DNA from: an uncultured Alphaproteobacteria bacterium
GTDB lineage: Bacteria; Pseudomonadota; Alphaproteobacteria; HIMB59; GCA-002718135
Direction: 5' to 3'
Length of the DNA: 64,000 nucleotides
NCBI GenBank assembly: GCA_902522865.1
Contig: CABYXC010000001.1
Coordinates: forward strand, 121,693 to 185,692
Shown: positions 1-64,000 of the stretch, one piece after another
How the letters are laid out: each line of letters begins with the position of its first letter
Numbering within the stretch: the first letter of the stretch is position 1
Notes under the pieces: generated by a model
What the model was told of the DNA's origin: nothing
Databases searched by the model: none
Seen by the model: the letters and a program-made list of their open reading frames with translations, nothing else
Position numbers and translations under genes: made by a program

Positions 1-287
1 ACTGTCAAATGTGGGAATAGAGCGTAATCTTGAAATAAAAAACCAATTTTTCTTTTTTCTGTAGGTAAGTGTTTTGCAGTACTGCTTACTTCTTCACCAT
101 TAATAATAATTTTACCTGATTGTACTTTTTCAAGACCTGCTATGAGCTTTAATAAAGTAGTTTTTCCACTACCTGACGGTCCCAAAATACAAGAGATACT
201 ATCTTTATTGAGATTAAAATTAATATTATTTAAAATTTTTTTATTATTAATTGAATGAGTAAGATCTTTAACTTCAACAGCAATCAT
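1..287 (-). CDS. ABC transporter ATP-binding protein, N-terminal part (gene continues beyond window start)
   Basis: My reverse-strand translation from ATG at 287-285 gives MIAVEVKDLTHS...ILGPSGSGKTTLLKLIAGLE...FLFQDYALFPHLTV, showing Walker A and Q-loop region. It is absent from the ORF track because the window edge truncates it. Confidence 0.8.
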   Translation of the reverse strand, partial: MIAVEVKDLTHSINNKKILNNINFNLNKDSISCILGPSGSGKTTLLKLIAGLEKVQSGKIIINGEEVSSTAKHLPTEKRKIGFLFQDYALFPHLT

Positions 288-308
288 AAAATACCTATTA
301 CACTAAAA

Positions 309-1220
309 TTAAACTTGGGGAAATTTATCTAAAATTTCACTTTCCCATTCAATAAACTTTTTTGATCTATTATCAGGACTTGGATGTGATCCCATAAATT
401 CAGGCACCCTCCCTTCTTGACCTGCCATCATTCTTTGCCATAATTTAGCTGGTTCTTTAATATTAAATCCAGCAAGATTCATAAATCCCATGCCTAAGTA
501 ATCAGCTTCACTTTCCATCTTTCTACTAAATGGAAGAAAAATACCATACTTTACAACGGAGTTGTAAACATTACCTCCTACATTTCCTACTCTAAAAGAT
601 TTATTAAGAAGTTCTGCATATTTACTTCGCGATATTCCAATTGTTGCCATTTGCACCATAGATGCTTGAGTTAATTTTTCTACTGTGTGTCTAGCAAATG
701 CATGTGCAATTTCATGACCCATAACTGCAGCAATCCCGTCATCATTTTTACAAACAGGAAGTATACCAGTATAGAAAGCAATTTTACCACCAGGCATACA
801 CCATGCATTTTTTGTATCAGATTCAATTAGAGCAAATTGCCAGTTAAAATTTTCTACAGGATTTTTTTCACGCTTATTAATATAAAATGTATCTAGAGAG
901 GTATAAATTTCCTTTCCGATTTCTTCAATTTTTTTTGATTCATCTGTGTTATCTAAAAGAATTTTATCTTCTTTAGCTTTTGATAAAAATCTTGAATATG
1001 TTTTATCAACTTCTTGATTAAGAGCTTTTTCATTAGGATAAATCTTTGGAAGACCAGCTACACCACCACCCATTAAAATTATAGGTAGATTGCTATCATA
1101 TAAATTAAGTTGACTTCGATTTGTTAATGGTACTTGTGTACAAGAAGGTAAAATCATAGAACCACATAGAGAGCAACTTGCGCCAAAAACAAAGCTTCTT
1201 CTGTTTATTCTTGCTTCCAT
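309..1220 (-). CDS. M48-family Zn metallopeptidase, probably exported or lipoprotein
   Basis: 303 aa. HEIAHAFARH (HExxH) zinc motif. N-terminal RRSFVFGASCSLCG signal-like segment. Confidence 0.8.
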   Translation of the reverse strand: MEARINRRSFVFGASCSLCGSMILPSCTQVPLTNRSQLNLYDSNLPIILMGGGVAGLPKIYPNEKALNQEVDKTYSRFLSKAKEDKILLDNTDESKKIEEIGKEIYTSLDTFYINKREKNPVENFNWQFALIESDTKNAWCMPGGKIAFYTGILPVCKNDDGIAAVMGHEIAHAFARHTVEKLTQASMVQMATIGISRSKYAELLNKSFRVGNVGGNVYNSVVKYGIFLPFSRKMESEADYLGMGFMNLAGFNIKEPAKLWQRMMAGQEGRVPEFMGSHPSPDNRSKKFIEWESEILDKFPQV

Positions 1221-1248
1221 ATTATTATTATATAGGTATTTTTTTTAT

Positions 1249-2229
1249 ATGAATATTTTTAATTCAGTCAAAAAAGCAGAAATCCATGTTCATTTAGAGG
1301 CAACTATAACGCCAACTTTATGTAAAAAATTTGCCAAACGAAACAACTATGAAATAGCTGAAGAAATGTTTGGTTCAAAGTACGCATACCAATGGGATGA
1401 TTTTTATGATTTTATAAAAAAATATGACATTGTTACTTCTGTTATACATACACCAGAAGATTATTTTGAATTAACGTATGAATATCTAAAAGATTGTGCC
1501 GCCAATAATGTTCTTTATGTTGAGGCGATGATTTCATCTACTCATGCTAAAGAAAAAGGTATGACCTATCATTCATTTATTGAAGGAGTTTATGAAGCTT
1601 CTAAAAAAGCTGAGGAGGATTTTGGAATTGTTTCACGTTATATAATGAATGGGATCAGACATTTAGGGCCAGAGTCAGTTCAAGGAACTGCAGAGGAAGT
1701 TTTAAATAATCCCCATCCTTGTTTAGTTGGTTTTGGTTTGGCTGGGGATGAATTGCATTTTCCTCCAAACTTATTTGTTGAAACATTTGATATGTTAAAA
1801 AAAGAAAATTTTCCAATTACGGTTCATGCAGGTGAATGGGATGGTCCTGTAAATATTAGGAATGCTATTAACCTTCTCCATCCAACAAGATTAGGTCACG
1901 GAGTTCGATCAATAGAGGATCCTGATTTAGTTAGAGAAATAATTGATAAAGATATTATTCTAGAAACTTGTCCAACAAGTAATATTGCAACTAAAATTTA
2001 CAAAGATTATGTAGATCATCCTGTGAAAACATTATTTGATCAAGGAGTAAAAGTAACAGTAAATTCTGATGATCCTCCTTTTTTTAATGCTACGATAAAC
2101 GGTGAATACAAAGTCATGGAAGATTTAGGTTTAAATGAAAAGGAGCTAACTTCCCTTACTCATAACGCTATAAAATATTCTTTTTGCGATGATGAAAATA
2201 AAAATAAATTATTAGCTAAATTAAACTAG
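1249..2229 (+). CDS. add: adenosine/adenine deaminase family hydrolase
   Basis: 326 aa. HVHLE near the N-terminus, HAGE and SDDPPFF blocks typical of the adenosine deaminase fold. Confidence 0.8.
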   Translation: MNIFNSVKKAEIHVHLEATITPTLCKKFAKRNNYEIAEEMFGSKYAYQWDDFYDFIKKYDIVTSVIHTPEDYFELTYEYLKDCAANNVLYVEAMISSTHAKEKGMTYHSFIEGVYEASKKAEEDFGIVSRYIMNGIRHLGPESVQGTAEEVLNNPHPCLVGFGLAGDELHFPPNLFVETFDMLKKENFPITVHAGEWDGPVNIRNAINLLHPTRLGHGVRSIEDPDLVREIIDKDIILETCPTSNIATKIYKDYVDHPVKTLFDQGVKVTVNSDDPPFFNATINGEYKVMEDLGLNEKELTSLTHNAIKYSFCDDENKNKLLAKLN

Positions 2230-3190
2230 ATAATTTTACTAAAGGTCTTGCACCATAATGAGAAATAATTTCTGCGGCAGCAATTGATGCGTAATTACCA
2301 CATTCATCCATTGCTTTACCTTTAGAATAACCAAATAAAAAACCAGCTGCAAATAAATCTCCAGCTCCAGTTGTATCTACAACTTTTTCTACTTTTTTTG
2401 CAGCAACTTCAGTGATGTCATTACCAGAAACAATAACTGATCCACTACTTCCTTTAGTAATAGCAGCAATTATATTTAATGATTTTGCATACTCTAGACC
2501 TTCTTCAAAACTTTCTGTTTGTGCCATTGCTTTGATTTCATCTTCGTTAGCAAAAAGAATATCAACATTCTCAGTTATTAATTCTTTAAAAGAATCTCTG
2601 TGTCTATCAACACAAAAAAGATCAGATAAAGTAAATGCAATTTTTTGATTATCAGCTTTGCAAATATCCACCATTTTTTTCATAGCCTTTTTTGCATTCT
2701 CATTGTCCCACAAGTAGCCTTCCAAATATGCAATTTTATGATTTTTAATATCATCCACTTTTATATCTTCAGGACCTATTAATGTTCCAGCACCAAGAAA
2801 AGTACACATTGTTCTAGTTCCATCTTCTTCAACAAAAATTGTACAACATCCAGTTGAAATATTAGGAGATGTAAATCCCAATGGAAATTTTAGTCCTTCC
2901 CGGATCATATCTTTTTGAAGGTATACTCCAATTTCATCATTTTTAATTTTTCCAATAAAACTTCCATTACCGCCAAAAGAGGTGATACCAAACATGGAGT
3001 TACCAAGGGAACCTCCACCAGCCATTTCTCTGATGGAATAACTCTCATGCAAATTATTTTTTAAATTTTCATCAATAAGATTCATAGAATCTCTATTAAT
3101 TTCATGTTTTTCAATTTCACTTTGATTGGAAGGAATTATGGCATCTACCATAGCATTTCCAATTCCAACTACGTCTAATTTATCACTCAT
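2216..3190 (-). CDS. PfkB-family kinase, probably adenosine kinase
   Basis: 324 aa. C-terminal DTTGAGDLFAAGF motif of ribokinase/PfkB kinases. Convergent with add and overlaps it by 14 nt. Confidence 0.7.
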   Translation of the reverse strand: MSDKLDVVGIGNAMVDAIIPSNQSEIEKHEINRDSMNLIDENLKNNLHESYSIREMAGGGSLGNSMFGITSFGGNGSFIGKIKNDEIGVYLQKDMIREGLKFPLGFTSPNISTGCCTIFVEEDGTRTMCTFLGAGTLIGPEDIKVDDIKNHKIAYLEGYLWDNENAKKAMKKMVDICKADNQKIAFTLSDLFCVDRHRDSFKELITENVDILFANEDEIKAMAQTESFEEGLEYAKSLNIIAAITKGSSGSVIVSGNDITEVAAKKVEKVVDTTGAGDLFAAGFLFGYSKGKAMDECGNYASIAAAEIISHYGARPLVKLSSLI

Positions 3191-4071
3191 TTTTGTTTAA
3201 TAATTATTGGTACTAATTGTACTATAATGACTCCAATAAATATTGCAAGGCATCCAAGTATTTTTTGTGTGTCTAAAACTTGATCTAAAAGTATCCAACC
3301 TGCTATTGCAGCAAAGACTGACTCCATTGATAAAATAATGGCAGCAGGAGCAGGATTAGCTTTATGTTGAGCAATAATTTGAAGTGTATATCCAATGCCA
3401 GCAGAAAAAATACCCGTGTATAAAATTTCAAACCACTCAATTTGCATATTGGAGAGCTTTGGTTCCTCCCACATAAAAGCTAGGATCATAGATAAAAAAA
3501 AAACAATAAAGTACTGAATACTTCCAAATAAAAAAGGACTGTTTAGTTCTTTCATAAAAATATCGATACAAATAATATGTAAGGCAAAAAACAAAGCTGC
3601 AATAAATAATAGTGAATCTGATTGTTGAATTTCAACTGATTGATTAGAGGACAAAAGATATGATCCATACAAACAGAGTAAAATGGCAATCCAGATAATC
3701 CAGTGTACCTGTTTTTTAATTATGAATCTTGAAATTATTCCAACAAAGGGAACGTAAAGAGTGCTAAGAAAAGCAGCATTTGATATTAATGATTTTTGTA
3801 AAGCGTATTGTTGAAGCCCCATACCACCAAAAAGAAAAAAACCTGTAGCCAAACAAAGATAAACTTTTTTTCTATCACTTAATATTTTAAAAATATTTTG
3901 TTGTTCTAGATAAATCGCAAATGGAATTACCGTTAAAAAAGCAAAAAAGAATCTTCCAAAGCTAAAAGTAAAAGGACCTATGGCTCCCATTCCAGTAGTT
4001 TGGCTTACAAAAGCTGTTCCCCATATAAGTGAGGCAATTAACATAAGTATGTTAGCTCTTGTATGACTCAT
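3187..4071 (-). CDS. DMT-superfamily (EamA-type) permease
   Basis: 294 aa, about ten hydrophobic segments in two similar halves. 4-nt overlap with the upstream kinase gene. Confidence 0.75.
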   Translation of the reverse strand: MSHTRANILMLIASLIWGTAFVSQTTGMGAIGPFTFSFGRFFFAFLTVIPFAIYLEQQNIFKILSDRKKVYLCLATGFFLFGGMGLQQYALQKSLISNAAFLSTLYVPFVGIISRFIIKKQVHWIIWIAILLCLYGSYLLSSNQSVEIQQSDSLLFIAALFFALHIICIDIFMKELNSPFLFGSIQYFIVFFLSMILAFMWEEPKLSNMQIEWFEILYTGIFSAGIGYTLQIIAQHKANPAPAAIILSMESVFAAIAGWILLDQVLDTQKILGCLAIFIGVIIVQLVPIIIKQK

Positions 4072-4092
4072 AAAAATATTTGATTAATTATT

Positions 4093-5883
4093 TTATTGTT
4101 TATCTTTATTAATCCACCAAGACTCAATTACAATTCCGTAAAGTGGAATTTCGTCTGGGTATTCAAAAAAATCCCAATAAGCAATTCTGTCTTTGTTGCT
4201 ATGATAAAGAGGAACTACATAGTGACCCCATAGCAATACTCTATCAAGTGCGTGGATCGCTGTTGTTAATTCTTCTCTATTTGTTGCACTAATTAATTTT
4301 TCAATTAATGCATCAACTGCTGGACTATTGATACCAGGATAATTTCTGCTTCCATCTTTTTGACCAACTTCTGATCCCCAATAAAATTGTTGCTCATTTC
4401 CTGGGCTTAAACTGACTCCCCAATATCTTTTAATCATATCAAAATCATAACTTAACAAACGTTCTTGATACTGTGATGAATCAACAGTTCTTACATCCAT
4501 TGTAATGCCAAGTTTTTTTAAATTACTTTGATAGGCTAACGCAATTTTCTCATCAGATGGACTGACAATCAAGAACTCAAACTTGAATTCTTTTCCATCT
4601 TTTACCAGTTTTCCATCTTCAACAAACCATCCCTCTTTTTCGAGTATTTCTTTTGCTTTCAATAAATTTTTACGGTCATTACCACTGCCATCTGTAATAG
4701 GTGGAGCAAATGTTTCCGTAAATACCTCTGCTGGAATTTCATCTTTCCATACATTCAATAGTTCTAACTCATTTTTTGACGGTAAGCCTGAAGAAGCTAA
4801 TGGAGAATTGTCAAAATAACTATCTGTTCTCACATAAGTATTTTGATATATCGTTTTATTAATCCATTCATGATCATAGGCATAACTTAAAGCAAGTCTT
4901 ACATTTCTATTATTAAATATGTCACGTCTTGTATTCATCACAAGACCATTCATTCCAACAGGTCTATCGTTATTCATTTCTGTCAGTATTACTTCACCAT
5001 TTTGGACAGCTTTGAAATCATATTCTGATAACCAACGTTTAACATTGTATTCTCTTCTAAAGTCGTATTCACCAACCTTAAATGCTTCAACTAAGACATT
5101 TGAGTCTTTGTAATAATCATAAATAATTTTATCAAAATTATAGAGACCTTTATTTACTGGTAAATCTTTTGCCCAATAATTTTCAACGCGTTTGTATTTT
5201 ATTTGACGGCCTGGATCGAGACTATCAACTTGGTATGGACCACTGCCAAGAGGGATATCTAAAAATGTTTTTGTAACATCAAGATTTTCATAAAACTTTT
5301 TTGGAATGATAGGAAGAAAGCCCGCAATAATAAGAGGCAATTCTTTATCTTCATTATTTTCAAAAATCATTTTTATTCCATCATTTCCAATCAATTGAGT
5401 TTCAACAACTTTGCCATATGTTTTTTTCTGATTTGGAGTACCTTTTGTTTGAAATGTTTCTAGACTAAACAATACATCATCGCGTGTTATTGGTGAGCCA
5501 TCATGAAATGTTGCATTTGAATTTAAATAAAAAGTTATAGACGATCTATCTTCAGGCAATTCTACTTTTTCAGCTATTAAACCATAGAGAGAGAATGCTT
5601 CATCCCATACTCTTCTCATTAACGTATCATTAACATACCCAAGTCCAGCAGCTTTAGAACCTTTAAATGCTACTCTATTAAGATTATCAAAAGAACCATA
5701 TGATCCAAATTTTACCGTTCCACCTTTAGGTGCATTTGGGTTCACATAATCTAGATTTTCAAAATCACTGGCATACTTTGGTGTTCCATGCATTGCAATA
5801 CCGTGAACTTTTTCACTGTACGCATGTTTGTTAAGTGCAATTATTGAAGTTAAAATGGCAAATGCGATTAGGAATTTTTTCAT
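4093..5883 (-). CDS. ABC transporter periplasmic substrate-binding protein, family 5 (peptide/opine/YejA-like), orphan
   Basis: 596 aa with signal peptide MKKFLIAFAILTSIIALNKHAYS. Size and block structure fit cluster-5 SBPs. No cognate permease genes are adjacent. Confidence 0.75.
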   Translation of the reverse strand: MKKFLIAFAILTSIIALNKHAYSEKVHGIAMHGTPKYASDFENLDYVNPNAPKGGTVKFGSYGSFDNLNRVAFKGSKAAGLGYVNDTLMRRVWDEAFSLYGLIAEKVELPEDRSSITFYLNSNATFHDGSPITRDDVLFSLETFQTKGTPNQKKTYGKVVETQLIGNDGIKMIFENNEDKELPLIIAGFLPIIPKKFYENLDVTKTFLDIPLGSGPYQVDSLDPGRQIKYKRVENYWAKDLPVNKGLYNFDKIIYDYYKDSNVLVEAFKVGEYDFRREYNVKRWLSEYDFKAVQNGEVILTEMNNDRPVGMNGLVMNTRRDIFNNRNVRLALSYAYDHEWINKTIYQNTYVRTDSYFDNSPLASSGLPSKNELELLNVWKDEIPAEVFTETFAPPITDGSGNDRKNLLKAKEILEKEGWFVEDGKLVKDGKEFKFEFLIVSPSDEKIALAYQSNLKKLGITMDVRTVDSSQYQERLLSYDFDMIKRYWGVSLSPGNEQQFYWGSEVGQKDGSRNYPGINSPAVDALIEKLISATNREELTTAIHALDRVLLWGHYVVPLYHSNKDRIAYWDFFEYPDEIPLYGIVIESWWINKDKQ

Positions 5884-5951
5884 AGGTATATCCTATCAAA
5901 AAAAAGACAGATTTGTAATGAAATATAAATTTAAAAAATTATATAAATAGA

Positions 5952-6359
5952 ATGCAAACCCTTAAATTAATTTCGGTACTTATAGTATTATGTATTGGAC
6001 ATAGTATTCATGCAGCAGAAGTTGATATTTTTAAAGGGATGAAACTATATGCTGAAAATTGCGCAGGGTGTCATATGGGTAATTTAGCAGGTCATGAAGA
6101 GTGGGATAAATCGTTAGATGAAGATGGTCATAGAAGAGCACCTCCTCTTAATGGCACTGGGCACACTTGGCACCACTCTCCTGCACAATTATTTCATGTC
6201 ATTAAATATGGTTTTAATAAATCAAATCCTGATTATGAAGGTAAAATGCTTGGTAATGATGCGTTATCAGATGAAGATGTTTGGTCTATTCTTGAATTTA
6301 TCAAAAGTACATGGCCAGAAAAAATACTAAATAAATATAACTCCCATTTTAAAAGCTAA
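5952..6359 (+). CDS. small periplasmic c-type cytochrome
   Basis: 135 aa with signal peptide and a single CAGCH heme-binding motif. Confidence 0.7.
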   Translation: MQTLKLISVLIVLCIGHSIHAAEVDIFKGMKLYAENCAGCHMGNLAGHEEWDKSLDEDGHRRAPPLNGTGHTWHHSPAQLFHVIKYGFNKSNPDYEGKMLGNDALSDEDVWSILEFIKSTWPEKILNKYNSHFKS

Positions 6360-6410
6360 GATTATTAAAGCAAATCTTCAATTTTAATATTTAAGATATA
6401 TATTATTATT

Positions 6411-7328
6411 ATGAAAATTTTAGGATCTGAAATCACACCCTATAAGACATATTTAAATAGACGTAAGTTTATAAAGGGATCTTTAGCTAGCGCCATGCTA
6501 GCAACGGTTACCTCATCAGCATTTGCAAACCACGATAGTGATCTTCCAATTTATACTAAAAATCTAAATGAAAACGACAAACTTAATTCGTACGAAGAAA
6601 TCACAACTTACAATAATTTTTATGAGTTTGGGACTCATAAAAAACATCCCCATTTAAATTCTGGAAATTTTAAACCTAGGCCATGGACAATAAAAATAGA
6701 TGGTCTTGTGAAAAAGCCTCAAACATTTGATTTAGAAAAAATTTTATCAAATGTAACAATTGAAGATAGGGTTTATAGATTAAGATGTGTTGAAGCATGG
6801 TCCATGGTTATTCCTTGGCAGGGTTTTCAGTTATCTGAACTTATAAAAATGGCCGAACCTTTAAGTTCAGCAAAGTATGTTCAGTTTGTAACTGTATTCA
6901 GGCCGGAAGAAATGCCAGGTCAGCAAAAGAGAACAATTATTTGGCCATATAGAGAAGGGCTTCGAATGGATGAAGCAATGAATCCTTTAACAATATTAGC
7001 AACTGGATTGTATGGTCATGAAATGCCTAATCAAAATGGTGCACCCATAAGATTAGTTGTTCCATGGAAGTATGGTTTCAAATCAATTAAATCAATTGTG
7101 GAAATTAGATTTTTAGATACTCAACCTGAAACATCTTGGGAAACTTTAGCTCCTTGGGAATATGGTTTTTATGCTAATGTTAATCCTAATGTTAATCATC
7201 CAAGATGGAGTCAAGGAACAGAGAGACGAATTGGAGAGTTTAAAAGAAGAGAAACACTTATGTTTAATGGCTATGAAGAAGAAGTAGCACATCTCTATAA
7301 AGATTTAGATTTGACTAAATTTTATTAA
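6411..7328 (+). CDS. msrP: protein-methionine-sulfoxide reductase catalytic subunit (YedY/MsrP, molybdopterin)
   Basis: 305 aa. Tat-type RRKFIKGS signal. ITTYNNFYEFG block recognised from MsrP. Followed directly by msrQ. Confidence 0.85.
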   Translation: MKILGSEITPYKTYLNRRKFIKGSLASAMLATVTSSAFANHDSDLPIYTKNLNENDKLNSYEEITTYNNFYEFGTHKKHPHLNSGNFKPRPWTIKIDGLVKKPQTFDLEKILSNVTIEDRVYRLRCVEAWSMVIPWQGFQLSELIKMAEPLSSAKYVQFVTVFRPEEMPGQQKRTIIWPYREGLRMDEAMNPLTILATGLYGHEMPNQNGAPIRLVVPWKYGFKSIKSIVEIRFLDTQPETSWETLAPWEYGFYANVNPNVNHPRWSQGTERRIGEFKRRETLMFNGYEEEVAHLYKDLDLTKFY

Positions 7329-7331
7329 TGA

Positions 7332-7937
7332 ATGTTTTCAACAAGAAATTTTAACCGCAGCAAACCTGTCTTATTTATTTTAATTCTATTTCCTAGTCTA
7401 CTCTGGGCGTACCAATTTATTACTGGGAATCTTGGAGTAAATCCAATTGAAAAACTAATGGATGAATTAGGTCTAATGGCACTCAGATTAATAATCATAA
7501 CTCTCATGATTACCACTCTATCAAATATTAAATCTTTAAAATCGATAGTTGTTTTACGAAGAATGATCGGACTTTTTGCTTTCTATTATGTCTGTTTGCA
7601 TTTCTCCACTTACATAGTTTTAGATCATTTTTTAGATATGCAATTTATCATACAAGATATTATAAAAAGACCATTTATAACTTTTGGTTTTATAAGCTTT
7701 CTTTTTTTAATCCCACTTGCTAGCACTTCAACAAACAATATCATTAAACGATTAGGTTTTAAATTATGGAAGAAAATTCATTATTTAATTTACCCGGTAG
7801 CCATTCTAGCTAGTATGCATTTTTATGTTTTAGTTCGTGCTGATAAAACTGAACCAGTCATTTATATGGGAATAATTATCCTCTTATTACTTCACAGAAT
7901 ATTTAAAAGAATTACTCGTCCTCAGTTGGCTCAGTAA
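7332..7937 (+). CDS. msrQ: MsrQ/YedZ heme-binding membrane subunit
   Basis: 201 aa polytopic membrane protein starting 4 nt after msrP. Confidence 0.8.
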   Translation: MFSTRNFNRSKPVLFILILFPSLLWAYQFITGNLGVNPIEKLMDELGLMALRLIIITLMITTLSNIKSLKSIVVLRRMIGLFAFYYVCLHFSTYIVLDHFLDMQFIIQDIIKRPFITFGFISFLFLIPLASTSTNNIIKRLGFKLWKKIHYLIYPVAILASMHFYVLVRADKTEPVIYMGIIILLLLHRIFKRITRPQLAQ

Positions 7938-9150
7938 CGGGGTTCATTTCCATACCGGCAGGACTAATATTTCGCGGTAAAGGATTATATTGTGATTCAA
8001 GATCACGGGGTTTAGTTCTTTGTGTCATTCTATACAAACCAAACAACCCTAGCAGTCCATGTATTAAAAATAAATAGATGTAAAAACCTAGCGCTCCTAA
8101 AATTTCCATAAATCCAGAAACAAACAAAGGTCCGATAATTGATCCAATACCAATAAGTATACCAAAGGTTGCACTTGCTGATACTATCTCATTAGGTTGT
8201 AAGAAGTCATTTGTATGAGCAACCGTAAGTGAATACATTGGTAAACACGCAACTGAAAAAAGACCAGTAAAAATTAAGAACAATGTTAGCGGCATAAAGT
8301 TTGCAAAAACAAAAAATAAACTCAAACCTGAAGCCATAAAAGACACACCAATAAGAATAACACGTCTATCAATTCTATCTGACAAATATCCAATAGGCCA
8401 TTGAGATAGAGCGCCAGCTGAAGTTATAATCATCATATAGAGAGAAATTTCAAATAAGCTTAAATTAATAGATGATGCATAAATTGCACCGTACCCAAAA
8501 ACTGCACTATGCGATAAACCAGTTGCTAATGCGCCAACAAAACCCAAGGGCGACACAGTATAAAATTCTTTTAAAGAAAAAAATTTAGAACTTTCTGTAT
8601 TAGGTTGTTCTGTTGAAGATAAAAGAATAGGAAGAAGTGCGAATGATAATAAGATTGATACTAAAATAAATAAATCAACTTTAGCTGGATCGCCTAAATT
8701 TAATAAAAATTGTCCTGCTCCAACAAATACAAAAGTAATAATCATGTAAACGGAAAGTAATTGACCGCGAGTTTGATTAGTTGATTTTTCATTCAACCAA
8801 CTCTCCATGATTACATAAATTCCAGCAAGACTTAAACCAGTTAATATTCGTATAAACATCCATGAATAAGGATGAACAAATACTGAGTGTAATAGTATAG
8901 CGATAGAGGCAAGAGATGCTAAAGCGGCAAAAACTCTTATGTGACCAACACGTTGTAAAAAAATTGGAATTGTTAACGCGCCAGTTAAGTATCCAACATA
9001 ATAACCAGCTATAATAAGTCCTGATGCAAAAAAACTAAAACCTTCTAAAACAGAACGAACACCGATAAGTGTTCCTTGCAAACCGTGACCAAGACTAATT
9101 AAAGCAAAGCCAAAAAAAAGGGCCCAAGTGTTTTGTAGTACCTTAAACAT
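7912..9150 (-). CDS. MFS transporter
   Basis: 412 aa with about 12 hydrophobic helices. 26-nt convergent overlap with msrQ. Confidence 0.7.
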   Translation of the reverse strand: MFKVLQNTWALFFGFALISLGHGLQGTLIGVRSVLEGFSFFASGLIIAGYYVGYLTGALTIPIFLQRVGHIRVFAALASLASIAILLHSVFVHPYSWMFIRILTGLSLAGIYVIMESWLNEKSTNQTRGQLLSVYMIITFVFVGAGQFLLNLGDPAKVDLFILVSILLSFALLPILLSSTEQPNTESSKFFSLKEFYTVSPLGFVGALATGLSHSAVFGYGAIYASSINLSLFEISLYMMIITSAGALSQWPIGYLSDRIDRRVILIGVSFMASGLSLFFVFANFMPLTLFLIFTGLFSVACLPMYSLTVAHTNDFLQPNEIVSASATFGILIGIGSIIGPLFVSGFMEILGALGFYIYLFLIHGLLGLFGLYRMTQRTKPRDLESQYNPLPRNISPAGMEMNPVTEPTEDE

Positions 9151-9172
9151 CTTCTAAATTTTTATTGAAATT

Positions 9173-9526
9173 TTAGTATTCTTCTTCGCCGTCTTCTTTA
9201 GGTTTAATACCTTCGGCTATTGGATCAATTTCTGTTTCATCTTCTAATAAAACAGTATCATCCTCAAGATTGTCTTCGTTGTTATCCAAATCCAAATTAT
9301 CGATATCAAGGTCATCATCTTTTTCTTTTGGTTTTGGAGGAATAGGATTAGTTAAAGGAGCAGCATTAGTACTACCAGGTTTTCTACCACGTCTTGGTCT
9401 GGTCATTGTAGTTACTTCAATTAGTTTACCACATTCTGGACATTCCAGTTCAGTTCTTCCCAAGTCGTAGTATTGCTTACTACACATTGGACAAATTCTT
9501 TTTTGACCCCAAGATTCTTTGTACAT
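9173..9526 (-). CDS. zinc-ribbon protein with acidic tail (FYDLN_acid/TIGR02300-like)
   Basis: 117 aa. CPMC...YYDLG...CPEC ribbon followed by a D/E-rich C-terminus. Confidence 0.6.
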   Translation of the reverse strand: MYKESWGQKRICPMCSKQYYDLGRTELECPECGKLIEVTTMTRPRRGRKPGSTNAAPLTNPIPPKPKEKDDDLDIDNLDLDNNEDNLEDDTVLLEDETEIDPIAEGIKPKEDGEEEY

Positions 9527-9528
9527 TT

Positions 9529-9699
9529 CTACTTTTCTTTTTTTATAAATATTTTACCACAATAACCACAAACAATTTTATTCTCATTATTGAAGGTATA
9601 ATAAACTGCGGGATGTCCTAAACCATCTTCACCACCATCGCAAGAGATAGTTTCGGTTTTTGGATCTACTTCCACAATATCTTCAGTCATAAAAGCCAT
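9529..9699 (-). CDS. 56-aa zinc-finger (zf-CHCC-like) protein, not in supplied ORF track
   Basis: My translation: MAFMTEDIVEVDPKTETISCDGGEDGLGHPAVYYTFNNENKIVCGYCGKIFIKKEK*. It shows a C...H...C..C pattern. The TAG stop lies 2 nt before the ATG of the next gene. Confidence 0.55.
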   Translation of the reverse strand: MAFMTEDIVEVDPKTETISCDGGEDGLGHPAVYYTFNNENKIVCGYCGKIFIKKEK

Positions 9700-9734
9700 A
9701 TAAAATTTTCATGCAAAAAGTCTATATTTTTTCC

Positions 9735-10584
9735 TTATAGAATTTGAAAATAAACAACCGAAATACCACTCACTATTAAAATAGAAGGTATTATTCGAGA
9801 TTTTGCATTCTTCTCAAATAAGAAAAGCATTCCAATAATTGCAGCAAACACAATGCTTATTTCTCTAATACTAGAGACATAAGCTATTTCTATAAATTGC
9901 ATACTCCAAACAACAATTGCGTAACTACTTGTTGCAAAGACACCAGCAGCAATGCCTGATCTAAAAGTGTATGTTTCTCTTTTTCGTAAATCATCTTTAG
10001 AGATCAAACAAATAATTAGTAAAGGTATTCCATTAAGTGTGTAGAGCCAGTAAATATAGGAAAAACCATTTTCAGAAAGTCTAACCCCGACCCCGTCAAC
10101 TAAAGTGTAAGCAGTAATTAGAATAGCCGTTGATATTGCGAGAGCAAAACCTCTGAAGTTAAAAGATAAATTTTTAGAATAAGAAATTAAAAATAACCCA
10201 ATACAAACAATTAATATTCCAACAAAACCAGCAACACTAATATTGGAACTTAAAAATAAAATACTAATGATCGCTACAAACAAACATGAACTTCCTCTAG
10301 AAATTGGATATATGTAAGAGAGATCACCGTACCTATATGAGTAGATAACATTTAGTCTGTAGAAGACATGAATGATGACGGTTGCTATTAAAAAATACCA
10401 AACCTCTAAAGTTGGAAATGGAACAGTAAATGTTAAAGGTAAAAAAAATAGTAACTTCCAAGACAGACGTTATACCCATTAACGATAAAGGGTTCTTACT
10501 TGATTTTATTATAGCACTCCAAACTGCATGACATAGAGCAGAAACAAGAATTAAGATAAAAATAAAATTTACTGACAATGTCAT
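9735..10584 (-). pseudogene. EamA/DMT permease interrupted by a +1 frameshift at an A8/T8 homopolymer (10441-10448)
   Basis: Track ORFs 10333-10584 and 9735-10283 are two pieces of one gene. Shifting frame at the T8 run gives ...LEVTIF LPLTFTVPFPTLEVWYFLIATVIIHVFYRLNVIYSYRYGDLSYIYPISRGSSCLFVAIISILF..., a continuous EamA-like sequence of about 282 aa. Confidence 0.7.
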
Positions 10585-10598
10585 CAGTAGATAAGAAT

Positions 10599-11492
10599 TT
10601 ACTTCATGCCTGTCAAAGTAATTCCTTCAATAAATCGTTTTTGCGCGATTATAAAAGCAACAATAAGGGGAACTGTTACAGTAACTATTGAAGCCATCAT
10701 AGGACCAAATTCGTCACTATCAATCCCACCTCTGAATTCTCTTATACCAAGCGGTGGAGTAAAGAGATCTCTATTTCCTGTTATTACCATACGAGGCCAG
10801 AAATAATCATTCCAGTGTGCAACAACTGAGAATATTGCAAAAGCAAGTAATGCTGGTATTGCAGTTGGAAGCATTACTTTCCATACGATTGCGTACTCTC
10901 CCATGCCATCCATCCTGGCGGCATCAATTAATTCATCGGGCACAGTCATAAAGAATTGCCGCATTAAAAAAATTCCAAACACCGATATAGTCCAGGGAAG
11001 TATCAAGGCGGAATAGGTGTCAACTAATCCTGCCTGAGCCAACATAACATATAATGGAAGCGCAATTCCGTGAACTGGAATGAGCAAGCAAAATAAAACC
11101 ATCGAGAAAACAAATTCTCGTCCGTAAAACCGTAACTTTGCGAGTGCATACGCACATGGTAAGGCGACTAAAACCTGAATGATGAAGATTGATAAAGTAA
11201 CAATGACACCATTCATTAAGTATCTAGGAATAGGAGCTTTTTCAAAAGCAAACCAATAGTTGTATTGATATGGCTTCATTGTACATGTTTCTTCTGAATA
11301 GCCAGTTTTAACACATACGGGAAACGTTTGAGTTTCTTGTGCACCAATAAGACCGCCAGAAATTGATTGGATTTCTTGCTGAGATTTTAATGACATAGAA
11401 ACCATCATATAAAAAGGGAGCATCACTACGATTGCACCAATAATTAAGATTGCATGCTTCCAACCTTCTCCAATATATTGTTTAGCTTCCAT
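10599..11492 (-). CDS. ABC transporter permease (MalG/UgpE-like)
   Basis: 297 aa, six TM. EAA-loop region DELIDAARMDGMGEYAIVWKVMLP. Confidence 0.85.
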   Translation of the reverse strand: MEAKQYIGEGWKHAILIIGAIVVMLPFYMMVSMSLKSQQEIQSISGGLIGAQETQTFPVCVKTGYSEETCTMKPYQYNYWFAFEKAPIPRYLMNGVIVTLSIFIIQVLVALPCAYALAKLRFYGREFVFSMVLFCLLIPVHGIALPLYVMLAQAGLVDTYSALILPWTISVFGIFLMRQFFMTVPDELIDAARMDGMGEYAIVWKVMLPTAIPALLAFAIFSVVAHWNDYFWPRMVITGNRDLFTPPLGIREFRGGIDSDEFGPMMASIVTVTVPLIVAFIIAQKRFIEGITLTGMK

Positions 11493-12448
11493 TAATAATG
11501 AACCCTCTTCTCAATGACATATCTTTGGAAAAACGTTAACACAAGAATAAATCCAATAAAGACAACAGTGATTGCTGCACCGATACTTGTTAAGTTTTGT
11601 TGAATAGCTTTTTCAAAGATTGCATACATCATAACATACGTTGTTTTTGATGGACCACCTTTGGTTAGTATTTCGATGGTATCAAATACTTGAAACGTTC
11701 TAATTGTAGTAATAGTCACAACAAACAACGTTGTTGGACCAAGCATTGGCCATGTAACAAGTTTAAATTGCTCCCATGTAGATTTAGCCCCATCCATTTC
11801 TGCAGCTTGGTATAACTCCCTTGGTATACTTGTTAAGCCAGCTAAATATAAAACCATATTAAAACCAAAAGCCTGCCAAATTCCTATGAAACATACTGTC
11901 CAAATCGCAGTATTTTTTTGTTTTAACCAATATGGAAAATCCATGTTGTTTGCACATGCTGCAGCATACCAACTTTCTTGTGAGTCTACCCATGGCAACC
12001 AATGAAAACCAAGAATGAATTCCCTAACTCCCCCACACCCATTTGCTAAAAAACTATTTACAATTCCTAATGTTGGATGAAGAGTAAATTCCCATGCAAT
12101 TGCCATTGCAAGAAGAGTTGCCATAACTGGAAGAAAAAAAATTGTTTTATATATATCAGCACCAAACCTTAGTGAATTTATGAGCATAGCAGCACATAAT
12201 CCAAGTACAACAGAAATTGGAACGACAACAATAACATACGTCGCTGTGGCCCAAATCATTTTGACATATGTTTTTCGATTGAACATCTTGTCATAATTTT
12301 CTAGTCCAACCCACTCGAATGTTTTGTTTCCTAAATTGTAGTCAGTAAAAGAAATACCTCCTGCAAGAAAAAGAGGAAAGATTAAAATAATTATCATCAG
12401 TATGATTGCTGGTGCAATAAACCATATGTGAGCTTTTGAATTATGCAT
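11492..12448 (-). CDS. ABC transporter permease (MalF/UgpA-like)
   Basis: 318 aa. EAA-loop LYQAAEMDGAKSTWEQFKLVTWPML. 1-nt overlap with the next permease gene. Confidence 0.85.
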   Translation of the reverse strand: MHNSKAHIWFIAPAIILMIIILIFPLFLAGGISFTDYNLGNKTFEWVGLENYDKMFNRKTYVKMIWATATYVIVVVPISVVLGLCAAMLINSLRFGADIYKTIFFLPVMATLLAMAIAWEFTLHPTLGIVNSFLANGCGGVREFILGFHWLPWVDSQESWYAAACANNMDFPYWLKQKNTAIWTVCFIGIWQAFGFNMVLYLAGLTSIPRELYQAAEMDGAKSTWEQFKLVTWPMLGPTTLFVVTITTIRTFQVFDTIEILTKGGPSKTTYVMMYAIFEKAIQQNLTSIGAAITVVFIGFILVLTFFQRYVIEKRVHY

Positions 12449-13574
12449 TAGTAAATTGAACTCTCATTCCTGCTTGATTAAATAGTAATGCTTTATCTGA
12501 AACTCTTTTTATATTTACACTTGAACCGTTTGAAATTTGGTGAGTAAATTGTGGTAAGCCCCTTACAATTATTTTATTTGAACCGTCTTCAATATTTACA
12601 TGAAAGAAAATATCTGAACCTAAATTTTCTCTATATGCAACTGTTCCACTAAATGTATTTTCATTACTTTCATTTGTAATTTCTAAATGTTCTGGTCGAA
12701 TACCAATATGTAAATCTGTATTACTTTCAGAACTTTTTCTTTTTAGGTTAACGTTGAGAAAACCAACCGTCCCACCAGAGTCCGAAGTTCCTTTAAATAT
12801 ATTTATTTTTGGACTTCCAACAAACTGAGCTACACTTAATGAGGAAGGATTATCATATACTTCTTCAGGTGTATCTAGTTGTAATAAATTTCCATCAATC
12901 ATAACTGCCATTCTAGAAGACATAGTTAACGCTTCTGCTTGATCATGTGTTACGTACACAAAAGTAGTTTTAAGTGAATTATGAAGTTCAGATAGTTCAG
13001 ATCGCATGTGAACTCTCAAAGCTGCATCTAAATTTGAAAGAGGCTCATCCATTAAAAAGGCAACAGGCTCTCTAACCATAGCACGACCAAGAGCAACTCT
13101 TTGTCTTTGACCACCTGACAATTGTCCTGGTTTTCTATCCAATAGTTCTGAAATTTTTAGAGTTTCAGAAGTTTTATTTACTAATTGATTTATAGATTCT
13201 GTTTTCTCTTTTTTGCTTGGAGAAAAATTACCAATCAAGGGCAGTCTTTCAAATGCATTATAATCCCTGAGTCTTAATGGAGTTTCTAAATTTCTTCTTA
13301 CTGTGAGATGAGGATAAAGAGCATATGATTGGAAGACCATTGCCAAATCTCTTTCACTGGCTCTAACTCTATTTACATTTTTATTATCTATTAATACATC
13401 ACCTGAAGTCTGCTGTTCCAATCCTGCAATTATTCTAAGTAATGTAGATTTACCACAACCAGATGGACCAACTAACGTTAAGAATTCTCCATCGTTTATA
13501 TCAACATTCAAATTATTAAGTACTTGTGTAGACCCAAATGACTTTGAAATATTTTTAAGTGATATTGTCCCCAC
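12441..13574 (-). CDS. ABC transporter ATP-binding protein (MalK/UgpC-like with C-terminal regulatory/TOBE-like domain)
   Basis: 377 aa with GTG start. Walker [10 protein letters not shown], signature LSGGQRQR, Walker B FLMDEPLSNLD. GGGGG Shine-Dalgarno-like run upstream. Confidence 0.9.
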   Translation of the reverse strand: MGTISLKNISKSFGSTQVLNNLNVDINDGEFLTLVGPSGCGKSTLLRIIAGLEQQTSGDVLIDNKNVNRVRASERDLAMVFQSYALYPHLTVRRNLETPLRLRDYNAFERLPLIGNFSPSKKEKTESINQLVNKTSETLKISELLDRKPGQLSGGQRQRVALGRAMVREPVAFLMDEPLSNLDAALRVHMRSELSELHNSLKTTFVYVTHDQAEALTMSSRMAVMIDGNLLQLDTPEEVYDNPSSLSVAQFVGSPKINIFKGTSDSGGTVGFLNVNLKRKSSESNTDLHIGIRPEHLEITNESNENTFSGTVAYRENLGSDIFFHVNIEDGSNKIIVRGLPQFTHQISNGSSVNIKRVSDKALLFNQAGMRVQFTNA

Positions 13575-13632
13575 TCATTCCCCCTGTATCTTAACTTTAA
13601 TCTACAAAATTTTATTAAATTTGAGAATATTT

Positions 13633-13661
13633 TAAATCTATTTATTTCAGTTTTATTTCAA
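13633..13661 (-). promoter_or_regulatory. candidate Pho-box-like site TTGAAAT-AAAA-CTGAAAT-AAAT-AGATTTA followed by TAAAAT
   Basis: 7-4-7-4-7 direct-repeat architecture read on the minus strand. It sits in the divergent spacer between the ABC ATPase gene and phnA. On the plus strand it appears as 11-bp-periodic TTTATTTCA repeats. Confidence 0.3.
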
Positions 13662-13750
13662 TTTTATTAACAAATATTCAAATTATGATTGAGTTTAACT
13701 AGCAGATAACTATAAATTCGTATTTTTAATAAAATATATTAGTTGAATTC

Positions 13751-14992
13751 GTGTACGATAATTTAGAAATTAATAAAAGAGAATATCCAAGCTCTTTCTC
13801 AAAAACTGCTATTGTTATATGCCTTGATGGTAGTCAAAAAGAGTATCTCGAAGAAGCATCAAAATCTAATCTTACACCAAATCTTGATAAATTAATTGCA
13901 AGTGGTGAAAACCTACTAGTACACAGCGCTATTCCAAGTTTTACAAATCCAAATAACATTTCGATTGTAACAGGCCAACCAAGTTCTGTACACGGTATAT
14001 GCGGAAACTTCTTTTATACACCTGAGACGGGTGAAGAAGTTATGATGAATGACCCAAAATATATGCGAGCACCAACTATTTTTGAAAAATTTTACAATTC
14101 TGGTTCTAAAATTGCTCTTGTTACTGCAAAAGACAAGTTGAGAACACTTTTAGGAAACGGATTAAGTTTTGATGATGAGAGAGCTATTTGTTTTTCTGCT
14201 GAAAAATCTGATCAAGCAACAAAAGATCTCAATGGTATAGATAATGTAAACGATTGGTTGGGGATGCCAGTGCCAGAAGTATATTCTGAAGGACTCTCTG
14301 AATTTGTAATGGCTGCAGGTGTAAAACTTCTTGAAGAGTTTAAACCAAATATTATGTATTTATCGACTACGGATTATATTCAACACAAATATGCACCGGG
14401 AAATGAAACAGCAAATAAATTTTATGCAATGTTTGATAAATATATTGGTCTTTTAAATAAGGAGAATGTTTCTATAATCATCACAGCAGATCACGGAATG
14501 AAACCAAAATCAAAAGAAGATGGTTCACCTAATGCAATATTTTTACAAGATTATTTAGATAAAAAATTTGAACCAAACATGGCTAAAGTCATCCTACCAA
14601 TTACAGATCCATATGTTGTTCATCATGCTTCACTTGGTTCTTTTGCAACAATTTATTTAGAAGACAAGAGCAAGGTAGATTCAGTTGTAAATGCTATTAA
14701 AGAAATAAAAGATATAGAAGTTGTTTTAACAAAAGATGAAGGATGCTCTACTTACAATTTACCTCCTGATAGAATGGGAGATATTATATGTATGTCTTCA
14801 GAATTTATGACTATTGGTTCATCGGAAGATAAACACAATCTTTCTGGATTAAATGAACCTTTACGTTCTCATGGAGGACTCCATGAAAGAGAAGTGCCAT
14901 TCATATCAAATTTAAAATTACAAAACTTAGATACTAGCAAACAATTATATAACTATGATGCATTTTATTATGCAATAAATGGAGCCCTATGA
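13751..14992 (+). CDS. phnA: phosphonoacetate hydrolase (alkaline-phosphatase superfamily)
   Basis: 413 aa with GTG start. Blocks [51 protein letters not shown] and LRSHGG, which I recognise from characterised phosphonoacetate hydrolase. 4-nt overlap with the next gene. Confidence 0.85.
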
Positions 14993-16431
14993 TGCACAAA
15001 AAAATGATTAATGAAGCAATACGTATTGCTGGAGAAAAAGTTACTTCAGATAAAACAATAAATGTTGAGTACCCTTTTACAGGTGAAGTAATCGGAACGG
15101 TTCCAGCCGGTACCGCAGAGCATGCAAGAAAGGCTTTAGATATAGCTGCAAATTATCAGCCTAAACTTACAAGATATGAGAGACAAAAAATTCTTCAAAC
15201 TGCTGCAGAAGTACTTGTTAAAAGAAAAGAAGAAATTTCTGATATTATTACTTTAGAACTTGGTATCTCAAAACAAGATTCTTTATACGAAGTAGGAAGA
15301 GCTTTCGATGTATTTTCATTAACGGCTCAACTTTGTATTCATGATGATGGAGAAATATTTTCTTGTGATTTAACTCCACATGGAAAAGCCAGAAAAATAT
15401 TTACCATAAGAGAACCTTTAACGGCAATCTCAGCAATCACCCCATTTAATCATCCTTTGAATATGGTAGCGCATAAAATTGCACCTTCAATTGCAACTAA
15501 TAATTGTACTGTATGTAAACAAACAGAATTAACACCTTTAACAGCAATGGTACTCGCCGATGTTTTATATGAAGCAGGCCTGCCACCCGAAATGTTTTCA
15601 GTTGTAACTGGATGGCCTCAAGACATTGGATCAGAAATGATCAAAAATCCAAACATTGATCTAATTACTTTTACAGGCAGTGTGGGTGTAGGAAAATTAA
15701 TTGCTGAACAAGCTGGATACAAAAGAACTGTTCTTGAGTTAGGTGGTAATGATCCATTAATTGTTTTAAATGACTTAGATGGTGATGATCTTAAAAAAGC
15801 TGTTGAACTAGCTGTTACGGGAGCAACGAAAAATTCTGGTCAACGTTGTACAGCTGTTAAAAGAATATTGGTTCAAGAATCCATTGCAGATCAATTTGTT
15901 GAAATGGCTCTTGAGCGTGCAAAGAAAATTAAATTTGGTGATCCTATGAATATGGAAACAGACTTAGGTACAGTTGTTAATGTTCAAGCTGCAGAACTTT
16001 TTGATAAAAGAGTTTCTATGGCTGAAGAAGACGGCGCAAAAATTTTATATCACCCTGGAAGAAAGGGTGCTTTGTTACCTCCAATAGTTGTAGATCATGT
16101 TGATCCTAAAAGTGAATTAGTTTTAGAAGAAACATTTGGTCCAGTTATCCCAATCATTCGTGTGCCTAATGACGATGAAGCTGTAATGAAAATATCTAAT
16201 TCAACCGCATTCGGATTATCATCTGGTGTATGTACAAATAACTTCATGCGAGCAAAAAAATATATTCAAGGTTTAAATGTTGGTACGGTAAATATTTGGG
16301 AGGTTCCAGGTTATAGAATTGAAATGTCTCCTTTTGGAGGAATTAAAGATTCAGGTCTTGGTTACAAAGAGGGTGTTATTGAAGCAATGAAAAGCTTTAC
16401 TAATGTAAAAACCTTTTCGCTACCTTGGTAA
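14989..16431 (+). CDS. phnY: aldehyde dehydrogenase, probable phosphonoacetaldehyde dehydrogenase
   Basis: 480 aa. ALDH blocks ELGGN and GQRCTA (catalytic Cys). Translationally coupled to phnA. Confidence 0.75.
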
Positions 16432-16566
16432 ATAAACCAGTTTTTCTCTAATTTTTTTAATGCTGTGGAAAAATAAGCTTATTTTTTAGTAATATTTTCG
16501 TAATAAAATTGTAACCCTTTGAGGCTACGTGTTAGATTAATATTATATTTGAATCGGAGGGATTAA

Positions 16567-17820
16567 ATGAAAAAATTAATTACAGGATTTGCAGCCGTAT
16601 TAGCTTTTGGTTTTTATGGTTCTGTTAATTCAGCTAAGTCTATTGAAATAGAAGTTGCTTATCCTTATTCAGGATTATTCGATGTTACGTTTCAAGCTAT
16701 TATGCCAGAGTTTGAAAAAGCACATCCAGATATTCAAGTTAAATTTAGAGCAACTTATGAAAACTATGAGGATGCAACTGCAACAATCTTCAGAGAGTCT
16801 ACTTCAGGTAATTTACCAGATGTAACAATGCAAGGTCTTAACAGACAAGCACCTCTAGTTGACAAAGGCATTGCTAAGTCTTTAGAGCCATTTATTGCAA
16901 AAGAAGCTGCTTTTGAAAAAGATGGTTACCATTCTGCTATGTTAAGTCTTTCAACATTTGGTGGTGAAGTTTATGGATTACCATTTTCTGTATCAACACC
17001 AGTTGGATATTATAACATGGATTTATTAGCTGAAGCAGGTGTAAATAGTATTCCAACTAACTGGGACGAAGTTATTGCAGCATGTAATAAATTGGAAGCA
17101 GCAGGTAAAGGAACTCTATACTTTGGTTGGAACATCACAGGTAACTGGTTCCACCAAGCATTAATGCACACTCAGAATGTTCCAATGGTTAAAGATGGAG
17201 CTGTAAATATGGGTGGTGATGCAGGACTTGCAACGTTAGAGCAAATGAAAGCAATCATGAGCGGATGTAATATGCCAAACTATTCAATTGCTGATGGTCA
17301 AGCTGCGTTTAACGCAGGTACTATTGGTATGATGTTCTGGTCTACTTCAAGCTTGGGTTCAGTTAATGCTGCAAAGGCAGACTTTGTTTTAAAGACTGCA
17401 CCATTCCCTGGAATGGCTGGAGTTAACAATGGAACACCTGCAAGATTACCAGCAGGTGGAAACGCTGCAATGTTAGTGTCTACATCTGATGATCCAGCAA
17501 GAGTTGATGCTGCATGGACTTTCTTAAAGTTCATTACATCAGGTATCGGTGCTGCATTAGTTGCTGAAACAACTGGATATGTTCCACCAAACAAAGCAGC
17601 GAATGAATTATTAGGTGATTTCTATAGTAAAAACCCTAATAAACTTACTGCAGTTGAACAACTTCCACTTCTTGCAGATTGGTTTGCATATCCTGGAGAA
17701 AATGGATTAGCTGTTACGCAGGTAATCTATGATTACACAGAAGAAATTGCTACAGGCGACGCTGATGATATGGCAGATCTCCAAGAAGAAATGATGGAAG
17801 AAATAAACGATCTTATGTAA
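16567..17820 (+). CDS. ABC transporter periplasmic substrate-binding protein, family 1
   Basis: 417 aa with signal peptide MKKLITGFAAVLAFGFYGSVNSA and a strong GGAGGG RBS. Probably the missing SBP for the divergent permease/ATPase genes. Confidence 0.8.
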   Translation: MKKLITGFAAVLAFGFYGSVNSAKSIEIEVAYPYSGLFDVTFQAIMPEFEKAHPDIQVKFRATYENYEDATATIFRESTSGNLPDVTMQGLNRQAPLVDKGIAKSLEPFIAKEAAFEKDGYHSAMLSLSTFGGEVYGLPFSVSTPVGYYNMDLLAEAGVNSIPTNWDEVIAACNKLEAAGKGTLYFGWNITGNWFHQALMHTQNVPMVKDGAVNMGGDAGLATLEQMKAIMSGCNMPNYSIADGQAAFNAGTIGMMFWSTSSLGSVNAAKADFVLKTAPFPGMAGVNNGTPARLPAGGNAAMLVSTSDDPARVDAAWTFLKFITSGIGAALVAETTGYVPPNKAANELLGDFYSKNPNKLTAVEQLPLLADWFAYPGENGLAVTQVIYDYTEEIATGDADDMADLQEEMMEEINDLM

Positions 17821-17850
17821 TTTGAGATTATTTATTATTAACTTTTTATT

Positions 17851-17883
17851 ACAGCGGCTTTATAAAAGCCGCTGTTTTATTTT
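17851..17883 (+). terminator. rho-independent terminator-like hairpin after the SBP gene
   Basis: 10-bp stem ACAGCGGCTT/AAGCCGCTGT with a 5-nt loop and a T-rich tail. Confidence 0.6.
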
Positions 17884-17907
17884 AAATTTAAATGGGAGTA
17901 AAAATAG

Positions 17908-18987
17908 ATGCCTCTTAAAACAACTACAATAGGTGCTTATCCAAAACCGAAACAAACACCTATTCAAGATTGGTTTTTAGGGACAAAATCAGAAGAAGAG
18001 AGAAAAGCGTCAAAAGGATTATTATCAAATTGGTCACCTGGCGCATATGAAAAAGCATTAGAGTCTGCAGGTGTGGATGCTGAAAAATTATTTTTAGCAG
18101 CAATTAAAGAAGTTATAACTGATCAAGTAAATGCAGGTATCGATGTTCCAACAGATGGTGAAGTTAGGCGCGAGAGTTATGTATTATATCAATGTCGATT
18201 TTTAAATGGTGTAAGTTTTAAGGAAGTTACACATAAGTCAGTAAGACAAGGTGCGTTCGAAGCTGACCTTCCAACTATTGTTGCTCCAATTTCAAGTAAA
18301 GAAATACGTATGCATTTAGACTGGAAGAGTGCACAACAATTTACAAAAAACCCAGTTAAAATTACCCTACCTGGACCAATGACAATTACAGATTCAATTG
18401 CCAACAATTACTATGATGACATGAAAAAACTTGGTTTTGATTTAGCATTAGCCCTCAATAAAGAAGTTAAAGCACTTGTAGATGCAGGTTGTCAGTATAT
18501 TCAAATTGATGAACCAGTATTTGCTAGAAAGCCCGATGAAGCTCATTCTTACGGTATGGAAAATTTAGAAAGAATGATGCATGGTATTCCTAAAGAAGTG
18601 CAACGTGTTTGCCATATTTGTTGTGGTTATCCTAACTCATTAGATTCAGAAGGTTATAAAAAGGCTGATCTAGATGCTTATGATAGAATTGCATCACTTG
18701 TAGATGATTCAACTATTGATGAAGTATCTTTAGAAGATTCACATAGGCATAATGATTTAAATCTTTTAGAAAAATTTACTAAAACAAAAGTAATTTTTGG
18801 ATTTATTGATATTGCAAAAAGTAGAATGGAGTCTGTTGAAGAGGTAAGAGTTCGTATCAAAGATTCACTTGAACATATTGATGAACACCGCTTAATAGCT
18901 GCACCAGATTGTGGTTTAGGTTTCTTTACACGAGAACAAGCAATTGAGAAAATGACAATTTTAACTAAAGCGGCAAAATCAATTTAA
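17908..18987 (+). CDS. MetE C-terminal-domain-like Zn-dependent alkyl/methyltransferase (short, single-domain)
   Basis: 359 aa. N-terminal TTTIGAYPKP. Putative Zn ligands H-x-C in VCHICCGYP and Cys in APDCGLG, as in cobalamin-independent methionine synthase-type enzymes. Confidence 0.65.
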   Translation: MPLKTTTIGAYPKPKQTPIQDWFLGTKSEEERKASKGLLSNWSPGAYEKALESAGVDAEKLFLAAIKEVITDQVNAGIDVPTDGEVRRESYVLYQCRFLNGVSFKEVTHKSVRQGAFEADLPTIVAPISSKEIRMHLDWKSAQQFTKNPVKITLPGPMTITDSIANNYYDDMKKLGFDLALALNKEVKALVDAGCQYIQIDEPVFARKPDEAHSYGMENLERMMHGIPKEVQRVCHICCGYPNSLDSEGYKKADLDAYDRIASLVDDSTIDEVSLEDSHRHNDLNLLEKFTKTKVIFGFIDIAKSRMESVEEVRVRIKDSLEHIDEHRLIAAPDCGLGFFTREQAIEKMTILTKAAKSI

Positions 18988-18991
18988 GGTA

Positions 18992-20104
18992 ATGTGGAAT
19001 TATTTTAATCCTGTTGAAATTATCTTTGGAGAAAATAGATTTAAAGAAGTACATGATGCTCTTAAAAATAAGAACTACATCATAATAACTCATCCAGAAG
19101 AAATTTTTAAAAAATATAGCGATGAATTAAAATCTTCTTCAAATCCACCACTATCCGTTATGACGGATGTTCAGCCTAATCCAGATTATAAGGATATTTT
19201 AGAGCTACAAAAAAAATTTTCTTCAATCAATGAATCGGTAGATTATATTTTAGCTATAGGTGGTGGCTCTGTTACAGACACAGCTAAAGCAATTGCTGCA
19301 TTTAAAGATAAACAAGAATATCTAACAGATTTCGTTCGCAATAAGAAAAGTCCAAGAGTCGAAAATCCAATCAAGATTATTGCAATACCTACAACTTCAG
19401 GAACATCAAGTGAGCTTACGTGTTGGGCCACAATTTGGGATAAAGAAAAAAACAATAAATTATCTTTGGCGCATAAATCTCTTTATGCAGAAAAAACAAT
19501 TATCGATCCATCTATTATGGTTGATAAGCCTTTAGGCTTGACCATTTCAACTGGTTTAGATGCTCTCTCCCATTCAATGGAAAGTATTTGGAATATTAAT
19601 GCAAATCCAGTTTCTGCTTCTCATGCAATACAAGCATCAAAATTAGTATTAGAAAATTTACCACTTCTCACTAAAGATTTAAGAAATGTTGAATTACGCT
19701 CAAACATTGCATTGGCTTGTGTTCATGCTGGTTTAGCGTTTTCCAATACGAAAACTGCTATTGCGCACAATCTATCATACCCTGTGACACTCAATTACGG
19801 TATTCAGCATGGTATTGCTTGTTCATTTACTTTACCCATGATTACTAAAAGTATGGTTGGAATTGATAGTGTAGCTGAGGAGAGACTAAAATTAATTTTT
19901 AACGATAATTTAGAAAACGCTGCAAATCATCTGAGTGAATTTATGCGTTCTTTAGAGGTTCCTCTTAACTTAAATGAAATAAAAGTTCCTGTTCAAGAAT
20001 GGAATAATATAGTAGATGATGCGTTTTTAGGGGAACGAGGTAAAAACTTTATTGGTAATAAAGAAGCCTTCATTTCTTCGGCTAAATCAATGGGACTTTA
20101 TTAG
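18992..20104 (+). CDS. iron-containing (group III) alcohol dehydrogenase
   Basis: 370 aa. AIGGGSVTDTAK glycine motif and His-rich metal-site blocks (LDALSHSMES, AIAHNLSYP). Confidence 0.8.
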   Translation: MWNYFNPVEIIFGENRFKEVHDALKNKNYIIITHPEEIFKKYSDELKSSSNPPLSVMTDVQPNPDYKDILELQKKFSSINESVDYILAIGGGSVTDTAKAIAAFKDKQEYLTDFVRNKKSPRVENPIKIIAIPTTSGTSSELTCWATIWDKEKNNKLSLAHKSLYAEKTIIDPSIMVDKPLGLTISTGLDALSHSMESIWNINANPVSASHAIQASKLVLENLPLLTKDLRNVELRSNIALACVHAGLAFSNTKTAIAHNLSYPVTLNYGIQHGIACSFTLPMITKSMVGIDSVAEERLKLIFNDNLENAANHLSEFMRSLEVPLNLNEIKVPVQEWNNIVDDAFLGERGKNFIGNKEAFISSAKSMGLY

Positions 20105-20106
20105 TA

Positions 20107-21213
20107 ATGAAAAAAAATTTCAGGTTTTATGATAACAGACAAAAATATTTATTATTTGTCACAACAACAAATGAAAAAAATCAAATTGCTGAAGCGATAC
20201 GTCCTCACGTAAATAAAATTAAACCGCAAAAACCTGGCTTAAAAATATTTGATGCCGGTATGGGTGATGGTTCCTTACTTATGAATGTTATGCGTCAGTG
20301 CCACGAAGCTAGGCCTAATGTACCTCTATTAGTTTGCACAAAAGAAATAAGTATTGAAGATGTAAGATTAGGTTTAGAAAAACTACCCGATAGGTTTGTT
20401 GAACATAAGAATACGGTTTTTGTTATTTCAAATCTACACTACGCTGAAGCTGCAAACCTAAAATCAAAAAATGACGTTAAACAGAAAAAAATTAATTGGA
20501 ATATTATTAAATTAAAAGGAGACACTTCTCTTGAATTTGCTCAACAATTAAGAAAACAAAATGAATTTTTAGAAAAAAAATGGAATATAGAAATTAACAA
20601 AAAGTCAGGTAACCATACTTATAAAGAGCCTTCAGTCATGGTTATCTACCGTGAAGATCAAGAATTTAATGTAAATGAATTAATACCTACCAAAAAAAAA
20701 TCAGATAATAAATTTGATCTCATTATTGCTTCACAGCCTTATCGTTCAAGAATTTCAGCAGAAAAGAAATCAAAATACGTCATCGAACCAATGATTAGAG
20801 CGTTAAAATCAAAAGGGAAATTATTAACTATTCATGCTTCAGGAAAAGATCCTGCTAATGAAATAATTCGTAAAATTTGGCCAAAAGAGGACCCATTTCC
20901 TTCTCTTGGAAATAGTATCATTTCTTATCTTAAGAAAAATTTAGATAAAGATTTGTTAAGCAGTTTATCTTTTGGAGAAAAAAGAATTATTAAATGTAAA
21001 TTGAGAGCTCTACCAACAGAAATCAGCGGAGGTATAGCGACATCATTAGTTTTTTCTGCTTGGAATGCCTCCATATATGTCAATCAAATGGATGATGATA
21101 AAGTAATGAAGGTAGAAAAAACAAAAAACTATGAAAAAATTGTTCAAAATATTGTTGCGAAAAATAAAGGCCTTTATTTCAACAATGAAATATTTGTAAT
21201 CGAAAAAAAATAA
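20107..21213 (+). CDS. hypothetical protein with class-I SAM-methyltransferase-like motif (possibly histamine N-methyltransferase-like fold)
   Basis: 368 aa. IFDAGMGDGS resembles SAM motif I. Later blocks are FDLIIASQPY and KGKLLTIHASG. The family assignment rests on recollection only. Confidence 0.35.
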   Translation: MKKNFRFYDNRQKYLLFVTTTNEKNQIAEAIRPHVNKIKPQKPGLKIFDAGMGDGSLLMNVMRQCHEARPNVPLLVCTKEISIEDVRLGLEKLPDRFVEHKNTVFVISNLHYAEAANLKSKNDVKQKKINWNIIKLKGDTSLEFAQQLRKQNEFLEKKWNIEINKKSGNHTYKEPSVMVIYREDQEFNVNELIPTKKKSDNKFDLIIASQPYRSRISAEKKSKYVIEPMIRALKSKGKLLTIHASGKDPANEIIRKIWPKEDPFPSLGNSIISYLKKNLDKDLLSSLSFGEKRIIKCKLRALPTEISGGIATSLVFSAWNASIYVNQMDDDKVMKVEKTKNYEKIVQNIVAKNKGLYFNNEIFVIEKK

Positions 21214-21217
21214 TTTT

Positions 21218-22018
21218 TTATTTAAACCAATTAACTTCTGTTTTTAAAAAATCCTCTGTATGAATAATTAAAGCGTCAGATCGAATTATTGCAACATTAT
21301 AATTTGTATCTGTATTAGCCGTTCCTAAACGATATTCATTTGAAAAGTTAGGTATTAGAGGAGACCAAGTACTTCTTGGGGAGGAAAAAGTAATTCCACA
21401 ATAAGAACCAGAACTTGTAATGTGTTGATGACCAAAAAAAATATGTTTTATTATCTTATTATTTTTAGTTAAAATTTGTTGAAACTCTTTTTTTTGTTGT
21501 AATCCTATTCCATCACTTTCCTCTTTTACTAATGCCAGTGGATTATGATGCATAAAGATGTACGTATCTGTATTAGTTTTACCTAAAATATTATTTAACC
21601 ATTCTTGCCTCTCTTCACAGTAATGTCCTTGGTGAGTGTTAATTAGATTAGTATCTATAAAAATTAAACGTTTATTATCTATATCCTTAAAGTATTGAAT
21701 AAATCCATTTGGATCGGTTTCAATATTAGGAAAGTTTATTTTAAACTCATCTCTGTTATCATGATTACCTATAATGAGTTGAGGATTTAAATTCTTTGGC
21801 AGGCCTGCTTCATCAATGATTTTTATAAATAACTGATAAGAATCTTTATCACCTAAGTCTGTAATATCGCCAGTGATGGCAAATAAATCTGCATCACCAT
21901 GATTATTTTTTATATGACTTAATGCTTTTTTAAATTTACTGACAGGATCTATGCCATGAATCTTATCTATATAAATATGAGGGTCTGAAAGATGAATAAT
22001 TTTCATTATTTTATACAA
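21218..22018 (-). CDS. calcineurin-like metallophosphoesterase (CpdA/GpdQ-type phosphodiesterase)
   Basis: 266 aa. Motifs HLSDPH, GDITDLG, GNHD, MHHNP, GHQH. The likely true start is the internal MKIIHLSD. Confidence 0.8.
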   Translation of the reverse strand: MYKIMKIIHLSDPHIYIDKIHGIDPVSKFKKALSHIKNNHGDADLFAITGDITDLGDKDSYQLFIKIIDEAGLPKNLNPQLIIGNHDNRDEFKINFPNIETDPNGFIQYFKDIDNKRLIFIDTNLINTHQGHYCEERQEWLNNILGKTNTDTYIFMHHNPLALVKEESDGIGLQQKKEFQQILTKNNKIIKHIFFGHQHITSSGSYCGITFSSPRSTWSPLIPNFSNEYRLGTANTDTNYNVAIIRSDALIIHTEDFLKTEVNWFK

Positions 22019-22026
22019 ATTTATAA

Positions 22027-22659
22027 TTAGATCGCAGTTTTAAAATAAATATACTTATTAAATTCCTCTTTTAAGTCGATGCTAACTCTTGCATGTACTT
22101 TACCTTGTTTTCCATGAAATGATTGTTTTTCTTTAACTGGAAACACCCCTTCATGCCAAATGTTTGGATGAATATACAAACCTTTTGATCCATCACAATA
22201 AAATGCTTTGAAATGTTCTGGTTCGATGTCGTCTGTTGGTAAAGCTAAAGGACAAATAAATGGTTTATTTTCTGCAGGAAAAAAAAGCTGACCTCCATCA
22301 GGATGATAATTTGCATGCCATAGAAATATTTTTGTTGGATCTGAATATTTATCTTTTTGCAATTCTTGATCGGGGTTATTGGCATAACCCAGTATATATT
22401 TTCCATCTACTTCATAATCGCTCTTATGTTGGACAGCATTATTTTGTCCATAAAGCACATCACCTTGCCACCAGGTATCAAAAGAACCTTCGGTAGTTCC
22501 ACCTTCATTACCAGTTCCCTCTTCTATGTCGCGCCATCCTTGTTTTGGCCAAGTAACAATTTCAATATCACTATTTTCAAAACTATCGATTAAATATCCG
22601 TATCCTTTAAGATTTTCATTTGTTGCTTTAACTAATGGTATTTCAATTTCTTTTGTCAT
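22027..22659 (-). CDS. ureidoglycolate-lyase-like / cupin-fold protein, function unknown
   Basis: 210 aa. Block order LKGYGYLI ... NYHPDGGQLFFP ... KAFYCDGSKGLYIHPNIWHEG parallels AllA-type ureidoglycolate lyase as I remember it. Confidence 0.5.
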   Translation of the reverse strand: MTKEIEIPLVKATNENLKGYGYLIDSFENSDIEIVTWPKQGWRDIEEGTGNEGGTTEGSFDTWWQGDVLYGQNNAVQHKSDYEVDGKYILGYANNPDQELQKDKYSDPTKIFLWHANYHPDGGQLFFPAENKPFICPLALPTDDIEPEHFKAFYCDGSKGLYIHPNIWHEGVFPVKEKQSFHGKQGKVHARVSIDLKEEFNKYIYFKTAI

Positions 22660-22666
22660 TATTTTG

Positions 22667-23764
22667 TTAGTTTAATGTTAATCCCAATTCAGTAACGACT
22701 TCTTTTACAGCTTTTATTGTATCCATCATGTCTTGTTCATCTAAATTACCAATACACCCAATTCTAAAAGTTTCTGCCACTGTTAGTTTTCCTGGATAAA
22801 TTAAAAAATCTTTTTCACTAAGAGCATTATAAAATTTCTCAAAGTCAAATTTAGGATCATTAGGTTGTTTAAACGTAATAATAATTGGTGCTTGTAAATT
22901 ATCAGGAAGTAATTGCTCAAATCCCAACTCTTTCATTCCATTACAAATAATTTCACAATTTTTTTTATATCTTTTACCTCTTCCTTTTACACCGCCTTGT
23001 TCTTTATGTTCTTCAATAGCTTGGTTGAATGCAGCTAATACGTGTGTTGGAGGTGTAAATCGCCATTGTTTATTTTTTTCCATTGCTTGCCATTGATCAT
23101 ACAAGTCTAGACTTAGTGAGTGACTATTGCCTTTTGCATTTTGAATAACTTCATTTTTAACAAGAATGAAACCAACACCTGGCACACCTTCTAAGCATTT
23201 GTTTGATGAAGCGGCTACAGCATCAAAAGTAATTGTTTTAGAACTTAAGGGTAATGCACCAAAGGCACTCATTGCATCGATGAATAACGATAAATTTTTC
23301 CCCTCAACCAATTTTGCAATGTCTTCAATAGGATTTAAAATACCCGATGTTGTTTCACAATATACAGCAAAGACGTGTGTTAAGTTGTTGCTATCAATTA
23401 AGTCTTCAATTTTATTGATGTCATGTACTTCATGTTCAGCAACTTCATATTCAATAAAATCTCTCCCTAAATATGTGCACATTTTTTTCATTCTTTGTCC
23501 GTAAGCACCATTGATCAGAATCAGAATTTTAGAATCTTTTTGAGTAAGAGAGCTTACCATCGACTCTACGGCAAAAGTTCCACTTCCCTGCATTGGAACA
23601 CATTGATATTTATCTTCACCGTCTATTAATTTAACAAGGGAATCTCTAATTGATGCATTGAGATCAATAAATTTTGTATCTCTCGAACCCCAATCATGAA
23701 GCATAGCCTCTTTTGTTGACATCGATGTCGTGAGAGGACCAGGGGTTAATAATTTTTTATCCAT
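22667..23764 (-). CDS. phnW: 2-aminoethylphosphonate:pyruvate aminotransferase
   Basis: 365 aa class-V aminotransferase. LLTPGPLTTS N-terminus, SSNKCLEGVPG PLP-lysine block. Phosphonate gene context. Confidence 0.8.
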   Translation of the reverse strand: MDKKLLTPGPLTTSMSTKEAMLHDWGSRDTKFIDLNASIRDSLVKLIDGEDKYQCVPMQGSGTFAVESMVSSLTQKDSKILILINGAYGQRMKKMCTYLGRDFIEYEVAEHEVHDINKIEDLIDSNNLTHVFAVYCETTSGILNPIEDIAKLVEGKNLSLFIDAMSAFGALPLSSKTITFDAVAASSNKCLEGVPGVGFILVKNEVIQNAKGNSHSLSLDLYDQWQAMEKNKQWRFTPPTHVLAAFNQAIEEHKEQGGVKGRGKRYKKNCEIICNGMKELGFEQLLPDNLQAPIIITFKQPNDPKFDFEKFYNALSEKDFLIYPGKLTVAETFRIGCIGNLDEQDMMDTIKAVKEVVTELGLTLN

Positions 23765-23852
23765 TAAATATTTACTTAATAAATATTATTATAAATTTGA
23801 TCAATCTTATTAAAGTTGGAATTGAATTTATTTTCTAATAAGTTAATTATAA

Positions 23853-24428
23853 ATGAAAATGGAAGAAAATATTGTAGACTATCTCTTACATCTTTTGAAA
23901 ACAAAAGGTGCTGATATTCAATATGGTAATGAGGATGTGACCCAGCTTGAGCACGCACTCCAATGTGCTGAACTTGCTGAAAAACATAAATTACCAGGAC
24001 CAACAATTGCTGCAGCATTACTGCATGATGTTGGCCACCTTATCTATGAGGACGGCGATCCCATTCATGAAGGGAAAGATGGTCATCATGAAAATTTAGG
24101 TGCTGATTTTTTAAAAAAATATTTTGGTGAGGATGTTATTCTACCAATTAGAGCACATGTTGACTCAAAAAGATATTTATCAAGTGTTGAAGAAGGTTAT
24201 TATGATAGTCTATCAGAAGCATCGAAACTTTCGTTAAAAGTTCAAGGTGGTCCTTTCACAAAAGAAGAAGCAGATGCGTTTATAAGCAAACCTTTTATGG
24301 ATGAAGCAGTAGAGCTTAGAAGATTTGATGATTTAGCAAAAATTCTAGATAAAAAAACTCCCGATGTTGAACATTTCCGCCCCTATTTAGAAGAAGCAAG
24401 ACAGTCTTTTTTAGCTAAACAAGCGTAA
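23853..24428 (+). CDS. HD-domain protein of the PhnZ/TmpB phosphonate-oxygenase type
   Basis: 191 aa. QLEHALQCAELA and AALLHDVGHL blocks match my memory of PhnZ (QLEHSLQCA, AALLHDLGH). Further His/Asp ligands follow (HHEN, HVDSKRY). Confidence 0.65.
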   Translation: MKMEENIVDYLLHLLKTKGADIQYGNEDVTQLEHALQCAELAEKHKLPGPTIAAALLHDVGHLIYEDGDPIHEGKDGHHENLGADFLKKYFGEDVILPIRAHVDSKRYLSSVEEGYYDSLSEASKLSLKVQGGPFTKEEADAFISKPFMDEAVELRRFDDLAKILDKKTPDVEHFRPYLEEARQSFLAKQA

Positions 24429-24953
24429 ATGCAATTTAGCAATTATGATTTTATTGACTCTAAGTCATTTGCAGGCAAAATTATATTAACTTCTTTCCCA
24501 GGTCTTAACTCTAATGGTTTATTTGAAGAAACAATTTTAGCAAACGAATTAGAAATATTTAAAAATAATAATTGTAGTTCTATTACTTCTTTTGTTGAAG
24601 ATAGCGAATTTGAAAAATTGTGTGATAAAACTTTGTTTGTCAAAAATATTTATGAACATAAATTACATTGGTACCATTTACCCATTTATGACATGGGAGC
24701 ACCAGATAAAGATTTTAAATATAAATGGGAAACAACAAAAGTTTTATTAAAGAACGAATTGATAGATGGTAAAAACATAGTTTTACATTGCCGTGGAGGA
24801 AAAGGAAGAGCTGGCACTATAGCTGCTATTTTACTTGTTGAATTTAATTATGAAAAACAAGAAGCTATTGATCTAGTACGATCAAGAAGAAAAGGAGCTA
24901 TTGAGTCAAAAATCCAAGAAGATTTTATTTTTTCTTATCGAGCAGTTAATTAA
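24429..24953 (+). CDS. CX5R dual-specificity/tyrosine-phosphatase-fold protein
   Basis: 174 aa. Active-site HCRGGKGRAGT. Starts 1 nt after the HD gene stop. Confidence 0.7.
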   Translation: MQFSNYDFIDSKSFAGKIILTSFPGLNSNGLFEETILANELEIFKNNNCSSITSFVEDSEFEKLCDKTLFVKNIYEHKLHWYHLPIYDMGAPDKDFKYKWETTKVLLKNELIDGKNIVLHCRGGKGRAGTIAAILLVEFNYEKQEAIDLVRSRRKGAIESKIQEDFIFSYRAVN

Positions 24954-26002
24954 AAAGAGACCGTTAAATTAAAAATATTTTCTAGAATAAATAAAACAAT
25001 TAAAGAAATTAAAGCTGTAATTATAGGTAGCGTCATCCAACCCAAAGAAATTCTACCTGCAATTGACCATTGAACCTCTTTTCCTCCTTTTAAAAGACCA
25101 ATTCCAATTATGCCGCCGACAACAGCTTGGGAACTTGATACTGGTACCAAAGGTATAGAGGGAAGATTTATAGATTGTAAAAAAGCACTTATACCCTGGG
25201 ATGCAAATAAAAATAAAACAATAGAATGCGATATAACAACAATAAATGCTGCCACTGGTGTCATTTTTAAGAGATCATTACCCACGGTAAACATAACTCT
25301 TTTCGAGTAAGTAAAAACACCAACAGCTATTGCTAAACCACCCAGCAGAAATAATTGTTCTTTTGAGGAAAAGACAAATAAATTTCCAATAGTAACATCA
25401 GTAAACGGTGATATAGGTACGAAGACACCCATTACATTGGCAATATTGTTTGCACCTAAACTATAAGCACCAAAAGCACCCGCTAAAAGTAAAGCTGTTC
25501 TTGTATAGGCATCAAGTCTGAGAATATGTAACTTTCTATTGAGTATAACTCTTTTTGTAAAAGTAAATAAACCCATTGCAATAACTCCTGCAATAATAGG
25601 ACAGAGTATCCATGTTCCTAAAATAGTAATTAAAACTTGAAGATTAGTTGAAGATCCCGTGTATAAATTCCAACCAACAATTGCTCCAACAATCGCTTGC
25701 GTTGTTGAAACAGGCAAGCCAACTTTAGTCATTAAATAAACAGATATTCCTGCAGCAACACATGCTGCAAAAGCACCAGGCAATGCATTAATAGCACCTA
25801 ACTTTCCTAAGGTTTCTGTTGTACCTGCTCCGCTAATAATTGCACCTAGAATAACAAAGACACTACAAATTATTGCTGCACTTGTGAAACTAACCATTCG
25901 TGTTCCAACTGCAGTTCCAAAAACATTTGCTGCATCATTGGCACCAAGTGACCAACCTAAAAAAAGACCACCAAATAAAAAAATTAGAATTGTAATTTCC
26001 AT
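24950..26002 (-). CDS. pit: PiT-family inorganic phosphate transporter
   Basis: 350 aa polytopic protein with GANDAANVFGT and a second GANNIANV signature. Confidence 0.85.
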   Translation of the reverse strand: MEITILIFLFGGLFLGWSLGANDAANVFGTAVGTRMVSFTSAAIICSVFVILGAIISGAGTTETLGKLGAINALPGAFAACVAAGISVYLMTKVGLPVSTTQAIVGAIVGWNLYTGSSTNLQVLITILGTWILCPIIAGVIAMGLFTFTKRVILNRKLHILRLDAYTRTALLLAGAFGAYSLGANNIANVMGVFVPISPFTDVTIGNLFVFSSKEQLFLLGGLAIAVGVFTYSKRVMFTVGNDLLKMTPVAAFIVVISHSIVLFLFASQGISAFLQSINLPSIPLVPVSSSQAVVGGIIGIGLLKGGKEVQWSIAGRISLGWMTLPIITALISLIVLFILENIFNLTVSF

Positions 26003-26008
26003 TGAAAA

Positions 26009-26671
26009 TTAAACGGAACGTTTAATAGCGAAAATTTGAACCTCGTCAGCTATGTCTTCTGCTTGATCACAAATACGATCAATCTTTTCTACAAAATATC
26101 GAAGATGCATTTTTTGATCTAGAGGTAATTCAGAATCAAAAATTCTTCTTGCAAGTGAACTAAATTTTATATCAGATTCTTTTTCATAAAAAGTTACTTT
26201 ATGAGCATTATCTCTAACAGATTTAATATCTCTAAAAAATGATCGGACAGTCAAACAAAGTGACTCAACACAATTTACAACAGTCTCTGTTAACTCAATA
26301 AGATCTTCATGAAATTCTTTTGGAAAATTAGGTTTTTGAATAGAGAAGTGATAGCAATTTCCTTGGTACATTCCAATTAATTCGTCGATGTGTTCTAGAA
26401 GTCGTAACACATCACTTCTTGCATCTGGGATTAGTGTTTCTTCATAAAGAGTATGCTCAACATCTTTTGTAATTTTGTCGGCCTTACTTTCCATTTCTTT
26501 AACTTTTTCAACCATTTCCTCAAATTTACCATTGGCGGAATGATTGAGATAAGTTGGAACTATCGATTTAAATACTAAGCCCACTTCAGAGACAATATCA
26601 ACAAACTCATCAATTTCTCTTTCAAGCTTTTTGGTATCACCAAATAATGATGCACTTTTTAATCCAAACAT
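26009..26671 (-). CDS. DUF47/PhoU-like phosphate-transport accessory protein
   Basis: 220 aa helical protein directly upstream of pit, the usual pairing. Confidence 0.75.
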   Translation of the reverse strand: MFGLKSASLFGDTKKLEREIDEFVDIVSEVGLVFKSIVPTYLNHSANGKFEEMVEKVKEMESKADKITKDVEHTLYEETLIPDARSDVLRLLEHIDELIGMYQGNCYHFSIQKPNFPKEFHEDLIELTETVVNCVESLCLTVRSFFRDIKSVRDNAHKVTFYEKESDIKFSSLARRIFDSELPLDQKMHLRYFVEKIDRICDQAEDIADEVQIFAIKRSV

Positions 26672-26710
26672 GGCGTGCTTATAGAACTTTTCAAAAAAAA
26701 AGAAAGAAAT

Positions 26711-26728
26711 GTTAAATTTTTGTTACAA
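26711..26728 (-). promoter_or_regulatory. candidate Pho-box-like site TTGTAAC-AAAA-ATTTAAC
   Basis: 7-4-7 direct repeat about 40 nt upstream of the DUF47-pit operon start, read on the minus strand. Confidence 0.3.
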
Positions 26729-26794
26729 TTTGATTAATATCTTTATCTTTAAGTAAAGTGTAATATTCGCAATATATAGAATTTAGGAGAAGAT

Positions 26795-27022
26795 ATGACA
26801 GATTTATCAATTAATAGAATTAAGTGGTTTAGCACCGCGTTAATTTTATCAGGAATATTATTAACCAATTTAAATGCGTATCCAATTAACATAATTATTC
26901 ACGGTACAGGTGCTGTTGGTTGGTCAATTGTTGGTTATATGACAAAAGATAGAGCTCTGCTTACAAACTTTGGTTTACAGCTCCCACTATTTATTTTTGG
27001 ATATATTTATTTGCTAGCATGA
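26795..27022 (+). CDS. small membrane protein, unknown function
   Basis: 75 aa with 2-3 hydrophobic helices. AGGAGA RBS. ATGA overlap with arsC suggests co-translation. Confidence 0.45.
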   Translation: MTDLSINRIKWFSTALILSGILLTNLNAYPINIIIHGTGAVGWSIVGYMTKDRALLTNFGLQLPLFIFGYIYLLA

Positions 27023-27438
27023 AAAATAAAAATATTCTATTTATGTGTGTTGCTAATTCATCAAGAAGTCAAATGGCTGAAGGAATTGCAAAAAAATTAT
27101 ATCCTAATTGCATTATTAAAAGTGCAGGATCAGTACCCAAAGAAGTCAATCCTAATGCAATTTTGGTTATGAGTGAGATCGATATTGATATATCAAAACA
27201 TTATTCAAAAGATTTTGAAAGTTTAGACAATAAGTTCAGAGATGAATTAAATACCGTTTTTACACTTTGTAAAGAAGAGGTATGCCCAGTTTTAAATTCT
27301 AAAGCTCAGATACTTTCAATTCCATTTGATGATCCTGCATCAGATCGTTTTAGTTCAAACCAATTAGATAAGTTTAGAGAAGTAAGAGATTCAATTTTTG
27401 ATAAATTGAAAGAACTAAAAAATTTATTTGAGAATTAA
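27019..27438 (+). CDS. arsC: arsenate reductase, LMW-PTP (thioredoxin-coupled) type
   Basis: 139 aa. CVANSSRSQMAEG (CX5R-S) P-loop plus downstream Cys residues. Confidence 0.75.
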   Translation: MKNKNILFMCVANSSRSQMAEGIAKKLYPNCIIKSAGSVPKEVNPNAILVMSEIDIDISKHYSKDFESLDNKFRDELNTVFTLCKEEVCPVLNSKAQILSIPFDDPASDRFSSNQLDKFREVRDSIFDKLKELKNLFEN

Positions 27439-27586
27439 TGAAGTTAAAAATTAATTAAATTTATAAAAATTTAATATTCCATTAATCTATTTGTAAACAA
27501 TAAAATTTAAATGTTTCTTACCACTCACAGTATTATTTCCTCCTGCTAATTACCAATAATTGTGAGTGGGATTAATTTTTTATTTC
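27379..27586 (+). repeat. direct repeat copy 1 (arsC 3' end plus downstream spacer with hairpin 27521-27569)
   Basis: About 208 bp aligns by eye at roughly 85% identity with 32165-32371. Both copies contain the 9-bp inverted repeat CCACTCACA...TGTGAGTGG. Confidence 0.85.
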
Positions 27587-27649
27587 TCCTTTTTCGAGTA
27601 CTTTAACAATTGTTTAACATTATAAAATTAAGAATTTAAAGTAAATTTT

Positions 27650-28492
27650 ATGAAAATTAATAAACCAGCGCTTACCTTTTCTAACTCCGAAGTTAGTCCT
27701 GTTGGAAAGATTATTATTCAATTAACCGAATTGGGAACGGGTAAAATTAAGTTACGTAAGTTGTATGAGGATTATTTAAGAGAAAATTTACCTCCAGAGA
27801 ATTTTTGGCATGATGCAATTGAAAGATTAGATCTCCGTGTTCAGGCCCATTATCATTCTAAAAATAATATTCCTGAAAATGGTAGGCTTGTAGTAATCGC
27901 TAACCATGCATTTGGTATAGCTGACGGGCTTACAATATGCTCTTTAATTAGTAAAATCAGACAAGATTACAAAATTATTACGCATAAAGTTTTACAAGGA
28001 GCAGATCTTATTAAGGACAAAATTATTCCTCTTGATTTTTCTAAAAACAAAAATGCTTTAATAAATAATATCGCTGCACGTAAAGAAAGTGAAGAACACT
28101 TAAGAAATAATGGGGTACTTATTATTTTTCCATCAGGATCAGTTTCAACAAAACCAAAATTAAAAAAAGGAATCAAAGCAATAGATGGTGATTGGAAACA
28201 ATTTACTTCTAAAATAATAATGAAAAATCAATCACCTGTTCTCCCCATTTTTTTTGAAGGACAAAATAGCGAACTTTTTCATGTTGCTGATAAAATTGGG
28301 CAAGTTTTTCGATATTCTTTAATGATATATGAACTTAAAAGAAGAATGGGAAAAAAAATTGATGTTCATATTGGACAAAGAATACCTTTTGAAACCATAA
28401 AAGAAATTGGCAATCTTATTGAGATTACAAAATTTTTAAGAGATAGCACTTATAGTTTAGATCCTAGTAATAAAAACTCAATATTAAATTAA
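27650..28492 (+). CDS. PlsC-related lysolipid acyltransferase (hemolysin-annotated family)
   Basis: 280 aa. VIANHAFGIADG block (NHxxGxxDG variant of the HX4D acyltransferase motif) and a later FPSGSVS block. Confidence 0.55.
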   Translation: MKINKPALTFSNSEVSPVGKIIIQLTELGTGKIKLRKLYEDYLRENLPPENFWHDAIERLDLRVQAHYHSKNNIPENGRLVVIANHAFGIADGLTICSLISKIRQDYKIITHKVLQGADLIKDKIIPLDFSKNKNALINNIAARKESEEHLRNNGVLIIFPSGSVSTKPKLKKGIKAIDGDWKQFTSKIIMKNQSPVLPIFFEGQNSELFHVADKIGQVFRYSLMIYELKRRMGKKIDVHIGQRIPFETIKEIGNLIEITKFLRDSTYSLDPSNKNSILN

Positions 28493-28599
28493 TACGTCTG
28501 TAAAAAAACAATTTTCATTTCAATTTTTACCCCTTTTTTTTATCATGCCTTTAACAATTTTTTAATACTTCATATTTAATAATGATGAAGGAGATTTTT

Positions 28600-30012
28600 A
28601 TGAAAAATAATTTAATAATTACTTTTCTTATCTGTACTATTGTTTCTCTAACCAATGTTGTTTTAGCACATTCTTATGTGGTTTCTAATTCAAAGGATAG
28701 CGGTGATGGATCTATTAGAGCAGCTATAGAAAATGCCAATAAGTCGGCTGGTGCAAATGTAATTTACATAAAGAGTGGAAATAATATTAAAATTTTATCA
28801 TCTTTAAGTTATACTAGTACAGCACCATTATTTATTTATGGTCAGGGCCAAACAATTCACGCTATGGATGATTTTACAATTCTTGAATCAACAAATGGCG
28901 GTGATATGTCTATACACTCAATAAATTTCAGAGGTCCTGGAGGTTTTAATATTGAAAACCGTGCTGATTTAGATGGTGTAGGTGGTAAAGGAATTTTGTT
29001 AAATGTTAGAGACAATCAATATGGAATGGTTAAATTAGTTCTTAACGATGTAAAGGTTTCTGATGTTGCTAACCACGGGATTCATGTATCCGATTGCGAT
29101 GTTGGTGCAACGTGTGGTGCAGGCGGGGGAGGAGCAGGCGGCGGTTCGCCAGCTTCTATTTCTGTTTCCTTAAATAATGTAGTTGTTGACAATGTTGGTC
29201 AAGGAATGTTTGATGCCGACGGTCTGCGTGTAGATGAAAGAGACGATGGAGATCTAATTGCTTCTATTTTAAACTCTTCGTTTACGAGAGTCGGTGCAGA
29301 TGGAGTAGAGCTTGATGAAGGTCAAGCTGGCTCAGTTATTGCACAGATTGAAAATACATCATTTAATAACAATGGTTATTATTGCCACCCAGATATTTTG
29401 GAAGCCTATCTCCCTGAAGAAGACGAAGGTGAATTTGAAGATGGTCAGATGACTGAATCAGCTGTACCACCTGCTATTACTGGATCTCCAGATGATGGCT
29501 GTTTTGAAAGAGAAGTAAGTCTTTATGACAGTGGTTTTGTTGAAGAATATGAATTTGGTATTGATGTTGACGATGGATTTGATGTGGATGAAGCAGGTCC
29601 TGGAGATATCTACGCTGAAGTAACTCGATCAACAATTATTGGTAACTGGGATGAAGGTCTTGACTTTGATGAGGAACAAGAAGGATCAATTAACATGACA
29701 ATCATTGATACAATTGCACTAAGCAATACAGATGATGGATATAAACATTCTGAAGAAGGTCCAGGAAATGTAAGTGCTTTTGTTATCAATTCATCATCTG
29801 AAGACAATGGTGGAAAAGGTTTTGTTTTCGAAGAAGAAGAAGCAGGCAATGTTATGATCATGGCACAAGATGTTACCACATCAAATAATGATGATAGTGA
29901 TGGAACTGGAATGGAACTTGTCCAAGAAGATTCAGGTTATGGTATTGTCAGATCTATTTCTTCAAGTATCACAGACGGATTTGATATAGAAGGTGTTGAG
30001 TCGATTAATTAA
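28600..30012 (+). CDS. secreted, highly acidic parallel-beta-helix-like repeat protein, unknown function
   Basis: Track ORF starts at 28582, but AAGGAG lies 6 nt before the ATG at 28600. Signal peptide MKNNLIITFLICTIVSLTNVVLA. About 7 coils with a D-G-x-x-x-D-E-x-x-x-G pattern. Poly-Gly tract GAGGGGAGGGS. Confidence 0.5.
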   Translation: MKNNLIITFLICTIVSLTNVVLAHSYVVSNSKDSGDGSIRAAIENANKSAGANVIYIKSGNNIKILSSLSYTSTAPLFIYGQGQTIHAMDDFTILESTNGGDMSIHSINFRGPGGFNIENRADLDGVGGKGILLNVRDNQYGMVKLVLNDVKVSDVANHGIHVSDCDVGATCGAGGGGAGGGSPASISVSLNNVVVDNVGQGMFDADGLRVDERDDGDLIASILNSSFTRVGADGVELDEGQAGSVIAQIENTSFNNNGYYCHPDILEAYLPEEDEGEFEDGQMTESAVPPAITGSPDDGCFEREVSLYDSGFVEEYEFGIDVDDGFDVDEAGPGDIYAEVTRSTIIGNWDEGLDFDEEQEGSINMTIIDTIALSNTDDGYKHSEEGPGNVSAFVINSSSEDNGGKGFVFEEEEAGNVMIMAQDVTTSNNDDSDGTGMELVQEDSGYGIVRSISSSITDGFDIEGVESIN

Positions 30013-30023
30013 AAGCTAAATTC

Positions 30024-30056
30024 TTGAAGCTGGATATATTCCAGCTTCAAATTTTT
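30024..30056 (+). terminator. rho-independent terminator
   Basis: 11-bp perfect stem TTGAAGCTGGA/TCCAGCTTCAA with a 5-nt loop, followed by ATTTTT. Confidence 0.75.
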
Positions 30057-30095
30057 AAATTAGACTTAGCTCTAGATTTGTGTTTTGCTGAGTCC
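30046..30095 (-). repeat. remnant copy of the ppk 3' end (last ~15 codons plus stop)
   Basis: 46/50 nt identical to 32369-32418. On the minus strand it translates as ..SAKHKSRAKSNLKI*, versus ..SAKLKSRAKSNLKI* in the real ppk. Confidence 0.85.
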
Positions 30096-30225
30096 TTAAA
30101 TTTTATATTCTTGCGCTGTCAGTGAATCAATTATTAAGCGCTTTATCATTTTTCTTTTTTATTTTAGGTTTATTTTTAATCTTTTTATTCAAACGGTAAT
30201 ATTAATTTTTTATGAATTTTCTTTG

Positions 30226-30242
30226 GAATTTCCTAGAAATTC
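30226..30242. promoter_or_regulatory. perfect 7-3-7 palindrome GAATTTC-CTA-GAAATTC
   Basis: Read directly, about 100 nt upstream of the island plcP copy. A third GAATTTTC copy lies 10 nt further upstream. Confidence 0.25.
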
Positions 30243-30299
30243 ACAAATAATAGGATTGAGCCTAATAACAGAAAAACCGTTACATATTAGTTAATGTAA

Positions 30300-30317
30300 T
30301 TGAAATAAAATTTTAAC
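30300..30317 (+). promoter_or_regulatory. candidate Pho-box-like site TTGAAAT-AAAA-TTTTAAC
   Basis: 7-4-7 repeat 28 nt upstream of the ATG at 30345. It shares the 12-mer ATTGAAATAAAA with the site at 13633-13661. Confidence 0.3.
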
Positions 30318-30344
30318 AAATTTTTATTATTTTTTTATATTAAA

Positions 30345-31151
30345 ATGAAAGATCAGCAATCAGTTTCATATTATAGAACTATATGGATATCTGATCTTCA
30401 TCTTGGAACAGAAAATAGCAAGAGTGAAATGCTTCTTGAATTTTTGAGATCAACAGATTCAAAATATTTATTTTTAGTTGGCGATATTATTGATGCATGG
30501 AGAATGAAAAAAAAAATTTATTGGCATCAAACTCATAATGACATTATCCAGAAGATTTTGCGTAAAGCAAGAAAAGGTACAAAAGTTATATTTATCCCAG
30601 GTAATCATGACGAACTTGTAAAAAGTTACACAAGTTTTTCACTAGGGAATATATCAATAAAAAATAAGTTTACACACAAACTAGCTGATGGAAGAAATGC
30701 CCTTGTTTTACATGGTGATGAATTTGATGCAGTTATAATAAATGCTAAATGGCTGGCAAGTATTGGGTCATCCCTATACGAATTTATATTAAAGTTGAAT
30801 AACTATCTAAATTTTGTCAGAAGAAAACTAGGTCTGTCTTATTGGTCATTATCTCAATTTCTCAAACATCAAACAAAAAGAGCCACGAATTTTATTTCTA
30901 ACTTTGAGTTTGCCGTATCTGATAGCGCTAAAAGAGCAAATGCCGATGTTGTTGTGTGCGGCCATATTCATAAGCCCGTTATAAAAAAATTAAACGGAGT
31001 GTTATATTGCAATGATGGTGATTGGGTTGAGAGTTGTTCTGCGCTAGTGGAAAATAAAGAGGGACAATTATCCCTTATTGACTGGTCAATTGAAAGAGAA
31101 AAAATTTTTCAACATAAACATAACAAACTAGCAGAAAGTGTATCAGTGTGA
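30345..31151 (+). CDS. plcP: LpxH-like metallophosphoesterase, PlcP-type phospholipase C candidate (island copy)
   Basis: 268 aa. WISDLHLG, GDIIDAW, GNHD, HGDEFD, GHIH motifs. Roughly 70% identical by eye to the 37589-38401 product. 4-nt overlap with the glycosyltransferase gene. Confidence 0.7.
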   Translation: MKDQQSVSYYRTIWISDLHLGTENSKSEMLLEFLRSTDSKYLFLVGDIIDAWRMKKKIYWHQTHNDIIQKILRKARKGTKVIFIPGNHDELVKSYTSFSLGNISIKNKFTHKLADGRNALVLHGDEFDAVIINAKWLASIGSSLYEFILKLNNYLNFVRRKLGLSYWSLSQFLKHQTKRATNFISNFEFAVSDSAKRANADVVVCGHIHKPVIKKLNGVLYCNDGDWVESCSALVENKEGQLSLIDWSIEREKIFQHKHNKLAESVSV

Positions 31152-32143
31152 AAAAATTAGCGATCATTACCGATGCTTGGCTTCCTCAAGTTAATGGTGT
31201 TGTAAATACATACCTACATATTAATCCATTTTTAAAACAAAAGTATCAAATTGAAGTACTCCACCCAATGATGTTTACTAATTTTAGTTATCCTTGGTAT
31301 AAGGAAATAAAAATAGCAATTAATACAAAAAAAATAACAGAAAAATTTTTTGGTGATTATGATCCTGATGTTATACATATTGCCACTGAAGGGCCAGTTG
31401 GAATTGCGGGGAAAAAATTCTGTGAGAAAAATAGGTTGAGATATACAACTTCTTTTCATACGAGATTTCCAGAATACATAGAGCAGAGAATAATGATACC
31501 AAAAATAATTGGGTACTCTTTTTTAAAAAATTTTCATAAAAATGCATGTAATGTATTGGTCCCAACAGTATCTATGCGAAACGAATTAACTAAATATCAA
31601 TTTCAAAATCTTAAAATTTGGTCAAGGGGAGTTAATACTGAATTATTTAATCCTTTAAAAAGAAGAAAAGGACTGAAAAAGTATATTGTTTACATTGGTA
31701 GAGTTTCATTAGAAAAAAACATCGAAGCGTTTTTAGAAATAAGAACTAAGATGGATAAAATTGTTGTTGGAGATGGTCCAGAAAAACAACGACTACAAAA
31801 TAAATATCCATATGTATCTTTCGTTGGGATGAAAAAAGGTCAAGACTTAGCAAATTATTATGCAAATGCTGAAGCGTTGGTATTCCCATCCAAAACAGAT
31901 ACATTTGGAAATGTAATTTTAGAGTCTTTAGCCTCTGGAACACCAGTGGCTGCTTACCCAGTAACAGGTCCTAAAGATATTTTAAAAAACTCATTAATTG
32001 ACAGTCTTGATAACGATATTGAAAACTCACTTAAAAAAGCCTTAAAGATTGATAGAAATGATTGTAGAAAATTTGCAATGCAATTTACTTGGGATAGATG
32101 TGCAAATCAATTTCTATCTAATATTGTAAATGCAAAAAATTAA
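31148..32143 (+). CDS. agt: GT4-family glycosyltransferase, Agt-type glycolipid synthase candidate (island copy)
   Basis: 331 aa. C-terminal FPSKTDTFGNVILESLASGTPV (E-x7-E-type GT4 block). Paralog of 36598-37599. Confidence 0.7.
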   Translation: MKKLAIITDAWLPQVNGVVNTYLHINPFLKQKYQIEVLHPMMFTNFSYPWYKEIKIAINTKKITEKFFGDYDPDVIHIATEGPVGIAGKKFCEKNRLRYTTSFHTRFPEYIEQRIMIPKIIGYSFLKNFHKNACNVLVPTVSMRNELTKYQFQNLKIWSRGVNTELFNPLKRRKGLKKYIVYIGRVSLEKNIEAFLEIRTKMDKIVVGDGPEKQRLQNKYPYVSFVGMKKGQDLANYYANAEALVFPSKTDTFGNVILESLASGTPVAAYPVTGPKDILKNSLIDSLDNDIENSLKKALKIDRNDCRKFAMQFTWDRCANQFLSNIVNAKN

Positions 32144-32164
32144 TTTTAAAATTATAGTTACTAA

Positions 32165-32371
32165 GAAGTAAAAGATTCAATTTTTAACAAATTGAAAGAA
32201 CTAAAAAATTTATTTGAGATTAATGAAATTTAAAAATTAGTTTAATTTATAAAAATTTAATATTCTATTAACACGGCTGTAAAAAATAAAATTTAAATAC
32301 TTTTTACCACTCACAGTATATTTCTTCCTGCTTATGTCCAATTAATGTGAGTGGGATTAAATTCTATTTTC
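32165..32371 (+). repeat. direct repeat copy 2 (arsC 3' remnant 32165-32232 plus spacer with hairpin 32307-32354)
   Basis: Aligns with 27379-27586. The remnant would encode EVKDSIFNKLKELKNLFE.., versus arsC EVRDSIFDKLKELKNLFEN*. Confidence 0.85.
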
Positions 32372-34469
32372 AAATTTTTAAATTAGACTTAGCTCTAGAT
32401 TTAAGTTTTGCTGAACCCCTCCCAGACAAGCTTGGATTTTTGATAAAAAAATTGTGAGAGGAAAACTTTTTCTCTTTGCTTGATATTTCTTTTTTCTGAT
32501 AATTGCCATTACTTAACATTTGCCAAGAATTTGTATTATCTGTCATACTGGCAATTAAGATCTGATTTAATATTTGTTCATGTACAGTTTCATTTTCAAT
32601 AGGAATAAATGTTTCAACACGCCTATCTAGATTTCTTTGCATTAAATCGGCAGAAGAAATAAACAAGATATTTTTTCTATGAGGGAATTTATGACCGTTA
32701 TAAAAACAATATATTCTCGTATGTTCTAAAAAACGACCAATTATACTTTTAACAACTATATTTTCCGATAGATTTTCTTTACCAGGTATTAGAGAGCAAA
32801 TTCCTCTTATCAACAATTCAATTTTTACATTTTTTTGAGATGCTTTATAAAATTCATCAATAATTTGTTTATCAACAAGAGAATTACACTTACATACTAT
32901 TCCAGATGGTTTATTTTTTCCAGCATTTGTAATTTCATTTCTAATTAGTTCATTTAATTTGTTTCTTGCAGTTATTGGAGAATATACTATTTTTTTTATT
33001 GTTGTTGGTTCTGAATAACTAGTTAAATAATTAAACATTTTTGCAGCATCATTTGTTAATGTTTTGTCACAGGTGAAGTAAGATAAATCCATATAAACTT
33101 TTGCATTTCTCGGGTGATAATTACCTGTTCCATAATGTGCGTAATTTACAACAGAATTCATTTGCTTCCTTGTTACAAGTGTAATTTTTGCATGAGTTTT
33201 CATATCAATATTGCCAAAAACAACTTGCGCTCCAGCTAATTCTAATTCTTTTGCCCATTTTAAGTTACGCTCTTCATCAAAACGTGCTTGCAGCTCTATA
33301 ATGACAGTTACTAATTTCCCTTTTTGTGCTGCTCTAACTAAACTTGCTTCTATCGGCGAGTCATCAGTTGTTCGGTATAAAGTATGTTTTATTGATAAGA
33401 CTTTTGGATCATCTGCGGCTTGATCAATAAACTGAGTCACTACTTCAAAAGATTCAAATGGGTGATGAATAACAATATCTTTATTCGCTATTGCTTTAAA
33501 ATAATCATTTTTAAAATCTTTAATTCTTTCAGGAAATCGTACCTTAAATTTTGGAAAAAATAATTTTTTAAAATCTTTTAAAAAAATTGACTCTATACTA
33601 GAAAGATTAATGGGTATTGGAAGTTTATATGTATTTACATCCTTATAGTTAAGTTTTTTATTTATGAATTTAATTAAGTGACTAGATATGTTTTCATCAA
33701 AATCAATTCTTATTACCTCTTGTCTTCTTCTTTCAAAAATAGCTTTTTGAAATACTAAAAATAAATCTTCTCCTTCACCCCCTAATTCTAATTCACTATT
33801 CCTAATTGGTCTAAAAACACCTTTATCCAAAACTCTATCACACTGGAAAATTTCTTTTAAAGAAATAAGCAAGGCTGTCTCCATAGAGACAAAACGTATT
33901 TTTTTACCAGGTAATTTAATAAATTTTTCTAATCCCTCTGGCACTCTCAGTATTCCATAAAAAGTTTTTTTATTATTTATTAACCGACATACTAATGTTG
34001 TTTCTTTATTTGGTATAAAAGGAAATGGGTGAGATGGATCAATAATAATTGGCGTTAAAACCCCCCAATTATTTTCTTCTAAATAATTTTTTATAAATGT
34101 TTTATCTTTTGTTTTCAGTGTTTTTTCTACATCTATATGGATCTTATTTTCTGAAAGCTCTTTTAGTAAATCTATCCATATTGATTTTATATCTGAAATC
34201 ATCTTTGATGTTTCTTTATCTATCAGCTTGAGTTGCTGTTGTGGTGTTAATCCATCAAAACTTTTATTTCGTGAATATTTTTGAACATTTAATCCTGCCA
34301 CTCTAACCATAAAAAATTCATCAAGATTAGAGAATGCTATTGATAGAAACCTAACTCTTTCTAATAATGGCGTTTTATTATCAAGTGTCTGACTTAAGAC
34401 TCTTTCATTAAATTTAAGCCAAGATAATTCTCTATTAATATAGTTAAAAGAATTATTATTTTTAATCAT
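32370..34469 (-). CDS. ppk: polyphosphate kinase 1
   Basis: 699 aa. N-terminal NRELSWLKFNERVL block and overall PPK1 length and architecture. Confidence 0.9.
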   Translation of the reverse strand: MIKNNNSFNYINRELSWLKFNERVLSQTLDNKTPLLERVRFLSIAFSNLDEFFMVRVAGLNVQKYSRNKSFDGLTPQQQLKLIDKETSKMISDIKSIWIDLLKELSENKIHIDVEKTLKTKDKTFIKNYLEENNWGVLTPIIIDPSHPFPFIPNKETTLVCRLINNKKTFYGILRVPEGLEKFIKLPGKKIRFVSMETALLISLKEIFQCDRVLDKGVFRPIRNSELELGGEGEDLFLVFQKAIFERRRQEVIRIDFDENISSHLIKFINKKLNYKDVNTYKLPIPINLSSIESIFLKDFKKLFFPKFKVRFPERIKDFKNDYFKAIANKDIVIHHPFESFEVVTQFIDQAADDPKVLSIKHTLYRTTDDSPIEASLVRAAQKGKLVTVIIELQARFDEERNLKWAKELELAGAQVVFGNIDMKTHAKITLVTRKQMNSVVNYAHYGTGNYHPRNAKVYMDLSYFTCDKTLTNDAAKMFNYLTSYSEPTTIKKIVYSPITARNKLNELIRNEITNAGKNKPSGIVCKCNSLVDKQIIDEFYKASQKNVKIELLIRGICSLIPGKENLSENIVVKSIIGRFLEHTRIYCFYNGHKFPHRKNILFISSADLMQRNLDRRVETFIPIENETVHEQILNQILIASMTDNTNSWQMLSNGNYQKKEISSKEKKFSSHNFFIKNPSLSGRGSAKLKSRAKSNLKI

Positions 34470-34527
34470 AATTTTTGTTTATATTATTAATAAAAAAAAA
34501 ACACTTTCATAAAAAATACATATTTCT

Positions 34528-34986
34528 TTAATAATTCTTATTTTTTGGTTTTAAAATTTCACTTAATACCCAGCTATTTTTAAAGGATATTATGGCAAAA
34601 GCACAGGTTGGAAAATGTTCAATATTTGAATTACATAAAATATTAATTGACTCTATCAAACTAGGGTTGTGCCCAATGATAAGTGTGTTTTTTTTTAATT
34701 TTTTAATTTTTCTTATAAGTATATTTGGTGGACATTCATAAATATCGTTATCAATTATAAATTTTACTGAGCGATCAAACGAGTTAGAAATTATATCATA
34801 TGTGCTAGTTGTTCTTTTAGAAGGAGAACATATTATCTGACCAATTTGAAATTTTCTTTTATCTAATATTTTAGAAAATTGTTTTGCATTTCTCATACCT
34901 CTTTTATTGAGAGGTCTATCAATGTCATCAAGCTCTAAATTATCCCAACTAGATTTGGCATGACGTAATAAATAAACTTGTAGCAT
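34528..34986 (-). CDS. SixA-like histidine phosphatase family protein
   Basis: 152 aa. LLRHAKS (RHG-type) motif, RPLNKRG, GHNP. Confidence 0.7.
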   Translation of the reverse strand: MLQVYLLRHAKSSWDNLELDDIDRPLNKRGMRNAKQFSKILDKRKFQIGQIICSPSKRTTSTYDIISNSFDRSVKFIIDNDIYECPPNILIRKIKKLKKNTLIIGHNPSLIESINILCNSNIEHFPTCAFAIISFKNSWVLSEILKPKNKNY

Positions 34987-35018
34987 TCGAGTTTAATACT
35001 TTAGATGTATACATTTCC

Positions 35019-35924
35019 ATGGCTAAAATGAAAAACAAAAATCCCATAACAGTGATTGATCTAGGTTCTAATACATTTAGACTGGTTATATATGAGCAAG
35101 CTATTTATCCTTTTCCAATACTTTATCAAAAAAGAGAATTTTTAAAATTAGGTGAAAGTATTAACACAGGTAAACTCCCATCGATAAAAATTAAAGAAGC
35201 TATAAAATGCCTAGAAGAATATATTAAGATTGCAAAAGATTATGAGTCCTTAGATATTCATATTATTGCAACAGCAGCAATTCGTGAAACGATAAATGGA
35301 AAAGAAATTATTGAGCCTTTCAAGAAAAAAAAATCAGTAAGAGTAGAAGTACTCTCACCAAAAAATGAGGCTAAATTTGGATCCCTAGGTGTAATTAGTT
35401 CAATAAAAAATCCAGTCGGTTTAGTTGCTGACTTGGGAGGTGGAAGTTTAGAACTTAGTTCAATAAAAAATAAGATCATACTTGAGACTAAAAGTTTAAA
35501 AATTGGCATCTTAAGAAGTGAATCTGATATGTACAAAACTACTAAAATTAAATTTGATAATTTTTTATTTTCAAAATTTAAAGACCAATCTCTTAAATTT
35601 GCTAAAAACGTAGGAAATATTTATGTTATTGGAGGCATGTGGCGCAATCTTGCAAAACTACATTTACATCTAAATGGCATCAAGAAAAATAAACTACATG
35701 GCTACCTGATACCATTTTCAGAGTTAGAAATATTTTACCACAAATTATACTCTATGGATAAAAAACAAATTAAAAAATTGAATGTTGTTCAACCCAATCG
35801 ATTAGATAAACTAAAATTATCTACATATATTTTATTTAGCCTTGCTTCATTTTATAATATTAAAAATATTGTTTTTGTAAGATATGGAATTCGTGAAGGT
35901 TATTTACATGATATGTTTAATTAA
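35019..35924 (+). CDS. ppx: Ppx/GppA-family phosphatase, short form (N-terminal ASKHA domains only)
   Basis: 301 aa. VIDLGSNTFRLVIY and DLGGGSLEL actin-like ATPase motifs. No C-terminal HD-like domains. Confidence 0.8.
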   Translation: MAKMKNKNPITVIDLGSNTFRLVIYEQAIYPFPILYQKREFLKLGESINTGKLPSIKIKEAIKCLEEYIKIAKDYESLDIHIIATAAIRETINGKEIIEPFKKKKSVRVEVLSPKNEAKFGSLGVISSIKNPVGLVADLGGGSLELSSIKNKIILETKSLKIGILRSESDMYKTTKIKFDNFLFSKFKDQSLKFAKNVGNIYVIGGMWRNLAKLHLHLNGIKKNKLHGYLIPFSELEIFYHKLYSMDKKQIKKLNVVQPNRLDKLKLSTYILFSLASFYNIKNIVFVRYGIREGYLHDMFN

Positions 35925-36577
35925 TTTTTAAAAAATAATCTAACAATAACTGTAGCAATAAGAGCACCAATAATCTGAGCTAAAATAAAACCTAAAACAC
36001 TTGATGGACTTATTCCACTAAAACTATCTGTAAACATTCTTCCTATGGTTACTGCTGGATTTGCAAAACTTGTTGATGATGTAAACCAATATCCTGCAGT
36101 AATAAATAGAGCGACACCAATAGCTATTTTTTCCTTGTTTACCTCTTTTAATATAAAAATAGTTAATAATAATCCAACAGTTGCAATTATTTCTGAAAAG
36201 AATTTAAATACTCCAACTCTTTCATTGAGTGACCATTCAATTATGGGATATTCAAAATACCAATTTGCAGTTAAACAACCAAATATACCAGCAATAATCT
36301 GAGTAAAAATAAAAATTATTCCATAATTAATAGGAATATTTTTTTGAATAATATCACTTAATACAACAGCAGGATTAAAGTATGCCCCTGAGATATTAAT
36401 AAACATAGAAATAATTACATATAAAATGGCACCTGTTGCGATTGTGTTTCCTAGTAATATTATACCAAGGTCATTTGACATTAACTCTCCCATAATTCCA
36501 CTACCCACAATTGTTAGTACAAGAAAATATGTCCCAATAAATTCTGCTAGTATTTTTTGTCTTAAAGAAAATGTCAC
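35921..36577 (-). CDS. MIP-family channel (aquaporin/aquaglyceroporin)
   Basis: 218 aa with two NPA boxes (FNPAVV, ANPAVT). Confidence 0.85.
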   Translation of the reverse strand: MTFSLRQKILAEFIGTYFLVLTIVGSGIMGELMSNDLGIILLGNTIATGAILYVIISMFINISGAYFNPAVVLSDIIQKNIPINYGIIFIFTQIIAGIFGCLTANWYFEYPIIEWSLNERVGVFKFFSEIIATVGLLLTIFILKEVNKEKIAIGVALFITAGYWFTSSTSFANPAVTIGRMFTDSFSGISPSSVLGFILAQIIGALIATVIVRLFFKN

Positions 36578-36597
36578 TATAAAATTACCCTAAATAA

Positions 36598-37599
36598 CTA
36601 AACGTTTACCATGTATTCTAAAAATTCTTTCACGCATTTATCCCAAGTTAAATTAAGTGTAAAATTTCTACAATCAACCCTTTTTACCTTGAGTGCTTTC
36701 TTAATTGACTGTAATAAGTCATTATCTAAAGTATTAATTTTCTCATCTGTTAATACATCTATAGGCCCAGTTACTGGATATGCAGCAACTGGTGTTCCAC
36801 TAGCCAATGCTTCAAGTATTACATTTCCTAATGTGTCTGTTTTAGAAGGAAATACAAACACATCTGCGTTTGCATAATATTTCGCTAATTCTTCTCCAGT
36901 TTTTACACCGACAAAATTTACTTCAGGATACTTATTAATATATTTTTCTAATTCAGGACCATCTCCCACAACTATTTTATTATAATTTCCTTTAAGTTTT
37001 AAAAATTCTTCAATATTTTTTTCAATAGCAACTCTTCCAACATAAGTCAGCTGTGTATCCTTGCTGTTTATATCTCTTTTATTCGGATTAAATAATTCTG
37101 TATCAACACCTCTGTTCCAAACTACTAAATTTTTAAAATTATATTTTTTTAACTCATTTAGCATTGAAACTGATGGAACAAGAACTCTTTCAGAATCACT
37201 ATGTAGTTTTCTTAATATGGAATAAGTAAATCTCTTTGGGATAAAAGCTCTTTGTTTAATATAATCAGGAAAACGAGTGTGAAAAGAAGAAGTATATTGA
37301 AGTTTATTTTTAATACAGTACTTACGACCAGCAAAACCTACTGGACCTTCAGTCATTATATGAACAATATCTGGATTAAATTCTTTAAAAAATTTTTCAG
37401 TAACTTTCTTAGTGTTGTAAGAAATCTTTATTTCTTTGTACTTAGGATAACTAAAATTATTAAACATCTGAGGATGTAATATTTTTATTTCAAAACCTTT
37501 TTTTTCTAGAATAGGTATAACGCTTTGAAATGTCGTAACTACGCCATTTACCTGAGGAACCCACGCATCACTAATTAATGCGATTTTTTTAGGCTGCAT
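36598..37599 (-). CDS. agt: GT4-family glycosyltransferase, Agt-type (second copy)
   Basis: 333 aa. FPSKTDTLGNVILEALASGTPV. 11-nt overlap with the upstream plcP. Confidence 0.7.
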   Translation of the reverse strand: MQPKKIALISDAWVPQVNGVVTTFQSVIPILEKKGFEIKILHPQMFNNFSYPKYKEIKISYNTKKVTEKFFKEFNPDIVHIMTEGPVGFAGRKYCIKNKLQYTSSFHTRFPDYIKQRAFIPKRFTYSILRKLHSDSERVLVPSVSMLNELKKYNFKNLVVWNRGVDTELFNPNKRDINSKDTQLTYVGRVAIEKNIEEFLKLKGNYNKIVVGDGPELEKYINKYPEVNFVGVKTGEELAKYYANADVFVFPSKTDTLGNVILEALASGTPVAAYPVTGPIDVLTDEKINTLDNDLLQSIKKALKVKRVDCRNFTLNLTWDKCVKEFLEYMVNV

Positions 37600-38401
37600 C
37601 CTCTTTTATTTTTCGTCTTTCTTCAAAAGAAATTAATTTTAAATTTTCTCTTTCTTCGGGCCAATTAAGAATTGATAAATTTCCAATTTCATCTTCAACA
37701 AGTGCTGTGCAACTTTCAATCCAGTCACCATCATTACAATAGAGAACACCATTTAATTCTTTTATTTCTGGTCTATGTATATGCCCACATACAACAACAT
37801 CGGCATTTTCTCTTCTAGCTCTATCAGATACAGCAAACTCAAAATTACTAATAAAGTTGGTTGCATGCTTTGTTTTCTTTTTTAAATATTGAGACAGTGA
37901 CCAGTAAGACAAGCCCATCTTTCGTCGAATAAAATTAAATACATTATTTAACTTTAGTAAATATTCATAAAGTGCTGATCCAACTTTGGCTAACCATCTC
38001 GCATTAATGATCACAGCATCAAATTCGTCTCCGTGTGTAATCAGTACTTTCCTTCCATCAGCTAATTGATGAGTATCTTCATTTTTGATAGAAATTTCTC
38101 CAAAAGAAAAATTTGTAAAATCTTTTAATACCTCATCATGATTTCCTGGAATAAGTACTACCCTAGTTCCGTTTTTCGCTTTCTTTAAAACTTTTTGAAC
38201 AATGTCATTATGTTCTTGTGGCCAATACATTTTCTTACGCATGCGCCATCCATCAACAATGTCCCCTACTAAAAATAAATATTCCGAATCTGTTTCTTCT
38301 AAGAATTCTAAAAGCATCTTGCTTTTACAACCACTAGTTCCTAGATGGGTATCCGAAATCCAAATTGTGCGGTAAAATTTTTTATTACTTTTAAATTTCA
38401 T
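37589..38401 (-). CDS. plcP: LpxH-like metallophosphoesterase, PlcP-type phospholipase C candidate (second copy)
   Basis: 270 aa. WISDTHLG, GDIVDGW, GNHD, HGDEFD, GHIH. Confidence 0.7.
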   Translation of the reverse strand: MKFKSNKKFYRTIWISDTHLGTSGCKSKMLLEFLEETDSEYLFLVGDIVDGWRMRKKMYWPQEHNDIVQKVLKKAKNGTRVVLIPGNHDEVLKDFTNFSFGEISIKNEDTHQLADGRKVLITHGDEFDAVIINARWLAKVGSALYEYLLKLNNVFNFIRRKMGLSYWSLSQYLKKKTKHATNFISNFEFAVSDRARRENADVVVCGHIHRPEIKELNGVLYCNDGDWIESCTALVEDEIGNLSILNWPEERENLKLISFEERRKIKEDAA

Positions 38402-38430
38402 TAATTAAAGATTTTTCTTATACATAAAAG

Positions 38431-38448
38431 TATCATTTTATAATACAA
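38431..38448 (-). promoter_or_regulatory. candidate Pho-box-like site TTGTATT-ATAA-AATGATA
   Basis: 7-4-7 arrangement 30 nt upstream of the plcP ATG (38401). The first half-site and spacer are nearly identical to the phoB-upstream site. Confidence 0.25.
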
Positions 38449-38459
38449 TTTATTATTAT

Positions 38460-38987
38460 ATGTGTGTATTGTATAAAAATAACAGTATGACGCAGAAAAT
38501 TTGGTTTAAAAAAAAATCACCCCTTCACGGTTCTGGATTATTTGCAAAAATGAATATTAAAAAAGGCCAGAAAGTAATCCAATATATTGGTGATAAAGTT
38601 ACTAAAAGAGAGGGTGACAAAAGAGCAGATAAACAAATCCGCAAAGCAAAAAAAGATAAAAATAACGGCATGGTCTATGTTTTTGAACTAAACAAGCGAT
38701 ATGACATTGACGGTGATGTCGATTATAATTTTGCAAAATTTATAAATCATTCATGCAATCCTAATTGTGAAGTAGACATCATAGATAATGAGATTTGGAT
38801 TTCTTCTATTAAACGAATAAAAAAAGGAGACGAACTTTTCTATAACTATGGTTATCCTTTTGATACAGATTTTGTGGATCACATTTGTAAGTGTGGTTCT
38901 AGAAATTGTGTAGGTTATATTTTAAGTGACAATGATTGGCCAAAATTAAAAAAATATGAAAAAAAAATTAAGACTAAGTCTAAGTAA
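38460..38987 (+). CDS. SET-domain (plus Cys-rich post-SET) protein, putative lysine methyltransferase
   Basis: 175 aa; the real start is perhaps the M at 38487. FINHSCNPNC, ELFYNYG, CKCGSRNCVGY motifs. Confidence 0.75.
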   Translation: MCVLYKNNSMTQKIWFKKKSPLHGSGLFAKMNIKKGQKVIQYIGDKVTKREGDKRADKQIRKAKKDKNNGMVYVFELNKRYDIDGDVDYNFAKFINHSCNPNCEVDIIDNEIWISSIKRIKKGDELFYNYGYPFDTDFVDHICKCGSRNCVGYILSDNDWPKLKKYEKKIKTKSK

Positions 38988-40008
38988 GATACCTTCGATT
39001 ATTATTGCAATTGATACAAATAAGGAAATAATTTTTTACAATAATGCAGCTAAACAAAAATTTTTATTTATCGATGAAGGAAGAGATCTCAATAATATTA
39101 TTAGATCAACAGAGTTAAATACTTTTATTGATAAAGCCTTTAGGGAGAAAGAAGATTTTAAGTTTGAATTCACCCCATCTAATTTTAGTGATATGTATTT
39201 TATTGCTGACTTAATATTTGTTGAAAAAGATTATGAAGAATTATTAATATCACTAAATGATCAAAGTCTTCTTAAAAACTACGAACAAATGCGAACAGAT
39301 TTTGTGGCTAATGTAAGCCATGAATTGAGAACTCCTCTTTCCTCAATTCTAGGCTATGTTGAAACAATTAAAAATTCACTCAATGAAGATAAGAACAAAG
39401 ACAAAACGGTTGGTAAATTTTTAGATACAATGGAAGATCAGGCTTGGCGTATGACTAGACTAGTCGAAGATTTATTATTACTAAGTAAATATGAGACTGA
39501 AGATAAACCTATAGAATTTCAAGAAGCGAATATAAGGCAATTAATTGATGGCGTAGTTGATAATTTACAAAACAAGTTAATGGCAAAAAAAATTGAAGTT
39601 CAAATCAAGGATGATTTTGATAAGTCTACAATATCAGCAAACAAAGATGCTCTAATTCAAGTTTTTTTAAACTTAACCGATAATGCAATAAAATATAGTA
39701 AAGAAAATTCTACTATTGGTATTGAGATTGAGGGAGTCATTAATGACAATAACGCCTTTTGCCAAATAAGTTTTATAGATAACGGAGAAGGTATATCAAA
39801 AGAGCATTTAACTAGACTTACTGAAAGATTTTATAGAGTAGATAAAAATAGATCTCGAAATCAAGGCGGTACCGGTTTGGGTTTATCTATTGTTAAACAT
39901 ATAACTAATAGGCATAATGGTAAATTATCAATAAAAAGCAAGGTGGATAAGGGTTCAACATTTACTATTTCTTTACCTGTAATTCAGCAAACTGTAATAA
40001 ATCCTTAA
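38956..40008 (+). CDS. phoR: phosphate regulon sensor histidine kinase, PAS-DHp-CA only (no TM segments)
   Basis: 350 aa. H-box ANVSHELRTPL, N/G boxes (DNAIKYS, GGTGLGLSIV). The PAS-like N-terminus starts within about 15 residues. Position directly upstream of pstSCAB-phoU-phoB. Confidence 0.8.
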   Translation: MKKKLRLSLSKIPSIIIAIDTNKEIIFYNNAAKQKFLFIDEGRDLNNIIRSTELNTFIDKAFREKEDFKFEFTPSNFSDMYFIADLIFVEKDYEELLISLNDQSLLKNYEQMRTDFVANVSHELRTPLSSILGYVETIKNSLNEDKNKDKTVGKFLDTMEDQAWRMTRLVEDLLLLSKYETEDKPIEFQEANIRQLIDGVVDNLQNKLMAKKIEVQIKDDFDKSTISANKDALIQVFLNLTDNAIKYSKENSTIGIEIEGVINDNNAFCQISFIDNGEGISKEHLTRLTERFYRVDKNRSRNQGGTGLGLSIVKHITNRHNGKLSIKSKVDKGSTFTISLPVIQQTVINP

Positions 40009-40016
40009 TATATAAT
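39992..40016 (+). promoter_or_regulatory. candidate Pho box CTGTAAT-AAAT-CCTTAAT plus perfect TATAAT (40011-40016)
   Basis: A second exact CTGTAAT lies at 39977-39983. The site overlaps the phoR stop, 35-45 nt upstream of the pstS start. Confidence 0.35.
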
Positions 40017-40038
40017 CTTTAGTAATACCTTATTTTAA

Positions 40039-41046
40039 ATGAGGCTAAATATGAAAAATATAATTAAATTAATTGCTGTCCTTGCTTTATTTGGAACTAC
40101 TTCAGTTTCAGCAAGAGACTATATTTCAATTGTAGGATCTTCTACAGTTTATCCTTTCGCTACTTTAGTTGCTGAAAAAATGGCATCTCAAGGAATGAAA
40201 GCACCCGTAATTGAATCAACTGGTTCTGGTGGAGGACACAAATTATTTTGTGCAGGTGTTGGAGTTGAACATCCAGATATCACTAACTCTTCAAGAGCAC
40301 AAAAAGATAAAGAATTCAAACTTTGCCAAGATGGCGGTGTAACCGATATCATCGAAGTTAGAGTTGGTAATGATGGTATAGCTTTTGCATACGCTGCAGA
40401 TTATGAATGGAAATATACCAACGGTGCTACAATGAAAGGTGGCATTGATTTAAGTAAAGAAGAAATCTGGCAGGCAATGGCTAGAGATAATGCAAACGCT
40501 CCAACAACTTGGTATGAAATAGATAAAAGATTACCAAAAGTTGAAATTTCTATTATGGCACCTCCTCCAACTTCTGGAACAAGAGATGCATTTGACTCAC
40601 TTGTAATGAAAAAGGGTTGTGTTAAAGATATGTTAGTTGCTGATGGTGATTGTCAAGCATATCGTGAAGATGGCCATGTTATTGAAGGTGGTGAAAATGA
40701 TGAACTGTATGTTGAGCATATAACCAAAGAACAAGGTGCATTTGGTATTTTTGGTTACAGTTTTGTATCTAATAACTCTGATAAAGTAAAAGCATCAATG
40801 ATTAATGGTGTTGAAATCTCAATGGAAGGCATCCAAGATTATTCATATCCAATAGCAAGACCTTTATTCTTCTACATCAAAAAAGCACACATTGGCGTTA
40901 TTCCTGGTTTAATGGATTATGTTAATGAGTTTGTAAGTGAAGAAGCAACAGAAGGTTACTTACTAGATGCTGGACTTGTTCAACTAAGTCCTGCGGATAG
41001 AGCAGCTGTTCTTGATGCTATTTCTAATCAAACAAATTATAAATAA
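40039..41046 (+). CDS. pstS: phosphate ABC transporter substrate-binding protein
   Basis: 335 aa; the start may be the ATG at 40051, preceded by GAGG. Signal peptide, SIVGSSTVYPF and GTRDAF blocks of PstS-type PBPs. Confidence 0.9.
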   Translation: MRLNMKNIIKLIAVLALFGTTSVSARDYISIVGSSTVYPFATLVAEKMASQGMKAPVIESTGSGGGHKLFCAGVGVEHPDITNSSRAQKDKEFKLCQDGGVTDIIEVRVGNDGIAFAYAADYEWKYTNGATMKGGIDLSKEEIWQAMARDNANAPTTWYEIDKRLPKVEISIMAPPPTSGTRDAFDSLVMKKGCVKDMLVADGDCQAYREDGHVIEGGENDELYVEHITKEQGAFGIFGYSFVSNNSDKVKASMINGVEISMEGIQDYSYPIARPLFFYIKKAHIGVIPGLMDYVNEFVSEEATEGYLLDAGLVQLSPADRAAVLDAISNQTNYK

Positions 41047-41068
41047 AAATCTTAAATTTTTATAAAAT

Positions 41069-41094
41069 GGGGGCATACAAGCCCCCTTTTTTTT
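41069..41094 (+). terminator. rho-independent terminator/attenuator after pstS
   Basis: GGGGGC-ATACAA-GCCCCC hairpin followed by T8. Confidence 0.8.
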
Positions 41095-41109
41095 AATACT
41101 AAGTTATAA

Positions 41110-42483
41110 ATGTTTTTTTGGTCTTTAGTTTTAATTGCAGTCGGAATTTTCTCATCCTTTATATACGGAAGATCAAGAATTAAATTAAACTCTAAAAAAC
41201 AAGGTACGAAAAGCAAATCTCTTCCCAATTATTACGCACAATACGTTTTAATGTGGTGTTTGTTTCCTGCACTAATTGTTTATTTTTCATGGGCTATTTT
41301 TCAAGAACAGATTATTCAAAACATAGTTATTAGTAACTTTGAATATATTGAGGGCGCAGTTTACAACGAAGGATTATTGTTAGCAGAGATTAGAAATGTT
41401 GCTAATAACCCTTCTTTTGCTGATGGTAAATCTATAGAAATAATTAATGCTGCATCTCATTATTCTTCCTTAAGACAAATAAGTCAAATATCTTTTTATA
41501 CCTCAATAATCATTATAATGTTACTTGGAGCCTTATACGCTTCACAAAAATTAAAACCAGAATTTCATGCTCAACATACAATTGAAAAATATATTCAATA
41601 TATACTTATATTTTGTTCATCTGTTGCTATTTTCACTACAATAGGAATAGTTTTTTCACTAATATTTGAAAGCCTTCGCTTTTTTGCAGAAGTATCAATA
41701 TTCGAATTTTTATTTAGTACTGAGTGGTATCCTTTTATTCCAATTAGAGAAGGTCAAACAGCTGCAGAGGGATCCTTTGGTGCAGTACCAATATTTGCTG
41801 GAACATTTTTAGTAATGGTAGTAGCCATGTGTGTTGCGGCACCTCTTGGATTATTAACAGCAATTTATTTAGCAGAATACGCAAGTCAAAGAGTTAGAAA
41901 AATAGTTAAACCTCTTCTCGAAATTTTGGCAGGGATACCAACAATAGTCTATGGGTTCTTTGCCTTTGTTAGTGTTGCGCCTTTCGTAAAAGCATTTGGA
42001 CAATCAATTGGAATTGATGCTTCACCAACAAGCGCCCTTGCTGCTGGTATGGTAATGGGGGTTATGATTATTCCTTTTATTTCTTCTTTATCTGATGATG
42101 TAATAAACTCTGTCCCGCAAAGTCTAAGGGAAGGATCATTTGGTATTGGCGCTAATAAAGCAGAAACTATTAAAAAAGTAATTTTACCAGCAGCTTTACC
42201 TGGAATTGTAGGAGCATTTTTATTAGCAATATCCAGAGCGATAGGGGAGACTATGATTGTTGTAGTTGCAGCAGGTACAGCTCCCAATCTTACAGGTAAT
42301 CCTTTTGAAAATGTAACAACAGTTACAGTTCAAATTGTTGTGGCCTTAATAGGTGATCAAGAATTTGATAACCCAAGAACATTATCAGCATTTGCTTTAG
42401 GATTAGTTTTATTTGTTATTACATTATTTCTTAACATTATAGCTCTACAAATTGTAAAGAGATACAGGGAGCGTTATGAATAA
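41110..42483 (+). CDS. pstC: phosphate ABC transporter permease PstC (long form)
   Basis: 457 aa. EAA-region block SLREGSFGIGANKAETIKKVILPAALPG. Confidence 0.9.
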   Translation: MFFWSLVLIAVGIFSSFIYGRSRIKLNSKKQGTKSKSLPNYYAQYVLMWCLFPALIVYFSWAIFQEQIIQNIVISNFEYIEGAVYNEGLLLAEIRNVANNPSFADGKSIEIINAASHYSSLRQISQISFYTSIIIIMLLGALYASQKLKPEFHAQHTIEKYIQYILIFCSSVAIFTTIGIVFSLIFESLRFFAEVSIFEFLFSTEWYPFIPIREGQTAAEGSFGAVPIFAGTFLVMVVAMCVAAPLGLLTAIYLAEYASQRVRKIVKPLLEILAGIPTIVYGFFAFVSVAPFVKAFGQSIGIDASPTSALAAGMVMGVMIIPFISSLSDDVINSVPQSLREGSFGIGANKAETIKKVILPAALPGIVGAFLLAISRAIGETMIVVVAAGTAPNLTGNPFENVTTVTVQIVVALIGDQEFDNPRTLSAFALGLVLFVITLFLNIIALQIVKRYRERYE

Positions 42484-43756
42484 TTCCGTTGCTAAAGAAA
42501 AAATTGTTTCTTTGAGAAAAAAGAGAAGTTTAGAAGATATGCGATTTAAGTATTATGGCTTTACAGCTATGTGTTTATCTTTAGCAGTTTTAGTTTTCCT
42601 TTTGTATACAATATTTTCAAAAGGATACACTGCTTTTCAAAAAACAATTGTTCTCCTAGAAGTTGATTATAATCAAGAGGTCTTAAAACTAACACCTGAC
42701 TCTTCAGATGAAGAGATGGAAAAAGGAAAATTTTTTAGAGTTAAAAAACAGGCTATTGAAAATTTTTTCCCAGATCTCTCAAAATCAGATATTAAATTAA
42801 TAAAAAAATTATTTTCTATAAATGTAGATAACGAAATTAAAGACTACTTCTTAGAAAATCCTGAAGTCATTAATACAAAGCAACAAATTTGGGTAACTGC
42901 CCATAGTGATGTGGATCAACTATTAAAAGGTAATTCAAGAAGAGATGTGCCAGAAGATAGAAGAAAACTAAATGATATTCAATTAAGTTACGTAGATCAG
43001 TTAGTTGAAGAAAATAGAGTTAAACAAGTTTTTAATAATTTCTTTTTTACTAAAGCAGATTCAAGGCATCCTGAAATTGCTGGTGTAGCTGGTTCATTTA
43101 TGGGATCATTATTTACTCTTTTTACTGTTTTTATTTTATCTTTTCCAATTGCTATAGGAGCGTCTGTTTATCTTGAGGAATTTGCTCCAAAAAATAGAAT
43201 AACTGAATTAATAGAAGTAAATATTTCAAATCTTGCAGCAGTCCCATCAATAGTTTTTGGATTACTTGGGTTAGGTGTATTGCTTAATGTTTTTGGTCTT
43301 CCAAGGAGCACACCGTTAGTTGGAGGGTCCGTGTTAGCATTAATGACGTTACCAACTATTATTATTGCCTGCCGAGCTTCATTGAAAGCTGTTCCTCCTT
43401 CAATTAAAGAAGGAGCGCTTGCAGTTGGAGCAACAAAAACACAAGCGGTATTTCATCATGTCGTACCCCTTGCACTACCAGGGACTTTAACAGGGACTAT
43501 TATTGGATTAGCACAAGCATTAGGTGAAACAGCACCACTTATAATGATTGGTATGATTGCATTTATTCCCAATATTCCAACTGGTTTAACAGAACCTTCA
43601 GCAGCACTTCCTGTTCAAATATATCTTTGGGTGGAAAGTGCAGAAAGAGGTTTTCAGGAAAAATCAGCTGCAGCCATAATGGTAATTTTAATATTTTTGT
43701 TTATGATGAACGCCATTGCAGTGTTCTTAAGAAATAGATTTGAAAGGAAGTGGTAA
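42476..43756 (+). CDS. pstA: phosphate ABC transporter permease PstA (long form)
   Basis: 426 aa. SIKEGALAVGATKTQAVFHHVVPLALPG. Confidence 0.9.
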   Translation: MNNSVAKEKIVSLRKKRSLEDMRFKYYGFTAMCLSLAVLVFLLYTIFSKGYTAFQKTIVLLEVDYNQEVLKLTPDSSDEEMEKGKFFRVKKQAIENFFPDLSKSDIKLIKKLFSINVDNEIKDYFLENPEVINTKQQIWVTAHSDVDQLLKGNSRRDVPEDRRKLNDIQLSYVDQLVEENRVKQVFNNFFFTKADSRHPEIAGVAGSFMGSLFTLFTVFILSFPIAIGASVYLEEFAPKNRITELIEVNISNLAAVPSIVFGLLGLGVLLNVFGLPRSTPLVGGSVLALMTLPTIIIACRASLKAVPPSIKEGALAVGATKTQAVFHHVVPLALPGTLTGTIIGLAQALGETAPLIMIGMIAFIPNIPTGLTEPSAALPVQIYLWVESAERGFQEKSAAAIMVILIFLFMMNAIAVFLRNRFERKW

Positions 43757-43759
43757 AAC

Positions 43760-44521
43760 ATGAGTAACTCTAAAATACTGGCAAATGGTGTAGATGTGTA
43801 TTATGGATCCAAACAAGCTCTTTTTGGAATCTCAATGGATATCAAGGAGAAAGAAGTTACGGCATTAATCGGTCCTTCAGGATGTGGTAAATCAACTTTC
43901 TTAAGATGTATAAACAGAATGAACGATTTAATCGAAATATGTAAAGTATCTGGATCAATTAAAGTTGATAATGAAGAGATTATAAGTTCCTCTACTGATG
44001 TGGTAAGCCTCAGATCTAAAATTGGAATGGTATTTCAAAAACCAAATCCTTTTCCTAAATCTATTTTTGATAATGTTGCTTACGGCCCAACTATACATGG
44101 TTTAGTTGACTCAAAAAATGAATTAGAAGAAATTGTACATTCATCATTAAAAAAGGCAGGTCTATTTAACGAAGTAAAAGATCGATTAAATGAACCTGGA
44201 ACAAGCTTATCAGGGGGTCAACAACAAAGATTATGTATTGCAAGAGCGATTGCTGTAAATCCTGAAATAATTTTAATGGATGAACCATGTTCCGCTCTTG
44301 ATCCTATAGCAACTGCCATAATTGAAGAATTGATTGATGAATTGAGACTAAACTATACAATTGTTATAGTGACACATTCTATGCAGCAAGCAGCAAGGGT
44401 ATCGCAAAAAACTAGTTTTTTTCACCTAGGGGAATTAATTGAAACAGGTGATACAAAAAAAATATTTACTAATCCTGATAATTCAAAAACACAAGATTAC
44501 ATAACAGGGAGGTTTGGTTAA
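43760..44521 (+). CDS. pstB: phosphate ABC transporter ATP-binding protein
   Basis: 253 aa. [35 protein letters not shown]. Confidence 0.95.
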
Positions 44522-45231
44522 TGGAACAAGACAAACATATTGTCAAATCATATGATGAGGAGATCAAAGACATTAATAGTAAAATTTTAGAGATGGGAAC
44601 TTTAGTTGAAAATCAATTAAAAGACTCACTTAATGCCTTAAAAAACCAAGATACCGAGCTGGCAGAAAAAGTAATTTTAAATGATGATTTAATTGACGAT
44701 GCTTATAACAAACTTGATCAAAGCTTAGTTGAAATTTTAGGAAAGCGCCAACCAATGGCAACAGATTTGCGAACAATTTTCTCTGCTATCAAAATGAATA
44801 AAGATTTAGAGAGATTAGGAGACCACGCAACAAATATAGCAAAAAGAGCAGCTTTAACTGAATTAGTTTTACCTGAGAAACCTACAAGAGATATTATTAG
44901 AATGGGAGAGCTTGTTCATAAAATGATAGATCATGTAATAAAGGCTTTTTTAAATTTTTCCGATACTGAGGCTAAAAAAGTATGGTTAGCTGATAGACAA
45001 ATAGATGAAGAATATCTTGGTATTCTAAGACAATTATTAACCTACATGATGGAAGATCCAAAGAGAATAGCTTCATGCACTAATCTTTTATATATGGTTA
45101 AAGATCTAGAAAGAATTGGTGATTATGTTCAAAATATAGCGGAAGATATCTATTATGCTGTATCAGGCGAACCATTAATTGATACAAATCCTGACCCAAC
45201 TTGGGAAGCAATCTTACCAATAAAAAAATAA
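44521..45231 (+). CDS. phoU: phosphate signalling complex protein PhoU
   Basis: 236 aa with two PhoU repeats, each carrying an E(R)(L/I)GD motif (LERLGDHATNIA, LERIGDYVQNIA). Confidence 0.9.
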   Translation: MEQDKHIVKSYDEEIKDINSKILEMGTLVENQLKDSLNALKNQDTELAEKVILNDDLIDDAYNKLDQSLVEILGKRQPMATDLRTIFSAIKMNKDLERLGDHATNIAKRAALTELVLPEKPTRDIIRMGELVHKMIDHVIKAFLNFSDTEAKKVWLADRQIDEEYLGILRQLLTYMMEDPKRIASCTNLLYMVKDLERIGDYVQNIAEDIYYAVSGEPLIDTNPDPTWEAILPIKK

Positions 45232-45232
45232 A

Positions 45233-45250
45233 TTGTAATATAATTGACAC
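45233..45250 (+). promoter_or_regulatory. candidate Pho box TTGTAAT-ATAA-TTGACAC
   Basis: 7-4-7 direct repeat in the 41-nt phoU-phoB spacer, followed by AAAA-ATTTAAT. Confidence 0.3.
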
Positions 45251-45272
45251 AAAAATTTAATAGAAGAGTTTC

Positions 45273-45956
45273 ATGAAACTTAAAATGCTTATCGTAGAAG
45301 ATGAAGAAGCATTATTAGAACTTCTAAAATTTAATTTTAACAAAGAAGGATATAAAATAGATACTGCAACGGACGGTGAAACTGCTCTAGAAAAAATATT
45401 ATATAAACCACCTGACATAATTATTCTTGATTGGATGTTACCTGAGTTATCAGGAATTGAACTCTGTCGAAGAATTAGAAAACATAAAGAACATAAAAAT
45501 ATTCCAATAATAATGTTAACAGCAAAAGGTGAAGAAGAAGATAAACTTCGCGGCTTAGAAACTGGTGCAGATGATTACATTACAAAACCTTTTTCGGTTA
45601 ACGAATTAGTGGCAAGAGTAAAAGCTGTTCTTCGACGAATAAGACCAATGTTTGTAGATGAAGTTTTAACTTATAAAGGAATAGTAATTGATCTTGTATC
45701 TCACTCGGCATCACGAGATGGCGAAACTCTTCATCTTGGTCCAACAGAATTTAATTTATTAGCTTTCTTTATGGAAAATATTGGTCGTGTCTTTAGCCGT
45801 GAACAATTACTTAATCATGTTTGGAAAAATGAGGCCCATGTAGAACCTCGAACAGTTGATGTTCATATAAGAAGACTGCGAAAGGCCATTAATAATGACG
45901 TAAAAGAAGATTTTATAAGAACCGTCAGATCAGCAGGATATTGTTTTGGCTCGTAA
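45273..45956 (+). CDS. phoB: phosphate regulon response regulator (OmpR family)
   Basis: 227 aa with receiver domain (DWMLPELSG) plus winged-helix (VDVHIRRLRKAI). Confidence 0.9.
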   Translation: MKLKMLIVEDEEALLELLKFNFNKEGYKIDTATDGETALEKILYKPPDIIILDWMLPELSGIELCRRIRKHKEHKNIPIIMLTAKGEEEDKLRGLETGADDYITKPFSVNELVARVKAVLRRIRPMFVDEVLTYKGIVIDLVSHSASRDGETLHLGPTEFNLLAFFMENIGRVFSREQLLNHVWKNEAHVEPRTVDVHIRRLRKAINNDVKEDFIRTVRSAGYCFGS

Positions 45957-46010
45957 TTAAGCCATAAATTTCACTTATACAAATCACTTACCAAACTATA
46001 AAACCACCAT

Positions 46011-47558
46011 ATGAAGAGTCTTTTTAGATCATTCTTTACTGTCAGCTTCTATACATTTTTAAGTCGAGTATTAGGTTTTATCCGTGACATATTAATAGCA
46101 AGATATCTTGGATCAACAGTAATTGCTGACGCATTCTTCGTAGCATTTCGTATTCCTAATTTTTTTCGCCGTGTCCTAGCAGAAGGAGCATACAGTGCTG
46201 CATTAATCCCTGTTTTCTCAGGTGTTGTTCTCAATCCAAAAGATGAACGCGAGGCTTCTGATTTTGTTGAAAACACAACCTCCATGTTACTATTTGCTAC
46301 GCTAGTTTTAACGATCCTTTTTTTCTTTGGAATGCCTTATATCATCCAAGTTTTAGCACCTGGTTTTACTGATAATAAAGAGGCCTATGAACTTGCCGTG
46401 CATTTTGGAAAAATAATTTTCCCCTATATTATTTTTATTTCCTTAGCTGCTCACTTTGCCTCAATTAATAATGTTCATGAACGTTTTGCGGTTGGTGCAT
46501 TTGCTCCTGCTATTTTGAATATTAGTTTTATTCTGTCGTTATTCTTTTTAACACCTTTTGTAACTACTGCAGGTCACGCATTATCGTATGGTGTATTAAT
46601 AGGAGGAGTTTTACAATTTCTATATTTATACAGATCAGTTTTAAATTTTTACCGGCCACGTATTCGCATTCCCGTTTTAAATGAAAAACTCAAAAAGTTT
46701 TTCAAATTATTTTTACCCGGTGTTGTGGGTTCAGGTGTTATTCAATCAAATATTGTTATTGGAACTATCATTGCTTCTTTTTTACCTGTTGGTGCAATCA
46801 GTCATATTTATTATGCGGATCGTCTTAACCAACTTCCACTTGCCATCTTTGGGATAGCACTTGGTATTGTTCTTTTACCAAGTTTATCAAAAGCAATTAA
46901 ACAATCAGATCAAGAAACAACAAATAATATTCAAAATAGATCTATTGAATTTTCGTTATTAATCTCTTTACCATCAGCCATAGGATTATTTATTTTAGCT
47001 GAACCTATTATCCATATTTTATTTGAACGAGGCGCATTTGTAAAAGAAGATACTTTTTATACTGCCAAAGTGCTAAGTTACTTTGCTTTAGGTCTACCTG
47101 CATATATTATAATTAAAGTTTTAGTTTCCTGTTTCTTTGCAAGAGAAGATACTAAAACACCACTATACATATCTATTGTCAGTGTGATCACTAATGTTGT
47201 GATATCGCTACTTTTAATTGGATCAATGAGAGAAATGGGCATTGCTGTTGCAACAGCAATTAGTGCATGGGTAAATGCATTATTACTGTACCTCTTTTTA
47301 GCTATTAGGAATCATATGAAATTTGACGATCTATTAGTAAGGAATTCCATTAAAATTTTACTAAGCTCATCCTTATTATTTGTAGGAATATACTTATTGA
47401 ATGGACTATTCTTTACGAATATTAGTGGTAATTCGGAGTTATTAAATTCATCACTTTTACTTCTAATGATCTTTTTAGCTATAATTATTTATTTTGGATT
47501 AGTAATTATGTTAAAAGTCCTATCGGTAAATCAGTTAAAAGAATATTTAAAAAGATAA
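46011..47558 (+). CDS. murJ: lipid II flippase MurJ/MviN
   Basis: 515 aa, 14-TM MOP family. N-terminal [17 protein letters not shown] block. Confidence 0.9.
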
Positions 47559-47559
47559 T

Positions 47560-48567
47560 ATGGAAAAACCAACAAAAAGAATTTTATCTGGTGTGCAACC
47601 ATCTGGTGATTTGCATTTAGGAAATTATCTTGGTGCCATAAAAAATTTTGTTTCTCTTCAAAAAGAATACGAATGTTTTTTTTGTGTTGTTGATTTACAT
47701 GCTATTACTGTTTGGCAAGATCCAAAAGTTTTAGCAAATAAAACACGAGAAGTAACAGCTGCCTTTATTGCTTCTGGTATTGATCCAAACAAAAATAATA
47801 TTTTTGTTCAATCACAAGTGCCTCAACATGCACAGCTTGGTTGGTTGTTTAATTGTGTTGCTCGAATGGGATGGTTAAACCGGATGACGCAATTTAAAGA
47901 TAAGGCTGGTAAAAATAGTGAGAATGTTTCTGTTGGTTTATTTTCTTATCCAACATTAATGGCAGCAGATATACTAATTTATCTAGCAACGCACGTTCCT
48001 GTAGGTGATGATCAAAAACAACATTTGGAATTAACAAGAGATATAGCACAAAAATTTAATAATGATTTTAAGACAGATTTTTTTCCTATTCCTGAACCAT
48101 TAATTTTAGGAGAGGCTACAAGAGTGATGAGTCTTCGCGATGGGTCAAAAAAAATGAGTAAATCAGATCCTTCTGATTATTCAAGAATAATGTTAACTGA
48201 TACGGCAGAAAATATTATACAAAAAATTAAAAAAGCAAAAACAGATCCTGAACCATTACCACAAGATAAAACTGGTTTAGAAAAAAGACCAGAAGCTGAA
48301 AACCTAATCTCAATATTCGCTTCTTTGCAAGATACATCAATTGAAAGTGTTATTAAAGATTATGCGGGTAAAGAATTTTCTACTTTTAAAAAAGATTTAG
48401 CAGATTTATCCGTATCTAAATTAGAGCCTATTACTAGTGAAATGAATAAACTTATGAGCGATGTTTCTTATATCGATTCTATTTTAAAACGGGGTCAAGA
48501 TAATGCTATTGCAGTAGCAGAACCAGTTTTACAGAAAACAAAAGAAATTATTGGCTTTTTAACATAA
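47560..48567 (+). CDS. trpS: tryptophan--tRNA ligase
   Basis: 335 aa. [16 protein letters not shown] (HIGH) and KMSKS motifs. Confidence 0.95.
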
Positions 48568-48641
48568 AAAATTCCCCAAAATTTGTATTTTTTTACAGAA
48601 TATTCATACTAAAGACATATTAATAACTATATATAAGCCAT

Positions 48642-49205
48642 ATGTTTATACAAACAGAACAAACGCCTAATCCTCAAACTTTAAAGTTTTTACCGGGCAA
48701 AGTTGTCATGGATGATGGGACAGCTTTCTTTCAAAATATTGAAGAGGCTGTTAACTCACCATTTGCTAAACGATTATTTGACTTAGAAGGAGTGGAAGGA
48801 GTCTTTTTTGGTAGTGATTTTATTACTATAACAAAAGGGCAATCCCTAGATTGGCAAGTTATGAAGCCATTAATATTAGGTTCAATCATGGATCATTATA
48901 ATTCAGGTGACGAAACAATTACCGCTGTGAAGAAAAGTGATGACTCTTTAAAAGTTGATGAAGAAAATGATACCGATATTGTAAAACAAATCAAAGAGCT
49001 ACTTGATACAAGAGTAAGACCTGCAGTAGCAATGGATGGTGGTGACATAATATATGACAGTTTTAAGGATGGTGTCGTCTATCTACATATGCAAGGTGCA
49101 TGTTCAGGATGTCCTAGTTCCACAGCAACACTTAAAATGGGAATAGAAAATATGCTTAAGCATTACGTTCCTGAAGTACAAGAAGTTAGACCTATTGATG
49201 CATAA
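48642..49205 (+). CDS. NifU/Nfu-type Fe-S cluster scaffold protein
   Basis: 187 aa. Nfu_N domain (TPNPQTLKFLPG) plus C-terminal CSGCPSS. Confidence 0.85.
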   Translation: MFIQTEQTPNPQTLKFLPGKVVMDDGTAFFQNIEEAVNSPFAKRLFDLEGVEGVFFGSDFITITKGQSLDWQVMKPLILGSIMDHYNSGDETITAVKKSDDSLKVDEENDTDIVKQIKELLDTRVRPAVAMDGGDIIYDSFKDGVVYLHMQGACSGCPSSTATLKMGIENMLKHYVPEVQEVRPIDA

Positions 49206-50187
49206 AATTTTTTTGTATCCTTTGGTGATTATTGGACTAGCAATTACCATTCCAACTATTGCCTTTGAAGAAAAATCTTCAACACTAGATGTTAAATACA
49301 AACTAAATGCTGAATTGGATGAGCTTGTTTTAAATTATTGTAAGACTTATGACTCGTATACAATTAACAAACTTTATTCAGAAAAAGATATTTTAAAAAA
49401 CGACATTCTAAATAAATTAAAGAAAAAAAAATTTTTAGTTAATATTAAAACTAAACCTTTAAATCCAAAATCATATTCTGGTATAGAACATAAGGCACGA
49501 GTTAATTTAGTTACAAATTTATCTGAAAAAGACTTTCAGCATTTAAATGAACAAAAAAAACAATTTGTAAAGACAGTTCTACCATTAATAATAAATGAAA
49601 ACCAAAAAATCTTATCAAATAGAAATGATCTAATTTTTTTACGCTCTAAGCTTACGGAAAATAATTCACTAAATAATTATGAATTAAGTAAATTAAGAAA
49701 ACTTTCTAAAAAATATAAAATTAAATTTGATAATGAACATAAAATGGAAATAATTAATAAACTTCTTTTAAGAGTTGAAATAATCCCTAATTCCATTGTT
49801 TTAGCTCAAGCTGCAATTGAAAGTGGCTGGGGATCATCTAGATTTGCTCAGGAATATAATGCATTATTTGGAGAATATACCTATGATAACTCTAAAGGAG
49901 TTGTTCCACTGGAAAGGGAAAATGGAGATAGGCATTTAATTAAAGCATTTAATTCATATAATCACAGTGTTGCGTCATACTTTAATAATATTAATTCTCA
50001 TTACGCATATGAAGATTTTCGTGAAATTAGAAATATAATGAGAGAAAGAAATAATTTCTCAAATGCCAGCTTACTTGTTGAAAGACTATCTACTTATGCA
50101 GAAGATGAAAATTATATAAAAACAATTAAACAAGTAATTAAGACTAATAACTTTAGTATTTTTGATCAAAAAATTATTTCTTATTAA
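49195..50187 (+). CDS. glucosaminidase-domain (FlgJ/Bax-like) peptidoglycan hydrolase
   Basis: 330 aa. AQAAIESGWGSSRFAQEYNALFG block and an N-terminal membrane anchor. The likely start is the ATG at 49198. Confidence 0.75.
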   Translation: MMHKIFLYPLVIIGLAITIPTIAFEEKSSTLDVKYKLNAELDELVLNYCKTYDSYTINKLYSEKDILKNDILNKLKKKKFLVNIKTKPLNPKSYSGIEHKARVNLVTNLSEKDFQHLNEQKKQFVKTVLPLIINENQKILSNRNDLIFLRSKLTENNSLNNYELSKLRKLSKKYKIKFDNEHKMEIINKLLLRVEIIPNSIVLAQAAIESGWGSSRFAQEYNALFGEYTYDNSKGVVPLERENGDRHLIKAFNSYNHSVASYFNNINSHYAYEDFREIRNIMRERNNFSNASLLVERLSTYAEDENYIKTIKQVIKTNNFSIFDQKIISY

Positions 50188-51216
50188 TTAAAAATAGAAT
50201 TGGTGCCCAAACCATCTCCAATTTCCATCACTATCTTTAACGGTACAATTCATTCTTGATCTTCCAGCTGATAATTCTCTTGAAAGTCTTATTTCAATTC
50301 TTTCATTAAATTTATAAACTTCTCTATCAACTTGACCTTTGCTATCAAATACAAAACAATCTAGAGATTGTGCTTTCTTATCATCAAGAAGAGAAAAACC
50401 TATAAATGGTGGATTTTGTTCAATCGTTGGATTTTTAGGAATAAAGTCGTAAACTCCTAAACCTTTAGCTGAAGCAGCAAATTTAACTCTATCTATTTCA
50501 CCATACCTCTCATTTAGTGAAAACCTTGGTAGGTAATACATATTTGAAGTCTCATTAATTATTCCAGAATGCTGACCAAACGCAACTTTAAACTTATATT
50601 CTTTTACTAATTCAATAATTTCATCTGTTGTCTCACCATAAGGAAATGCAAATAAAGTTGGTATTTCGCCAAGTTCTTTCAGAAAAATTTTATTAGATGT
50701 TTCTATTTCATTTCTAACTTCTTCAATACTAATATCTGGCATATGAGCATGTGTATGTGAGTGTGCACCAATTATTACACCCTCTTCTTTAAGTTTTCTT
50801 ATCTGATCCCAGTTAATATATTTTTTATTATTGGCAATTGTTCCTGTTGTTACAAATAAGGTTACTGGAATATTATTTTTTTTAAATATAGGCCATCCAA
50901 CTTCTAAAAAAGACTTATCAGCATCATCTACACTTATACCAATTGTATTTTCCGGAAGATCTCCATCATTAAGAATTGAATCAACAATAAAATCTAATGA
51001 TTTAATAGTATATTTTTCTTTAGTTAATTCTTCAATGTGACTATTAAGTTGATCAATAGTAACGCTTGTTGTAGGATATTTTGCAACTCCAAATTTATGG
51101 TACATAAATACTGTAGCTGAATTTTTTATCTCATTTGCGAAAGTTACACTTACTAATAAAAAAGTTAAAGAAATACTTTTTAAAAACAGCAATAGTATGT
51201 AATTATGAAATTTCAT
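50188..51216 (-). CDS. polysaccharide deacetylase family protein
   Basis: 342 aa with signal peptide. DD and HSHTH metal-site blocks of NodB-type deacetylases. Confidence 0.75.
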   Translation of the reverse strand: MKFHNYILLLFLKSISLTFLLVSVTFANEIKNSATVFMYHKFGVAKYPTTSVTIDQLNSHIEELTKEKYTIKSLDFIVDSILNDGDLPENTIGISVDDADKSFLEVGWPIFKKNNIPVTLFVTTGTIANNKKYINWDQIRKLKEEGVIIGAHSHTHAHMPDISIEEVRNEIETSNKIFLKELGEIPTLFAFPYGETTDEIIELVKEYKFKVAFGQHSGIINETSNMYYLPRFSLNERYGEIDRVKFAASAKGLGVYDFIPKNPTIEQNPPFIGFSLLDDKKAQSLDCFVFDSKGQVDREVYKFNERIEIRLSRELSAGRSRMNCTVKDSDGNWRWFGHQFYF

Positions 51217-51828
51217 ATGTTATTATTTTTAGATATTATATCATCAATACCAGAATTTTGTGTAATTGATGACAACAAAGTAATATTACAGCAGAAAATT
51301 ACTCAAGATGAATCAGATAGATTGAGTGATAATATAATACAATCATATATAGAAATAAATAAACGTTTAAATCTATCAAAAAATCTTAAAAAAATTTCTT
51401 CCACAATTGGTCCGGGATCTTACACAAGCTTGCGAGTTGGCTCAGCATTTATATCTGGTATCATGATTTCTAACAAAATCCCTTACTCTCCAATATCTAT
51501 TGAGGACATTATAAATTTTAATTCAAAAAAACATTCCAAAAAAAATTTAGGAGTTTTTATAACTTCATCTAATAATCAGGAATTTTTATGTTATAAAAAT
51601 GATAATAACGTTATGGAATACAATAAGATTGAAAGCAATAAATATTCAATTCCTAAACATATTGAATTAATTCTTTTTAATAAAACTAAAATTAATGGAA
51701 ATAATGAGTTAGAACAAATTAAGTTTACTTTTTTTGAAGAATTTTATAATAATTTTAATAATTTAATATTTAAAAAAAATATAATCATTAAACCTATTTA
51801 TATATCAAATAATCAATTACTAAATTGA
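51205..51828 (+). CDS. tsaB: tRNA t6A biosynthesis protein TsaB
   Basis: 207 aa. GPGSYTSLRVG motif. The more plausible start is the ATG at 51217 (MLLFLDI..). Confidence 0.75.
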   Translation: MKFHMLLFLDIISSIPEFCVIDDNKVILQQKITQDESDRLSDNIIQSYIEINKRLNLSKNLKKISSTIGPGSYTSLRVGSAFISGIMISNKIPYSPISIEDIINFNSKKHSKKNLGVFITSSNNQEFLCYKNDNNVMEYNKIESNKYSIPKHIELILFNKTKINGNNELEQIKFTFFEEFYNNFNNLIFKKNIIIKPIYISNNQLLN

Positions 51829-52304
51829 ATAGAATTCTTTTAATCAACAAAGAAGAGCTATCTTCAATCATTAAGCTTATGGATGATAACAAAGATGAAT
51901 TTGATTATTTTAAAAAGATCGGATGGAATATAATAAATATTGAAAGTCAATTATGTAAAGATAATAACTACTCTCTTGGTTATTATAAAGACAATAATTT
52001 AGTAGGAGTTTTAATTGGTGAAAAAATTAATAATGATAAACATAGTGATTTAGAATTGCATATTTTATTTGTATTAAAAGATCAAAGAAGAAAACAAATT
52101 GCTACAAAATTATTAAATTATATTGAAAAAAATGTAATTAATTTATCGAAAATATTTATTGAAGTTGCTGAAGATAATGTAAATGCAATAAGCTTTTATA
52201 AAAAAAACGACTTTGTTTTTTTTAATTTTAGACATAATTATTATAGATATAATGATAAAAATATACATGCTAAATGTTTTATAAAAAAAATTGTTAATGA
52301 GTGA
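51825..52304 (+). CDS. rimI: GNAT acetyltransferase, RimI-like
   Basis: 159 aa. TTG start overlapping the tsaB stop. Conserved tsaB-rimI pairing. Confidence 0.65.
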   Translation: MNRILLINKEELSSIIKLMDDNKDEFDYFKKIGWNIINIESQLCKDNNYSLGYYKDNNLVGVLIGEKINNDKHSDLELHILFVLKDQRRKQIATKLLNYIEKNVINLSKIFIEVAEDNVNAISFYKKNDFVFFNFRHNYYRYNDKNIHAKCFIKKIVNE

Positions 52305-53598
52305 TAAATATATTTATATAAAATCATATGGCTGTCAGATGAATGTATACGACAGTAACCGTATTAGAGATTTATTTTCGAACAAAGGATATAAAATTAC
52401 TGACGATGTTTCAAAAGCAGATTTAACAGTTTTGAACACTTGTCATATTAGGGAAAAGGCAGTTGAGAAAGTCTACTCTGATATTGGACGAGTTAAAAAA
52501 ATTAAAGACAAAAAAAAGAGCATGAAATTAGTTGTTGCCGGTTGTGTAGCTCAAGCAGAGGGTCTTGAGATAAAAAAAAGATCACCGTCAGTTGATTATG
52601 TTGTAGGACCACAATCATATCATAAACTTCCTGATATGATCAATAAAGTTGATGAATTAGAAAATAGTGAGTTTTTACAAAACGAAAAATTTAAAAACTT
52701 AATATTTAACTCTTCAAATTTATCATCTGAATTTTTGTCTATTCAAGAAGGATGCGATAAATTTTGTTCTTTCTGTGTAGTTCCATATACCAGGGGTCCA
52801 GAATTTTCTAGACCGGTCAATGATATTCTAGATGAGACAAAAAAATATGTTTCAAATGGAATCAAAGAAATAATTTTACTAGGTCAAAATGTTAATGCCT
52901 ATCACGGTATAGCCTCTGATGGAAAATCTAAAGACCTAGCTTATTTGATTAATAAGCTAGGTGAAATTGAAGAAATTAAGAGGATTAGATATATGACATC
53001 CCATCCAATCGATATGAAAGATTCTCTAATTAATGCTCATGCTGACAATTCAAAACTAATGCCATTCCTTCATCTACCTATTCAATCTGGTTCAGATAAA
53101 ATTTTAAAAAAAATGAACAGAAAACACACAGTTGATGATTATTTAAAAATTGTAGAAAAAATAAGAAACGTTCGTCCTGATATTGCTCTTTCATCAGATT
53201 TTATTGTTGGTTTTCCAGAAGAAACAGATAAAGATTTTGAAGATACAATGAAATTTATTGAAAAGGTTAATTTTGTAATTGCTTACTCATTCATTTATAG
53301 TCCAAGACCAGGAACACCTGCTCAAAACAAAGATAATATTAATATATTAGATAAAAAAGCACGCTTAAGTGCATTGCAGTCCTTGCTTACCCAGCAGCAA
53401 ATAAATTTTAATAAGTCATTTGTTAATAAAGGTATGGAAGTACTATTTGAAAAAATTGGAAGACACAAAGATCAATTTATAGGTCGTACAATTTATAATC
53501 AAAGCACATTTGTTAACTCAAAAAAAAATTTATTAAACCAAATCATGAATGTAAAAATTATAAACTCAACTAATTTTGCTCTTGAATGTCAGATATAG
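52291..53598 (+). CDS. miaB: tRNA-2-methylthio-N6-dimethylallyladenosine synthase
   Basis: 435 aa. SYGCQMN N-terminal cluster and radical-SAM CDKFCSFC. The probable start is the ATG at 52297. Confidence 0.9.
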   Translation: MLMSDKYIYIKSYGCQMNVYDSNRIRDLFSNKGYKITDDVSKADLTVLNTCHIREKAVEKVYSDIGRVKKIKDKKKSMKLVVAGCVAQAEGLEIKKRSPSVDYVVGPQSYHKLPDMINKVDELENSEFLQNEKFKNLIFNSSNLSSEFLSIQEGCDKFCSFCVVPYTRGPEFSRPVNDILDETKKYVSNGIKEIILLGQNVNAYHGIASDGKSKDLAYLINKLGEIEEIKRIRYMTSHPIDMKDSLINAHADNSKLMPFLHLPIQSGSDKILKKMNRKHTVDDYLKIVEKIRNVRPDIALSSDFIVGFPEETDKDFEDTMKFIEKVNFVIAYSFIYSPRPGTPAQNKDNINILDKKARLSALQSLLTQQQINFNKSFVNKGMEVLFEKIGRHKDQFIGRTIYNQSTFVNSKKNLLNQIMNVKIINSTNFALECQI

Positions 53599-54545
53599 TT
53601 GATAAGAATGAAAATCTGGAATTAGAATTAGACGACAACACAATTTTAAGTAATTTATTTGGAATTAATGATAGAAACCTATCTCTCATAGAACAAATTA
53701 ATCAAGTGAAGATCCAATATCGAGGAAATAAAATTAAAATATCAGGTAATAAAAAATCAATTTTTGAAACCAAGAAAACTATTCTTATTTTATTTAAAGA
53801 AGCGCAAAATGGTGCAGAAATAGATGAGGATAGAATAAGAGATAATAAAAGCTTAATATCTATGAATATTAAAACAGACAAACAGATGGATCTATTTATT
53901 CAAACTAAAAAAAGAAAAATTATACCAAGAACTGAAATACAAAATAAATATCTTCAACTACTAAATTCTAAAAACATAACATTTGCTATTGGGCCTGCTG
54001 GGACAGGAAAGACCTATTTAGCTGTCGCTAAAGCAGTTTCAGCACTTCAAGATGGTAAAGTAAATAAAATTATTCTATCAAGACCAGCAGTTGAAGCAGG
54101 AGAAAAATTAGGATTTCTTCCAGGCGATTTAAAAGAAAAAGTAGATCCTTTTTTGAGACCTATTTATGATGCTTTATATTCAATGTTACCTTATGAGCAG
54201 GTTGAAAAAAAATTACTCAATAACACAATTGAAATAGCGCCAATTGCATTTATGAGAGGAAGAACTCTTGAAGATTGTTTTATAATTTTAGATGAAGCTC
54301 AAAATACAACAAAAACACAAATGAAAATGTTCCTAACAAGACTAGGTAAAAATAGTCAAATGGTAGTTGTAGGAGATATTACACAGATCGATCTTGTAAG
54401 TGAAAAAGACTCAGGGCTTAAGGATGCATTGAAAAAATTAAACAAGGTTAACGATATAGGTTTTATTGAATTATCAGAAAAGGATGTAGTTCGACATGAT
54501 CTAGTAAAAAAGATTATTAATGCGTATGAAAAACATAAAAGTTGA
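53586..54545 (+). CDS. ybeZ: PhoH-like ATPase (YbeZ)
   Basis: 319 aa. GPAGTGKTYLAV Walker A and ILDEAQN Walker B. Confidence 0.9.
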   Translation: MSDIVDKNENLELELDDNTILSNLFGINDRNLSLIEQINQVKIQYRGNKIKISGNKKSIFETKKTILILFKEAQNGAEIDEDRIRDNKSLISMNIKTDKQMDLFIQTKKRKIIPRTEIQNKYLQLLNSKNITFAIGPAGTGKTYLAVAKAVSALQDGKVNKIILSRPAVEAGEKLGFLPGDLKEKVDPFLRPIYDALYSMLPYEQVEKKLLNNTIEIAPIAFMRGRTLEDCFIILDEAQNTTKTQMKMFLTRLGKNSQMVVVGDITQIDLVSEKDSGLKDALKKLNKVNDIGFIELSEKDVVRHDLVKKIINAYEKHKS

Positions 54546-54999
54546 TTTTTTTTCAGAATCAAAAAAATGGCCCAGACGAATACCTAAAATTAAAATTATT
54601 ACAAAAAAAACTATAAATAAGATGAGATCTTATTTCAAAAGAGATCATAGATTTGAATTAAATATAATTTTAACAGATAAATCAAAAATGATAAAACTTA
54701 ATAAAAACTATAAAAACAAACAATCCGACACAGATGTTCTTACTTTTATTTTAGAGAATTCAAATAAAAATGTTGGAAAAATTTTATATTGTGATATTTT
54801 TTTCTCTATAGATACTATTGAAAAATTCATACACAAGAATAAAATTAGCATATATGATCATTTTAACCATTTACTAATACATAGTTTGTTGCATATTAAC
54901 GGATATGATCATAAAAAAAATTTAGATTTTAACAAAATGAAAAAAGAGGAGATAAAAATTTTAGGATCATTTGGAATTAATAATCCTTATATAATTTAA
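54520..54999 (+). CDS. ybeY: rRNA maturation endoribonuclease YbeY
   Basis: 159 aa. HSLLHINGYDH zinc motif. Confidence 0.9.
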   Translation: MRMKNIKVDFFSESKKWPRRIPKIKIITKKTINKMRSYFKRDHRFELNIILTDKSKMIKLNKNYKNKQSDTDVLTFILENSNKNVGKILYCDIFFSIDTIEKFIHKNKISIYDHFNHLLIHSLLHINGYDHKKNLDFNKMKKEEIKILGSFGINNPYII

Positions 55000-55847
55000 T
55001 GAACACAAATAACGCAGATAAAACATCTAGTTGGAAAAATTGGATAATTAAAAAATTGTTATCTAATGATTCAACCAAAGAAGATATCTTAAATTTTATA
55101 GCTAATGATAAAGATGATAAAGATCTTGAAGATCTTAATGACAATAATGAAAAAAATCTAATTAAGAACATTGTAAATTTGAATGAAAAAAGTGTTGAAG
55201 ATTTAATGATACCTAGAAGTGAAATAATAGCCCTCGATCATGATAAATCCTATAAAGAAATTTTAGAAATCATTAAAGAGGAAGGACATTCTAGATATCC
55301 AGTATACAAAAAAAATATCGATAATGTAATTGGCTTTTTTCATATAAAAGATTTTATTAAATCCTCGCAACATACATTTCAAATGAATGAAATTATAAGA
55401 GATGTTCTATATGTTGCTCCAAAATCACCAATCTTAGATTTATTAAAAACTATGAGATCTTCTAGGATTCACATAGGGCTTGTTGTGGATGGAGTTGGAG
55501 GTGTAGATGGACTGGTAACAATAGAAGATTTGGTTGAAGAAATAGTTGGAGAGATAGAAGATGAACATGATGCTGAAGATGAGGAAGAGTTAGTTTATAA
55601 AAAATCAAATAACTCAATTACTGTAGATGCTAGCTATAGAGTTGAAGATTTGGAGGAATTTTTTGCTATAAATATTCCTAGAAATGCAGATGACGAAACT
55701 TCTTCTGTAGGTGGCTTAGTATATGAAAAGATAAATAGGATACCAAAAAATAATGAAATAATAGATTTTAATGACGAACTTAGGATCAAGATTGTTAAAT
55801 CAAGCAATAGAAAAATTGAAATAGTTGAAGTAAATAAAAATAATTGA
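54999..55847 (+). CDS. corC: CBS-pair / CorC-HlyC domain protein
   Basis: 282 aa. Standard position after ybeY, with a transporter-associated C-terminal domain. Confidence 0.8.
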   Translation: MNTNNADKTSSWKNWIIKKLLSNDSTKEDILNFIANDKDDKDLEDLNDNNEKNLIKNIVNLNEKSVEDLMIPRSEIIALDHDKSYKEILEIIKEEGHSRYPVYKKNIDNVIGFFHIKDFIKSSQHTFQMNEIIRDVLYVAPKSPILDLLKTMRSSRIHIGLVVDGVGGVDGLVTIEDLVEEIVGEIEDEHDAEDEEELVYKKSNNSITVDASYRVEDLEEFFAINIPRNADDETSSVGGLVYEKINRIPKNNEIIDFNDELRIKIVKSSNRKIEIVEVNKNN

Positions 55848-57295
55848 GTATTTTAATTTATTTTATATTAGGACTTCTTACATCACTTTTATTTCCTCCG
55901 TATTTTTTCTTACCCCTAGGTTTTATCATTTTCCCCTTTCTATGTCTGCTATTAGATTCAACTAGAAAAAATAATAGAAATTTAAATATTTTTAAAAATT
56001 TTTCATTTTTTGGCTTTGGGTTTTTTATAAGTTATTTATTTTGGGTTAAAAACCCTTTTTTTGTTTTTGAAGAAACAAAAAATTTTTTTCTAGTTTTTTT
56101 ATTATTAATAATCTTATTGTCTATAATTTTAAGTTTAATATTTACATTAATTGCAATGTTAGGAAAAAATATTCCAATAATATTTTTAATTCCATTTATG
56201 TTTACTATTAGTGAATATATAATCTCAGTATTATTTTATGGATTCCCTTGGTATACGTTCTCTTTGGTTATTTCTAGTAATGAATATCTACTTTTATCAT
56301 TAAAGTTTTTTGGTACATTAATCTCAAGTTATTTGATAATTCAGATTTTCTGTTTGCCTTTTATTTTATTGACCAAAGTAAAACTGCAAAAGGACATTAA
56401 ATATTTTACATTTATTATCGTTTTGCCAATATTTTTTTTAATGATCACAAATGTTAATCATAAAGTCAATAATTTAAAAACCAACTTATTAGATTTAGAA
56501 ATTTTCCAATTAAATTTTAAAAATAATGACAAATCTTTAACACCCGAAAAAAAACTAAAAATAATAACTAGTAATGTTCGAGAAAGTACTGCAGATTTGT
56601 TAATATTTGGTGAAAATAATTTTCCTTATCTCTTAGATGACATTAATCTAAAAATATTCAAAGATTCTTTAAAAGAAAATCAAGTATTGATTATTGGTGC
56701 TACAAGATTTGAGAATAATGAATATTATAATAGTTTAATCAGTATCACTAAATCAAAAGTAAATTACTTTGATAAAAAAATCCTCGTACCTTTCGGAGAA
56801 TTTTTACCACTTAGAGATACATTCACTTTTTTAGAGAGTATTGTTGGTCCACACAACTATTCAGATGGTAAGGAAGAAAGAATTATTAATTTACCAAATA
56901 ATATAAGTTTTGTTCCTGTAATTTGTTATGAAATAGCTTTTTATTGGAAACTATTAAATAAATTAAATTATAAAAGTAATTTTATTATAAACATAACTAA
57001 TGATTTTTGGTTTGGTAAATATTTAGGACCATATCAGCATTTATATTTAACTAAAATCAGAGCTGCAGAATTTAATAAACCAACAATACGTGTATCTAAT
57101 AATGGAATCTCTGCCGTGATAGATAATAATGGAAGCATAATAAAAAAAACTAAACTAAACAATATTGAAAAGTTTAATCATAAATTATTTCTCCAAGAAA
57201 ATATTAATTTTGTTAATCAGCATTTTTTACTTAAAATTTATTTTTTTATTATATTTCTTTTAATCACTTTCTATTATTTAAGAAAAAATGTTTAA
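55844..57295 (+). CDS. lnt: apolipoprotein N-acyltransferase
   Basis: 483 aa. Polytopic N-terminal half plus a nitrilase-like domain (ICYE catalytic Cys). Confidence 0.85.
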   Translation: MSILIYFILGLLTSLLFPPYFFLPLGFIIFPFLCLLLDSTRKNNRNLNIFKNFSFFGFGFFISYLFWVKNPFFVFEETKNFFLVFLLLIILLSIILSLIFTLIAMLGKNIPIIFLIPFMFTISEYIISVLFYGFPWYTFSLVISSNEYLLLSLKFFGTLISSYLIIQIFCLPFILLTKVKLQKDIKYFTFIIVLPIFFLMITNVNHKVNNLKTNLLDLEIFQLNFKNNDKSLTPEKKLKIITSNVRESTADLLIFGENNFPYLLDDINLKIFKDSLKENQVLIIGATRFENNEYYNSLISITKSKVNYFDKKILVPFGEFLPLRDTFTFLESIVGPHNYSDGKEERIINLPNNISFVPVICYEIAFYWKLLNKLNYKSNFIINITNDFWFGKYLGPYQHLYLTKIRAAEFNKPTIRVSNNGISAVIDNNGSIIKKTKLNNIEKFNHKLFLQENINFVNQHFLLKIYFFIIFLLITFYYLRKNV

Positions 57296-57944
57296 TAGTA
57301 ATAACCTAAATCGATTATTTGGAAGGACAAGAGGAAGAAGTAAGAAAAAAATAGATTTAACAAAATATTATCAAACAGTTGCTAAATATAAGTTTCAAAA
57401 TTTCAATAAAAAAGTAGATTATATTTTAGACATTGGTACTGGTTACGGTGAAACCAGTATTTTTCTTGCAAAGCAATTTTCAGAAAAAGTTGTTATATCT
57501 TGTGAAAAATACATTGATGGAAACATAATGTTACTAAAAAATATTGAAAAAAATAAGATAAATAATATTCGATTGCATAATGGAAATGTTTATGATGTCT
57601 TAGAAAGTACAAACCAAAAATGTTTTGGACTTGTGTGGATATTTTTTCCTGATCCATGGCCAAAAAATAGGCATGCTAAGCGTAGATTGATTACTACTGA
57701 TTTTTTGATAAAAATTCATAAACTTTTAAAAAAGGACTGTAAGATATACATAGCTACAGACTCAATGATCTATACAAGGTTTATTTTAAATTCAATTTAC
57801 AATTGTAGGGATTTTTTTATCTGGCTTAATCAATGTGAAATAAATTTAGATATTAAAGATTATTTCAATATTGAGACAAAATATTATAAAAAAGCAATTA
57901 ATTCTCAAAGAAAACCATCTTTATTTATCTTAAGAAAATTATAA
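57288..57944 (+). CDS. trmB: tRNA (guanine-N7)-methyltransferase
   Basis: 218 aa. DIGTGYGE SAM motif and FFPDPWPK signature. Confidence 0.9.
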   Translation: MFNSNNLNRLFGRTRGRSKKKIDLTKYYQTVAKYKFQNFNKKVDYILDIGTGYGETSIFLAKQFSEKVVISCEKYIDGNIMLLKNIEKNKINNIRLHNGNVYDVLESTNQKCFGLVWIFFPDPWPKNRHAKRRLITTDFLIKIHKLLKKDCKIYIATDSMIYTRFILNSIYNCRDFFIWLNQCEINLDIKDYFNIETKYYKKAINSQRKPSLFILRKL

Positions 57945-57986
57945 GCTTGAAATTCTTTAAAATATTAATATACGCATTGTTAATAA

Positions 57987-58010
57987 GGTGGGTTATCCCA
58001 CCTTTTTTTT
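57987..58010 (+). terminator. rho-independent terminator after trmB
   Basis: GGTGGG-TTAT-CCCACC hairpin followed by T8. Confidence 0.8.
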
Positions 58011-58016
58011 ATAAAT

Positions 58017-59555
58017 ATGGCTAAAAAAAAATATAATGTAATTAGAGAAGAAATGCTTCAAGTTGCGTCTAATGTAGCGCAAGAAAAAAATATTGATCAA
58101 GACTCAGTTTTTTCAGCAATGGAACAAGCACTAGAAAAAGCTGCAAGAGTTAAATACGGTCAAGAAATTGATATAAGAATTGTTATAGATAGAGCCACGG
58201 GTGATATTAAGTTAAACTCATATCTTGAAGTAGTTGAAAATATTAATGAAGAACTACAATCTAGGCAAATTCTTTTAAAAGATGCTCAAAAAACTAATCC
58301 AGATATAAATTTAGGAGAGTTCATTGTAAAAGAACTACCACCTATTGAATTAGGAAGGGTTGCAGCACAAAATGCAAAAGGTGTTATTATTCAAAAAGTA
58401 AGAGAAGCGGATAAATCTAATCAATATGAAGAATATAAAGACAAAGTTGGTGAAATTGCTGTTGGCATTGTGAAGAGGACTGAATTTGGAAACCTAATTA
58501 TAGATTTAGGAAAGAGTGAAGCAATTATAAAAAGAGAAGAACTTATTCCTAGAGAGACCTTTAAAAATGGAGACAGGGTGAGAGCCTATATTTATGAAGT
58601 TAAAAATGATGTTAAAGGGTATCAAGTTTTTTTATCGAGAACACATCCACAATTTTTATCAAAACTATTTTTTCAAGAGGTGCCTGAAATATATGAAGGC
58701 GTAATTGTTGTTAAAAGTGTTGCTAGAGATCCTGGATCAAGAGCAAAAATTAGTGTTTTCACTGAAGACTCTACGATAGATCCAGTAGGGGCTTGTGTTG
58801 GAATGAGAGGCTCAAGGGTGCAAGCTGTTGTTAACGAATTACAGGGAGAAAAAATAGATATTGTTACGTGGTCAGATAACCAAGCTACTTTTCTTGCAAA
58901 TGCACTTGCTCCAGCAGAGGTAAGCAAAATATTTTTATATGAAGAAAAAAATAAAGTCGAAGTTGTAATCCCTGATGATCAACTAAGCCTTGCAATTGGA
59001 AGAAAAGGTCAAAATGTTAAATTAGCTTCTAATTTGACTAATTTAGAAATAGATATTCTTACTGAAGATGAAGAAGCAGAGAGAAGACAACAAGAATTTA
59101 AAGAAAAAAGTGTTTTATTAGCTGAAAGTCTTGATGTTGAAGACGTTATTGCACAGTTATTAGTTACTGATGGGTATACAACTGTTGACTCTATAGCAAC
59201 GGAAACTTTAGAAAATTTAGAAAAAATAGAAGGTTTCGATACTACTTTAGCACAGGAAATAATTGATAGATCTAAAAGTTATGTGAAAGACAAAGAAGAG
59301 GCTGACAAAAAACTAATAGAAGAAAAAATAGAAGATGAAAAATTAAAAAATTTGAAAGGTATGAACAATAGTATTTTGGCAAAACTTGCTAAATCAAATA
59401 TTCTTAATGTTAATGATTTTGCAGATTTAGCTACTTTTGAACTTATAGACAAAGAAGAAGGTATTTTAAAAGAACTAGATATTGATGAAGAAATAGCTAA
59501 TAATATGATAATGGAAGCAAGAAGTTACTGGTCTGAAGAACAAAATAAGGATTGA
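58017..59555 (+). CDS. nusA: transcription termination/antitermination factor NusA
   Basis: 512 aa with S1, two KH (GMRGSRVQ, IGRKGQNVKL) and C-terminal HhH repeats. Confidence 0.95.
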   Translation: MAKKKYNVIREEMLQVASNVAQEKNIDQDSVFSAMEQALEKAARVKYGQEIDIRIVIDRATGDIKLNSYLEVVENINEELQSRQILLKDAQKTNPDINLGEFIVKELPPIELGRVAAQNAKGVIIQKVREADKSNQYEEYKDKVGEIAVGIVKRTEFGNLIIDLGKSEAIIKREELIPRETFKNGDRVRAYIYEVKNDVKGYQVFLSRTHPQFLSKLFFQEVPEIYEGVIVVKSVARDPGSRAKISVFTEDSTIDPVGACVGMRGSRVQAVVNELQGEKIDIVTWSDNQATFLANALAPAEVSKIFLYEEKNKVEVVIPDDQLSLAIGRKGQNVKLASNLTNLEIDILTEDEEAERRQQEFKEKSVLLAESLDVEDVIAQLLVTDGYTTVDSIATETLENLEKIEGFDTTLAQEIIDRSKSYVKDKEEADKKLIEEKIEDEKLKNLKGMNNSILAKLAKSNILNVNDFADLATFELIDKEEGILKELDIDEEIANNMIMEARSYWSEEQNKD

Positions 59556-61804
59556 AATTGGATAAAGATAAAGGAAACAAAAAAAAACCACTCAAATTAT
59601 CTTCTTCAGGAAGATTACAAATAAGAAAAAATTTAGGTCCAGCAGGTGATAAAGTAAAAAGTAGTGGTAGTAAAAAAACAATACAGATTGTTTTTAAAAA
59701 TAAAAATAACCAACAGAAAAGTTCATCCACAACTCAATCTAATTTCAGAGGATCCTCTAGTTTAAGAACACAGAGACAAGGTATAAATTCATCACCACAG
59801 CCAAATTTTTCATCTCCAAACAAAAATAGAAATTTTGAAAATAAAAACAAAAAAAATGTAGATAAAAAAACCCAACAAAAAAAATCAACTCTAAGACCAC
59901 TTGAAGATGACTTTAGTAAGTCTGATGCAAAAAAAATACTAGAACAAGAAGAACAGGAATTTGATAAATTCCCAAGTTTAGCTAAAATAAAAAGAGCTAG
60001 AGAAAAAGAAAGATTAAAATCAGTAAACGAAAACGGAGAAGATGCGAGTAAAATCTCTAGAGAAATTTCAATACCTGATTTTATTACTGTTCAAGATCTA
60101 GCAAATAGAATGGCAGAAAAAACTGCAGACGTAGTTAAGGCTCTAATGAAAATGGGCGTTATGGCAAATGCAACACAATCTTTAGAATCTGATACAGCTC
60201 AATTAGTTGCAGAAGAATTAGGTCATAAAGTAACTATTGTTAAAGATGATGATGTATTGAATGATATTAATGATTTTGAAGATCAGGAAGATAGTCTCAT
60301 TAAAAGAGCTCCTGTAGTAACAATAATGGGTCATGTTGATCACGGAAAAACTTCTTTACTTGATGCTTTTAGAGAAAGTAATGTGGTGTCTGGTGAGGCT
60401 GGTGGCATTACACAACATATTGGTGCTTATCAAATTAACAATAATGATAAAAAAATTACATTTATTGACACACCTGGTCATGCAGCATTCTCGAATATGA
60501 GAGCTAGAGGATCTAAAACTACTGATATTGTCATACTTGTTGTGGCAGCTGATGACGGTATTAAACCTCAGACAATAGAATCAATTGCACACGCAAAATC
60601 TGCTGAAGTCCCTATAATAGTTGCTATCAATAAAATTGATTTACCTGGAGCCGATCCTGATAAAGTTAGAAATGAATTACTAAGTCATGAAGTTATTGTT
60701 GAAAAATTAAGTGGTGATGTCTTAGATATTGAAGTATCTGCAACTAAAGGAACTAACTTAGATAAACTTGAAGAGGCAATTCATTTACAAGCAGACCTTC
60801 TTAACCTTAAAGCAAACCCTGATAGAAAGGCTAGGGGTTCGGTAATTGAATCAAAACTAGAAAAAGGCAGAGGTTCAGTTGCAACAGTCTTAGTTCAAAA
60901 AGGAACACTAAAAGTAAGTGATATTTTTATATCAGGTTCTGAGTGGGGAAAAGTTAAAGCTTTAATTGATGACAAAGGTAAAAATATAAAACATGCAGAA
61001 CCTTCTGTACCAGTTGAGGTTCTTGGATTTGACTCTAATCCATTAGCCGGTGATGACTTTATTGTAGTTGAAAATGAAGGTATTGCTCGTAAAATTGCAG
61101 AATTTAGATCAAGTAAACTACAAATTCAAAAAAATACAGTCGCTAAATCTAATGTTGAAGAGATGTTTGCTCAAATTAATAAAGGTGAAGCAACAAGTTT
61201 GCCAGTAGTAATTAAAACTGATGTTCAAGGTTCAGCAGAAGCAATTGAAAATTCAATAACTAAACTTTCAACTGATGAGGTTAAAGTAAATGTTATTTAT
61301 AAAGGTGTAGGTGCAATTACTGAGAGCGATGTTACTTTAGCTGGTTCTGGTAAAGGTTTTATTATTGGTTTTAATGTTAGAGCACTACCTCATGCAAGAG
61401 ATATAGCAAAAAGAGATGGTGTAGATATAAAATATTATTCAATTATTTATGAACTTATTGACGATGTAAAAAATCTTTTAACTGGTTTGCTAAAACCTGA
61501 TATTTCAGAAAATATCACAGGTAATGTTGAGATTAGAGAGGTCTTTAATATATCAAAAGTTGGTAATATTGCAGGGTGTATGGTTAAAGATGGCCTTATT
61601 TCTAGAAAATCACAGATTAGAATTCTTAGAGATAACATTGTAATTCATAAAGGGCAAATTAGTAGTTTAAAAAGATTTAAGGAAGAAGTATCAGAAGTAA
61701 AGTCAGGTTTTGAGTGTGGTGTGATGTTGGATAATTATAGTGACATAAAAGTAGGTGATATTATTGAAACATTTGAAGAAGTGTCTACAAGTAGAAAGTT
61801 ATAA
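59552..61804 (+). CDS. infB: translation initiation factor IF-2
   Basis: 750 aa. TTG start overlapping the nusA stop (TTGA). G-domain GHVDHGKTS, DTPGH, NKID. Confidence 0.95.
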   Translation: MKLDKDKGNKKKPLKLSSSGRLQIRKNLGPAGDKVKSSGSKKTIQIVFKNKNNQQKSSSTTQSNFRGSSSLRTQRQGINSSPQPNFSSPNKNRNFENKNKKNVDKKTQQKKSTLRPLEDDFSKSDAKKILEQEEQEFDKFPSLAKIKRAREKERLKSVNENGEDASKISREISIPDFITVQDLANRMAEKTADVVKALMKMGVMANATQSLESDTAQLVAEELGHKVTIVKDDDVLNDINDFEDQEDSLIKRAPVVTIMGHVDHGKTSLLDAFRESNVVSGEAGGITQHIGAYQINNNDKKITFIDTPGHAAFSNMRARGSKTTDIVILVVAADDGIKPQTIESIAHAKSAEVPIIVAINKIDLPGADPDKVRNELLSHEVIVEKLSGDVLDIEVSATKGTNLDKLEEAIHLQADLLNLKANPDRKARGSVIESKLEKGRGSVATVLVQKGTLKVSDIFISGSEWGKVKALIDDKGKNIKHAEPSVPVEVLGFDSNPLAGDDFIVVENEGIARKIAEFRSSKLQIQKNTVAKSNVEEMFAQINKGEATSLPVVIKTDVQGSAEAIENSITKLSTDEVKVNVIYKGVGAITESDVTLAGSGKGFIIGFNVRALPHARDIAKRDGVDIKYYSIIYELIDDVKNLLTGLLKPDISENITGNVEIREVFNISKVGNIAGCMVKDGLISRKSQIRILRDNIVIHKGQISSLKRFKEEVSEVKSGFECGVMLDNYSDIKVGDIIETFEEVSTSRKL

Positions 61805-61816
61805 TGTTTTTTTACA

Positions 61817-62182
61817 ATGGATACGCAGAGGCAGATTAGATTTGGTGAACTAATAAGATCTTTACTAAGTGATTGTTTACTAAAAGAAGATTTTTTTGAC
61901 GAAAATATTAATTCCGCGTCTATTACGATATCATTTGTTAGAATGTCTAAGGATTTAAAAATTGCAAATGTATACTTTATGCCTCTCGGCGGAAAAGACA
62001 AATCAGAAATTTTAGATGTTTTGCATGATAGAAAATATATTTTCCAGAAGTTTCTTTCAAAAGCAAAAATTAATTCAAAATTCACTCCAAAACTTTTTTT
62101 TTATTTAGATGATACATTTGACGAGGCAGAAAAAATTGAAAATCTATTACTAAACAAAAACGTCCTCAGAGATATTAAGTAA
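61817..62182 (+). CDS. rbfA: ribosome-binding factor A
   Basis: 121 aa in the conserved position after infB. Confidence 0.85.
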   Translation: MDTQRQIRFGELIRSLLSDCLLKEDFFDENINSASITISFVRMSKDLKIANVYFMPLGGKDKSEILDVLHDRKYIFQKFLSKAKINSKFTPKLFFYLDDTFDEAEKIENLLLNKNVLRDIK

Positions 62183-63087
62183 TGATTTCAAAACAGGGTT
62201 GGATAAATTTATATAAACCTAAAAATATTACATCTTTTAAAGCTATTAATACTATTAAAAAAAAATTTTCAATTAGTAAAGTTGGCCATGCAGGCACTTT
62301 AGATCCTATGGCAGAGGGTGTACTACCAATTGCTATAGGAAAAGCAACAAAGCTAATTCCATATATTAGTAATATGAATAAAGAATATGAGTTTACAGTA
62401 ACATGGGGAAGCCAAACAACAACAGATGATGCAGAAGGTAAGATTATATTTGAATCAAACTACCTCCCAAAAAGAAAAGAAATAGAAAAAAAAATTATTA
62501 AGTATATTGGTTTTATAAATCAGATACCTCCAAAAGTTTCAGCTATTAAAATTAATGGTAAAAGAGCTTATAAATTATTCAGAGAAAATAAAAAATTTAC
62601 AATTCAACCAAAAAAAGTTTTTATTGAGGATTTGTGTATTACTGATCATCGTAATAACAAAACATCATTTAAAATTTTGTGTGGGCAGGGCTTTTATGTC
62701 AGAAGTCTAGCTCGTGATTTAGCTATAGATCTCAAAACATATGGCCACATTTCTTCATTGAAAAGGTCTAAAGTAGGTAAATTCAGAGAAAAAAATTCGA
62801 TTTTACTGGACGATTTACTAAAAATAGGACAAACGCACGAAGAAATTAATTGTATCTCCACTACAATTTCTATGCTGGACGACATCTTGGCTTATGAAAT
62901 TGAAGAAAAATTAGATATTAAAAATTTATCTTTTGGAAGATCCATTAAGATTGATGAAAAAAAAATTATAAATTCTTCGTCAATAAACTTAGATAAAAAA
63001 AATATTTTTTTATTTAAAAAAGGAGACATTGTCTCAATAGGCAAATTAGATGGTAATTTGTTTAAACCAAATAAAATATTAATATAG
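62182..63087 (+). CDS. truB: tRNA pseudouridine(55) synthase
   Basis: 301 aa. [11 protein letters not shown] catalytic-Asp motif. Confidence 0.9.
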
Positions 63088-63095
63088 GAGAACCG

Positions 63096-63365
63096 ATGTC
63101 GATAACTAAAGAATATAAGAAAAATCTTATTAATGAATTTTCTAAAAATGAAAAAGATACTGGATCAGCAAGTGTTCAGATAGCAGTTTTAACAGAAAGA
63201 ATAAAAAATTTAACTGAACATTTTAAGACTCACAATAAAGACAATCATTCAAAAAGAGGACTAGTATCATTAGTAAACAAAAGAAAAAAATTATTAAACT
63301 ACCTATCTAAAAAAAATAAATCTGAATATTCAGATTTAATAAAGAAATTAAATATTAGAGGTTAA
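63096..63365 (+). CDS. rpsO: 30S ribosomal protein S15
   Basis: 89 aa. [16 protein letters not shown] and HSKRGL blocks. Confidence 0.95.
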
Positions 63366-63386
63366 AAAAGAGGATAAATAAAAATT

Positions 63387-64000
63387 ATGTTTGATGTGAA
63401 AAATGTAGAAATTGAATGGGCTGGAAGAAAACTTAAATTAGAAACAGGAAAAATAGCAAGACAAGCTGACTCAACAGTTATAGCCACTTATGGTGGTACG
63501 ACAGTTATGTGTAATGTAGTTGCTGCAAAAGATTCAAATCCAGATATGGATTTTTTCCCTTTAACAGTAAATTATCAAGAAAAATATTATTCTGTAGGGA
63601 AAATACCCGGTGGTTTTTTTAAAAGAGAGGCTAGACCAACTGAAAAAGAAACATTAGTTTCTCGATTAATTGATAGGCCAGTTAGACCTCTATTCCATAA
63701 AGATTTTAAAAATGAGACCCAAGTTACTTGTACTGTATTATCACATGATCAAGAAAATGACTCAGATGTTGTAGCAATGGTAGCTTCAAGTGCTGCATTA
63801 ACTTTATCTGGGTTACCATTTTTAGGACCACTAGGAGCAATTAAGATCGGTTTTATAGATAATGAATTCGTTGTTAATCCAAGTAAGAGTCAATTGTCAA
63901 ATTCTAAATTAGAATTAGTATTGGCAGGGACTAAGGAAGGCGTACTAATGATCGAGTCTGAAGCTCACGAGCTTTCTGAAAAACAAATGTTAGACGCAGT
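63387..64000 (+). CDS. pnp: polyribonucleotide nucleotidyltransferase, N-terminal part (runs off window end)
   Basis: Translation from the ATG at 63387 gives [73 protein letters not shown].., the typical PNPase RNase-PH domain 1. It is not in the ORF track because it lacks a stop. Confidence 0.9.

What the first reader, a model, noticed from the sequence alone, without database searches (positions are those of the whole stretch)
21218..23764. phnW operon carries a cupin and a GpdQ/CpdA-like diesterase: possible release of aminoethylphosphonate from phosphonate esters
Seen: phnW is followed, with 7-8 nt spacers, by a 210-aa ureidoglycolate-lyase-like cupin and a 266-aa binuclear metallophosphoesterase with all five calcineurin-like motifs. 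Established: GpdQ-type enzymes hydrolyse glycerophosphodiesters and also phosphonate monoesters, and are linked to Ugp-like transport in enterobacteria. The importer next to this locus is UgpAEC-like. Inference: imported glycerophosphono-diesters (phosphonolipid head groups) could be cleaved by the diesterase to free 2-AEP for PhnW. The cupin role is open. Several phosphonate-transforming enzymes (HEPD, MpnS, HppE) are cupins, so an Fe-dependent reaction is conceivable.
Basis: partly seen in the sequence, partly recalled or inferred. Interest (0 to 1): 0.6.

Follow-up and report, generated by a model that had tools for sequence, protein, structure and literature searches.

The report
SAR11 phosphonate operon: phnW, cupin, diesterase
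The three genes are real and sit at the core of a phosphorus-scavenging island in the abundant ocean bacterium SAR11, and the small cupin protein turns out to be an unstudied partner of phosphonate-degrading genes in several unrelated bacteria, while the diesterase's proposed role of freeing phosphonates from esters is plausible but untested.

Summary
PhnW scores 512 bits against a cut-off of 296. It is followed by a 210-aa AllA-fold (ureidoglycolate-lyase-like) cupin and a class-III metallophosphodiesterase with all five motifs. The diesterase model matches GpdQ best (TM 0.84). Its start is probably the ATG at 22006, giving 262 aa and a 20-nt spacer rather than 8.

The window is SAR11. Across 57 SAR11 and marine-alpha genomes, the cupin follows phnW in 54 (the other 3 contigs are cut there), and the diesterase is present in 52.

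The cupin also follows phnW in Betaproteobacteria and sits in a phnW/phnY cluster in Arenicellales. In other contigs it follows tmpA-tmpB, the oxidative trimethyl-AEP (TMAEP) pathway. It therefore goes with AEP-type catabolism in general, not with ester hydrolysis. It keeps the residues it shares with Ni-dependent AllA (H119, Q124, H164, H169). Its substrate is unknown, and I found no paper describing it.

The diesterase occurs whichever transporter is nearby (Ugp-like, OpuAC-like, PhnS2-like or none), so the Ugp link is not obligatory. Two results favour an ester-feeder role:
- One SAR11 lineage lacks the diesterase but has a PehA-like phosphonate monoester hydrolase heading the operon.
- Two genomes have a UgpB-like transporter cassette inserted beside the diesterase.

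A PhpC-type alcohol dehydrogenase in the island makes hydroxyethylphosphonate esters an equally good candidate substrate.

The parts
22667..23764 (-). phnW, 2-aminoethylphosphonate:pyruvate aminotransferase (365 aa)
   Evidence: NCBIfam equivalogs NF010006 512 bits (cut-off 296), TIGR03301 466 (361), TIGR02326 459 (401). SSNK motif with K189.
22027..22659 (-). AllA-fold (ureidoglycolate-lyase-like) cupin, 210 aa, function unknown. Putative metal residues H119, Q124, H164, H169 (H119 codon 22303-22305, H169 codon 22153-22155).
   Evidence: Pfam PF04115 42 bits. AF2 pLDDT 90.7. Foldseek top hits are AllA structures 2bdr, 1xsq, 1yqc. hhalign to E. coli AllA gives 97% probability over residues 111-186. 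Invariant residues. Follows phnW in 54/57 SAR11-type genomes.
21218..22018 (-). Class III binuclear metallophosphodiesterase of GpdQ/Rv0805 fold. Probable true start is the ATG at 22006 (262 aa).
   Evidence: Pfam Metallophos 62 bits. NCBIfam SpdA 173 bits (cut-off 400), CpdA 64 (225). Best PDB sequence hits GpdQ and Rv0805. AF2 pLDDT 91.9. Foldseek GpdQ 3d03 TM 0.84/0.81, Rv0805 0.82. Motif positions, start site.
23765..23852 (.). 88-nt AT-rich divergent intergenic region between phnW and the HD gene; presumed promoter region
   Evidence: Sequence read. The consensus promoter scan is not above chance. Function inferred only.
23853..24428 (+). PhnZ/TmpB-family HD-domain oxygenase (191 aa), with no 2OG-dioxygenase partner in the window
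   Evidence: TIGR03276 201 bits (cut-off 215), TmpB 154, PhnZ1 152. No TauD-family match anywhere in the 64 kb.
24429..24953 (+). Dual-specificity/PTP-like phosphatase (174 aa)
   Evidence: Pfam PTP-SAK 49 bits, DSPc 30. Co-occurs with the HD gene in 50/57 loci.
20107..21213 (+). Unknown 368-aa protein convergent with the diesterase. Replaced by an S-methyltransferase in some SAR11 variants.
   Evidence: Only a weak Methyltransf_31 hit, no NCBIfam hit. Present in 53/57 loci. PF02574 gene in its place in L085-L087 and L095.
18992..20104 (+). PhpC-type iron-family alcohol dehydrogenase; probable 2-hydroxyethylphosphonate dehydrogenase (HEP to phosphonoacetaldehyde)
   Evidence: TIGR03405 364 bits (cut-off 424). 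PhpC-type enzymes in degradative clusters oxidise HEP to phosphonoacetaldehyde (PMC13576164).
17908..18987 (+). MetE-like (cobalamin-independent methionine synthase catalytic domain) protein, role unknown
   Evidence: Pfam Meth_synt_2 121 bits. A 48%-identical gene precedes phnA in L060.
16567..17820 (+). CUT1-type ABC substrate-binding protein, distantly UgpB-like
   Evidence: SBP_bac_8/1. UgpB 65 bits (cut-off 411). PDB hits split between UgpB-type and sugar binders.
14989..16431 (+). phnY-type phosphonoacetaldehyde dehydrogenase (480 aa); assigned by position and homology, not scanned against families itself
   Evidence: Its 86%-identical homologue in L001 is an Aldedh-family gene next to phnA. 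69% identical to the phnY-position gene of L064, taken as PhnY from context. Overlaps the phnA stop.
13751..14992 (+). phnA, phosphonoacetate hydrolase
   Evidence: TIGR02335 465 bits (cut-off 408).
10599..13574 (-). UgpC/UgpA/UgpE-like ABC ATPase and two permeases
   Evidence: UgpC 386 bits (432), UgpA 104 (335), UgpE 128 (297).

Best explanation
phnW-cupin-diesterase is the conserved core operon of a SAR11 phosphonate-catabolism island. The island lies within a wider phosphate-stress region.

Shown: PhnW is a true 2-AEP:pyruvate transaminase. PhnA, and a PhnY assigned by position and homology, lie 5 kb away and complete the known route from AEP through phosphonoacetaldehyde and phosphonoacetate to acetate plus phosphate.

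Shown: the cupin is a distinct long subfamily of the AllA fold. It keeps the residues it shares with AllA (H119, Q124, H164, H169). It is a near-obligate neighbour of phnW in SAR11, and it also sits beside phnW or tmpA-tmpB in other bacterial lineages.

Inferred: the cupin is a cytoplasmic, metal-dependent lyase-type accessory enzyme of aminoethylphosphonate-type catabolism. It acts on something common to the PhnW and TmpAB routes and takes no part in ester hydrolysis. Its substrate is unknown.

Shown: the third protein is a class III binuclear phosphodiesterase of GpdQ/Rv0805 fold with no obvious signal peptide. In the places examined, its close subfamily is found only behind phnW-cupin in SAR11-type DNA.

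Inferred: it is a feeder esterase that frees AEP, N-methyl-AEP or 2-hydroxyethylphosphonate from phosphonate monoesters (lipid head groups or glycan esters). The released phosphonate would then go to PhnW, or to the PhpC-type dehydrogenase, and on to PhnY and PhnA.
For: - Gene identities.
- Structure models: pLDDT 90.7 and 91.9, with AllA and GpdQ as best solved-structure matches.
- Cupin conservation: 4,147 relatives found in the large protein collection. Invariant residues across 65 diverse sequences include W37, R43, H119, Q124, H169, H189 and E199. AllA is Ni-dependent (PMC3793230).
- SAR11 context: 54/57 genomes have phnW-cupin and 52/57 have the diesterase.
- Cupin without the diesterase, still beside phnW: MarineAlpha5 and two Pelagibacteraceae.
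- Betaproteobacteria: aepX-type ABC genes, then phnW, then the cupin, with a 4-nt overlap.
- Arenicellales: phnY-DUF72-cupin, with phnW divergent.
- Oxidative pathway: tmpA-tmpB-cupin with overlapping genes, TmpA 480 bits (cut-off 400) and TmpB 336 (300). TmpA-TmpB fusions followed by the cupin occur in other contigs.
- Ester-feeder role: GpdQ hydrolyses phosphonate monoesters (PMC3693508). A PehA-like phosphonate monoester hydrolase (440 bits) heads phnA-phnY-phnW-cupin in L060, which has no diesterase. A UgpB-like cassette lies between the cupin and the diesterase in L035 and L038. HEP occurs as polysaccharide esters in marine organic matter, and PhpC-type enzymes oxidise HEP (PMC13576164).
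Against: - No biochemical data exist for either protein.
- The cupin family is broad. Most non-SAR11 members (about 86 of 103 loci) have no phosphonate gene next to them. Their contexts are varied: a pyrimidine/hydantoin cluster, ornithine cyclodeaminase, thiolase/SDR/PhaC genes, housekeeping genes. Many of these contigs are short.
- I could not name one reaction useful to both the PhnW and TmpAB routes. TMAEP is quaternary and cannot carry N-linked groups, which argues against an AllA-like C-N cleavage releasing the phosphonate.
- The diesterase's closest curated family is a 2',3'-cNMP phosphodiesterase.
- SAR11 genes are tightly packed everywhere, so short spacers alone do not prove functional coupling.
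- More distant relatives of the diesterase (43% identity) are not phosphonate-linked.
Confidence: 0.45

Rival explanations
1. Glycerophosphono-diesters (deacylated phosphonolipids) enter through the Ugp-like ABC importer, and the diesterase splits them into glycerol and 2-AEP for PhnW.
For: The ABC genes are Ugp-like. The diesterase has the GpdQ fold. A cassette whose binding protein is closest to E. coli UgpB (110 bits) is inserted directly beside the diesterase in L035 and L038. GpdQ accepts phosphonate monoesters.
Against: The diesterase is equally conserved in islands with OpuAC-type, PhnS2-type or no adjacent ABC importer. The window's binding protein is only 65 bits to UgpB and is as close to sugar binders. 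The Ugp-like binding protein travels with the MetE-like and PhpC-type genes (41-44 of 57 loci), which points to HEP-type substrates instead.
Confidence: 0.2
2. The diesterase is a general phosphate-scavenging or nucleotide-turnover enzyme (2',3'-cNMP or ordinary phosphodiesters). It is co-located with other phosphate-stress genes and is not phosphonate-specific.
For: The best curated sequence match is SpdA, a 2',3'-cNMP phosphodiesterase, aligned end to end. Rv0805 also prefers 2',3'-cNMP (PMC4222275). The region also holds a PHO4 phosphate carrier, PhoU-like, DSP phosphatase, LpxH-like phosphoesterase, glycosyltransferase and OlsF/GlsA-like acyltransferase genes. A relative at 43% identity is not phosphonate-linked.
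Against: In every context examined, the close subfamily (52% identity or more) lies directly behind phnW-cupin: 52 genomes plus 9 metagenome places. A different phosphonate-ester hydrolase type takes its place in another lineage.
Confidence: 0.3
3. The cupin is an Fe(II)/O2-dependent phosphonate oxygenase, in the manner of HEPD, MpnS or HppE, or a substitute hydroxylase for the partnerless PhnZ-like HD enzyme next door.
For: H119, Q124 and H169 could form a 2-His-1-Gln site like that of MpnS (my own knowledge of MpnS). The HD oxygenase in the window has no TauD-family partner within 64 kb. HppE (Psf4) appears among weak fold hits.
Against: The closest relatives by sequence and fold are Ni-dependent lyases, with HppE at TM 0.29 only. 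The cupin co-occurs with a complete TmpA+TmpB pair. It also occurs with phnW where no HD gene is present.
Confidence: 0.1
4. The cupin has a general, non-phosphonate function, for example breaking down a hemiaminal-type or 2-oxo-acid adduct, or handling 3-oxo acids or aldehydes. It was recruited to phn/tmp operons only in some lineages, or sits there without a pathway role.
For: Contexts elsewhere are heterogeneous. One member is fused to a glyoxalase domain. Others have SDR, thiolase, PhaC, GST or ornithine cyclodeaminase neighbours. The same invariant residues occur in all contexts.
Against: There are at least five independent architectures beside phosphonate genes, several with overlapping or near-abutting coding regions. 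Retention is near-universal in the streamlined SAR11 island.
Confidence: 0.2
5. The cupin is a genuine ureidoglycolate lyase working in purine/ureide nitrogen recovery.
For: Public annotations call family members ureidoglycolate lyase. The Pfam hit is above its cut-off.
Against: All eight NCBIfam ureidoglycolate lyase models (seven equivalogs, one subfamily) score 22-35 bits against cut-offs of 160-315. Only about 76 residues align with AllA, at 28% identity. No allantoin-pathway gene was seen among the annotated neighbours in the window or SAR11 loci.
Confidence: 0.04

Closest known systems
PhnW-PhnY-PhnA hydrolytic pathway for 2-aminoethylphosphonate, with its known accessory 'Pbf' enzymes (PbfA, PbfB/C/D, PbfF, PbfG; Peracchi group)
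   Same: PhnW and PhnA pass curated equivalog cut-offs, and a PhnY is assigned by position and homology. The island also carries a PhpC-type HEP dehydrogenase. As with the Pbf enzymes, extra genes in the cluster probably widen the substrate range.
   Different: Neither a cupin nor a metallophosphodiesterase turned up in the text searches of the four phosphonate-catabolism papers checked for those terms, or in the library-wide searches. Here AEP and HEP functions share one island, which those authors say is uncommon.
AllA / ureidoglycolate lyase (EC 4.3.2.3, PF04115; PDB 1yqc, 1xsq, 2bdr)
   Same: Same fold (best Foldseek hits). Shared HPxGxQ and HxxxWH motifs. AllA is a metal (Ni2+)-dependent lyase that releases urea from an alpha-hydroxy carbon.
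   Different: About 50 residues longer, with a unique conserved N-terminal half (W37, R43, GTGNEGG loop). Only 13-15% identity over the structural alignment. Fails all NCBIfam ureidoglycolate lyase cut-offs. No ureide-pathway context. Found with phosphonate genes.
GpdQ glycerophosphodiesterase of Enterobacter aerogenes (PDB 3d03, 2zo9)
   Same: Best full-length structural match (TM 0.84/0.81). All metal-ligand motifs align. GpdQ is promiscuous towards phosphonate monoesters.
   Different: Only 22% identity. The close subfamily is confined to SAR11-type phosphonate islands. Substrate untested.
SpdA (S. meliloti) and Rv0805 (M. tuberculosis), class III 2',3'-cNMP phosphodiesterases
   Same: Best curated sequence model, aligned end to end at 173 bits. 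Cytoplasmic, with five class III motifs. Rv0805 fold TM 0.82.
   Different: Score far below the SpdA equivalog cut-off of 400. No cAMP-signalling genes nearby.
PehA / phosphonate monoester hydrolase (sulfatase branch of the alkaline phosphatase superfamily)
   Same: A PehA-like gene heads a phnA-phnY-phnW-cupin operon in another SAR11 lineage (L060). It may be a functional analogue of the diesterase.
   Different: Unrelated fold. Not present in this window. 440 bits against a cut-off of 900, so it is not an equivalog either.
TmpA/TmpB oxidative pathway for 2-(trimethylammonio)ethylphosphonate, and PhnY*/PhnZ
   Same: The same cupin family directly follows tmpA-tmpB in other bacteria. The window has a PhnZ/TmpB-family HD gene divergent from phnW.
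   Different: The window has no TmpA/PhnY*-type dioxygenase. The cupin is not part of the published two-enzyme pathways.

Membership tests
PhnW (2-AEP:pyruvate aminotransferase) | Score above curated equivalog cut-offs | tested here: met
   512/296, 466/361, 459/401 bits
PhnW (2-AEP:pyruvate aminotransferase) | PLP-binding lysine of class V aminotransferases | tested here: met
   SSNK with K189. Aminotran_5 hit over residues 29-300.
PhnW (2-AEP:pyruvate aminotransferase) | Clustered with enzymes that consume phosphonoacetaldehyde (PhnX, or PhnY+PhnA) | tested here: met
   PhnA passes its equivalog cut-off (465/408), and PhnY is assigned by homology, both within 9 kb
AllA / ureidoglycolate lyase | Pfam PF04115 domain above gathering score | tested here: met
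   42.2 bits against 23, but only profile positions 76-139 of 162
AllA / ureidoglycolate lyase | Score above NCBIfam ureidoglycolate lyase cut-offs (orthology) | tested here: not met
   22-35 bits against cut-offs of 160-315 for eight models
AllA / ureidoglycolate lyase | AllA cupin fold | tested here: met
   Foldseek top five hits are all AllA-type, E 1e-9 to 3e-8, target TM 0.65-0.74
AllA / ureidoglycolate lyase | Conserved core residues (HPxGxQ, HxxxWH) that are the likely metal/active site | tested here: met
   H119, P120, G122, Q124, H164, W168, H169 are invariant, including in E. coli AllA. Their role as ligands is inferred.
AllA / ureidoglycolate lyase | Genomic association with allantoin/ureide catabolism | tested here: not met
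   No such genes seen among the annotated neighbours in the window or SAR11 loci. One distant member lies in a pyrimidine/hydantoin-type cluster.
AllA / ureidoglycolate lyase | Ni-dependent urea release from (S)-ureidoglycolate | not testable with these tools
   Enzyme assay needed
Class III phosphodiesterase / calcineurin-like metallophosphoesterase | Five motifs D-(X)n-GD-(X)n-GNH[E/D]-(X)n-H-(X)n-GHXH | tested here: met
   DPH 12, GDITD 50, GNHD 84, MHHN 156, GHQH 196, aligned to GpdQ and Rv0805
Class III phosphodiesterase / calcineurin-like metallophosphoesterase | Fold of GpdQ/Rv0805, including the C-terminal part | tested here: met
   TM 0.84 to GpdQ over 271 columns, 0.82 to Rv0805
SpdA / CpdA equivalogs | Score above curated cut-off | tested here: not met
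   SpdA 173/400, CpdA 64/225
GpdQ-type glycerophosphodiesterase (function) | Hydrolysis of glycerophosphodiesters and phosphonate monoesters | not testable with these tools
   Substrate specificity of class III enzymes cannot be predicted from sequence (PMC4222275)
Ugp glycerol-3-phosphate/glycerophosphodiester ABC importer | Scores above UgpB/A/E/C equivalog cut-offs | tested here: not met
   UgpC 386/432, UgpA 104/335, UgpE 128/297, UgpB 65/411. Same transporter family (CUT1), not orthologues.
HEPD/MpnS/HppE phosphonate-transforming Fe cupins | Detectable sequence or close fold similarity | tested here: not met
   No family hit. HppE (Psf4) only at E 4e-3, TM 0.29. HEPD and MpnS are not among the listed matches.
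HEPD/MpnS/HppE phosphonate-transforming Fe cupins | 2-His-1-carboxylate/Gln iron site | tested here: inconclusive
   H119, Q124 and H169 have cupin-motif spacing, but the same residues occur in Ni-dependent AllA

The most novel reading that the evidence does not exclude
The long AllA-like cupin is a new, widespread accessory enzyme of aminoethylphosphonate-type catabolism. It would carry out a reaction not yet described for phosphonates, one that serves both the PhnW (hydrolytic) and TmpA/TmpB (oxidative) routes. It is carried by most SAR11 cells that have this island. Together with a phosphonate-ester-specific GpdQ-fold diesterase, it would give SAR11 access to esterified phosphonates such as lipid head groups and glycan-bound AEP or HEP.
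Probability: 0.3. Interest if true: 0.8.

Novelty: new variant of a known kind. Interest (0 to 1): 0.6.

Why it matters
Phosphonates make up a large share of marine dissolved organic phosphorus, much of it esterified to lipids and polysaccharides. SAR11 is the most abundant heterotroph in the sea.

The known AEP pathways act on free AEP. How bound phosphonates are released is poorly understood. No accessory enzyme of the cupin or metallophosphoesterase type turned up in the literature I searched.

A cupin that travels with two mechanistically different AEP/TMAEP pathways in several lineages is a concrete, cloneable candidate for a missing step. The diesterase, and the PehA-like enzyme that replaces it elsewhere, are direct candidates for the de-esterification step. 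Both hypotheses can be tested with recombinant proteins and 31P NMR.

Tried and rejected
- The search for related loci with the 27-sequence alignment failed because no stretch was conserved enough. A 9-sequence subset worked.
- Greedy longest-ORF neighbour clustering on high-GC loci gave spurious antisense ORFs (cluster C1) and was of little use. I replaced it with targeted Pfam/NCBIfam scans and tblastn probes.
- A pooled Pfam scan of 129 immediate neighbours of non-phosphonate-linked cupins showed no dominant theme: SDR 7, LysR 6, thiolase 5, alpha/beta hydrolase 5, PhaC 3. Context alone does not reveal the family's general substrate.
- Cupin as a replacement for PhnY*/TmpA: rejected as the main reading, because it co-occurs with an intact TmpA.
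- Cupin as part of the esterase step: rejected, because it occurs with phnW or tmpAB where no esterase is present.
- Cupin as a PhnX analogue: judged unlikely, because phnY and phnA accompany it in the SAR11-type and betaproteobacterial clusters. In Arenicellales only phnY, not phnA, was seen nearby.
- I considered hemiaminal lyase, opine-type adduct lyase, alpha-hydroxyphosphonate epimerase or lyase, and aldehyde-hydrate dehydratase as specific chemistries. None fits all contexts and none could be tested.
- Promoter/terminator scan: nothing above shuffled expectation.
- Rfam scan of the whole window: no hits.
- Literature searches for phnW with cupin, ureidoglycolate or phosphodiesterase found nothing relevant.

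Full report
**1. Observation**

The phnW-cupin spacer is 7 nt.

The listed TTG start of the third gene lies 8 nt after the cupin stop. An ATG 12 nt further on (22006) begins MKIIHLSDPH, which is where homologues begin. The likely product is therefore 262 aa with a 20-nt spacer.

The family assignments hold up:
- **PhnW** passes three curated equivalog cut-offs (512/296, 466/361, 459/401 bits) and has the SSNK lysine at K189.
- **The cupin** hits PF04115 at 42 bits (cut-off 23), but only over residues 119-182. It fails all eight NCBIfam ureidoglycolate lyase models (22-35 bits against 160-315).
- **The diesterase** has the five class III motifs at residues 12, 50, 84, 156 and 196. They align with the metal ligands of GpdQ and Rv0805.

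**2. Where the window comes from and what surrounds the genes**

Identical cupin genes occur in single-cell genomes labelled uncultured Alphaproteobacteria or Pelagibacteraceae. G+C is about 30%. The window is SAR11.

| Coordinates | Strand | Gene |
|---|---|---|
| 10599-13574 | - | UgpC/A/E-like ABC genes |
| 13751-14992 | + | phnA (465/408 bits) |
| 14989-16431 | + | phnY-type aldehyde dehydrogenase (by homology) |
| 16567-17820 | + | CUT1 binding protein |
| 17908-18987 | + | MetE-like gene |
| 18992-20104 | + | PhpC-type iron-family alcohol dehydrogenase (TIGR03405, 364/424) |
| 20107-21213 | + | unknown 368-aa gene |
| 21218-23764 | - | the operon in question |
| 23853-24428 | + | PhnZ/TmpB-family HD oxygenase |
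| 24429-24953 | + | DSP-type phosphatase |

Beyond these lie PHO4 and PhoU-like genes, an ArsC-like gene, an OlsF/GlsA-like acyltransferase, an LpxH-like phosphoesterase and a glycosyltransferase. From my own knowledge of SAR11 phosphate-starvation lipid remodelling (PlcP/Agt), this looks like a phosphate-stress island. I did not test that.

**3. The cupin**

The family is large. The large protein collection holds 4,147 relatives. After clustering at 50% identity, 393 representatives score below 1e-10.

An alignment of 65 diverse members has these invariant residues: W37, R43, T49, G50, G54, G58, F60, A75, Y118, H119, P120, D121, Q124, F126, L138, A139, D143, F153, G160, W168, H169, Q185, G186, H189, E199.

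The AlphaFold model is confident (pLDDT 90.7). Its best solved-structure matches are all AllA-type ureidoglycolate lyases (E 1e-9 to 3e-8, 13-15% identity). DUF4867 follows, then generic cupins. HppE (Psf4) appears only at TM 0.29.

Profile comparison with E. coli AllA aligns only residues 111-186, at 28% identity. The residues shared with AllA include H119, P120, G122, Q124, H164, W168 and H169. AllA is a Ni2+-dependent lyase that releases urea (PMC3793230).

The protein is therefore an AllA-fold cupin that keeps the residues of the shared core, which I take to be the metal site. It is not an AllA orthologue. Its N-terminal 110 residues, with a conserved WPxxGWR...GTGNEGG segment, are specific to this subfamily.

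**4. Conservation of the arrangement**

In 57 species-level SAR11-type genomes the counts are as follows:

| Gene | Loci with gene (of 57) |
|---|---|
| phnW directly upstream of the cupin | 54 (the other 3 contigs end there) |
| diesterase | 52 |
| unknown 368-aa gene | 53 |
| HD and DSP | 50 |
| Fe-ADH | 44 |
| MetE-like | 43 |
| binding protein | 41 |

The cupin stays with phnW where the diesterase is missing. This holds in two MarineAlpha5 bins and in two Pelagibacteraceae that carry phnA-phnY-phnW-cupin as one co-directional gene string.

Outside the Alphaproteobacteria I examined 103 loci (23 genomic, 80 metagenomic):
- **phnW adjacent or in the cluster, 11 loci.** A betaproteobacterial group has SBP_bac_6-type ABC genes, then phnW, then the cupin, with a 4-nt overlap. 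Arenicellales have phnY-DUF72-cupin with phnW divergent.
- **tmpA-tmpB adjacent, five or six loci.** In L169, tmpA (480 bits, cut-off 400) and tmpB (336, cut-off 300) run into the cupin with overlapping stop and start codons. L165 and L164 have the same type. L150 and L162 carry a TmpA-TmpB fusion, then a URO-D-like gene, then the cupin; in L162 a PhoU-like gene and PHO4 follow.

The cupin is thus linked to both the hydrolytic and the oxidative routes for AEP-type phosphonates, in at least five different architectures.

Most other members have unrelated or uninformative neighbours:
- a pyrimidine/hydantoin-type cluster in Sneathiella
- ornithine cyclodeaminase in Dongia
- FAD oxidases
- SDR, thiolase and PhaC genes
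- housekeeping genes
- one fusion to a glyoxalase domain

. Many of those contigs are short.

I found no paper that mentions this protein in phosphonate clusters.

**5. What the cupin might do**

*Shown:* fold, conserved core and genomic linkage.

*Inferred:* a metal-dependent lyase-type reaction on a compound common to the PhnW and TmpAB routes.

I could not identify that compound:
- Only the phosphonate end can be conjugated in both AEP and the quaternary TMAEP. That argues against an AllA-like C-N cleavage that releases the phosphonate.
- The cupin occurs without any esterase, which argues against a role in ester hydrolysis.
- It co-occurs with an intact TmpA, which argues against a substitute hydroxylase.

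I rank [quoted passage not shown] first. "General enzyme recruited in some lineages" comes second, an Fe/O2 oxygenase third, and a true ureidoglycolate lyase last.

**6. The diesterase**

The model is confident (pLDDT 91.9). It matches GpdQ best (TM 0.84/0.81, 22% identity, full length) and then Rv0805 (TM 0.82).

By sequence, the nearest curated family is SpdA, a 2',3'-cNMP phosphodiesterase (173 bits, cut-off 400). CpdA scores 64. The authors of the SpdA study stress that class III specificity cannot be read from sequence.

Relatives at 52% identity or more lie directly after phnW-cupin in every place examined. A 43%-identical relative does not.

The transporter next to the island varies:

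| Transporter type | Where seen |
|---|---|
| Ugp-like | this window |
| OpuAC-type, with SDR and sometimes a dimethylglycine-dehydrogenase-like and a homocysteine S-methyltransferase gene | L085-L090 |
| PhnS2-type (400 bits, cut-off 393) | L095 |
| none nearby | L001 |

The diesterase is therefore not tied to Ugp-type import.

Three observations still favour an ester-feeder role:
- **(a)** L060 lacks the diesterase, but its operon opens with a PehA-like phosphonate monoester hydrolase of the sulfatase family (440 bits).
- **(b)** In L035 and L038 a cassette is inserted between the cupin and the diesterase. Its binding protein is closest to E. coli UgpB (110 bits).
- **(c)** GpdQ itself hydrolyses phosphonate monoesters.

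The PhpC-type dehydrogenase also matters here. Such enzymes oxidise 2-hydroxyethylphosphonate to phosphonoacetaldehyde in degradative clusters, and HEP occurs esterified to marine polysaccharides (PMC13576164). HEP esters are therefore as good a candidate substrate as glycero-AEP.

**7. Verdict**

The pathway itself is known. The two extra genes are uncharacterised members of known superfamilies, in a context not described in the literature I could search.

The most valuable result is the link between the long AllA-like cupin subfamily and two different AEP/TMAEP pathways. This makes it a testable candidate for a new step in marine phosphonate use.

Noticed in passing
window 16567-20104: A CUT1 binding protein, a MetE-like protein and a PhpC-type iron-family alcohol dehydrogenase (probable HEP dehydrogenase) are inserted between phnY and the unknown 368-aa gene. 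This combines HEP and AEP catabolism in one island. The module is absent from some SAR11 variants (L001, L088) and present in 41-44 of 57 genomes.
   Followed up: partly
window 23853-24953: A PhnZ/TmpB-family HD oxygenase (just below the TIGR03276 cut-off) is followed directly, with no gap, by a DSP/PTP-like phosphatase. No TauD-family hydroxylase partner exists anywhere in the 64 kb. It may act on imported 1-hydroxy-AEP, or it may have an unknown partner.
   Followed up: partly
window 20107-21213; L085 9839-10747; L095 9839-10747: The unknown 368-aa protein has no family and only a weak methyltransferase-like stretch. It is conserved in 53/57 loci. In other SAR11 variants a homocysteine S-methyltransferase (PF02574) occupies its position.
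   Followed up: partly
L085 1-8345, L088 2301-8316: SAR11 island variants place several genes upstream of phnW-cupin-diesterase: an OpuAC-type (betaine/choline-like) ABC transporter, an SDR, one or two choline-kinase/APH-like kinases and, in L085-L087, an 811-aa dimethylglycine-dehydrogenase-like protein (DAO-FAO_M-GCV_T). This suggests a demethylation route from N-methylated AEP (TMAEP) to AEP, distinct from TmpA/TmpB.
   Followed up: partly
L060 1183-9513: A Pelagibacteraceae genome (AG-414-J16) has a single co-directional string of genes: PehA-like phosphonate monoester hydrolase, MetE-like, phnA, phnY, phnW, cupin, EamA. It has no class III diesterase.
   Followed up: partly
L035 939-4123; L038 5392-8404: A second ABC cassette is inserted on the opposite strand between the cupin and the diesterase. 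It has a binding protein closest to E. coli UgpB plus two permeases. The diesterase is left divergent from the binding-protein gene.
   Followed up: partly
L178 8001-8642 (Pinctada imbricata chromosome scaffold VSWD01000011.1): An intronless 213-aa member of the cupin family lies in a 67-Mb pearl-oyster scaffold. The only other called gene in the locus starts about 7.9 kb downstream. It may be a horizontal transfer into an animal group known to be rich in AEP lipids.
   Followed up: partly
protein P0235 (418 aa): One family member has the cupin fused to a C-terminal glyoxalase/VOC domain.
   Followed up: no
L162 4713-6014, L150 4725-6026, L172 33-1175: A 433-aa protein with only a weak URO-D-like hit lies between a TmpA-TmpB fusion and the cupin. 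BLAST finds no similarity to the window's MetE-like protein.
   Followed up: partly
window 27019-32143: Downstream of the island lie an ArsC-like LMW phosphatase/reductase, an OlsF/GlsA-like lipid acyltransferase, a 476-aa acidic protein with no family, an LpxH-like metallophosphoesterase and a diacylglycerol-glycosyltransferase-like gene. The last pair resembles the SAR11 PlcP/Agt phosphate-starvation lipid-remodelling genes (my own knowledge, not tested).
   Followed up: partly
L064 7255-7959, L151 2471-3157: In Arenicellales a DUF72 protein sits between phnY and the cupin. No phnA was detected within the loci, so the step after phosphonoacetate is unaccounted for there.
   Followed up: no

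Follow-up and report, generated by a model that had tools for sequence, protein, structure and literature searches.

The closest described counterparts of the HD-domain enzyme examined in the present study are PhnZ of the PhnY*/PhnZ oxidative pathway for 2-aminoethylphosphonate (2-AEP; clone HF130_AEPn_1, PDB 4MLM/4MLN) and TmpB of the TmpA/TmpB pathway for trimethyl-AEP (Leisingera caerulea, PDB 6NPA). Both pathways pair the HD oxygenase with a 2-oxoglutarate (2OG)-dependent hydroxylase, PhnY* or TmpA. The six-ligand diiron motif and the YxxE loop are defining features of HD oxygenases and have been reported together only for the PhnZ/TmpB oxygenases; most HD proteins are hydrolases (PMC8177086). 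The occurrence of phnZ without a hydroxylase gene is already known in clusters of the type described here. Zangelmi et al. (2021; PMC8154272) found phnZ without phnY* in 24 of 75 phnWAY clusters and interpreted the orphan phnZ as a separate processing step for imported (R)-1-hydroxy-2-AEP ((R)-HAEP). Among GOS genomes, phnZ was present in 9.4% and phnY* in 1.6% (PMC3266647).

We analyzed a window of 64 kb (the whole stretch of DNA under study), which is a phosphate-starvation (Pho) island of SAR11 (Pelagibacterales). Similar to the phnW-phnA-phnY clusters of Zangelmi et al., the window encodes PhnW, PhnY, PhnA, and a PhnZ homolog and has no 2OG hydroxylase. The logic proposed for those clusters also applies, namely, that imported (R)-HAEP, which PhnW/PhnX cannot manage, has an outlet of its own (PMC8154272). 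However, their survey of complete genomes mentioned no Cys-phosphatase, AllA-like cupin, or metallophosphoesterase, and the window has all three. Furthermore, the phosphatase gene of the window shares a transcription unit with phnZ, and the cluster is located within the SAR11 Pho island. The new part of the present results is a phnZ gene that is co-transcribed with a small cysteine phosphatase originally belonging to an aminophosphonate importer operon.

That operon is of the PhnS2/PhnT2/PhnU2 (AepXVW) type (Murphy et al. 2021; PMC8316502), the published descriptions of which include no phosphatase. Sister SAR11 clades and four non-SAR11 contigs have the same operon ending in the phosphatase gene, with a divergent binding protein gene followed by genes for the ATPase, a fused permease, and the phosphatase. 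The window differs in that the PhnS2T2U2 importer cassette is absent and the phosphatase gene is located behind phnZ instead. The ugpBAEC-ugpQ operon likewise combines an organophosphorus ABC importer with a terminal gene for a cytoplasmic phosphoesterase under phosphate-starvation control. This similarity is one of architecture only; UgpQ belongs to an enzyme family unrelated to the phosphatase of the window, and we regard the analogy as a functional lead rather than as evidence.

Genes of the phosphonate cluster

The features of the cluster are listed in Table 1. All three enzymes of the hydrolytic PhnW-PhnY-PhnA pathway for 2-AEP scored above their curated cut-offs. The product of the PhpC-type gene is probably a 2-hydroxyethylphosphonate dehydrogenase that supplies phosphonoacetaldehyde to PhnY; the role of degradative PhpC has been described (PMC13576164). 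The genes for the phosphate transporter PiT and its PhoU_div partner are convergent with the phosphatase gene, which they overlap by 4 nt at the 3' end. They adjoin the phosphatase gene in most of the loci compared and are missing or separated in 11 loci in which the HD gene and the phosphatase gene remain paired. The island also carries the described SAR11 module of LMWPc-ArsC and an aquaporin (PMC6426599).

Table 1. Features of the phosphonate cluster, with positions in the 64-kb window
Feature	Position	Strand	Basis
Ugp-like ABC importer, two permeases and ATPase	10599..13574	-	Pfam BPD_transp_1 (twice), ABC_tran, TOBE_2; NCBIfam UgpC 386 bits (cut-off 432)
PhnA, phosphonoacetate hydrolase	13751..14992	+	NCBIfam TIGR02335 465 bits (cut-off 407.55)
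PhnY, phosphonoacetaldehyde dehydrogenase	14989..16431	+	NCBIfam TIGR03250 796.2 bits (cut-off 635.65)
Ugp-like importer binding protein	16567-17820	+	NCBIfam UgpB-like 65 bits
PhpC-type Fe-alcohol dehydrogenase	18992..20104	+	NCBIfam TIGR03405 Phn_Fe-ADH 364 bits, under cut-off (423.7)
SpdA/CpdA-like metallophosphoesterase, phnW operon gene 3	21218..22018	-	Pfam Metallophos 62.2 bits; NCBIfam SpdA 173 bits, under cut-off (400)
Cupin, ureidoglycolate-lyase (AllA) family, phnW operon gene 2	22027..22659	-	Pfam PF04115 42.2 bits, sole Pfam family
PhnW, 2-aminoethylphosphonate:pyruvate transaminase	22667..23764	-	NCBIfam PRK13479 511.7 bits (cut-off 296); TIGR02326 459.3 bits (cut-off 400.8)
Intergenic region of the divergent phnW and HD genes	23765..23852	.	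88 nt
Predicted PhnZ-family HD-domain mixed-valent diiron oxygenase, 191 aa	23853..24428	+	Pfam, NCBIfam, PDB alignments
Predicted cytoplasmic CX5R Cys-phosphatase, 174 aa, minimal PTP/DSP fold	24429..24953	+	Pfam PTP-SAK, AlphaFold, Foldseek
PiT-family phosphate transporter	24950-26002	-	Pfam PHO4 205.7 bits
PhoU_div/DUF47 partner of PiT	26009-26671	-	Pfam PhoU_div 82 bits

phnW is divergent from the HD gene and within 200 nt of it in 78 of the 85 genome loci, most of which are near-identical single-cell genomes and not independent observations. The intergenic region presumably holds candidate promoters of both operons. An alignment of nine diverged loci revealed a conserved TTATCAAT-like core and, ahead of the HD start, TCTAATAAGTTAA. 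A consensus promoter scan of this region yielded matches at chance level only, and promoter, terminator, and Rfam scans of the region were uninformative. On the other side of phnW, the metallophosphoesterase gene is kept 3' of the cupin gene in most loci. The phnW and cupin genes appeared to be fused at one locus (L090). We rejected this fusion; an aldehyde dehydrogenase gene on that contig is split into four parts, and a single indel would be enough to fuse two genes that are just 7 nt apart.

The HD protein and the missing hydroxylase

The initial annotation had described the HD and phosphatase open reading frames (ORFs) and assigned the HD protein to the PhnZ/TmpB type. Both ORFs and their motifs were recovered at the same positions (in the HD protein, QLEHALQCA at residues 31-39 and LLHDVGHL at residues 56-63). 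They are not chance ORFs; databases contain more than 1000 homologs of the HD protein and 247 close homologs of the phosphatase, with strongly conserved catalytic residues in both. Met3 of the HD protein is a near-invariant start among its homologs and, judging from this conservation, may be the true start (position 23859).

The HD protein matched Pfam PF01966 (HD) with 34.4 bits (cut-off 22) and NCBIfam TIGR03276 (Phn-HD) with 201.5 bits, narrowly under the cut-off of 214.6. Its scores against the TmpB and hydroxymethylphosphonate (HMP) dioxygenase models were 154.5 and 152.5 bits, respectively, each against a cut-off of 300. TmpB (6npa) was the top solved structure (E = 2.6e-32, 115.6 bits), and PhnZ (4mlm) matched with E = 7.5e-29. 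The diiron ligands H34, H58, D59, H79, H102, and D159 align with H34, H58, D59, H80, H104, and D161 of PhnZ, which completes the H…HD…H…H…D motif. The YxxE substrate-gating loop is formed by Y24 and E27, corresponding to Y24/E27 in PhnZ and Y30/E33 in TmpB. All six ligands, Y24, E27, and H62 were invariant in 16 homologs. The family assignment is supported by these residues, from which we predict a genuine mixed-valent diiron oxygenase of the PhnZ/TmpB family.

The SAR11 protein and PhnZ share the HD fold, the ligands, the Tyr24/Glu27 loop, His62, and a length of approximately 190 aa. However, their identity is approximately 40% or less, and the SAR11 gene has no adjoining PhnY* gene. The ligands and YxxE loop are also common to TmpB; in contrast to TmpA/TmpB, the HD gene of the window has no TmpA partner, and nothing points to a quaternary-amine substrate. 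The HD clade of SAR11 lies at similar distances from PhnZ, TmpB, and the hydroxymethylphosphonate enzyme; it forms a separate, abundant subclade that is the equivalog of none of the three. Comparisons with PADLOC models revealed only weak generic matches of the HD protein to the Cas10 HD domain.

The absence of a 2OG/Fe(II) dioxygenase from the window, which the initial annotation had asserted, was borne out by each approach applied. Pfam scans of approximately 60 ORFs, including every ORF of at least 200 aa, detected no PhyH, TauD, or 2OG-FeII_Oxy match, and the best tblastn match of a FrbJ-like phosphonate hydroxylase probe to the window had E = 0.4. Two ORFs that belong to no Pfam family (20107-21213 and 28582-30012) had no oxygenase-like match among solved structures. 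A 2OG dioxygenase was also not found among clustered ORFs without a window counterpart within ±10 kb of 85 SAR11 loci or, with the FrbJ-like probe, in 1.77 Mb of SAR11-like loci. Overall, the searches covered the 64-kb window, ±10 kb of approximately 100 SAR11 loci, and approximately 1.8 Mb of related SAR11 sequence.

Three alternatives bear on the missing hydroxylase. A PhnY*/TmpA-type hydroxylase encoded elsewhere in the genome would allow the HD enzyme to run the canonical two-enzyme oxidative AEP pathway. The searches were confined to the window and related loci, and genes of the TauD/PhyH families are common in bacteria. Moreover, locus L002 encodes a FrbJ-like phosphonate hydroxylase (match to 5eqn at E = 3.8e-57), with 4 kb separating its gene from an HD gene that is 73% identical. 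We set this gene aside as evidence. The GC content jumps from 47% to 31% exactly at the boundary of the cupin-phnW-HD block, and L002 is therefore a chimeric assembly or contains a foreign island. Against a hydroxylase elsewhere, none was detected near the HD gene in the SAR11 loci searched, the genes of the known PhnY*Z and TmpAB systems lie side by side (PMC8177086), phnZ is far more common than phnY* in ocean metagenomes, and the genome already has PhnWYA for AEP. We consider this alternative unlikely.

The initial annotation had also raised the possibilities that the cupin performs the 1-hydroxylation and that the HD protein is a plain phosphohydrolase. The cupin is conserved in the divergent operon beside the HD gene and belongs to a large family (5348 homologs) without an assigned function, in which many His, Asp, and Glu residues are invariant (H77, H114, H118, D120, H163, H168, E169, and H188, in addition to R190). 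However, its best Foldseek matches were AllA ureidoglycolate lyases (E = 2.6e-7 to 9e-6), among them 2bdr and 1xsq (E on the order of 1e-7 to 1e-6), and matches to 2OG/JmjC enzymes, the double-stranded beta-helix oxygenases with a HxD/E…H triad, appeared only at E > 0.01 and a TM of approximately 0.26. These comparisons used a moderate model (pLDDT 70) that is too coarse for metal-site geometry. Furthermore, the cupin gene lies 7 nt behind phnW and its occurrence tracks phnW, not the HD gene, which occurs without it in L003, L084, and L085. Hydroxylation by the cupin is thus very improbable. A score just under the TIGR03276 cut-off and the predominance of hydrolases among HD proteins (PMC8177086) speak for an ordinary HD phosphohydrolase, such as a nucleotidase. 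The complete, invariant ligand set and the YxxE loop argue against this, as do the top family and structure matches, which are all C-P oxygenases, and the location of the gene in a phosphonate catabolic cluster. We regard a phosphohydrolase as extremely improbable.

The phosphatase and its relocation

The phosphatase sequence has no N-terminal signal peptide and is predicted from its conserved residues to be an active cytoplasmic Cys-phosphatase. It matched Pfam PTP-SAK with 48.7 bits (cut-off 27); the DSPc match (29.9 bits) was under the cut-off of 33.5. The P-loop HCRGGKGRAGT comprises residues 120-130. D88, H120, C121, G123, G124, G126, and R127 were invariant in 22 close homologs, and H120, C121, and R127 of the HCX5R motif also in 15 distant homologs. 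The candidate general acid D88 (PIYDMGAP), invariant in close and distant homologs, aligns with the Asp in PIPDGGVP of SsoPTP, which we take to be catalytic. The AlphaFold model (pLDDT 90.5, pTM 0.87) best matched KAP/CDKN3, PRL-1/2/3, SsoPTP, and Tk-PTP in Foldseek searches, with E = 1.8e-9 to KAP and PRL-1 and a TM of up to 0.78.

These minimal Cys-phosphatases (KAP/CDKN3, PRL/PTP4A, SsoPTP, and Tk-PTP) share with the phosphatase of the window the fold (TM 0.65-0.78), the HCX5R P-loop, and a PIxD motif with the general-acid Asp; however, identities are 20-30%. The phosphatase also differs from them in being a bacterial protein encoded in an operon with nutrient-scavenging genes and in having a P-loop with three basic residues (CRGGKGR), similar to PTEN (HCKAGKGR). 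In mutagenesis experiments, the number of basic P-loop residues governed activity on polyphosphorylated substrates (PMC3091653). The residue after the catalytic Arg is Ala128 in the clade of the window, as in PRL, and Ser or Thr in most permease-linked relatives. We rejected Ala128 as a PRL-like hallmark; it is not conserved family-wide.

PTP-SAK/Tc-R-P families come from conflict systems. The phosphatase had no match among the PADLOC models, and a role in anti-phage defence is without support from them. An arsenate-reductase role for the CX5R protein is unlikely; the island already has the LMWPc-ArsC and aquaporin module (PMC6426599). Distant high-GC relatives of the phosphatase gene adjoin genes for ADP-ribosylglycohydrolases or a 341-aa protein, unrelated contexts that provide no functional lead.

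The stop codon of the HD gene (TAA, 24426-24428) is followed directly by the ATG of the phosphatase gene at 24429. This TAAATG junction recurs at most loci, and the HD and phosphatase genes form one transcription unit. Among the 92 loci whose phosphatase is at least 65% identical to that of the window, 89 have the phosphatase gene directly 3' of the HD gene. This adjacency is kept across approximately 25-30% protein divergence and several rearrangements, including the loss of PiT and the movement of the ABC cassette. In five SAR11 loci, the two genes are in separate operons 4.9 kb apart, and in L110 and four non-SAR11 operons the phosphatase gene has no HD gene nearby. The phosphatase is retained in L056-L062, in which the AEP importer and PiT are both absent.

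The ortholog of the phosphatase gene closes the 2-AEP importer operon in sister SAR11 clades and in non-SAR11 bacteria. It follows a PhnU2-type permease gene in 11 of 15 sister loci and four non-SAR11 loci, with overlapping or 3-nt junctions, and the cassette proteins scored as PhnS2/T2/U2 above cut-off. In a neighbor-joining tree without bootstrap support, the HD-linked phosphatase clade was nested within the permease-linked ones. Along the relocating lineage, the P-loop gained basic residues (CMGGLGR to CMGGKGR to CRGGKGR), and the Arg at P-loop position 2 was gained when the gene moved behind phnZ. The HD-linked arrangement is derived, with one relocation from the importer operon to a position behind phnZ.

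Since the phosphatase lineage began as the terminal gene of a 2-AEP importer operon, we assign the phosphatase to the aminophosphonate-scavenging module and not demonstrably to PhnZ chemistry. The pairing reported in the initial annotation stands as an adjacency; the functional coupling to PhnZ that it implied is weaker than it appears because the gene moved behind phnZ only once, from the importer operon. Literature searches found no description of a phosphatase paired with phnZ or of a Cys-phosphatase in any phosphonate pathway, in agreement with the initial annotation.

Proposed roles of the two proteins

We propose that the PhnZ-type oxygenase supplements the complete PhnW-PhnY-PhnA pathway for AEP without a dedicated 2OG hydroxylase. 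It would most likely cleave 1-hydroxy-phosphonates that are ready-made in seawater, above all (R)-HAEP, which PhnW does not process properly and which the HD enzyme would convert to glycine and phosphate. The choice of (R)-HAEP is a guess by analogy because the SAR11 HD clade is approximately equidistant from the characterized enzymes and below the TIGR03276 cut-off. Uptake of an already hydroxylated substrate, one option in the initial annotation, is the best-supported reading of the orphan oxygenase, but was previously published (PMC8154272). The phosphatase would not catalyze a C-P cleavage step; as an accessory of the aminophosphonate-scavenging module, it would most likely act on a small phosphoester or phosphoanhydride of strongly anionic character and free its phosphate. 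For the reading as a whole, an orphan PhnZ-family oxygenase added to PhnW-PhnY-PhnA and an accessory scavenging phosphatase in a SAR11 island, we see about an even chance.

The kept adjacency and the P-loop change at relocation would also be compatible with a genuine functional connection to PhnZ. The two proteins may form a true two-step pathway in which the phosphatase unmasks the substrate and stands in for the missing hydroxylase. Removal of a 1-O-phosphate from an O-phosphorylated hydroxy-phosphonate, or cleavage of a phosphono-phosphate, would expose the 1-hydroxyl that PhnZ needs to bind iron. The retention of the TAAATG junction, an adjacency that outlasts PiT loss and ABC cassette movement, and the gain of the Arg, which gives a PTEN-like loop with three basic residues that suits doubly anionic substrates, are in favor of this pathway, as is a GntI/choline-kinase-like kinase gene that diverges from the HD gene in the L001 cluster and in L003-L005. 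However, this kinase gene is absent from the window, and the loci with an unaccompanied phosphatase gene or with the two genes in different operons argue against this pathway. We know of no natural compound of the masked type. Such a two-step pathway is unlikely, and still more so the specific version in which SAR11 imports a hydroxy-phosphonate with its 1-oxygen masked by phosphate or an ester, unmasks it, and then cleaves the C-P bond with PhnZ. If true, the latter would be a new two-enzyme route that frees two phosphates from each molecule, and it would operate in the phnZ lineage that is most abundant in the surface ocean.

Alternatively, the phosphatase may be regulatory rather than catabolic, forming a long-lived phosphocysteine as in PRL and modulating a transporter (the AEP importer or PiT) or Pho signalling. 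PRL phosphatases bind transporter CBS domains. PRL-1/2/3 are among the nearest folds, and the catalytic Arg is followed by Ala, which PRL also has there, whereas SsoPTP has Ser/Thr. The terminal place in the importer operon resembles pstSCAB-phoU, in which PhoU closes the pst operon, and the phosphatase gene is invariably located in the Pho island beside PiT/PhoU_div. However, Ala alternates with Ser/Thr across the family, the invariance of Asp88 and all catalytic residues is what a working enzyme would show, neither a partner domain nor a target was found, and the phosphatase persists in the loci that have neither the AEP importer nor PiT. We consider a regulatory role unlikely and continue to favor the accessory scavenging phosphatase.

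A conserved phosphatase attached to the 2-AEP importer and subsequently to phnZ is an unrecognized member of marine aminophosphonate clusters. If it is merely a general scavenging phosphatase, the result is a modest improvement in annotation. Pelagibacterales account for approximately 45% of marine phnZ sequences in a global survey (PMC9381506), and published estimates of phnZ abundance range from approximately 20% of surface bacteria to under 1% (PMC8316502, PMC10574752). These estimates disagree widely because SAR11-type phnZ falls in none of the characterized subclades. The identity of the substrate of the SAR11 HD enzyme would settle the share of ocean phosphonate turnover that passes through it, and the HD protein and the phosphatase are both small, soluble, and straightforward to express and assay.

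Gene pair and genomic setting

The initial annotation had proposed two adjacent open reading frames, an HD protein gene (phnZ) and a CX5R Cys-phosphatase gene, and both were recovered with their motifs (see the table). The HD stop codon TAA abuts the phosphatase ATG (junction TAAATG), and the 3' ends of the phosphatase gene and the convergent PiT gene overlap by 4 nt. Since the homolog sets of both proteins are large and well conserved, we consider both genes to be real. Dozens of GORG-Tropics single-cell genomes, under the labels uncultured Alphaproteobacteria, Pelagibacteraceae, or Pelagibacterales, have genes with 95-100% identity to the HD protein, which indicates that the window is from SAR11. 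As judged from its sequence, the region from approximately 10.6 kb to 46 kb is a phosphate-starvation island. Its ArsC and aquaporin genes correspond to a described SAR11 arsenate module (PMC6426599).

Features of the predicted phosphate-starvation island (window coordinates)
Feature	Position (strand)	Remarks
Ugp-like ABC importer	10599-13574 (-)	UgpC, 386 bits
UgpB-like binding protein	16567-17820 (+)	65 bits
MetE-like protein, PhpC-type Fe-alcohol dehydrogenase, 368-aa protein	17908-21213 (+)	
phnW-cupin-metallophosphoesterase operon	21218-23764 (-)	PhnW, 512 bits
Cupin	22027-22659 (-)	210 aa
phnW/HD divergent intergenic region	23765-23852	
HD gene (phnZ)	23853-24428 (+)	191 aa; QLEHALQCA at 31-39, LLHDVGHL at 56-63
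Phosphatase gene	24429-24953 (+)	174 aa; HCRGGKGRAGT at 120-130
PiT/PhoU_div		Follows the HD-phosphatase pair
LMWPc ArsC and aquaporin	27019-27438 and 35921-36577	Arsenate module
Acidic protein	28582-30012 (+)	476 aa
Two PlcP-like/glycosyltransferase pairs	30345-32143 (+) and 36598-38401 (-)	
PhnA		465 bits (cut-off 407.6)
PhnY phosphonoacetaldehyde dehydrogenase		796 bits (cut-off 635.7)
ppk, ppx, phoR, pstSCAB, phoU, phoB		

HD protein and the search for a hydroxylase

Membership of the HD protein in the oxygenase family is well supported at the sequence level. It fell in TIGR03276 (phosphonate degradation HD-domain oxygenase) of NCBIfam with 201.5 bits, narrowly below the 214.6 cut-off, and the best-matching solved structures were TmpB (6NPA, E 2.6e-32) and PhnZ (4MLM, E 7.5e-29). 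Equivalence to any characterised enzyme was not supported, with scores far under the NCBIfam equivalog cut-offs for TmpB (154.5 vs 300) and hydroxymethylphosphonate dioxygenase (152.5 vs 300). In alignments with TmpB and PhnZ, H34, H58, D59, H79, H102, and D159 matched all six diiron ligands, Y24 and E27 matched the YxxE loop, and H62 was conserved; all nine residues were invariant among 16 homologs down to 68% identity. K106, S124, S127, Q131, and R156/R157 were also invariant among homologs and align with residues that we take to be phosphonate-binding in PhnZ. The H…HD…H…H…D motif and YxxE loop distinguish PhnZ and TmpB from HD hydrolases (review, PMC8177086). The presence and invariance of these features therefore make it unlikely that the HD protein is a plain phosphohydrolase, which the initial annotation had listed as its third option.

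The window contains no 2OG dioxygenase, as had been noted: none of approximately 60 ORFs, including every ORF of at least 200 aa, matched PhyH, TauD, or 2OG-FeII_Oxy in Pfam. No recurrent dioxygenase-like family emerged when ORFs without a window counterpart were clustered across 85 related loci (±10 kb flanks). The sole exception was the related locus L002, in which a TauD-family protein (4821-5795), with the phosphonate hydroxylase FrbJ as its closest match (5EQN, E 3.8e-57), is encoded 4 kb from an HD gene 73% identical to that of the window. The GC content of L002 falls from 47% to 31% exactly at the start of the cupin-phnW-HD block (~7500-7750); this locus is a chimeric assembly or, alternatively, a foreign island, with a horizontally transferred phosphonate block beside a phosphonate hydroxylase. 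The FrbJ-like sequence matched nothing in the window (best E 0.4) or across 1.77 Mb of SAR11-like loci, and, as far as these loci go, a hydroxylase for PhnZ encoded elsewhere in the genome is quite unlikely. The cupin had been the other suggested source of the hydroxylation. However, its only Pfam match was ureidoglycolate lyase (PF04115), and its predicted structure, an AlphaFold model of moderate confidence (pLDDT 70), resembled AllA-type ureidoglycolate lyases (E 2.6e-7 to 9e-6) and matched 2OG/JmjC oxygenases only at E > 0.01 (TM about 0.26). Its gene starts 7 nt past phnW and lies downstream of phnW in nearly all loci, and the HD gene has no cupin within 10 kb in L003, L084, and L085. Thus, nothing supports the cupin as the PhnZ hydroxylase.

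An orphan PhnZ within a phnWAY cluster is already known. phnZ was recorded in HTCC7211 by Grote et al. (2012), and PhnZ and PhnY* were present in 9.4% and 1.6% of GOS genome equivalents, respectively (Villarreal-Chiu et al. 2012, PMC3266647). Pelagibacterales account for 45% of marine phnZ sequences, and phnZ often co-occurs with phnA or phnX (Lockwood et al. 2022, PMC9381506). Zangelmi et al. (2021, PMC8154272) reported phnZ in 24 of 75 phnWAY clusters and only seven phnY*Z clusters in 19,425 genomes, showed that (R)-1-hydroxy-2-aminoethylphosphonate ((R)-HAEP) is handled poorly by PhnW and PhnX, and read the phnZ association as evidence of separate (R)-HAEP processing. We adopted this published interpretation for the remaining option, that the substrate, here a putative one, arrives already hydroxylated. 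The PhnZ subclades characterised so far are rare in the ocean (Murphy et al. 2021, PMC8316502; 2023 review, PMC10574752), which would place the abundant SAR11 type in an uncharacterised subclade. We consider it likely that PhnZ works alone on imported 1-hydroxy-phosphonates. It would cleave most likely (R)-HAEP, yielding glycine plus phosphate, alongside the PhnW-PhnY-PhnA route for 2-aminoethylphosphonate (AEP) and the PhpC route for 2-hydroxyethylphosphonate (PMC13576164).

The phnW operon, which also encodes the cupin and an SpdA-like metallophosphoesterase, is tightly packed and retained in different SAR11 clades. With 5348 matches, the family of the cupin is very large, and it is tightly conserved, with H77, H114, H118, D120, H163, H168, E169, H188, and R190 invariant. 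No description of this family in phosphonate clusters was found in the literature, and the cupin may serve AEP catabolism as a new accessory enzyme. PhnW and the cupin form a single 582-aa ORF in L090 (5595-7343, -), probably an indel artefact, as the aldehyde dehydrogenase gene of this contig is in fragments. A genuine fusion would link the cupin to the chemistry of PhnW. Loci with only ~75% identical proteins share, in the phnW/HD intergenic region, a TTATCAAT-like core and, ahead of the HD start, TCTAATAAGTTAA; this conserved stretch may be a regulator binding site.

Phosphatase and its changing neighbours

The phosphatase belongs to the Pfam family PTP-SAK (48.7 bits), and the closest solved sequences were SsoPTP and PRL/PTP4A. 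Its confident AlphaFold model (pLDDT 90.5) matched KAP/CDKN3, PRL-1/2/3, SsoPTP, Tk-PTP, and PTPMT1. D88, which aligns with the SsoPTP loop Asp, and H120, C121, G123, G124, G126, and R127 were invariant in close and distant relatives. Given these invariant residues, the phosphatase should be catalytically active. Its sequence has no N-terminal signal peptide and is thus predicted to be cytoplasmic. In a full-library search, the superfamily was broad (3432 representatives at E <= 1e-3) and the SAR11-type clade narrow (8 at E <= 1e-30).

Phosphatase contexts were compared in 176 loci. The HD gene directly precedes 89 of the 92 phosphatases at least 65% identical to that of the window, the other cases being contig ends, and all carry HCRGGKGR. 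The pair is intact where PiT/PhoU_div is missing (L056-L062) or extra DNA intervenes before PiT (L027, L028, L077, L081, and L082), and also with an ABC cassette downstream (L087-L089). Phosphatases of 50-65% identity, on low-GC SAR11-like contigs, have the P-loop HCMGGKGR(S/T) or HCWGGKGRA, and 11 of 15 lie behind a 567-aa fused permease. This cassette encodes PhnS2, PhnT2, and PhnU2 above cut-off (putative 2-AEP ABC transporter), and is of the AepXVW importer type (Murphy et al. 2021, PMC8316502). In L003, L074, L079, L080, and L085, a distance of 4.9 kb separates the phosphatase from the HD gene upstream, which is in another transcription unit; in L110, phnW and the cupin are present and the 5.8 kb upstream of the phosphatase contains no HD gene. 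Four contigs from other lineages (37-44% GC) encode phosphatases of 32-42% identity with the P-loop HC[MK]GGLGRS. They share the same order, with a divergent binding protein and then ATPase, permease, and phosphatase, whose stop and start codons overlap; no HD or phnW gene occurs within these loci. More distant high-GC relatives have unrelated contexts. In a neighbour-joining tree (no bootstraps), HD-linked phosphatases formed one clade nested inside the permease-linked ones, with L102 (permease-linked, HCWGGKGRA) as its sister and the non-SAR11 operons basal.

We propose that the phosphatase was ancestrally located at the end of an AEP importer operon. It would have reached phnZ by one relocation, or by loss of the intervening 4.9-kb cassette, and then stayed there through about 25-35% sequence divergence. 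Basic P-loop residues would have been gained in order, from Leu to Lys at position 5 and then from Met/Trp to Arg at position 2. The pattern of basic positions in C-R-G-G-K-G-R is identical to that in C-K-A-G-K-G-R of PTEN. Mutagenesis showed that how many basic residues the P-loop carries, particularly at positions 2 and 5, controls the activity towards polyphosphorylated substrates (Beresford et al. 2010, PMC3091653). We infer a small and strongly anionic substrate.

We tentatively suggest that the phosphatase is a co-expressed accessory of aminophosphonate scavenging, which would free phosphate from an anionic phosphoester or anhydride. A PRL-like regulatory role is doubtful; PRL has Ala after the catalytic Arg, as does the phosphatase, and this residue was rejected as a family hallmark because relatives also have Ser or Thr. 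A true two-step pathway, in which the phosphatase and then PhnZ would act on a masked substrate, appears very improbable. The initial annotation placed the Cys-phosphatase outside described phosphonate pathways, and we likewise found no mention of one in the searched papers on such clusters and on SAR11 phosphorus genes. The conserved Cys-phosphatase, its proposed origin in an AEP importer operon, single move to phnZ, and accompanying P-loop changes were thus found undescribed.

Further neighbours of the non-SAR11 importer-phosphatase operons were noted in two loci (L117, 6581-7558 and 8034-9689; L154, 3982-4959). In both, the gene of a SerB-like HAD phosphatase converges on that of the Cys-phosphatase, and L117 has a Na/Pi cotransporter-like gene close by as well. 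No phosphonate catabolic genes were detected within 10 kb of either operon.

Other genes of the island and related loci

The Ugp-like binding protein is followed by a conserved block that encodes the MetE-like protein (cobalamin-independent methionine-synthase type), the PhpC-type dehydrogenase, and the 368-aa protein, which has the SAM-methyltransferase-like motif FDAGMGDGS. The block may serve as a branch handling hydroxyethyl- or N-methylated phosphonates. The ABC importer is Ugp-like in the window and of the PhnS2T2U2 type in sister loci, which suggests that SAR11 clades combine one catabolic core with different importers. The PlcP-like metallophosphoesterase and GT4 glycosyltransferase pair (lipid-renovation module) is present twice in the island, and related loci have one or the other copy. 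ArsC and aquaporin are adjacent in L001 and other loci, and ~8.5 kb apart in the window, with an acyltransferase, the acidic protein, PlcP/GT4, ppk, a SixA-like phosphatase, and ppx between them. The acidic protein has an N-terminus resembling a signal peptide and very acidic repeats rich in Asp, Glu, and Gly; it had no Pfam family or PDB homolog and occurs in only a few related loci (e.g., L059 and L061). In some SAR11 clades, a choline-kinase/APH-family kinase gene is divergent from the HD gene (regions L001, 2835-5173; L003, 9556-9954; L004, 5173-6048). This kinase has the guanitoxin kinase GntI as its closest match (131 bits), adjoins a putative aminophosphonate oxidoreductase (TIGR03329, 618.8 bits) in L001, and was unexpected inside a phosphorus-scavenging cluster.

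Follow-up and report, generated by a model that had tools for sequence, protein, structure and literature searches.

How did a 4.8-kb block of phosphate-starvation genes come to lie between two conserved genes, an arsC-like gene and ppk? The block is found in a 64-kb window (the whole stretch of DNA that was analysed), where it spans 27585-32163. The order of the genes, which on reanalysis is the same as in an earlier sequence-only reading of this DNA, is the arsC-like gene, a spacer, an acyltransferase, a 476-aa protein, a hairpin terminator, a ppk remnant, plcP-agt, an arsC remnant with spacer, and ppk. The left flank, the arsC-like gene (27019..27438, + strand; Pfam LMWPc), belongs to the LMW phosphatase/arsenate-reductase family and is present in all 50 related loci; against the NCBIfam arsC_pI258 family it scores 93 bits, under the 174-bit cutoff. 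The right flank, ppk (32370..34469, - strand; Pfam PP_kinase domains), encodes a polyphosphate kinase that is 96-100% identical in 51 related loci. The host, a marine alphaproteobacterium abundant in the ocean, had been taken for a member of Pelagibacterales, but it is instead in the HIMB59 order (AEGEAN-169), outside Pelagibacterales sensu stricto. The locus lies in the published flexible phosphate island of this order (fGIp, versions F-H; Molina-Pardines et al. 2023, PMC10734472), for which homologous recombination was proposed and in which IS and tRNA are absent.

The arsC-like/ppk junction was surveyed in 50 related single-cell genomes, each representing a different species cluster. Five states were found, and these states recur in independent metagenome contigs. 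The junction is empty in 18 of the 50 genomes, holds only the acyltransferase in 2, holds the acyltransferase and plcP-agt in 25, resembles the window in 3, and has an added ugp transporter in 2. Empty junctions are plain, with arsC-like and ppk converging on a spacer of 150-152 nt (arsC-like > spacer < ppk). This is exactly the ancestral junction that had been proposed from the window, and the arsC remnant and spacer beside ppk are its fossil. Since the block is polymorphic among relatives, with empty alleles, they do not share one fixed arrangement, and its reading as an insertion is borne out at the population level. The joint between agt and the arsC remnant has the same sequence in 31/31 occupied loci and therefore arose once; the joint between the spacer and the acyltransferase is also the same in every occupied locus. 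Chimeras can come from single-cell amplification, but finding the same joints in over 30 single-cell genomes assembled independently, and in metagenome contigs of different projects, effectively refutes an assembly or amplification artefact, to which we give next to no weight. The block is likely a genuine insertion in the convergent spacer, old and polymorphic, composite and built in several steps.

The insertion is bounded by direct repeats. In a self-BLASTN of the window, 27378-27594 recurs at 32164-32379 with 84.9% identity over 218 columns (E 1.6e-61), in line with the ~85% first estimated by eye, and a separate repeat search recovered the same repeat pairs. The repeat opens with ~61 nt that belong to the 3' end of the arsC-like gene (27019-27438). 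Homology proper extends to the ppk stop codon (near 27584/32369); the final ~10 nt of the BLASTN repeat are T-rich and colinear with the ugpB-upstream region of another allele. At 217 nt, the target duplication exceeds what is usual for an illegitimate insertion. The left copy, DR1 (27378..27584), contains the last ~61 nt of arsC and the spacer. It is a cargo-linked haplotype (type 1), unchanged in 27/31 occupied loci, and 24-33 diagnostic sites, the first at 27336/27390, set it apart from empty-site alleles. The right copy, DR2 (32164..32369), consists of the arsC 3' remnant, with a 1-nt deletion, and what comparison with the empties identifies as the native spacer (type 2) adjoining ppk; it is pure type 2 in 25/31 occupied loci. 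Empty-site alleles are 92-94% identical to DR2 and 85-88% identical to DR1. The ~15% divergence had been read as a sign of an old or other-lineage origin, and the repeats are indeed old, distinct haplotypes. Neither is chimeric, DR1 being all cargo-linked type and DR2 all native type, so either the founding crossover fell at an edge, in the 50-nt ppk piece, or one of the joints was illegitimate. The spacer also contains a 10-11-bp stem with a ~30-nt loop followed by a U-rich tract (27521..27569; fold -15.4/-17.4 kcal/mol, z -2.6/-3.4). DR2 (32307-32354) has kept this stem-loop, as have the spacer copies in L054, L055 and L069; it probably acts as a terminator in both directions, serving the convergent genes arsC-like and ppk.

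Recombination through the repeats occurs, at least in the excision direction: of the 18 empty alleles, six join DR1 exactly to DR2, and two different crossover points are represented among them. In five of the six, the left part is identical to DR1 (0 differences) and the right part is 0-1 differences away from the DR2 subtype seen in L002/L019/L031/L034. The sixth switches later, to a different DR2 subtype that it matches with 0 differences. The right halves differ from other empties at 6-7 and 2 sites. As far as their sequences tell, these alleles indicate that cargo was lost through the repeats; exact chimeras could in principle be integration targets instead of excision products. A second case of the pattern is seen in L054, where a 5.2-kb GDPD+ABC cassette lies between 39-nt target duplications of 94.9% identity. 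Diversity is not lower in the cargo than in the flanks, so there is no recent-sweep signal for horizontal spread of the cargo itself.

The sequence-only reading had described one insertion of one cargo. Instead, no fewer than three modules arrived in separate events, every one leaving a scar of its own, and internal deletions came later. Module 1 (27650..28492, + strand; Pfam Acyltransf_2) is a predicted aminolipid (OlsF-N/GlsA-like) O-acyltransferase (NCBIfam: OlsF 4e-41, GlsA 3e-25). Only 27650-28479 matches, with 90.6% DNA identity, the core gene at the NmrA/ccmH locus of related lineages (L070, L071); past 28479 the sequence turns into spacer. This third, truncated spacer copy (28470..28538; 77% to 32249-32311, E 1e-5 in self-BLASTN) gives the acyltransferase its last 4 codons and stop, and is full length, with its hairpin, in L054, L055 and L069. 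Three-way comparison of the island gene, the native gene and the spacer defines the joint as a 9-nt microhomology, ATAAAAATT, and a microhomology joint for module 1 is proven. A promoter-like repeat, P* (repeat family D11), is located upstream of the acyltransferase (27601..27635, + strand) and again upstream of the module 2 gene (28549..28583, + strand; 77% to 27601-27635, with an exact motif match); it also precedes both genes in L054, L055 and L069. Its TTTAACA-N4-TTTAACA sequence is a candidate Pho box, with a weak motif count of 7 matches compared to 2.1 expected.

Module 2 (28582..30012, + strand) encodes a secreted, acidic protein of 476 aa that is modelled as a right-handed beta-helix (AF2 pLDDT 90.8). 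It had no match in Pfam, NCBIfam or PDB sequences; 622 homologues were found, and fold comparison of the model gave only generic matches to beta-helix folds. The gene has a GC content of 0.38-0.42 compared to a background of ~0.29. A perfect hairpin terminator, T (30024..30050; -21/-23.7 kcal/mol, z -4.5/-5.0), called on both strands by a terminator scan, lies between this gene and K' (30047..30095, - strand), a fossil of the last 16 codons and stop of ppk. In the self-BLASTN, 30035-30091 matches 32358-32414 (89.5% over 57 nt, E 2.7e-14). As first noted by eye, 46/50 positions are identical between 30046-30095 and the live ppk end at 32369-32418, and the remnant still encodes ..SAKHKSRAKSNLKI*. 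In L040 and L046, ~75 nt from the 3' end of the beta-helix gene survive as a fossil behind the acyltransferase, with terminator T and an intact ppk next in line, and the beta-helix>T<ppk order was therefore once a native joint. L054 has the same beta-helix/T module with a ~140-nt ppk fossil, beside unrelated genes. After K' comes X (30096..30298), an orphan non-coding stretch that the window-like and ugp-extended states alone possess and that has no similarity to any sequence compared.

Module 3 (30299..32143, + strand; Pfam Metallophos, GT4/GT1) consists of plcP1 (30345-31151) and agt1 (31148-32143) with 46 nt of promoter. The plcP-agt operon of marine heterotrophs (Sebastian et al. 2016, PMC4796936; Wei et al. 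2021, PMC8231724) likewise has a metallophosphoesterase gene overlapping a GT4 gene downstream, in a Pho-regulon neighbourhood. By this analogy, with function taken from PMC4796936, plcP1-agt1 may be a phospholipase C and a glycolipid glycosyltransferase for phosphorus-free lipid remodelling. The likeness to the characterised HTCC7211 and Phaeobacter proteins is one of gene arrangement, and activity is predicted. Unlike that operon, the pair here has two copies per genome, of which one is core and the other lies in the flexible insertion. The core pair, agt2-plcP2 (36598..38401, - strand), is outside the insertion, is present in all related loci, was described as core (PMC10734472), and serves as the reference for the origin of module 3. 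It is inverted relative to 30378-32116, with 69% DNA identity, and the two pairs are 70% and 61% identical in protein. Compared with core SET<>plcP>agt>MIP loci, plcP1-agt1 shows ~70% DNA identity that is confined to 30299-32144; its nearest protein relatives are 69-77% identical. The 20 nt after agt1 (32144..32163) form the right-hand illegitimate joint to the arsC remnant. They resemble the agt2-MIP intergenic region and MIP start, although weakly and over 10 nt (TTATAGTTAC and TTATAGTGAC). The joint itself has a weak 5-6-nt microhomology in an AT-rich genome and no homologous counterpart on the agt side.

These data also bear on whether anything was inserted. The full array could be ancestral, with the shorter states, including the empty one, being deletions, or plcP1-agt1 could be an in-situ duplication of the core pair, which lies only 4.5 kb away. 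The six chimeric empties, the acyltransferase plus plcP-agt state, and L040 are clearly deletion derivatives. However, the arsC remnant and native spacer by ppk, together with the ppk fossil, require an earlier uninterrupted junction. Twelve empties have private variants absent from every DR2, as well as a distinct 27336 allele outside the repeat. Besides its inversion and divergence from the core pair, plcP1-agt1 is equidistant (69-77%) from all sampled core copies. We consider it improbable that no insertion took place.

Duplications of this topology can come from Campbell integration, from tandem duplication with captured DNA or from homology-facilitated illegitimate recombination (HFIR), and a Campbell-type or an HFIR origin, either one, fits. 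In a pure Campbell event, a circular DNA carrying the arsC end, spacer, ppk end and cargo would enter by one RecA crossover within the homology, and the repeats would be its products. Cargo between direct target repeats is exactly the topology expected, as in lambda, suicide plasmids and amplifiable units, where exact repeat-by-repeat recombinants without cargo are also seen. Recombination between the repeats, for which there is evidence in the excision direction, would set such a circle free, and L054 provides a second cassette with a target duplication. In contrast to those systems, there is no replicon, att core or integrase here, and the repeats are 15% diverged. The sequence-only reading had favoured a Campbell-type single crossover or unequal recombination, which agrees with the topology and with the repeat recombination, but a crossover in mid-repeat predicts chimeric repeats and these are pure. 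With modules 1-2 already present, the crossover would be needed in the 50-nt ppk piece and not in the 207-nt spacer segment, and two illegitimate joints would still be needed to make the circle. Furthermore, no circular or tandem form was seen, and the cargo was demonstrably assembled stepwise. A pure Campbell origin is thus doubtful, if possible.

Alternatively, HFIR of a linear donor island fragment would combine homologous pairing in arsC with a microhomology joint at arsC -60. The donor order would be arsC-spacer type 1, acyltransferase, beta-helix, T, ppk fossil, X, plcP, agt, MIP and onward. Strand exchange would have ended where divergence rises to 15%, and the resident arsC end and spacer would be retained as DR2. 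An entirely donor-type DR1 and an entirely resident-type DR2 are what a one-sided anchor plus microhomology gives in the HFIR described by de Vries & Wackernagel (2002) and Prudhomme et al. (2002), as presented in PMC6382021. Joints of 3-10 bp are given there; the module 1 joint is 9 nt and microhomology is plausible at the agt joint. The divergence step at 27390 matches the repeat boundary at 27378, but this coincidence is also expected if the single-copy flank was homogenised by recombination. L054 shows that island versions exist with the beta-helix/T/ppk-fossil module next to unrelated genes, yet the needed donor, with the ppk-fossil/X joint, or X itself, was not found among the sequences compared. 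In the account of PMC6382021, HFIR was shown experimentally in competent bacteria and mostly deletes recipient DNA, whereas here DNA is duplicated, and neither natural competence nor another DNA-uptake route is known for these bacteria. We can entertain this origin only tentatively. The earlier claim of homology-driven gain is supported as to recombination through the repeats, at least in the excision direction. It does not hold in its pure form, since at least one founding joint is illegitimate at microhomology.

Could a dedicated recombinase have been involved? No tRNA and no Rfam family was found in the 64-kb window, and ORFs of at least 110 aa contained no integrase, transposase or recombinase domain, which upholds the original observation that integrase, transposase and tRNA are absent. 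A site-specific cassette system, integron-like or Xer/dif-module-like, could use the spacer and terminator hairpins as sites for a recombinase encoded elsewhere. As with integron cassettes and Xer-dependent dif modules, the cargo units here lack a recombinase, each is followed by a hairpin-bearing linker, and their order and placement vary between lineages; the acyltransferase was also captured with ORF precision. However, there is no intI or attI, and every module carries a promoter of its own. All linkers are homologous to a single local terminator sequence, of which they are copies; they are neither attC nor dif, and not diverse sequences of similar structure. The joints fall at differing spacer positions (27378, 27463 and ~27575-27594), one is plain microhomology, and window-wide self-comparison revealed no more copies. 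Such a system is very improbable.

We propose that the insertion was assembled as follows. First, the acyltransferase ORF would have been copied from the core locus and placed behind a Pho-box-like promoter, its 3' end being fused to a spacer copy at the 9-nt microhomology. Second, the secreted beta-helix gene, with its own promoter copy and hairpin terminator, would have been added; formerly directly beside ppk, this module would have retained the 49-nt ppk fossil. Third would have come the divergent plcP-agt pair, apparently excised from a distant lineage in which it formed part of a plcP>agt>MIP locus. Illegitimate joints would connect it to the ppk fossil on one side and to a duplicate arsC end and spacer on the other. 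Every addition would have duplicated part of the existing junction, and a dedicated recombinase would not be required. Once in place, the allele may pass from one lineage to another when the conserved flanks undergo ordinary homologous recombination. Internal deletions trim it (the commonest allele is without 28520-30290), and crossing over between the two 207-nt repeats would remove the cargo precisely. Among the genomes compared, none had plcP1-agt1 by itself between duplicated junctions, and none had an intact acylT>beta-helix>T<ppk array.

Neisseria minimal mobile elements (Saunders & Snyder 2002; Snyder et al. 2007), as portrayed in PMC3787668, are similar in that alternative cassettes occupy the space between a specific conserved gene pair, without mobility genes, and are exchanged by homologous recombination in the flanks. 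By comparison with that portrayal, the cassettes here are additive and nested, and they keep long target duplications that are able to delete the cargo again. Neisseria is also naturally competent according to the same source, unlike anything established for HIMB59-order cells.

The closest comparison is with fGIp itself (PMC10734472). The organisms are the same, locus L032 being AG-891-K05, the reference genome there, and so are the genes: pstSCAB-phoU, phoRB, ppk, sixA, ppx, GlpF/MIP, "Wzb", and "LpxH" with "RfaG", including the core LpxH/RfaG/methyltransferase trio. That study also concluded that content varies at a fixed position. It works at the gene-content level, without the arsC-like/ppk states, gene-end fossils, microhomology joint or repeat excision, and the term "direct repeat" has 0 occurrences in it. 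LpxH, RfaG and Wzb are taken there as envelope enzymes, whereas we read the LpxH/RfaG genes as plcP/agt of lipid remodelling. The variable gene content of the island was thus already published, and the junction scars are the new detail. For the cell, the insertion would add Pho-regulated capacity for phosphorus-free membrane lipids (aminolipid and glycolipid), together with a secreted protein, and this gain would come to cells that already hold one core plcP-agt pair.

Self-comparison of the window detected three pairs of direct repeats in the region between an arsC-like gene (27019-27438) and ppk (32370-34469, minus strand). The longest pair, 27378-27594 and 32164-32379, is 84.9% identical over 218 columns (E = 1.6e-61) and begins 61 nt upstream of the stop of the arsC-like gene. 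These repeats are 207-217 nt long and 85% identical, their longest shared identical run is 30 nt, and the arsC remnant has a 1-nt deletion. The second pair, 30035-30091 and 32358-32414 (89.5% over 57 nt, E = 2.7e-14), covers the last 16 codons of ppk. With the slightly different boundaries used in the sequence-only reading, 46 of 50 nt are identical and the reading SAKHKSRAKSNLKI* is retained. The self-alignment confirms the duplicated arsC and ppk ends described in that reading, which missed the third pair (28470-28534 and 32249-32311, 77% over 65 nt, E = 1e-5). The left junction copy (27378-27584) is referred to here as DR1 and the right copy, which adjoins ppk (32164-32369), as DR2.

Domain and NCBIfam searches agree with the gene content described from the sequence. 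The arsC-like gene belongs to the LMWPc/ArsC family, scores below the NCBIfam arsenate-reductase cutoff and is called Wzb in the literature on this island (PMC10734472). It is followed by an Acyltransf_2 protein, closest among named proteins to the O-acyltransferase half of OlsF and to the lyso-glycine-lipid acyltransferase GlsA, and by a 476-aa protein (28582-30012) with no family assigned. A perfect hairpin terminator lies directly after the gene for the 476-aa protein. Then come plcP-agt, encoding a metallophosphoesterase and a GT4 glycosyltransferase, and ppk. Scans of the 64-kb window for tRNAs and Rfam families were empty, and no integrase, transposase, recombinase or intI domain was found in any ORF of at least 110 aa across the 64 kb. 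At the array of inserted genes, the repeat search of the window found no terminal inverted repeats, and there was neither an identical core site at both ends nor a short target duplication of fixed length.

A query with the ppk protein returned at least 51 syntenic loci with ppk 96-100% identical, all from GORG single-cell genomes and each representing a different species cluster. One of them (L032) is AG-891-K05, the reference genome of genomospecies GCA002718135-1.A of the HIMB59 order, also known as AEGEAN-169 and formerly as SAR11 clade V (Molina-Pardines et al., PMC10734472). The presence of this genome among the syntenic loci places the locus in the HIMB59 order and not, as had been assumed, in the Pelagibacterales in the strict sense. 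The same study describes a flexible phosphate island (fGIp) at a fixed position with a matching gene set, in which an LpxH/RfaG/methyltransferase trio belongs to the core and a paralogous LpxH/RfaG pair to the flexible part. Homologous recombination was proposed for the island on the absence of IS elements and tRNAs, and direct repeats are not mentioned (PMC10734472). The window locus has the conserved position of the fGIp in HIMB59-order genomes, its borders without an IS element or tRNA, and its pst operon with Pho-regulon genes of varying content. It carries phoR, pstSCAB, phoU, phoB, ppk, ppx, sixA and PiT, with one junction in five states and further indels elsewhere in the island. The variable gene content of the island is thus already known; what is new is the mechanistic record kept at the arsC/ppk junction. 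The junction also resembles the minimal mobile element of Neisseria, defined in PMC3787668 as a region without mobility genes that varies among close relatives between specific conserved flanks. Upstream of the phosphate genes, window positions 10599-24428 encode an ABC transporter, a type I phosphodiesterase, an aldehyde dehydrogenase, an Fe-alcohol dehydrogenase, a metallophosphoesterase and an HD-domain protein; this part of the island may be for the use of organophosphates or phosphonates.

Alleles of the junction were surveyed in 50 loci with both flanks. Eighteen are empty, with a spacer of 150-152 nt between the arsC-like gene and ppk (for example L004, L006 and L036). Two loci from a divergent lineage (L040 and L046) have only the acyltransferase (1.17 kb), and 25 have the acyltransferase and plcP-agt without the beta-helix gene that encodes the 476-aa protein (3.16 kb; for example L014). 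The window arrangement is found in three loci (4.93 kb; L001-L003), and two more (9.25 kb; L005 and L051) add a ugpBAEC-like transporter between the spacer and the acyltransferase. Identical arrays occur in independent metagenome contigs and in further single-cell genomes, which rules out an assembly artefact. A lack of empty-site alleles would have counted against the insertion proposed from the sequence, but 18 loci are empty. The commonest allele, present in 25 genomes, derives from the window type by deletion, since the partial spacer copy in the window extends further and is colinear with the spacer.

Other indels were compared with this junction. A clean indel of 4.3 kb separates the window type from the ugp-extended type, and no flanking duplication was found for the ugpBAEC cassette. 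The PiT/PhoU_div pair (window 24954-26757) is another indel polymorphism, missing from L001-L003 and L043, and the overlap at its joint is only about 10 nt. Long target duplications are therefore not universal among the indels of the island. At the PTP|PiT junction, L004 (14738-15745), like L007, has a cassette with a secreted Polysacc_lyase-domain protein, and L046 (16011-18246) has one with two homocysteine S-methyltransferase genes. Apparent frameshifts in ppx, sixA and ppk in the single-cell assemblies (L011 8548-9449; L043 9483-9940; L046 10001-12080) could be sequencing errors or real pseudogenes.

The two repeat copies differ at 24-33 diagnostic sites, which define a type 1 (DR1) and a type 2 (DR2) haplotype. 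In all 31 occupied alleles, DR2 starts at the same nucleotide after agt and DR1 leads into the same acyltransferase upstream region; the joints of the array have one origin. Type 1 DR1 is invariant in 27 of the 31 occupied genomes and type 2 DR2 is pure in 25, and neither copy is chimeric. DR2 is 92-94% identical to the empty-site alleles, DR1 only 85-88%. Between occupied and type 2 empty genomes, the leftmost fixed differences are at 27336/27390, the left edge of the duplicated block, and none were found further left in the arsC-like gene or DUF6552. From these identities and the position of the fixed differences, DR2 is the native junction and DR1 travels with the cargo.

In six of the 18 empty alleles, type 1 sequence on the left gives way to type 2 on the right, and the reverse order was never seen. 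In five, the switch lies between 27457 and 27480; these five show 0 differences from DR1 to the left of it, and to the right they differ at 0-1 sites from the DR2 subtype of L002, L019, L031 and L034 and at 6-7 from the other empties. The sixth (L020) switches between 27540 and 27548, with 0 differences on the left from DR1 and on the right from another DR2 subtype. The six chimeric empties are the exact products expected of DR1 x DR2 recombination in two different occupied chromosomes, so the cargo was lost precisely at least twice, independently. Patch conversion could also place type 1 sequence to the left of type 2, but excision is favoured since the right halves match sampled DR2 subtypes exactly and not the other empties. 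The remaining 12 empties have variants of their own and, outside the repeat, a distinct allele; most probably they never held the cargo. Nucleotide diversity showed no dip specific to the cargo of the kind that would signal a sweep.

The acyltransferase was traced to a source in the core genome. In related lineages it belongs to the core genome, with an NmrA-family gene on one side and ccmH on the other (L070 2890-3729; L071 1387-2226), and the core and island genes are 87% identical in protein and 90.6% in DNA. Homology spans the start codon (27650) to 28479 and then switches to spacer at a shared ATAAAAATT, so the last four codons and the stop of the island gene derive from the spacer. The match between the island and core genes is confined to the stretch that begins at the start codon and ends 13 nt short of the stop. 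The joint to the spacer is illegitimate, at the 9-nt microhomology ATAAAAATT, and the event looks like ORF-precise capture of the acyltransferase into a promoter/terminator slot. The spacer copy that follows the acyltransferase is truncated at 28538 in the window. In L054, L055 and L069 it is complete with its hairpin and is followed by a short fossil of the ugpC 3' end.

The beta-helix gene has a copy of the acyltransferase's promoter-like element. In L040 and L046, only its last ~75 nt remain, followed by the terminator and intact ppk. In the metagenome contig L054, the gene and terminator are followed by a ppk fossil of ~140 nt and then by unrelated genes. The fossil is 49 nt in the window (30047-30095) and almost gone in L069, the lineage in which the module lies at another place without a ppk piece. 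The L040/L046 joint and the ppk fossils indicate that beta-helix gene, terminator and convergent ppk formerly made a native joint, and that the module has moved since, carrying pieces of ppk. An intact state with the acyltransferase, beta-helix gene and terminator facing ppk was not found among the matches listed. The acyltransferase and beta-helix modules of L054 lie after phoU-phoB and not between the arsC-like gene and ppk. Between the two modules is a 5.2-kb cassette with a GDPD and an ABC transporter, bracketed by a 39-nt duplication of the acyltransferase 3' end (2532-2570 and 7733-7770). The 476-aa protein is a predicted right-handed beta-helix (pLDDT 90.8) with generic fold matches only, and PDB sequence and fold searches gave no clue to its function beyond that fold. 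Its large, well conserved family comprises 622 homologues from marine Alpha- and Gammaproteobacteria that are 50-60% identical, and every one is annotated 'hypothetical' or 'right handed beta helix'. The protein has a signal-like N-terminus and many invariant Asp, Glu and Gly residues. Its gene, in a phosphate-stress context, has a GC content of 0.38-0.42, above its surroundings.

The third module, plcP1-agt1, is ~70% identical in DNA to the core SET<>plcP>agt>MIP loci, exactly over 30299-32144, and the 20 nt 3' of agt1 weakly resemble the agt2-MIP spacer and MIP start. The nearest protein relatives of plcP1-agt1 are 69-77% identical, with nothing in between. No closer plcP1 donor was found in a collection of 5.8 billion proteins, where identity falls from 99% directly to 77%, and the exact plcP1 protein is always located in the same array. 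The 203 nt upstream of the module (30096-30298) had no match by BLASTN against all the loci retrieved, tblastn of all island proteins, or comparison with the SET-plcP intergenic regions of three lineages. At the level of domains, a PlcP-type metallophosphoesterase precedes an Agt-type GT4 glycosyltransferase, as in the plcP-agt lipid-remodelling operon, and the operon architecture in PMC4796936 is alike. Relatives are annotated LpxH in their sources.

These observations bear on how the array was gained. The cargo lies between copies of a duplicated target and the empty site has a single junction copy, as expected of a Campbell-type product. Such a product should also have reciprocal donor/recipient chimeric repeats around the crossover, but DR1 and DR2 are pure types. 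Only chromosomal excision products, the exact DR1/DR2 recombinants, were seen among the recombination forms. The acyltransferase/spacer joint has the 3-10-bp microhomology characteristic of homology-facilitated illegitimate recombination (HFIR). At the agt/arsC-remnant joint there is only a weak match of 5-6 nt, and the agt side lacks a homologous counterpart. The cargo-linked type 1 haplotype is continuous from 27390 into the cargo, a pattern also expected from linkage alone. The founding events are thus constrained by the duplicated-target topology, the non-chimeric repeats and at least one illegitimate microhomology joint. A Campbell-type crossover fits if it was confined to the 50-nt ppk piece or took place at the extreme edge, as does its equivalent, in which the junction was duplicated in tandem and foreign DNA was captured at the new joint. 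HFIR also fits, with an anchor in the arsC-like gene ending where divergence jumps to 15% and the far end joining at arsC -60. Both the Campbell/tandem-duplication and the HFIR routes are compatible with the constraining facts. No donor, intermediate or circle was found in the loci and collections examined. The 39-nt target duplicate around the second cassette of L054 shows that the target-duplication pattern recurs.

A site-specific system acting at the junction is unlikely, because joints occur at several different points in the spacer, the linkers all copy a single local terminator, and there is no recombinase within 64 kb. General recombination would be sufficient for the array to spread through flank homology and to be lost through repeat homology. 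The sequence-only reading of a homology-associated, recombinase-free gain into the arsC-ppk spacer was right in outline, but several steps and illegitimate joints were involved.

Candidate Pho boxes were found within the array and beside it. TTTAACA-N4-TTTAACA and its variants, 7-nt direct repeats with an 11-nt period, occur upstream of the acyltransferase (27602-27619), the beta-helix gene (28550-28567) and plcP1 (30312-30329), and in the PiT/PhoU_div <> DUF6552 intergenic region (26710-26727). The motif count is only weakly above chance (7 versus 2.1 expected), and a sigma-70 promoter scan showed no enrichment (31 versus 32.8 in shuffles) and so lends no support of its own. In both copies of the spacer hairpin (27532-27558 and 32318-32344), the ~30-nt loop includes a CCUCC / CUUCC tract. 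On the plus strand this tract is anti-Shine-Dalgarno-like, and on the minus strand it reads AGGAGG; it is not followed by a conserved small ORF. All functions named here are putative assignments from family membership. On that basis, the cargo genes would fit one theme, that of replacing phospholipids during phosphate stress. PlcP and Agt use diacylglycerol derived from phospholipids to make glycolipids (PMC4796936; PMC8231724), and the acyltransferase resembles enzymes of ornithine- and glycine-lipid synthesis (NCBIfam).

Abundant, streamlined ocean bacteria acquire and shed adaptive genes, and to our knowledge they carry almost no transposons, integrases or plasmids. Published work on the island inferred homologous recombination since other hallmarks were absent (PMC10734472). 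The pattern at this locus is real and more than chance. Its legible scars are target duplications nested within each other, fossil ends of neighbouring genes, a joint at a microhomology, an ORF whose source in the core genome was traced, and exact repeat-by-repeat recombinants without cargo. Together, they turn the general inference into a stepwise history. A much broader reading, which we consider improbable, is that the promoter-like repeats, spacer/terminator copies and gene-end fossils jointly act as portable homology. Streamlined marine bacteria free of mobile genetic elements would then capture single ORFs precisely, from start codon to near the stop, bring them under the control of Pho, assemble them into stacks, move them among positions in the island and release them again by general recombination alone. 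This 'integron without an integrase' would perhaps be the general route by which the flexible islands of HIMB59, SAR11 and similar plankton are built. The junction itself is an unusually legible example of island building and erosion, not a new kind of system, and it makes the putative capacity for phosphorus-free lipids a gain-and-loss trait in one of the dominant surface-ocean clades.
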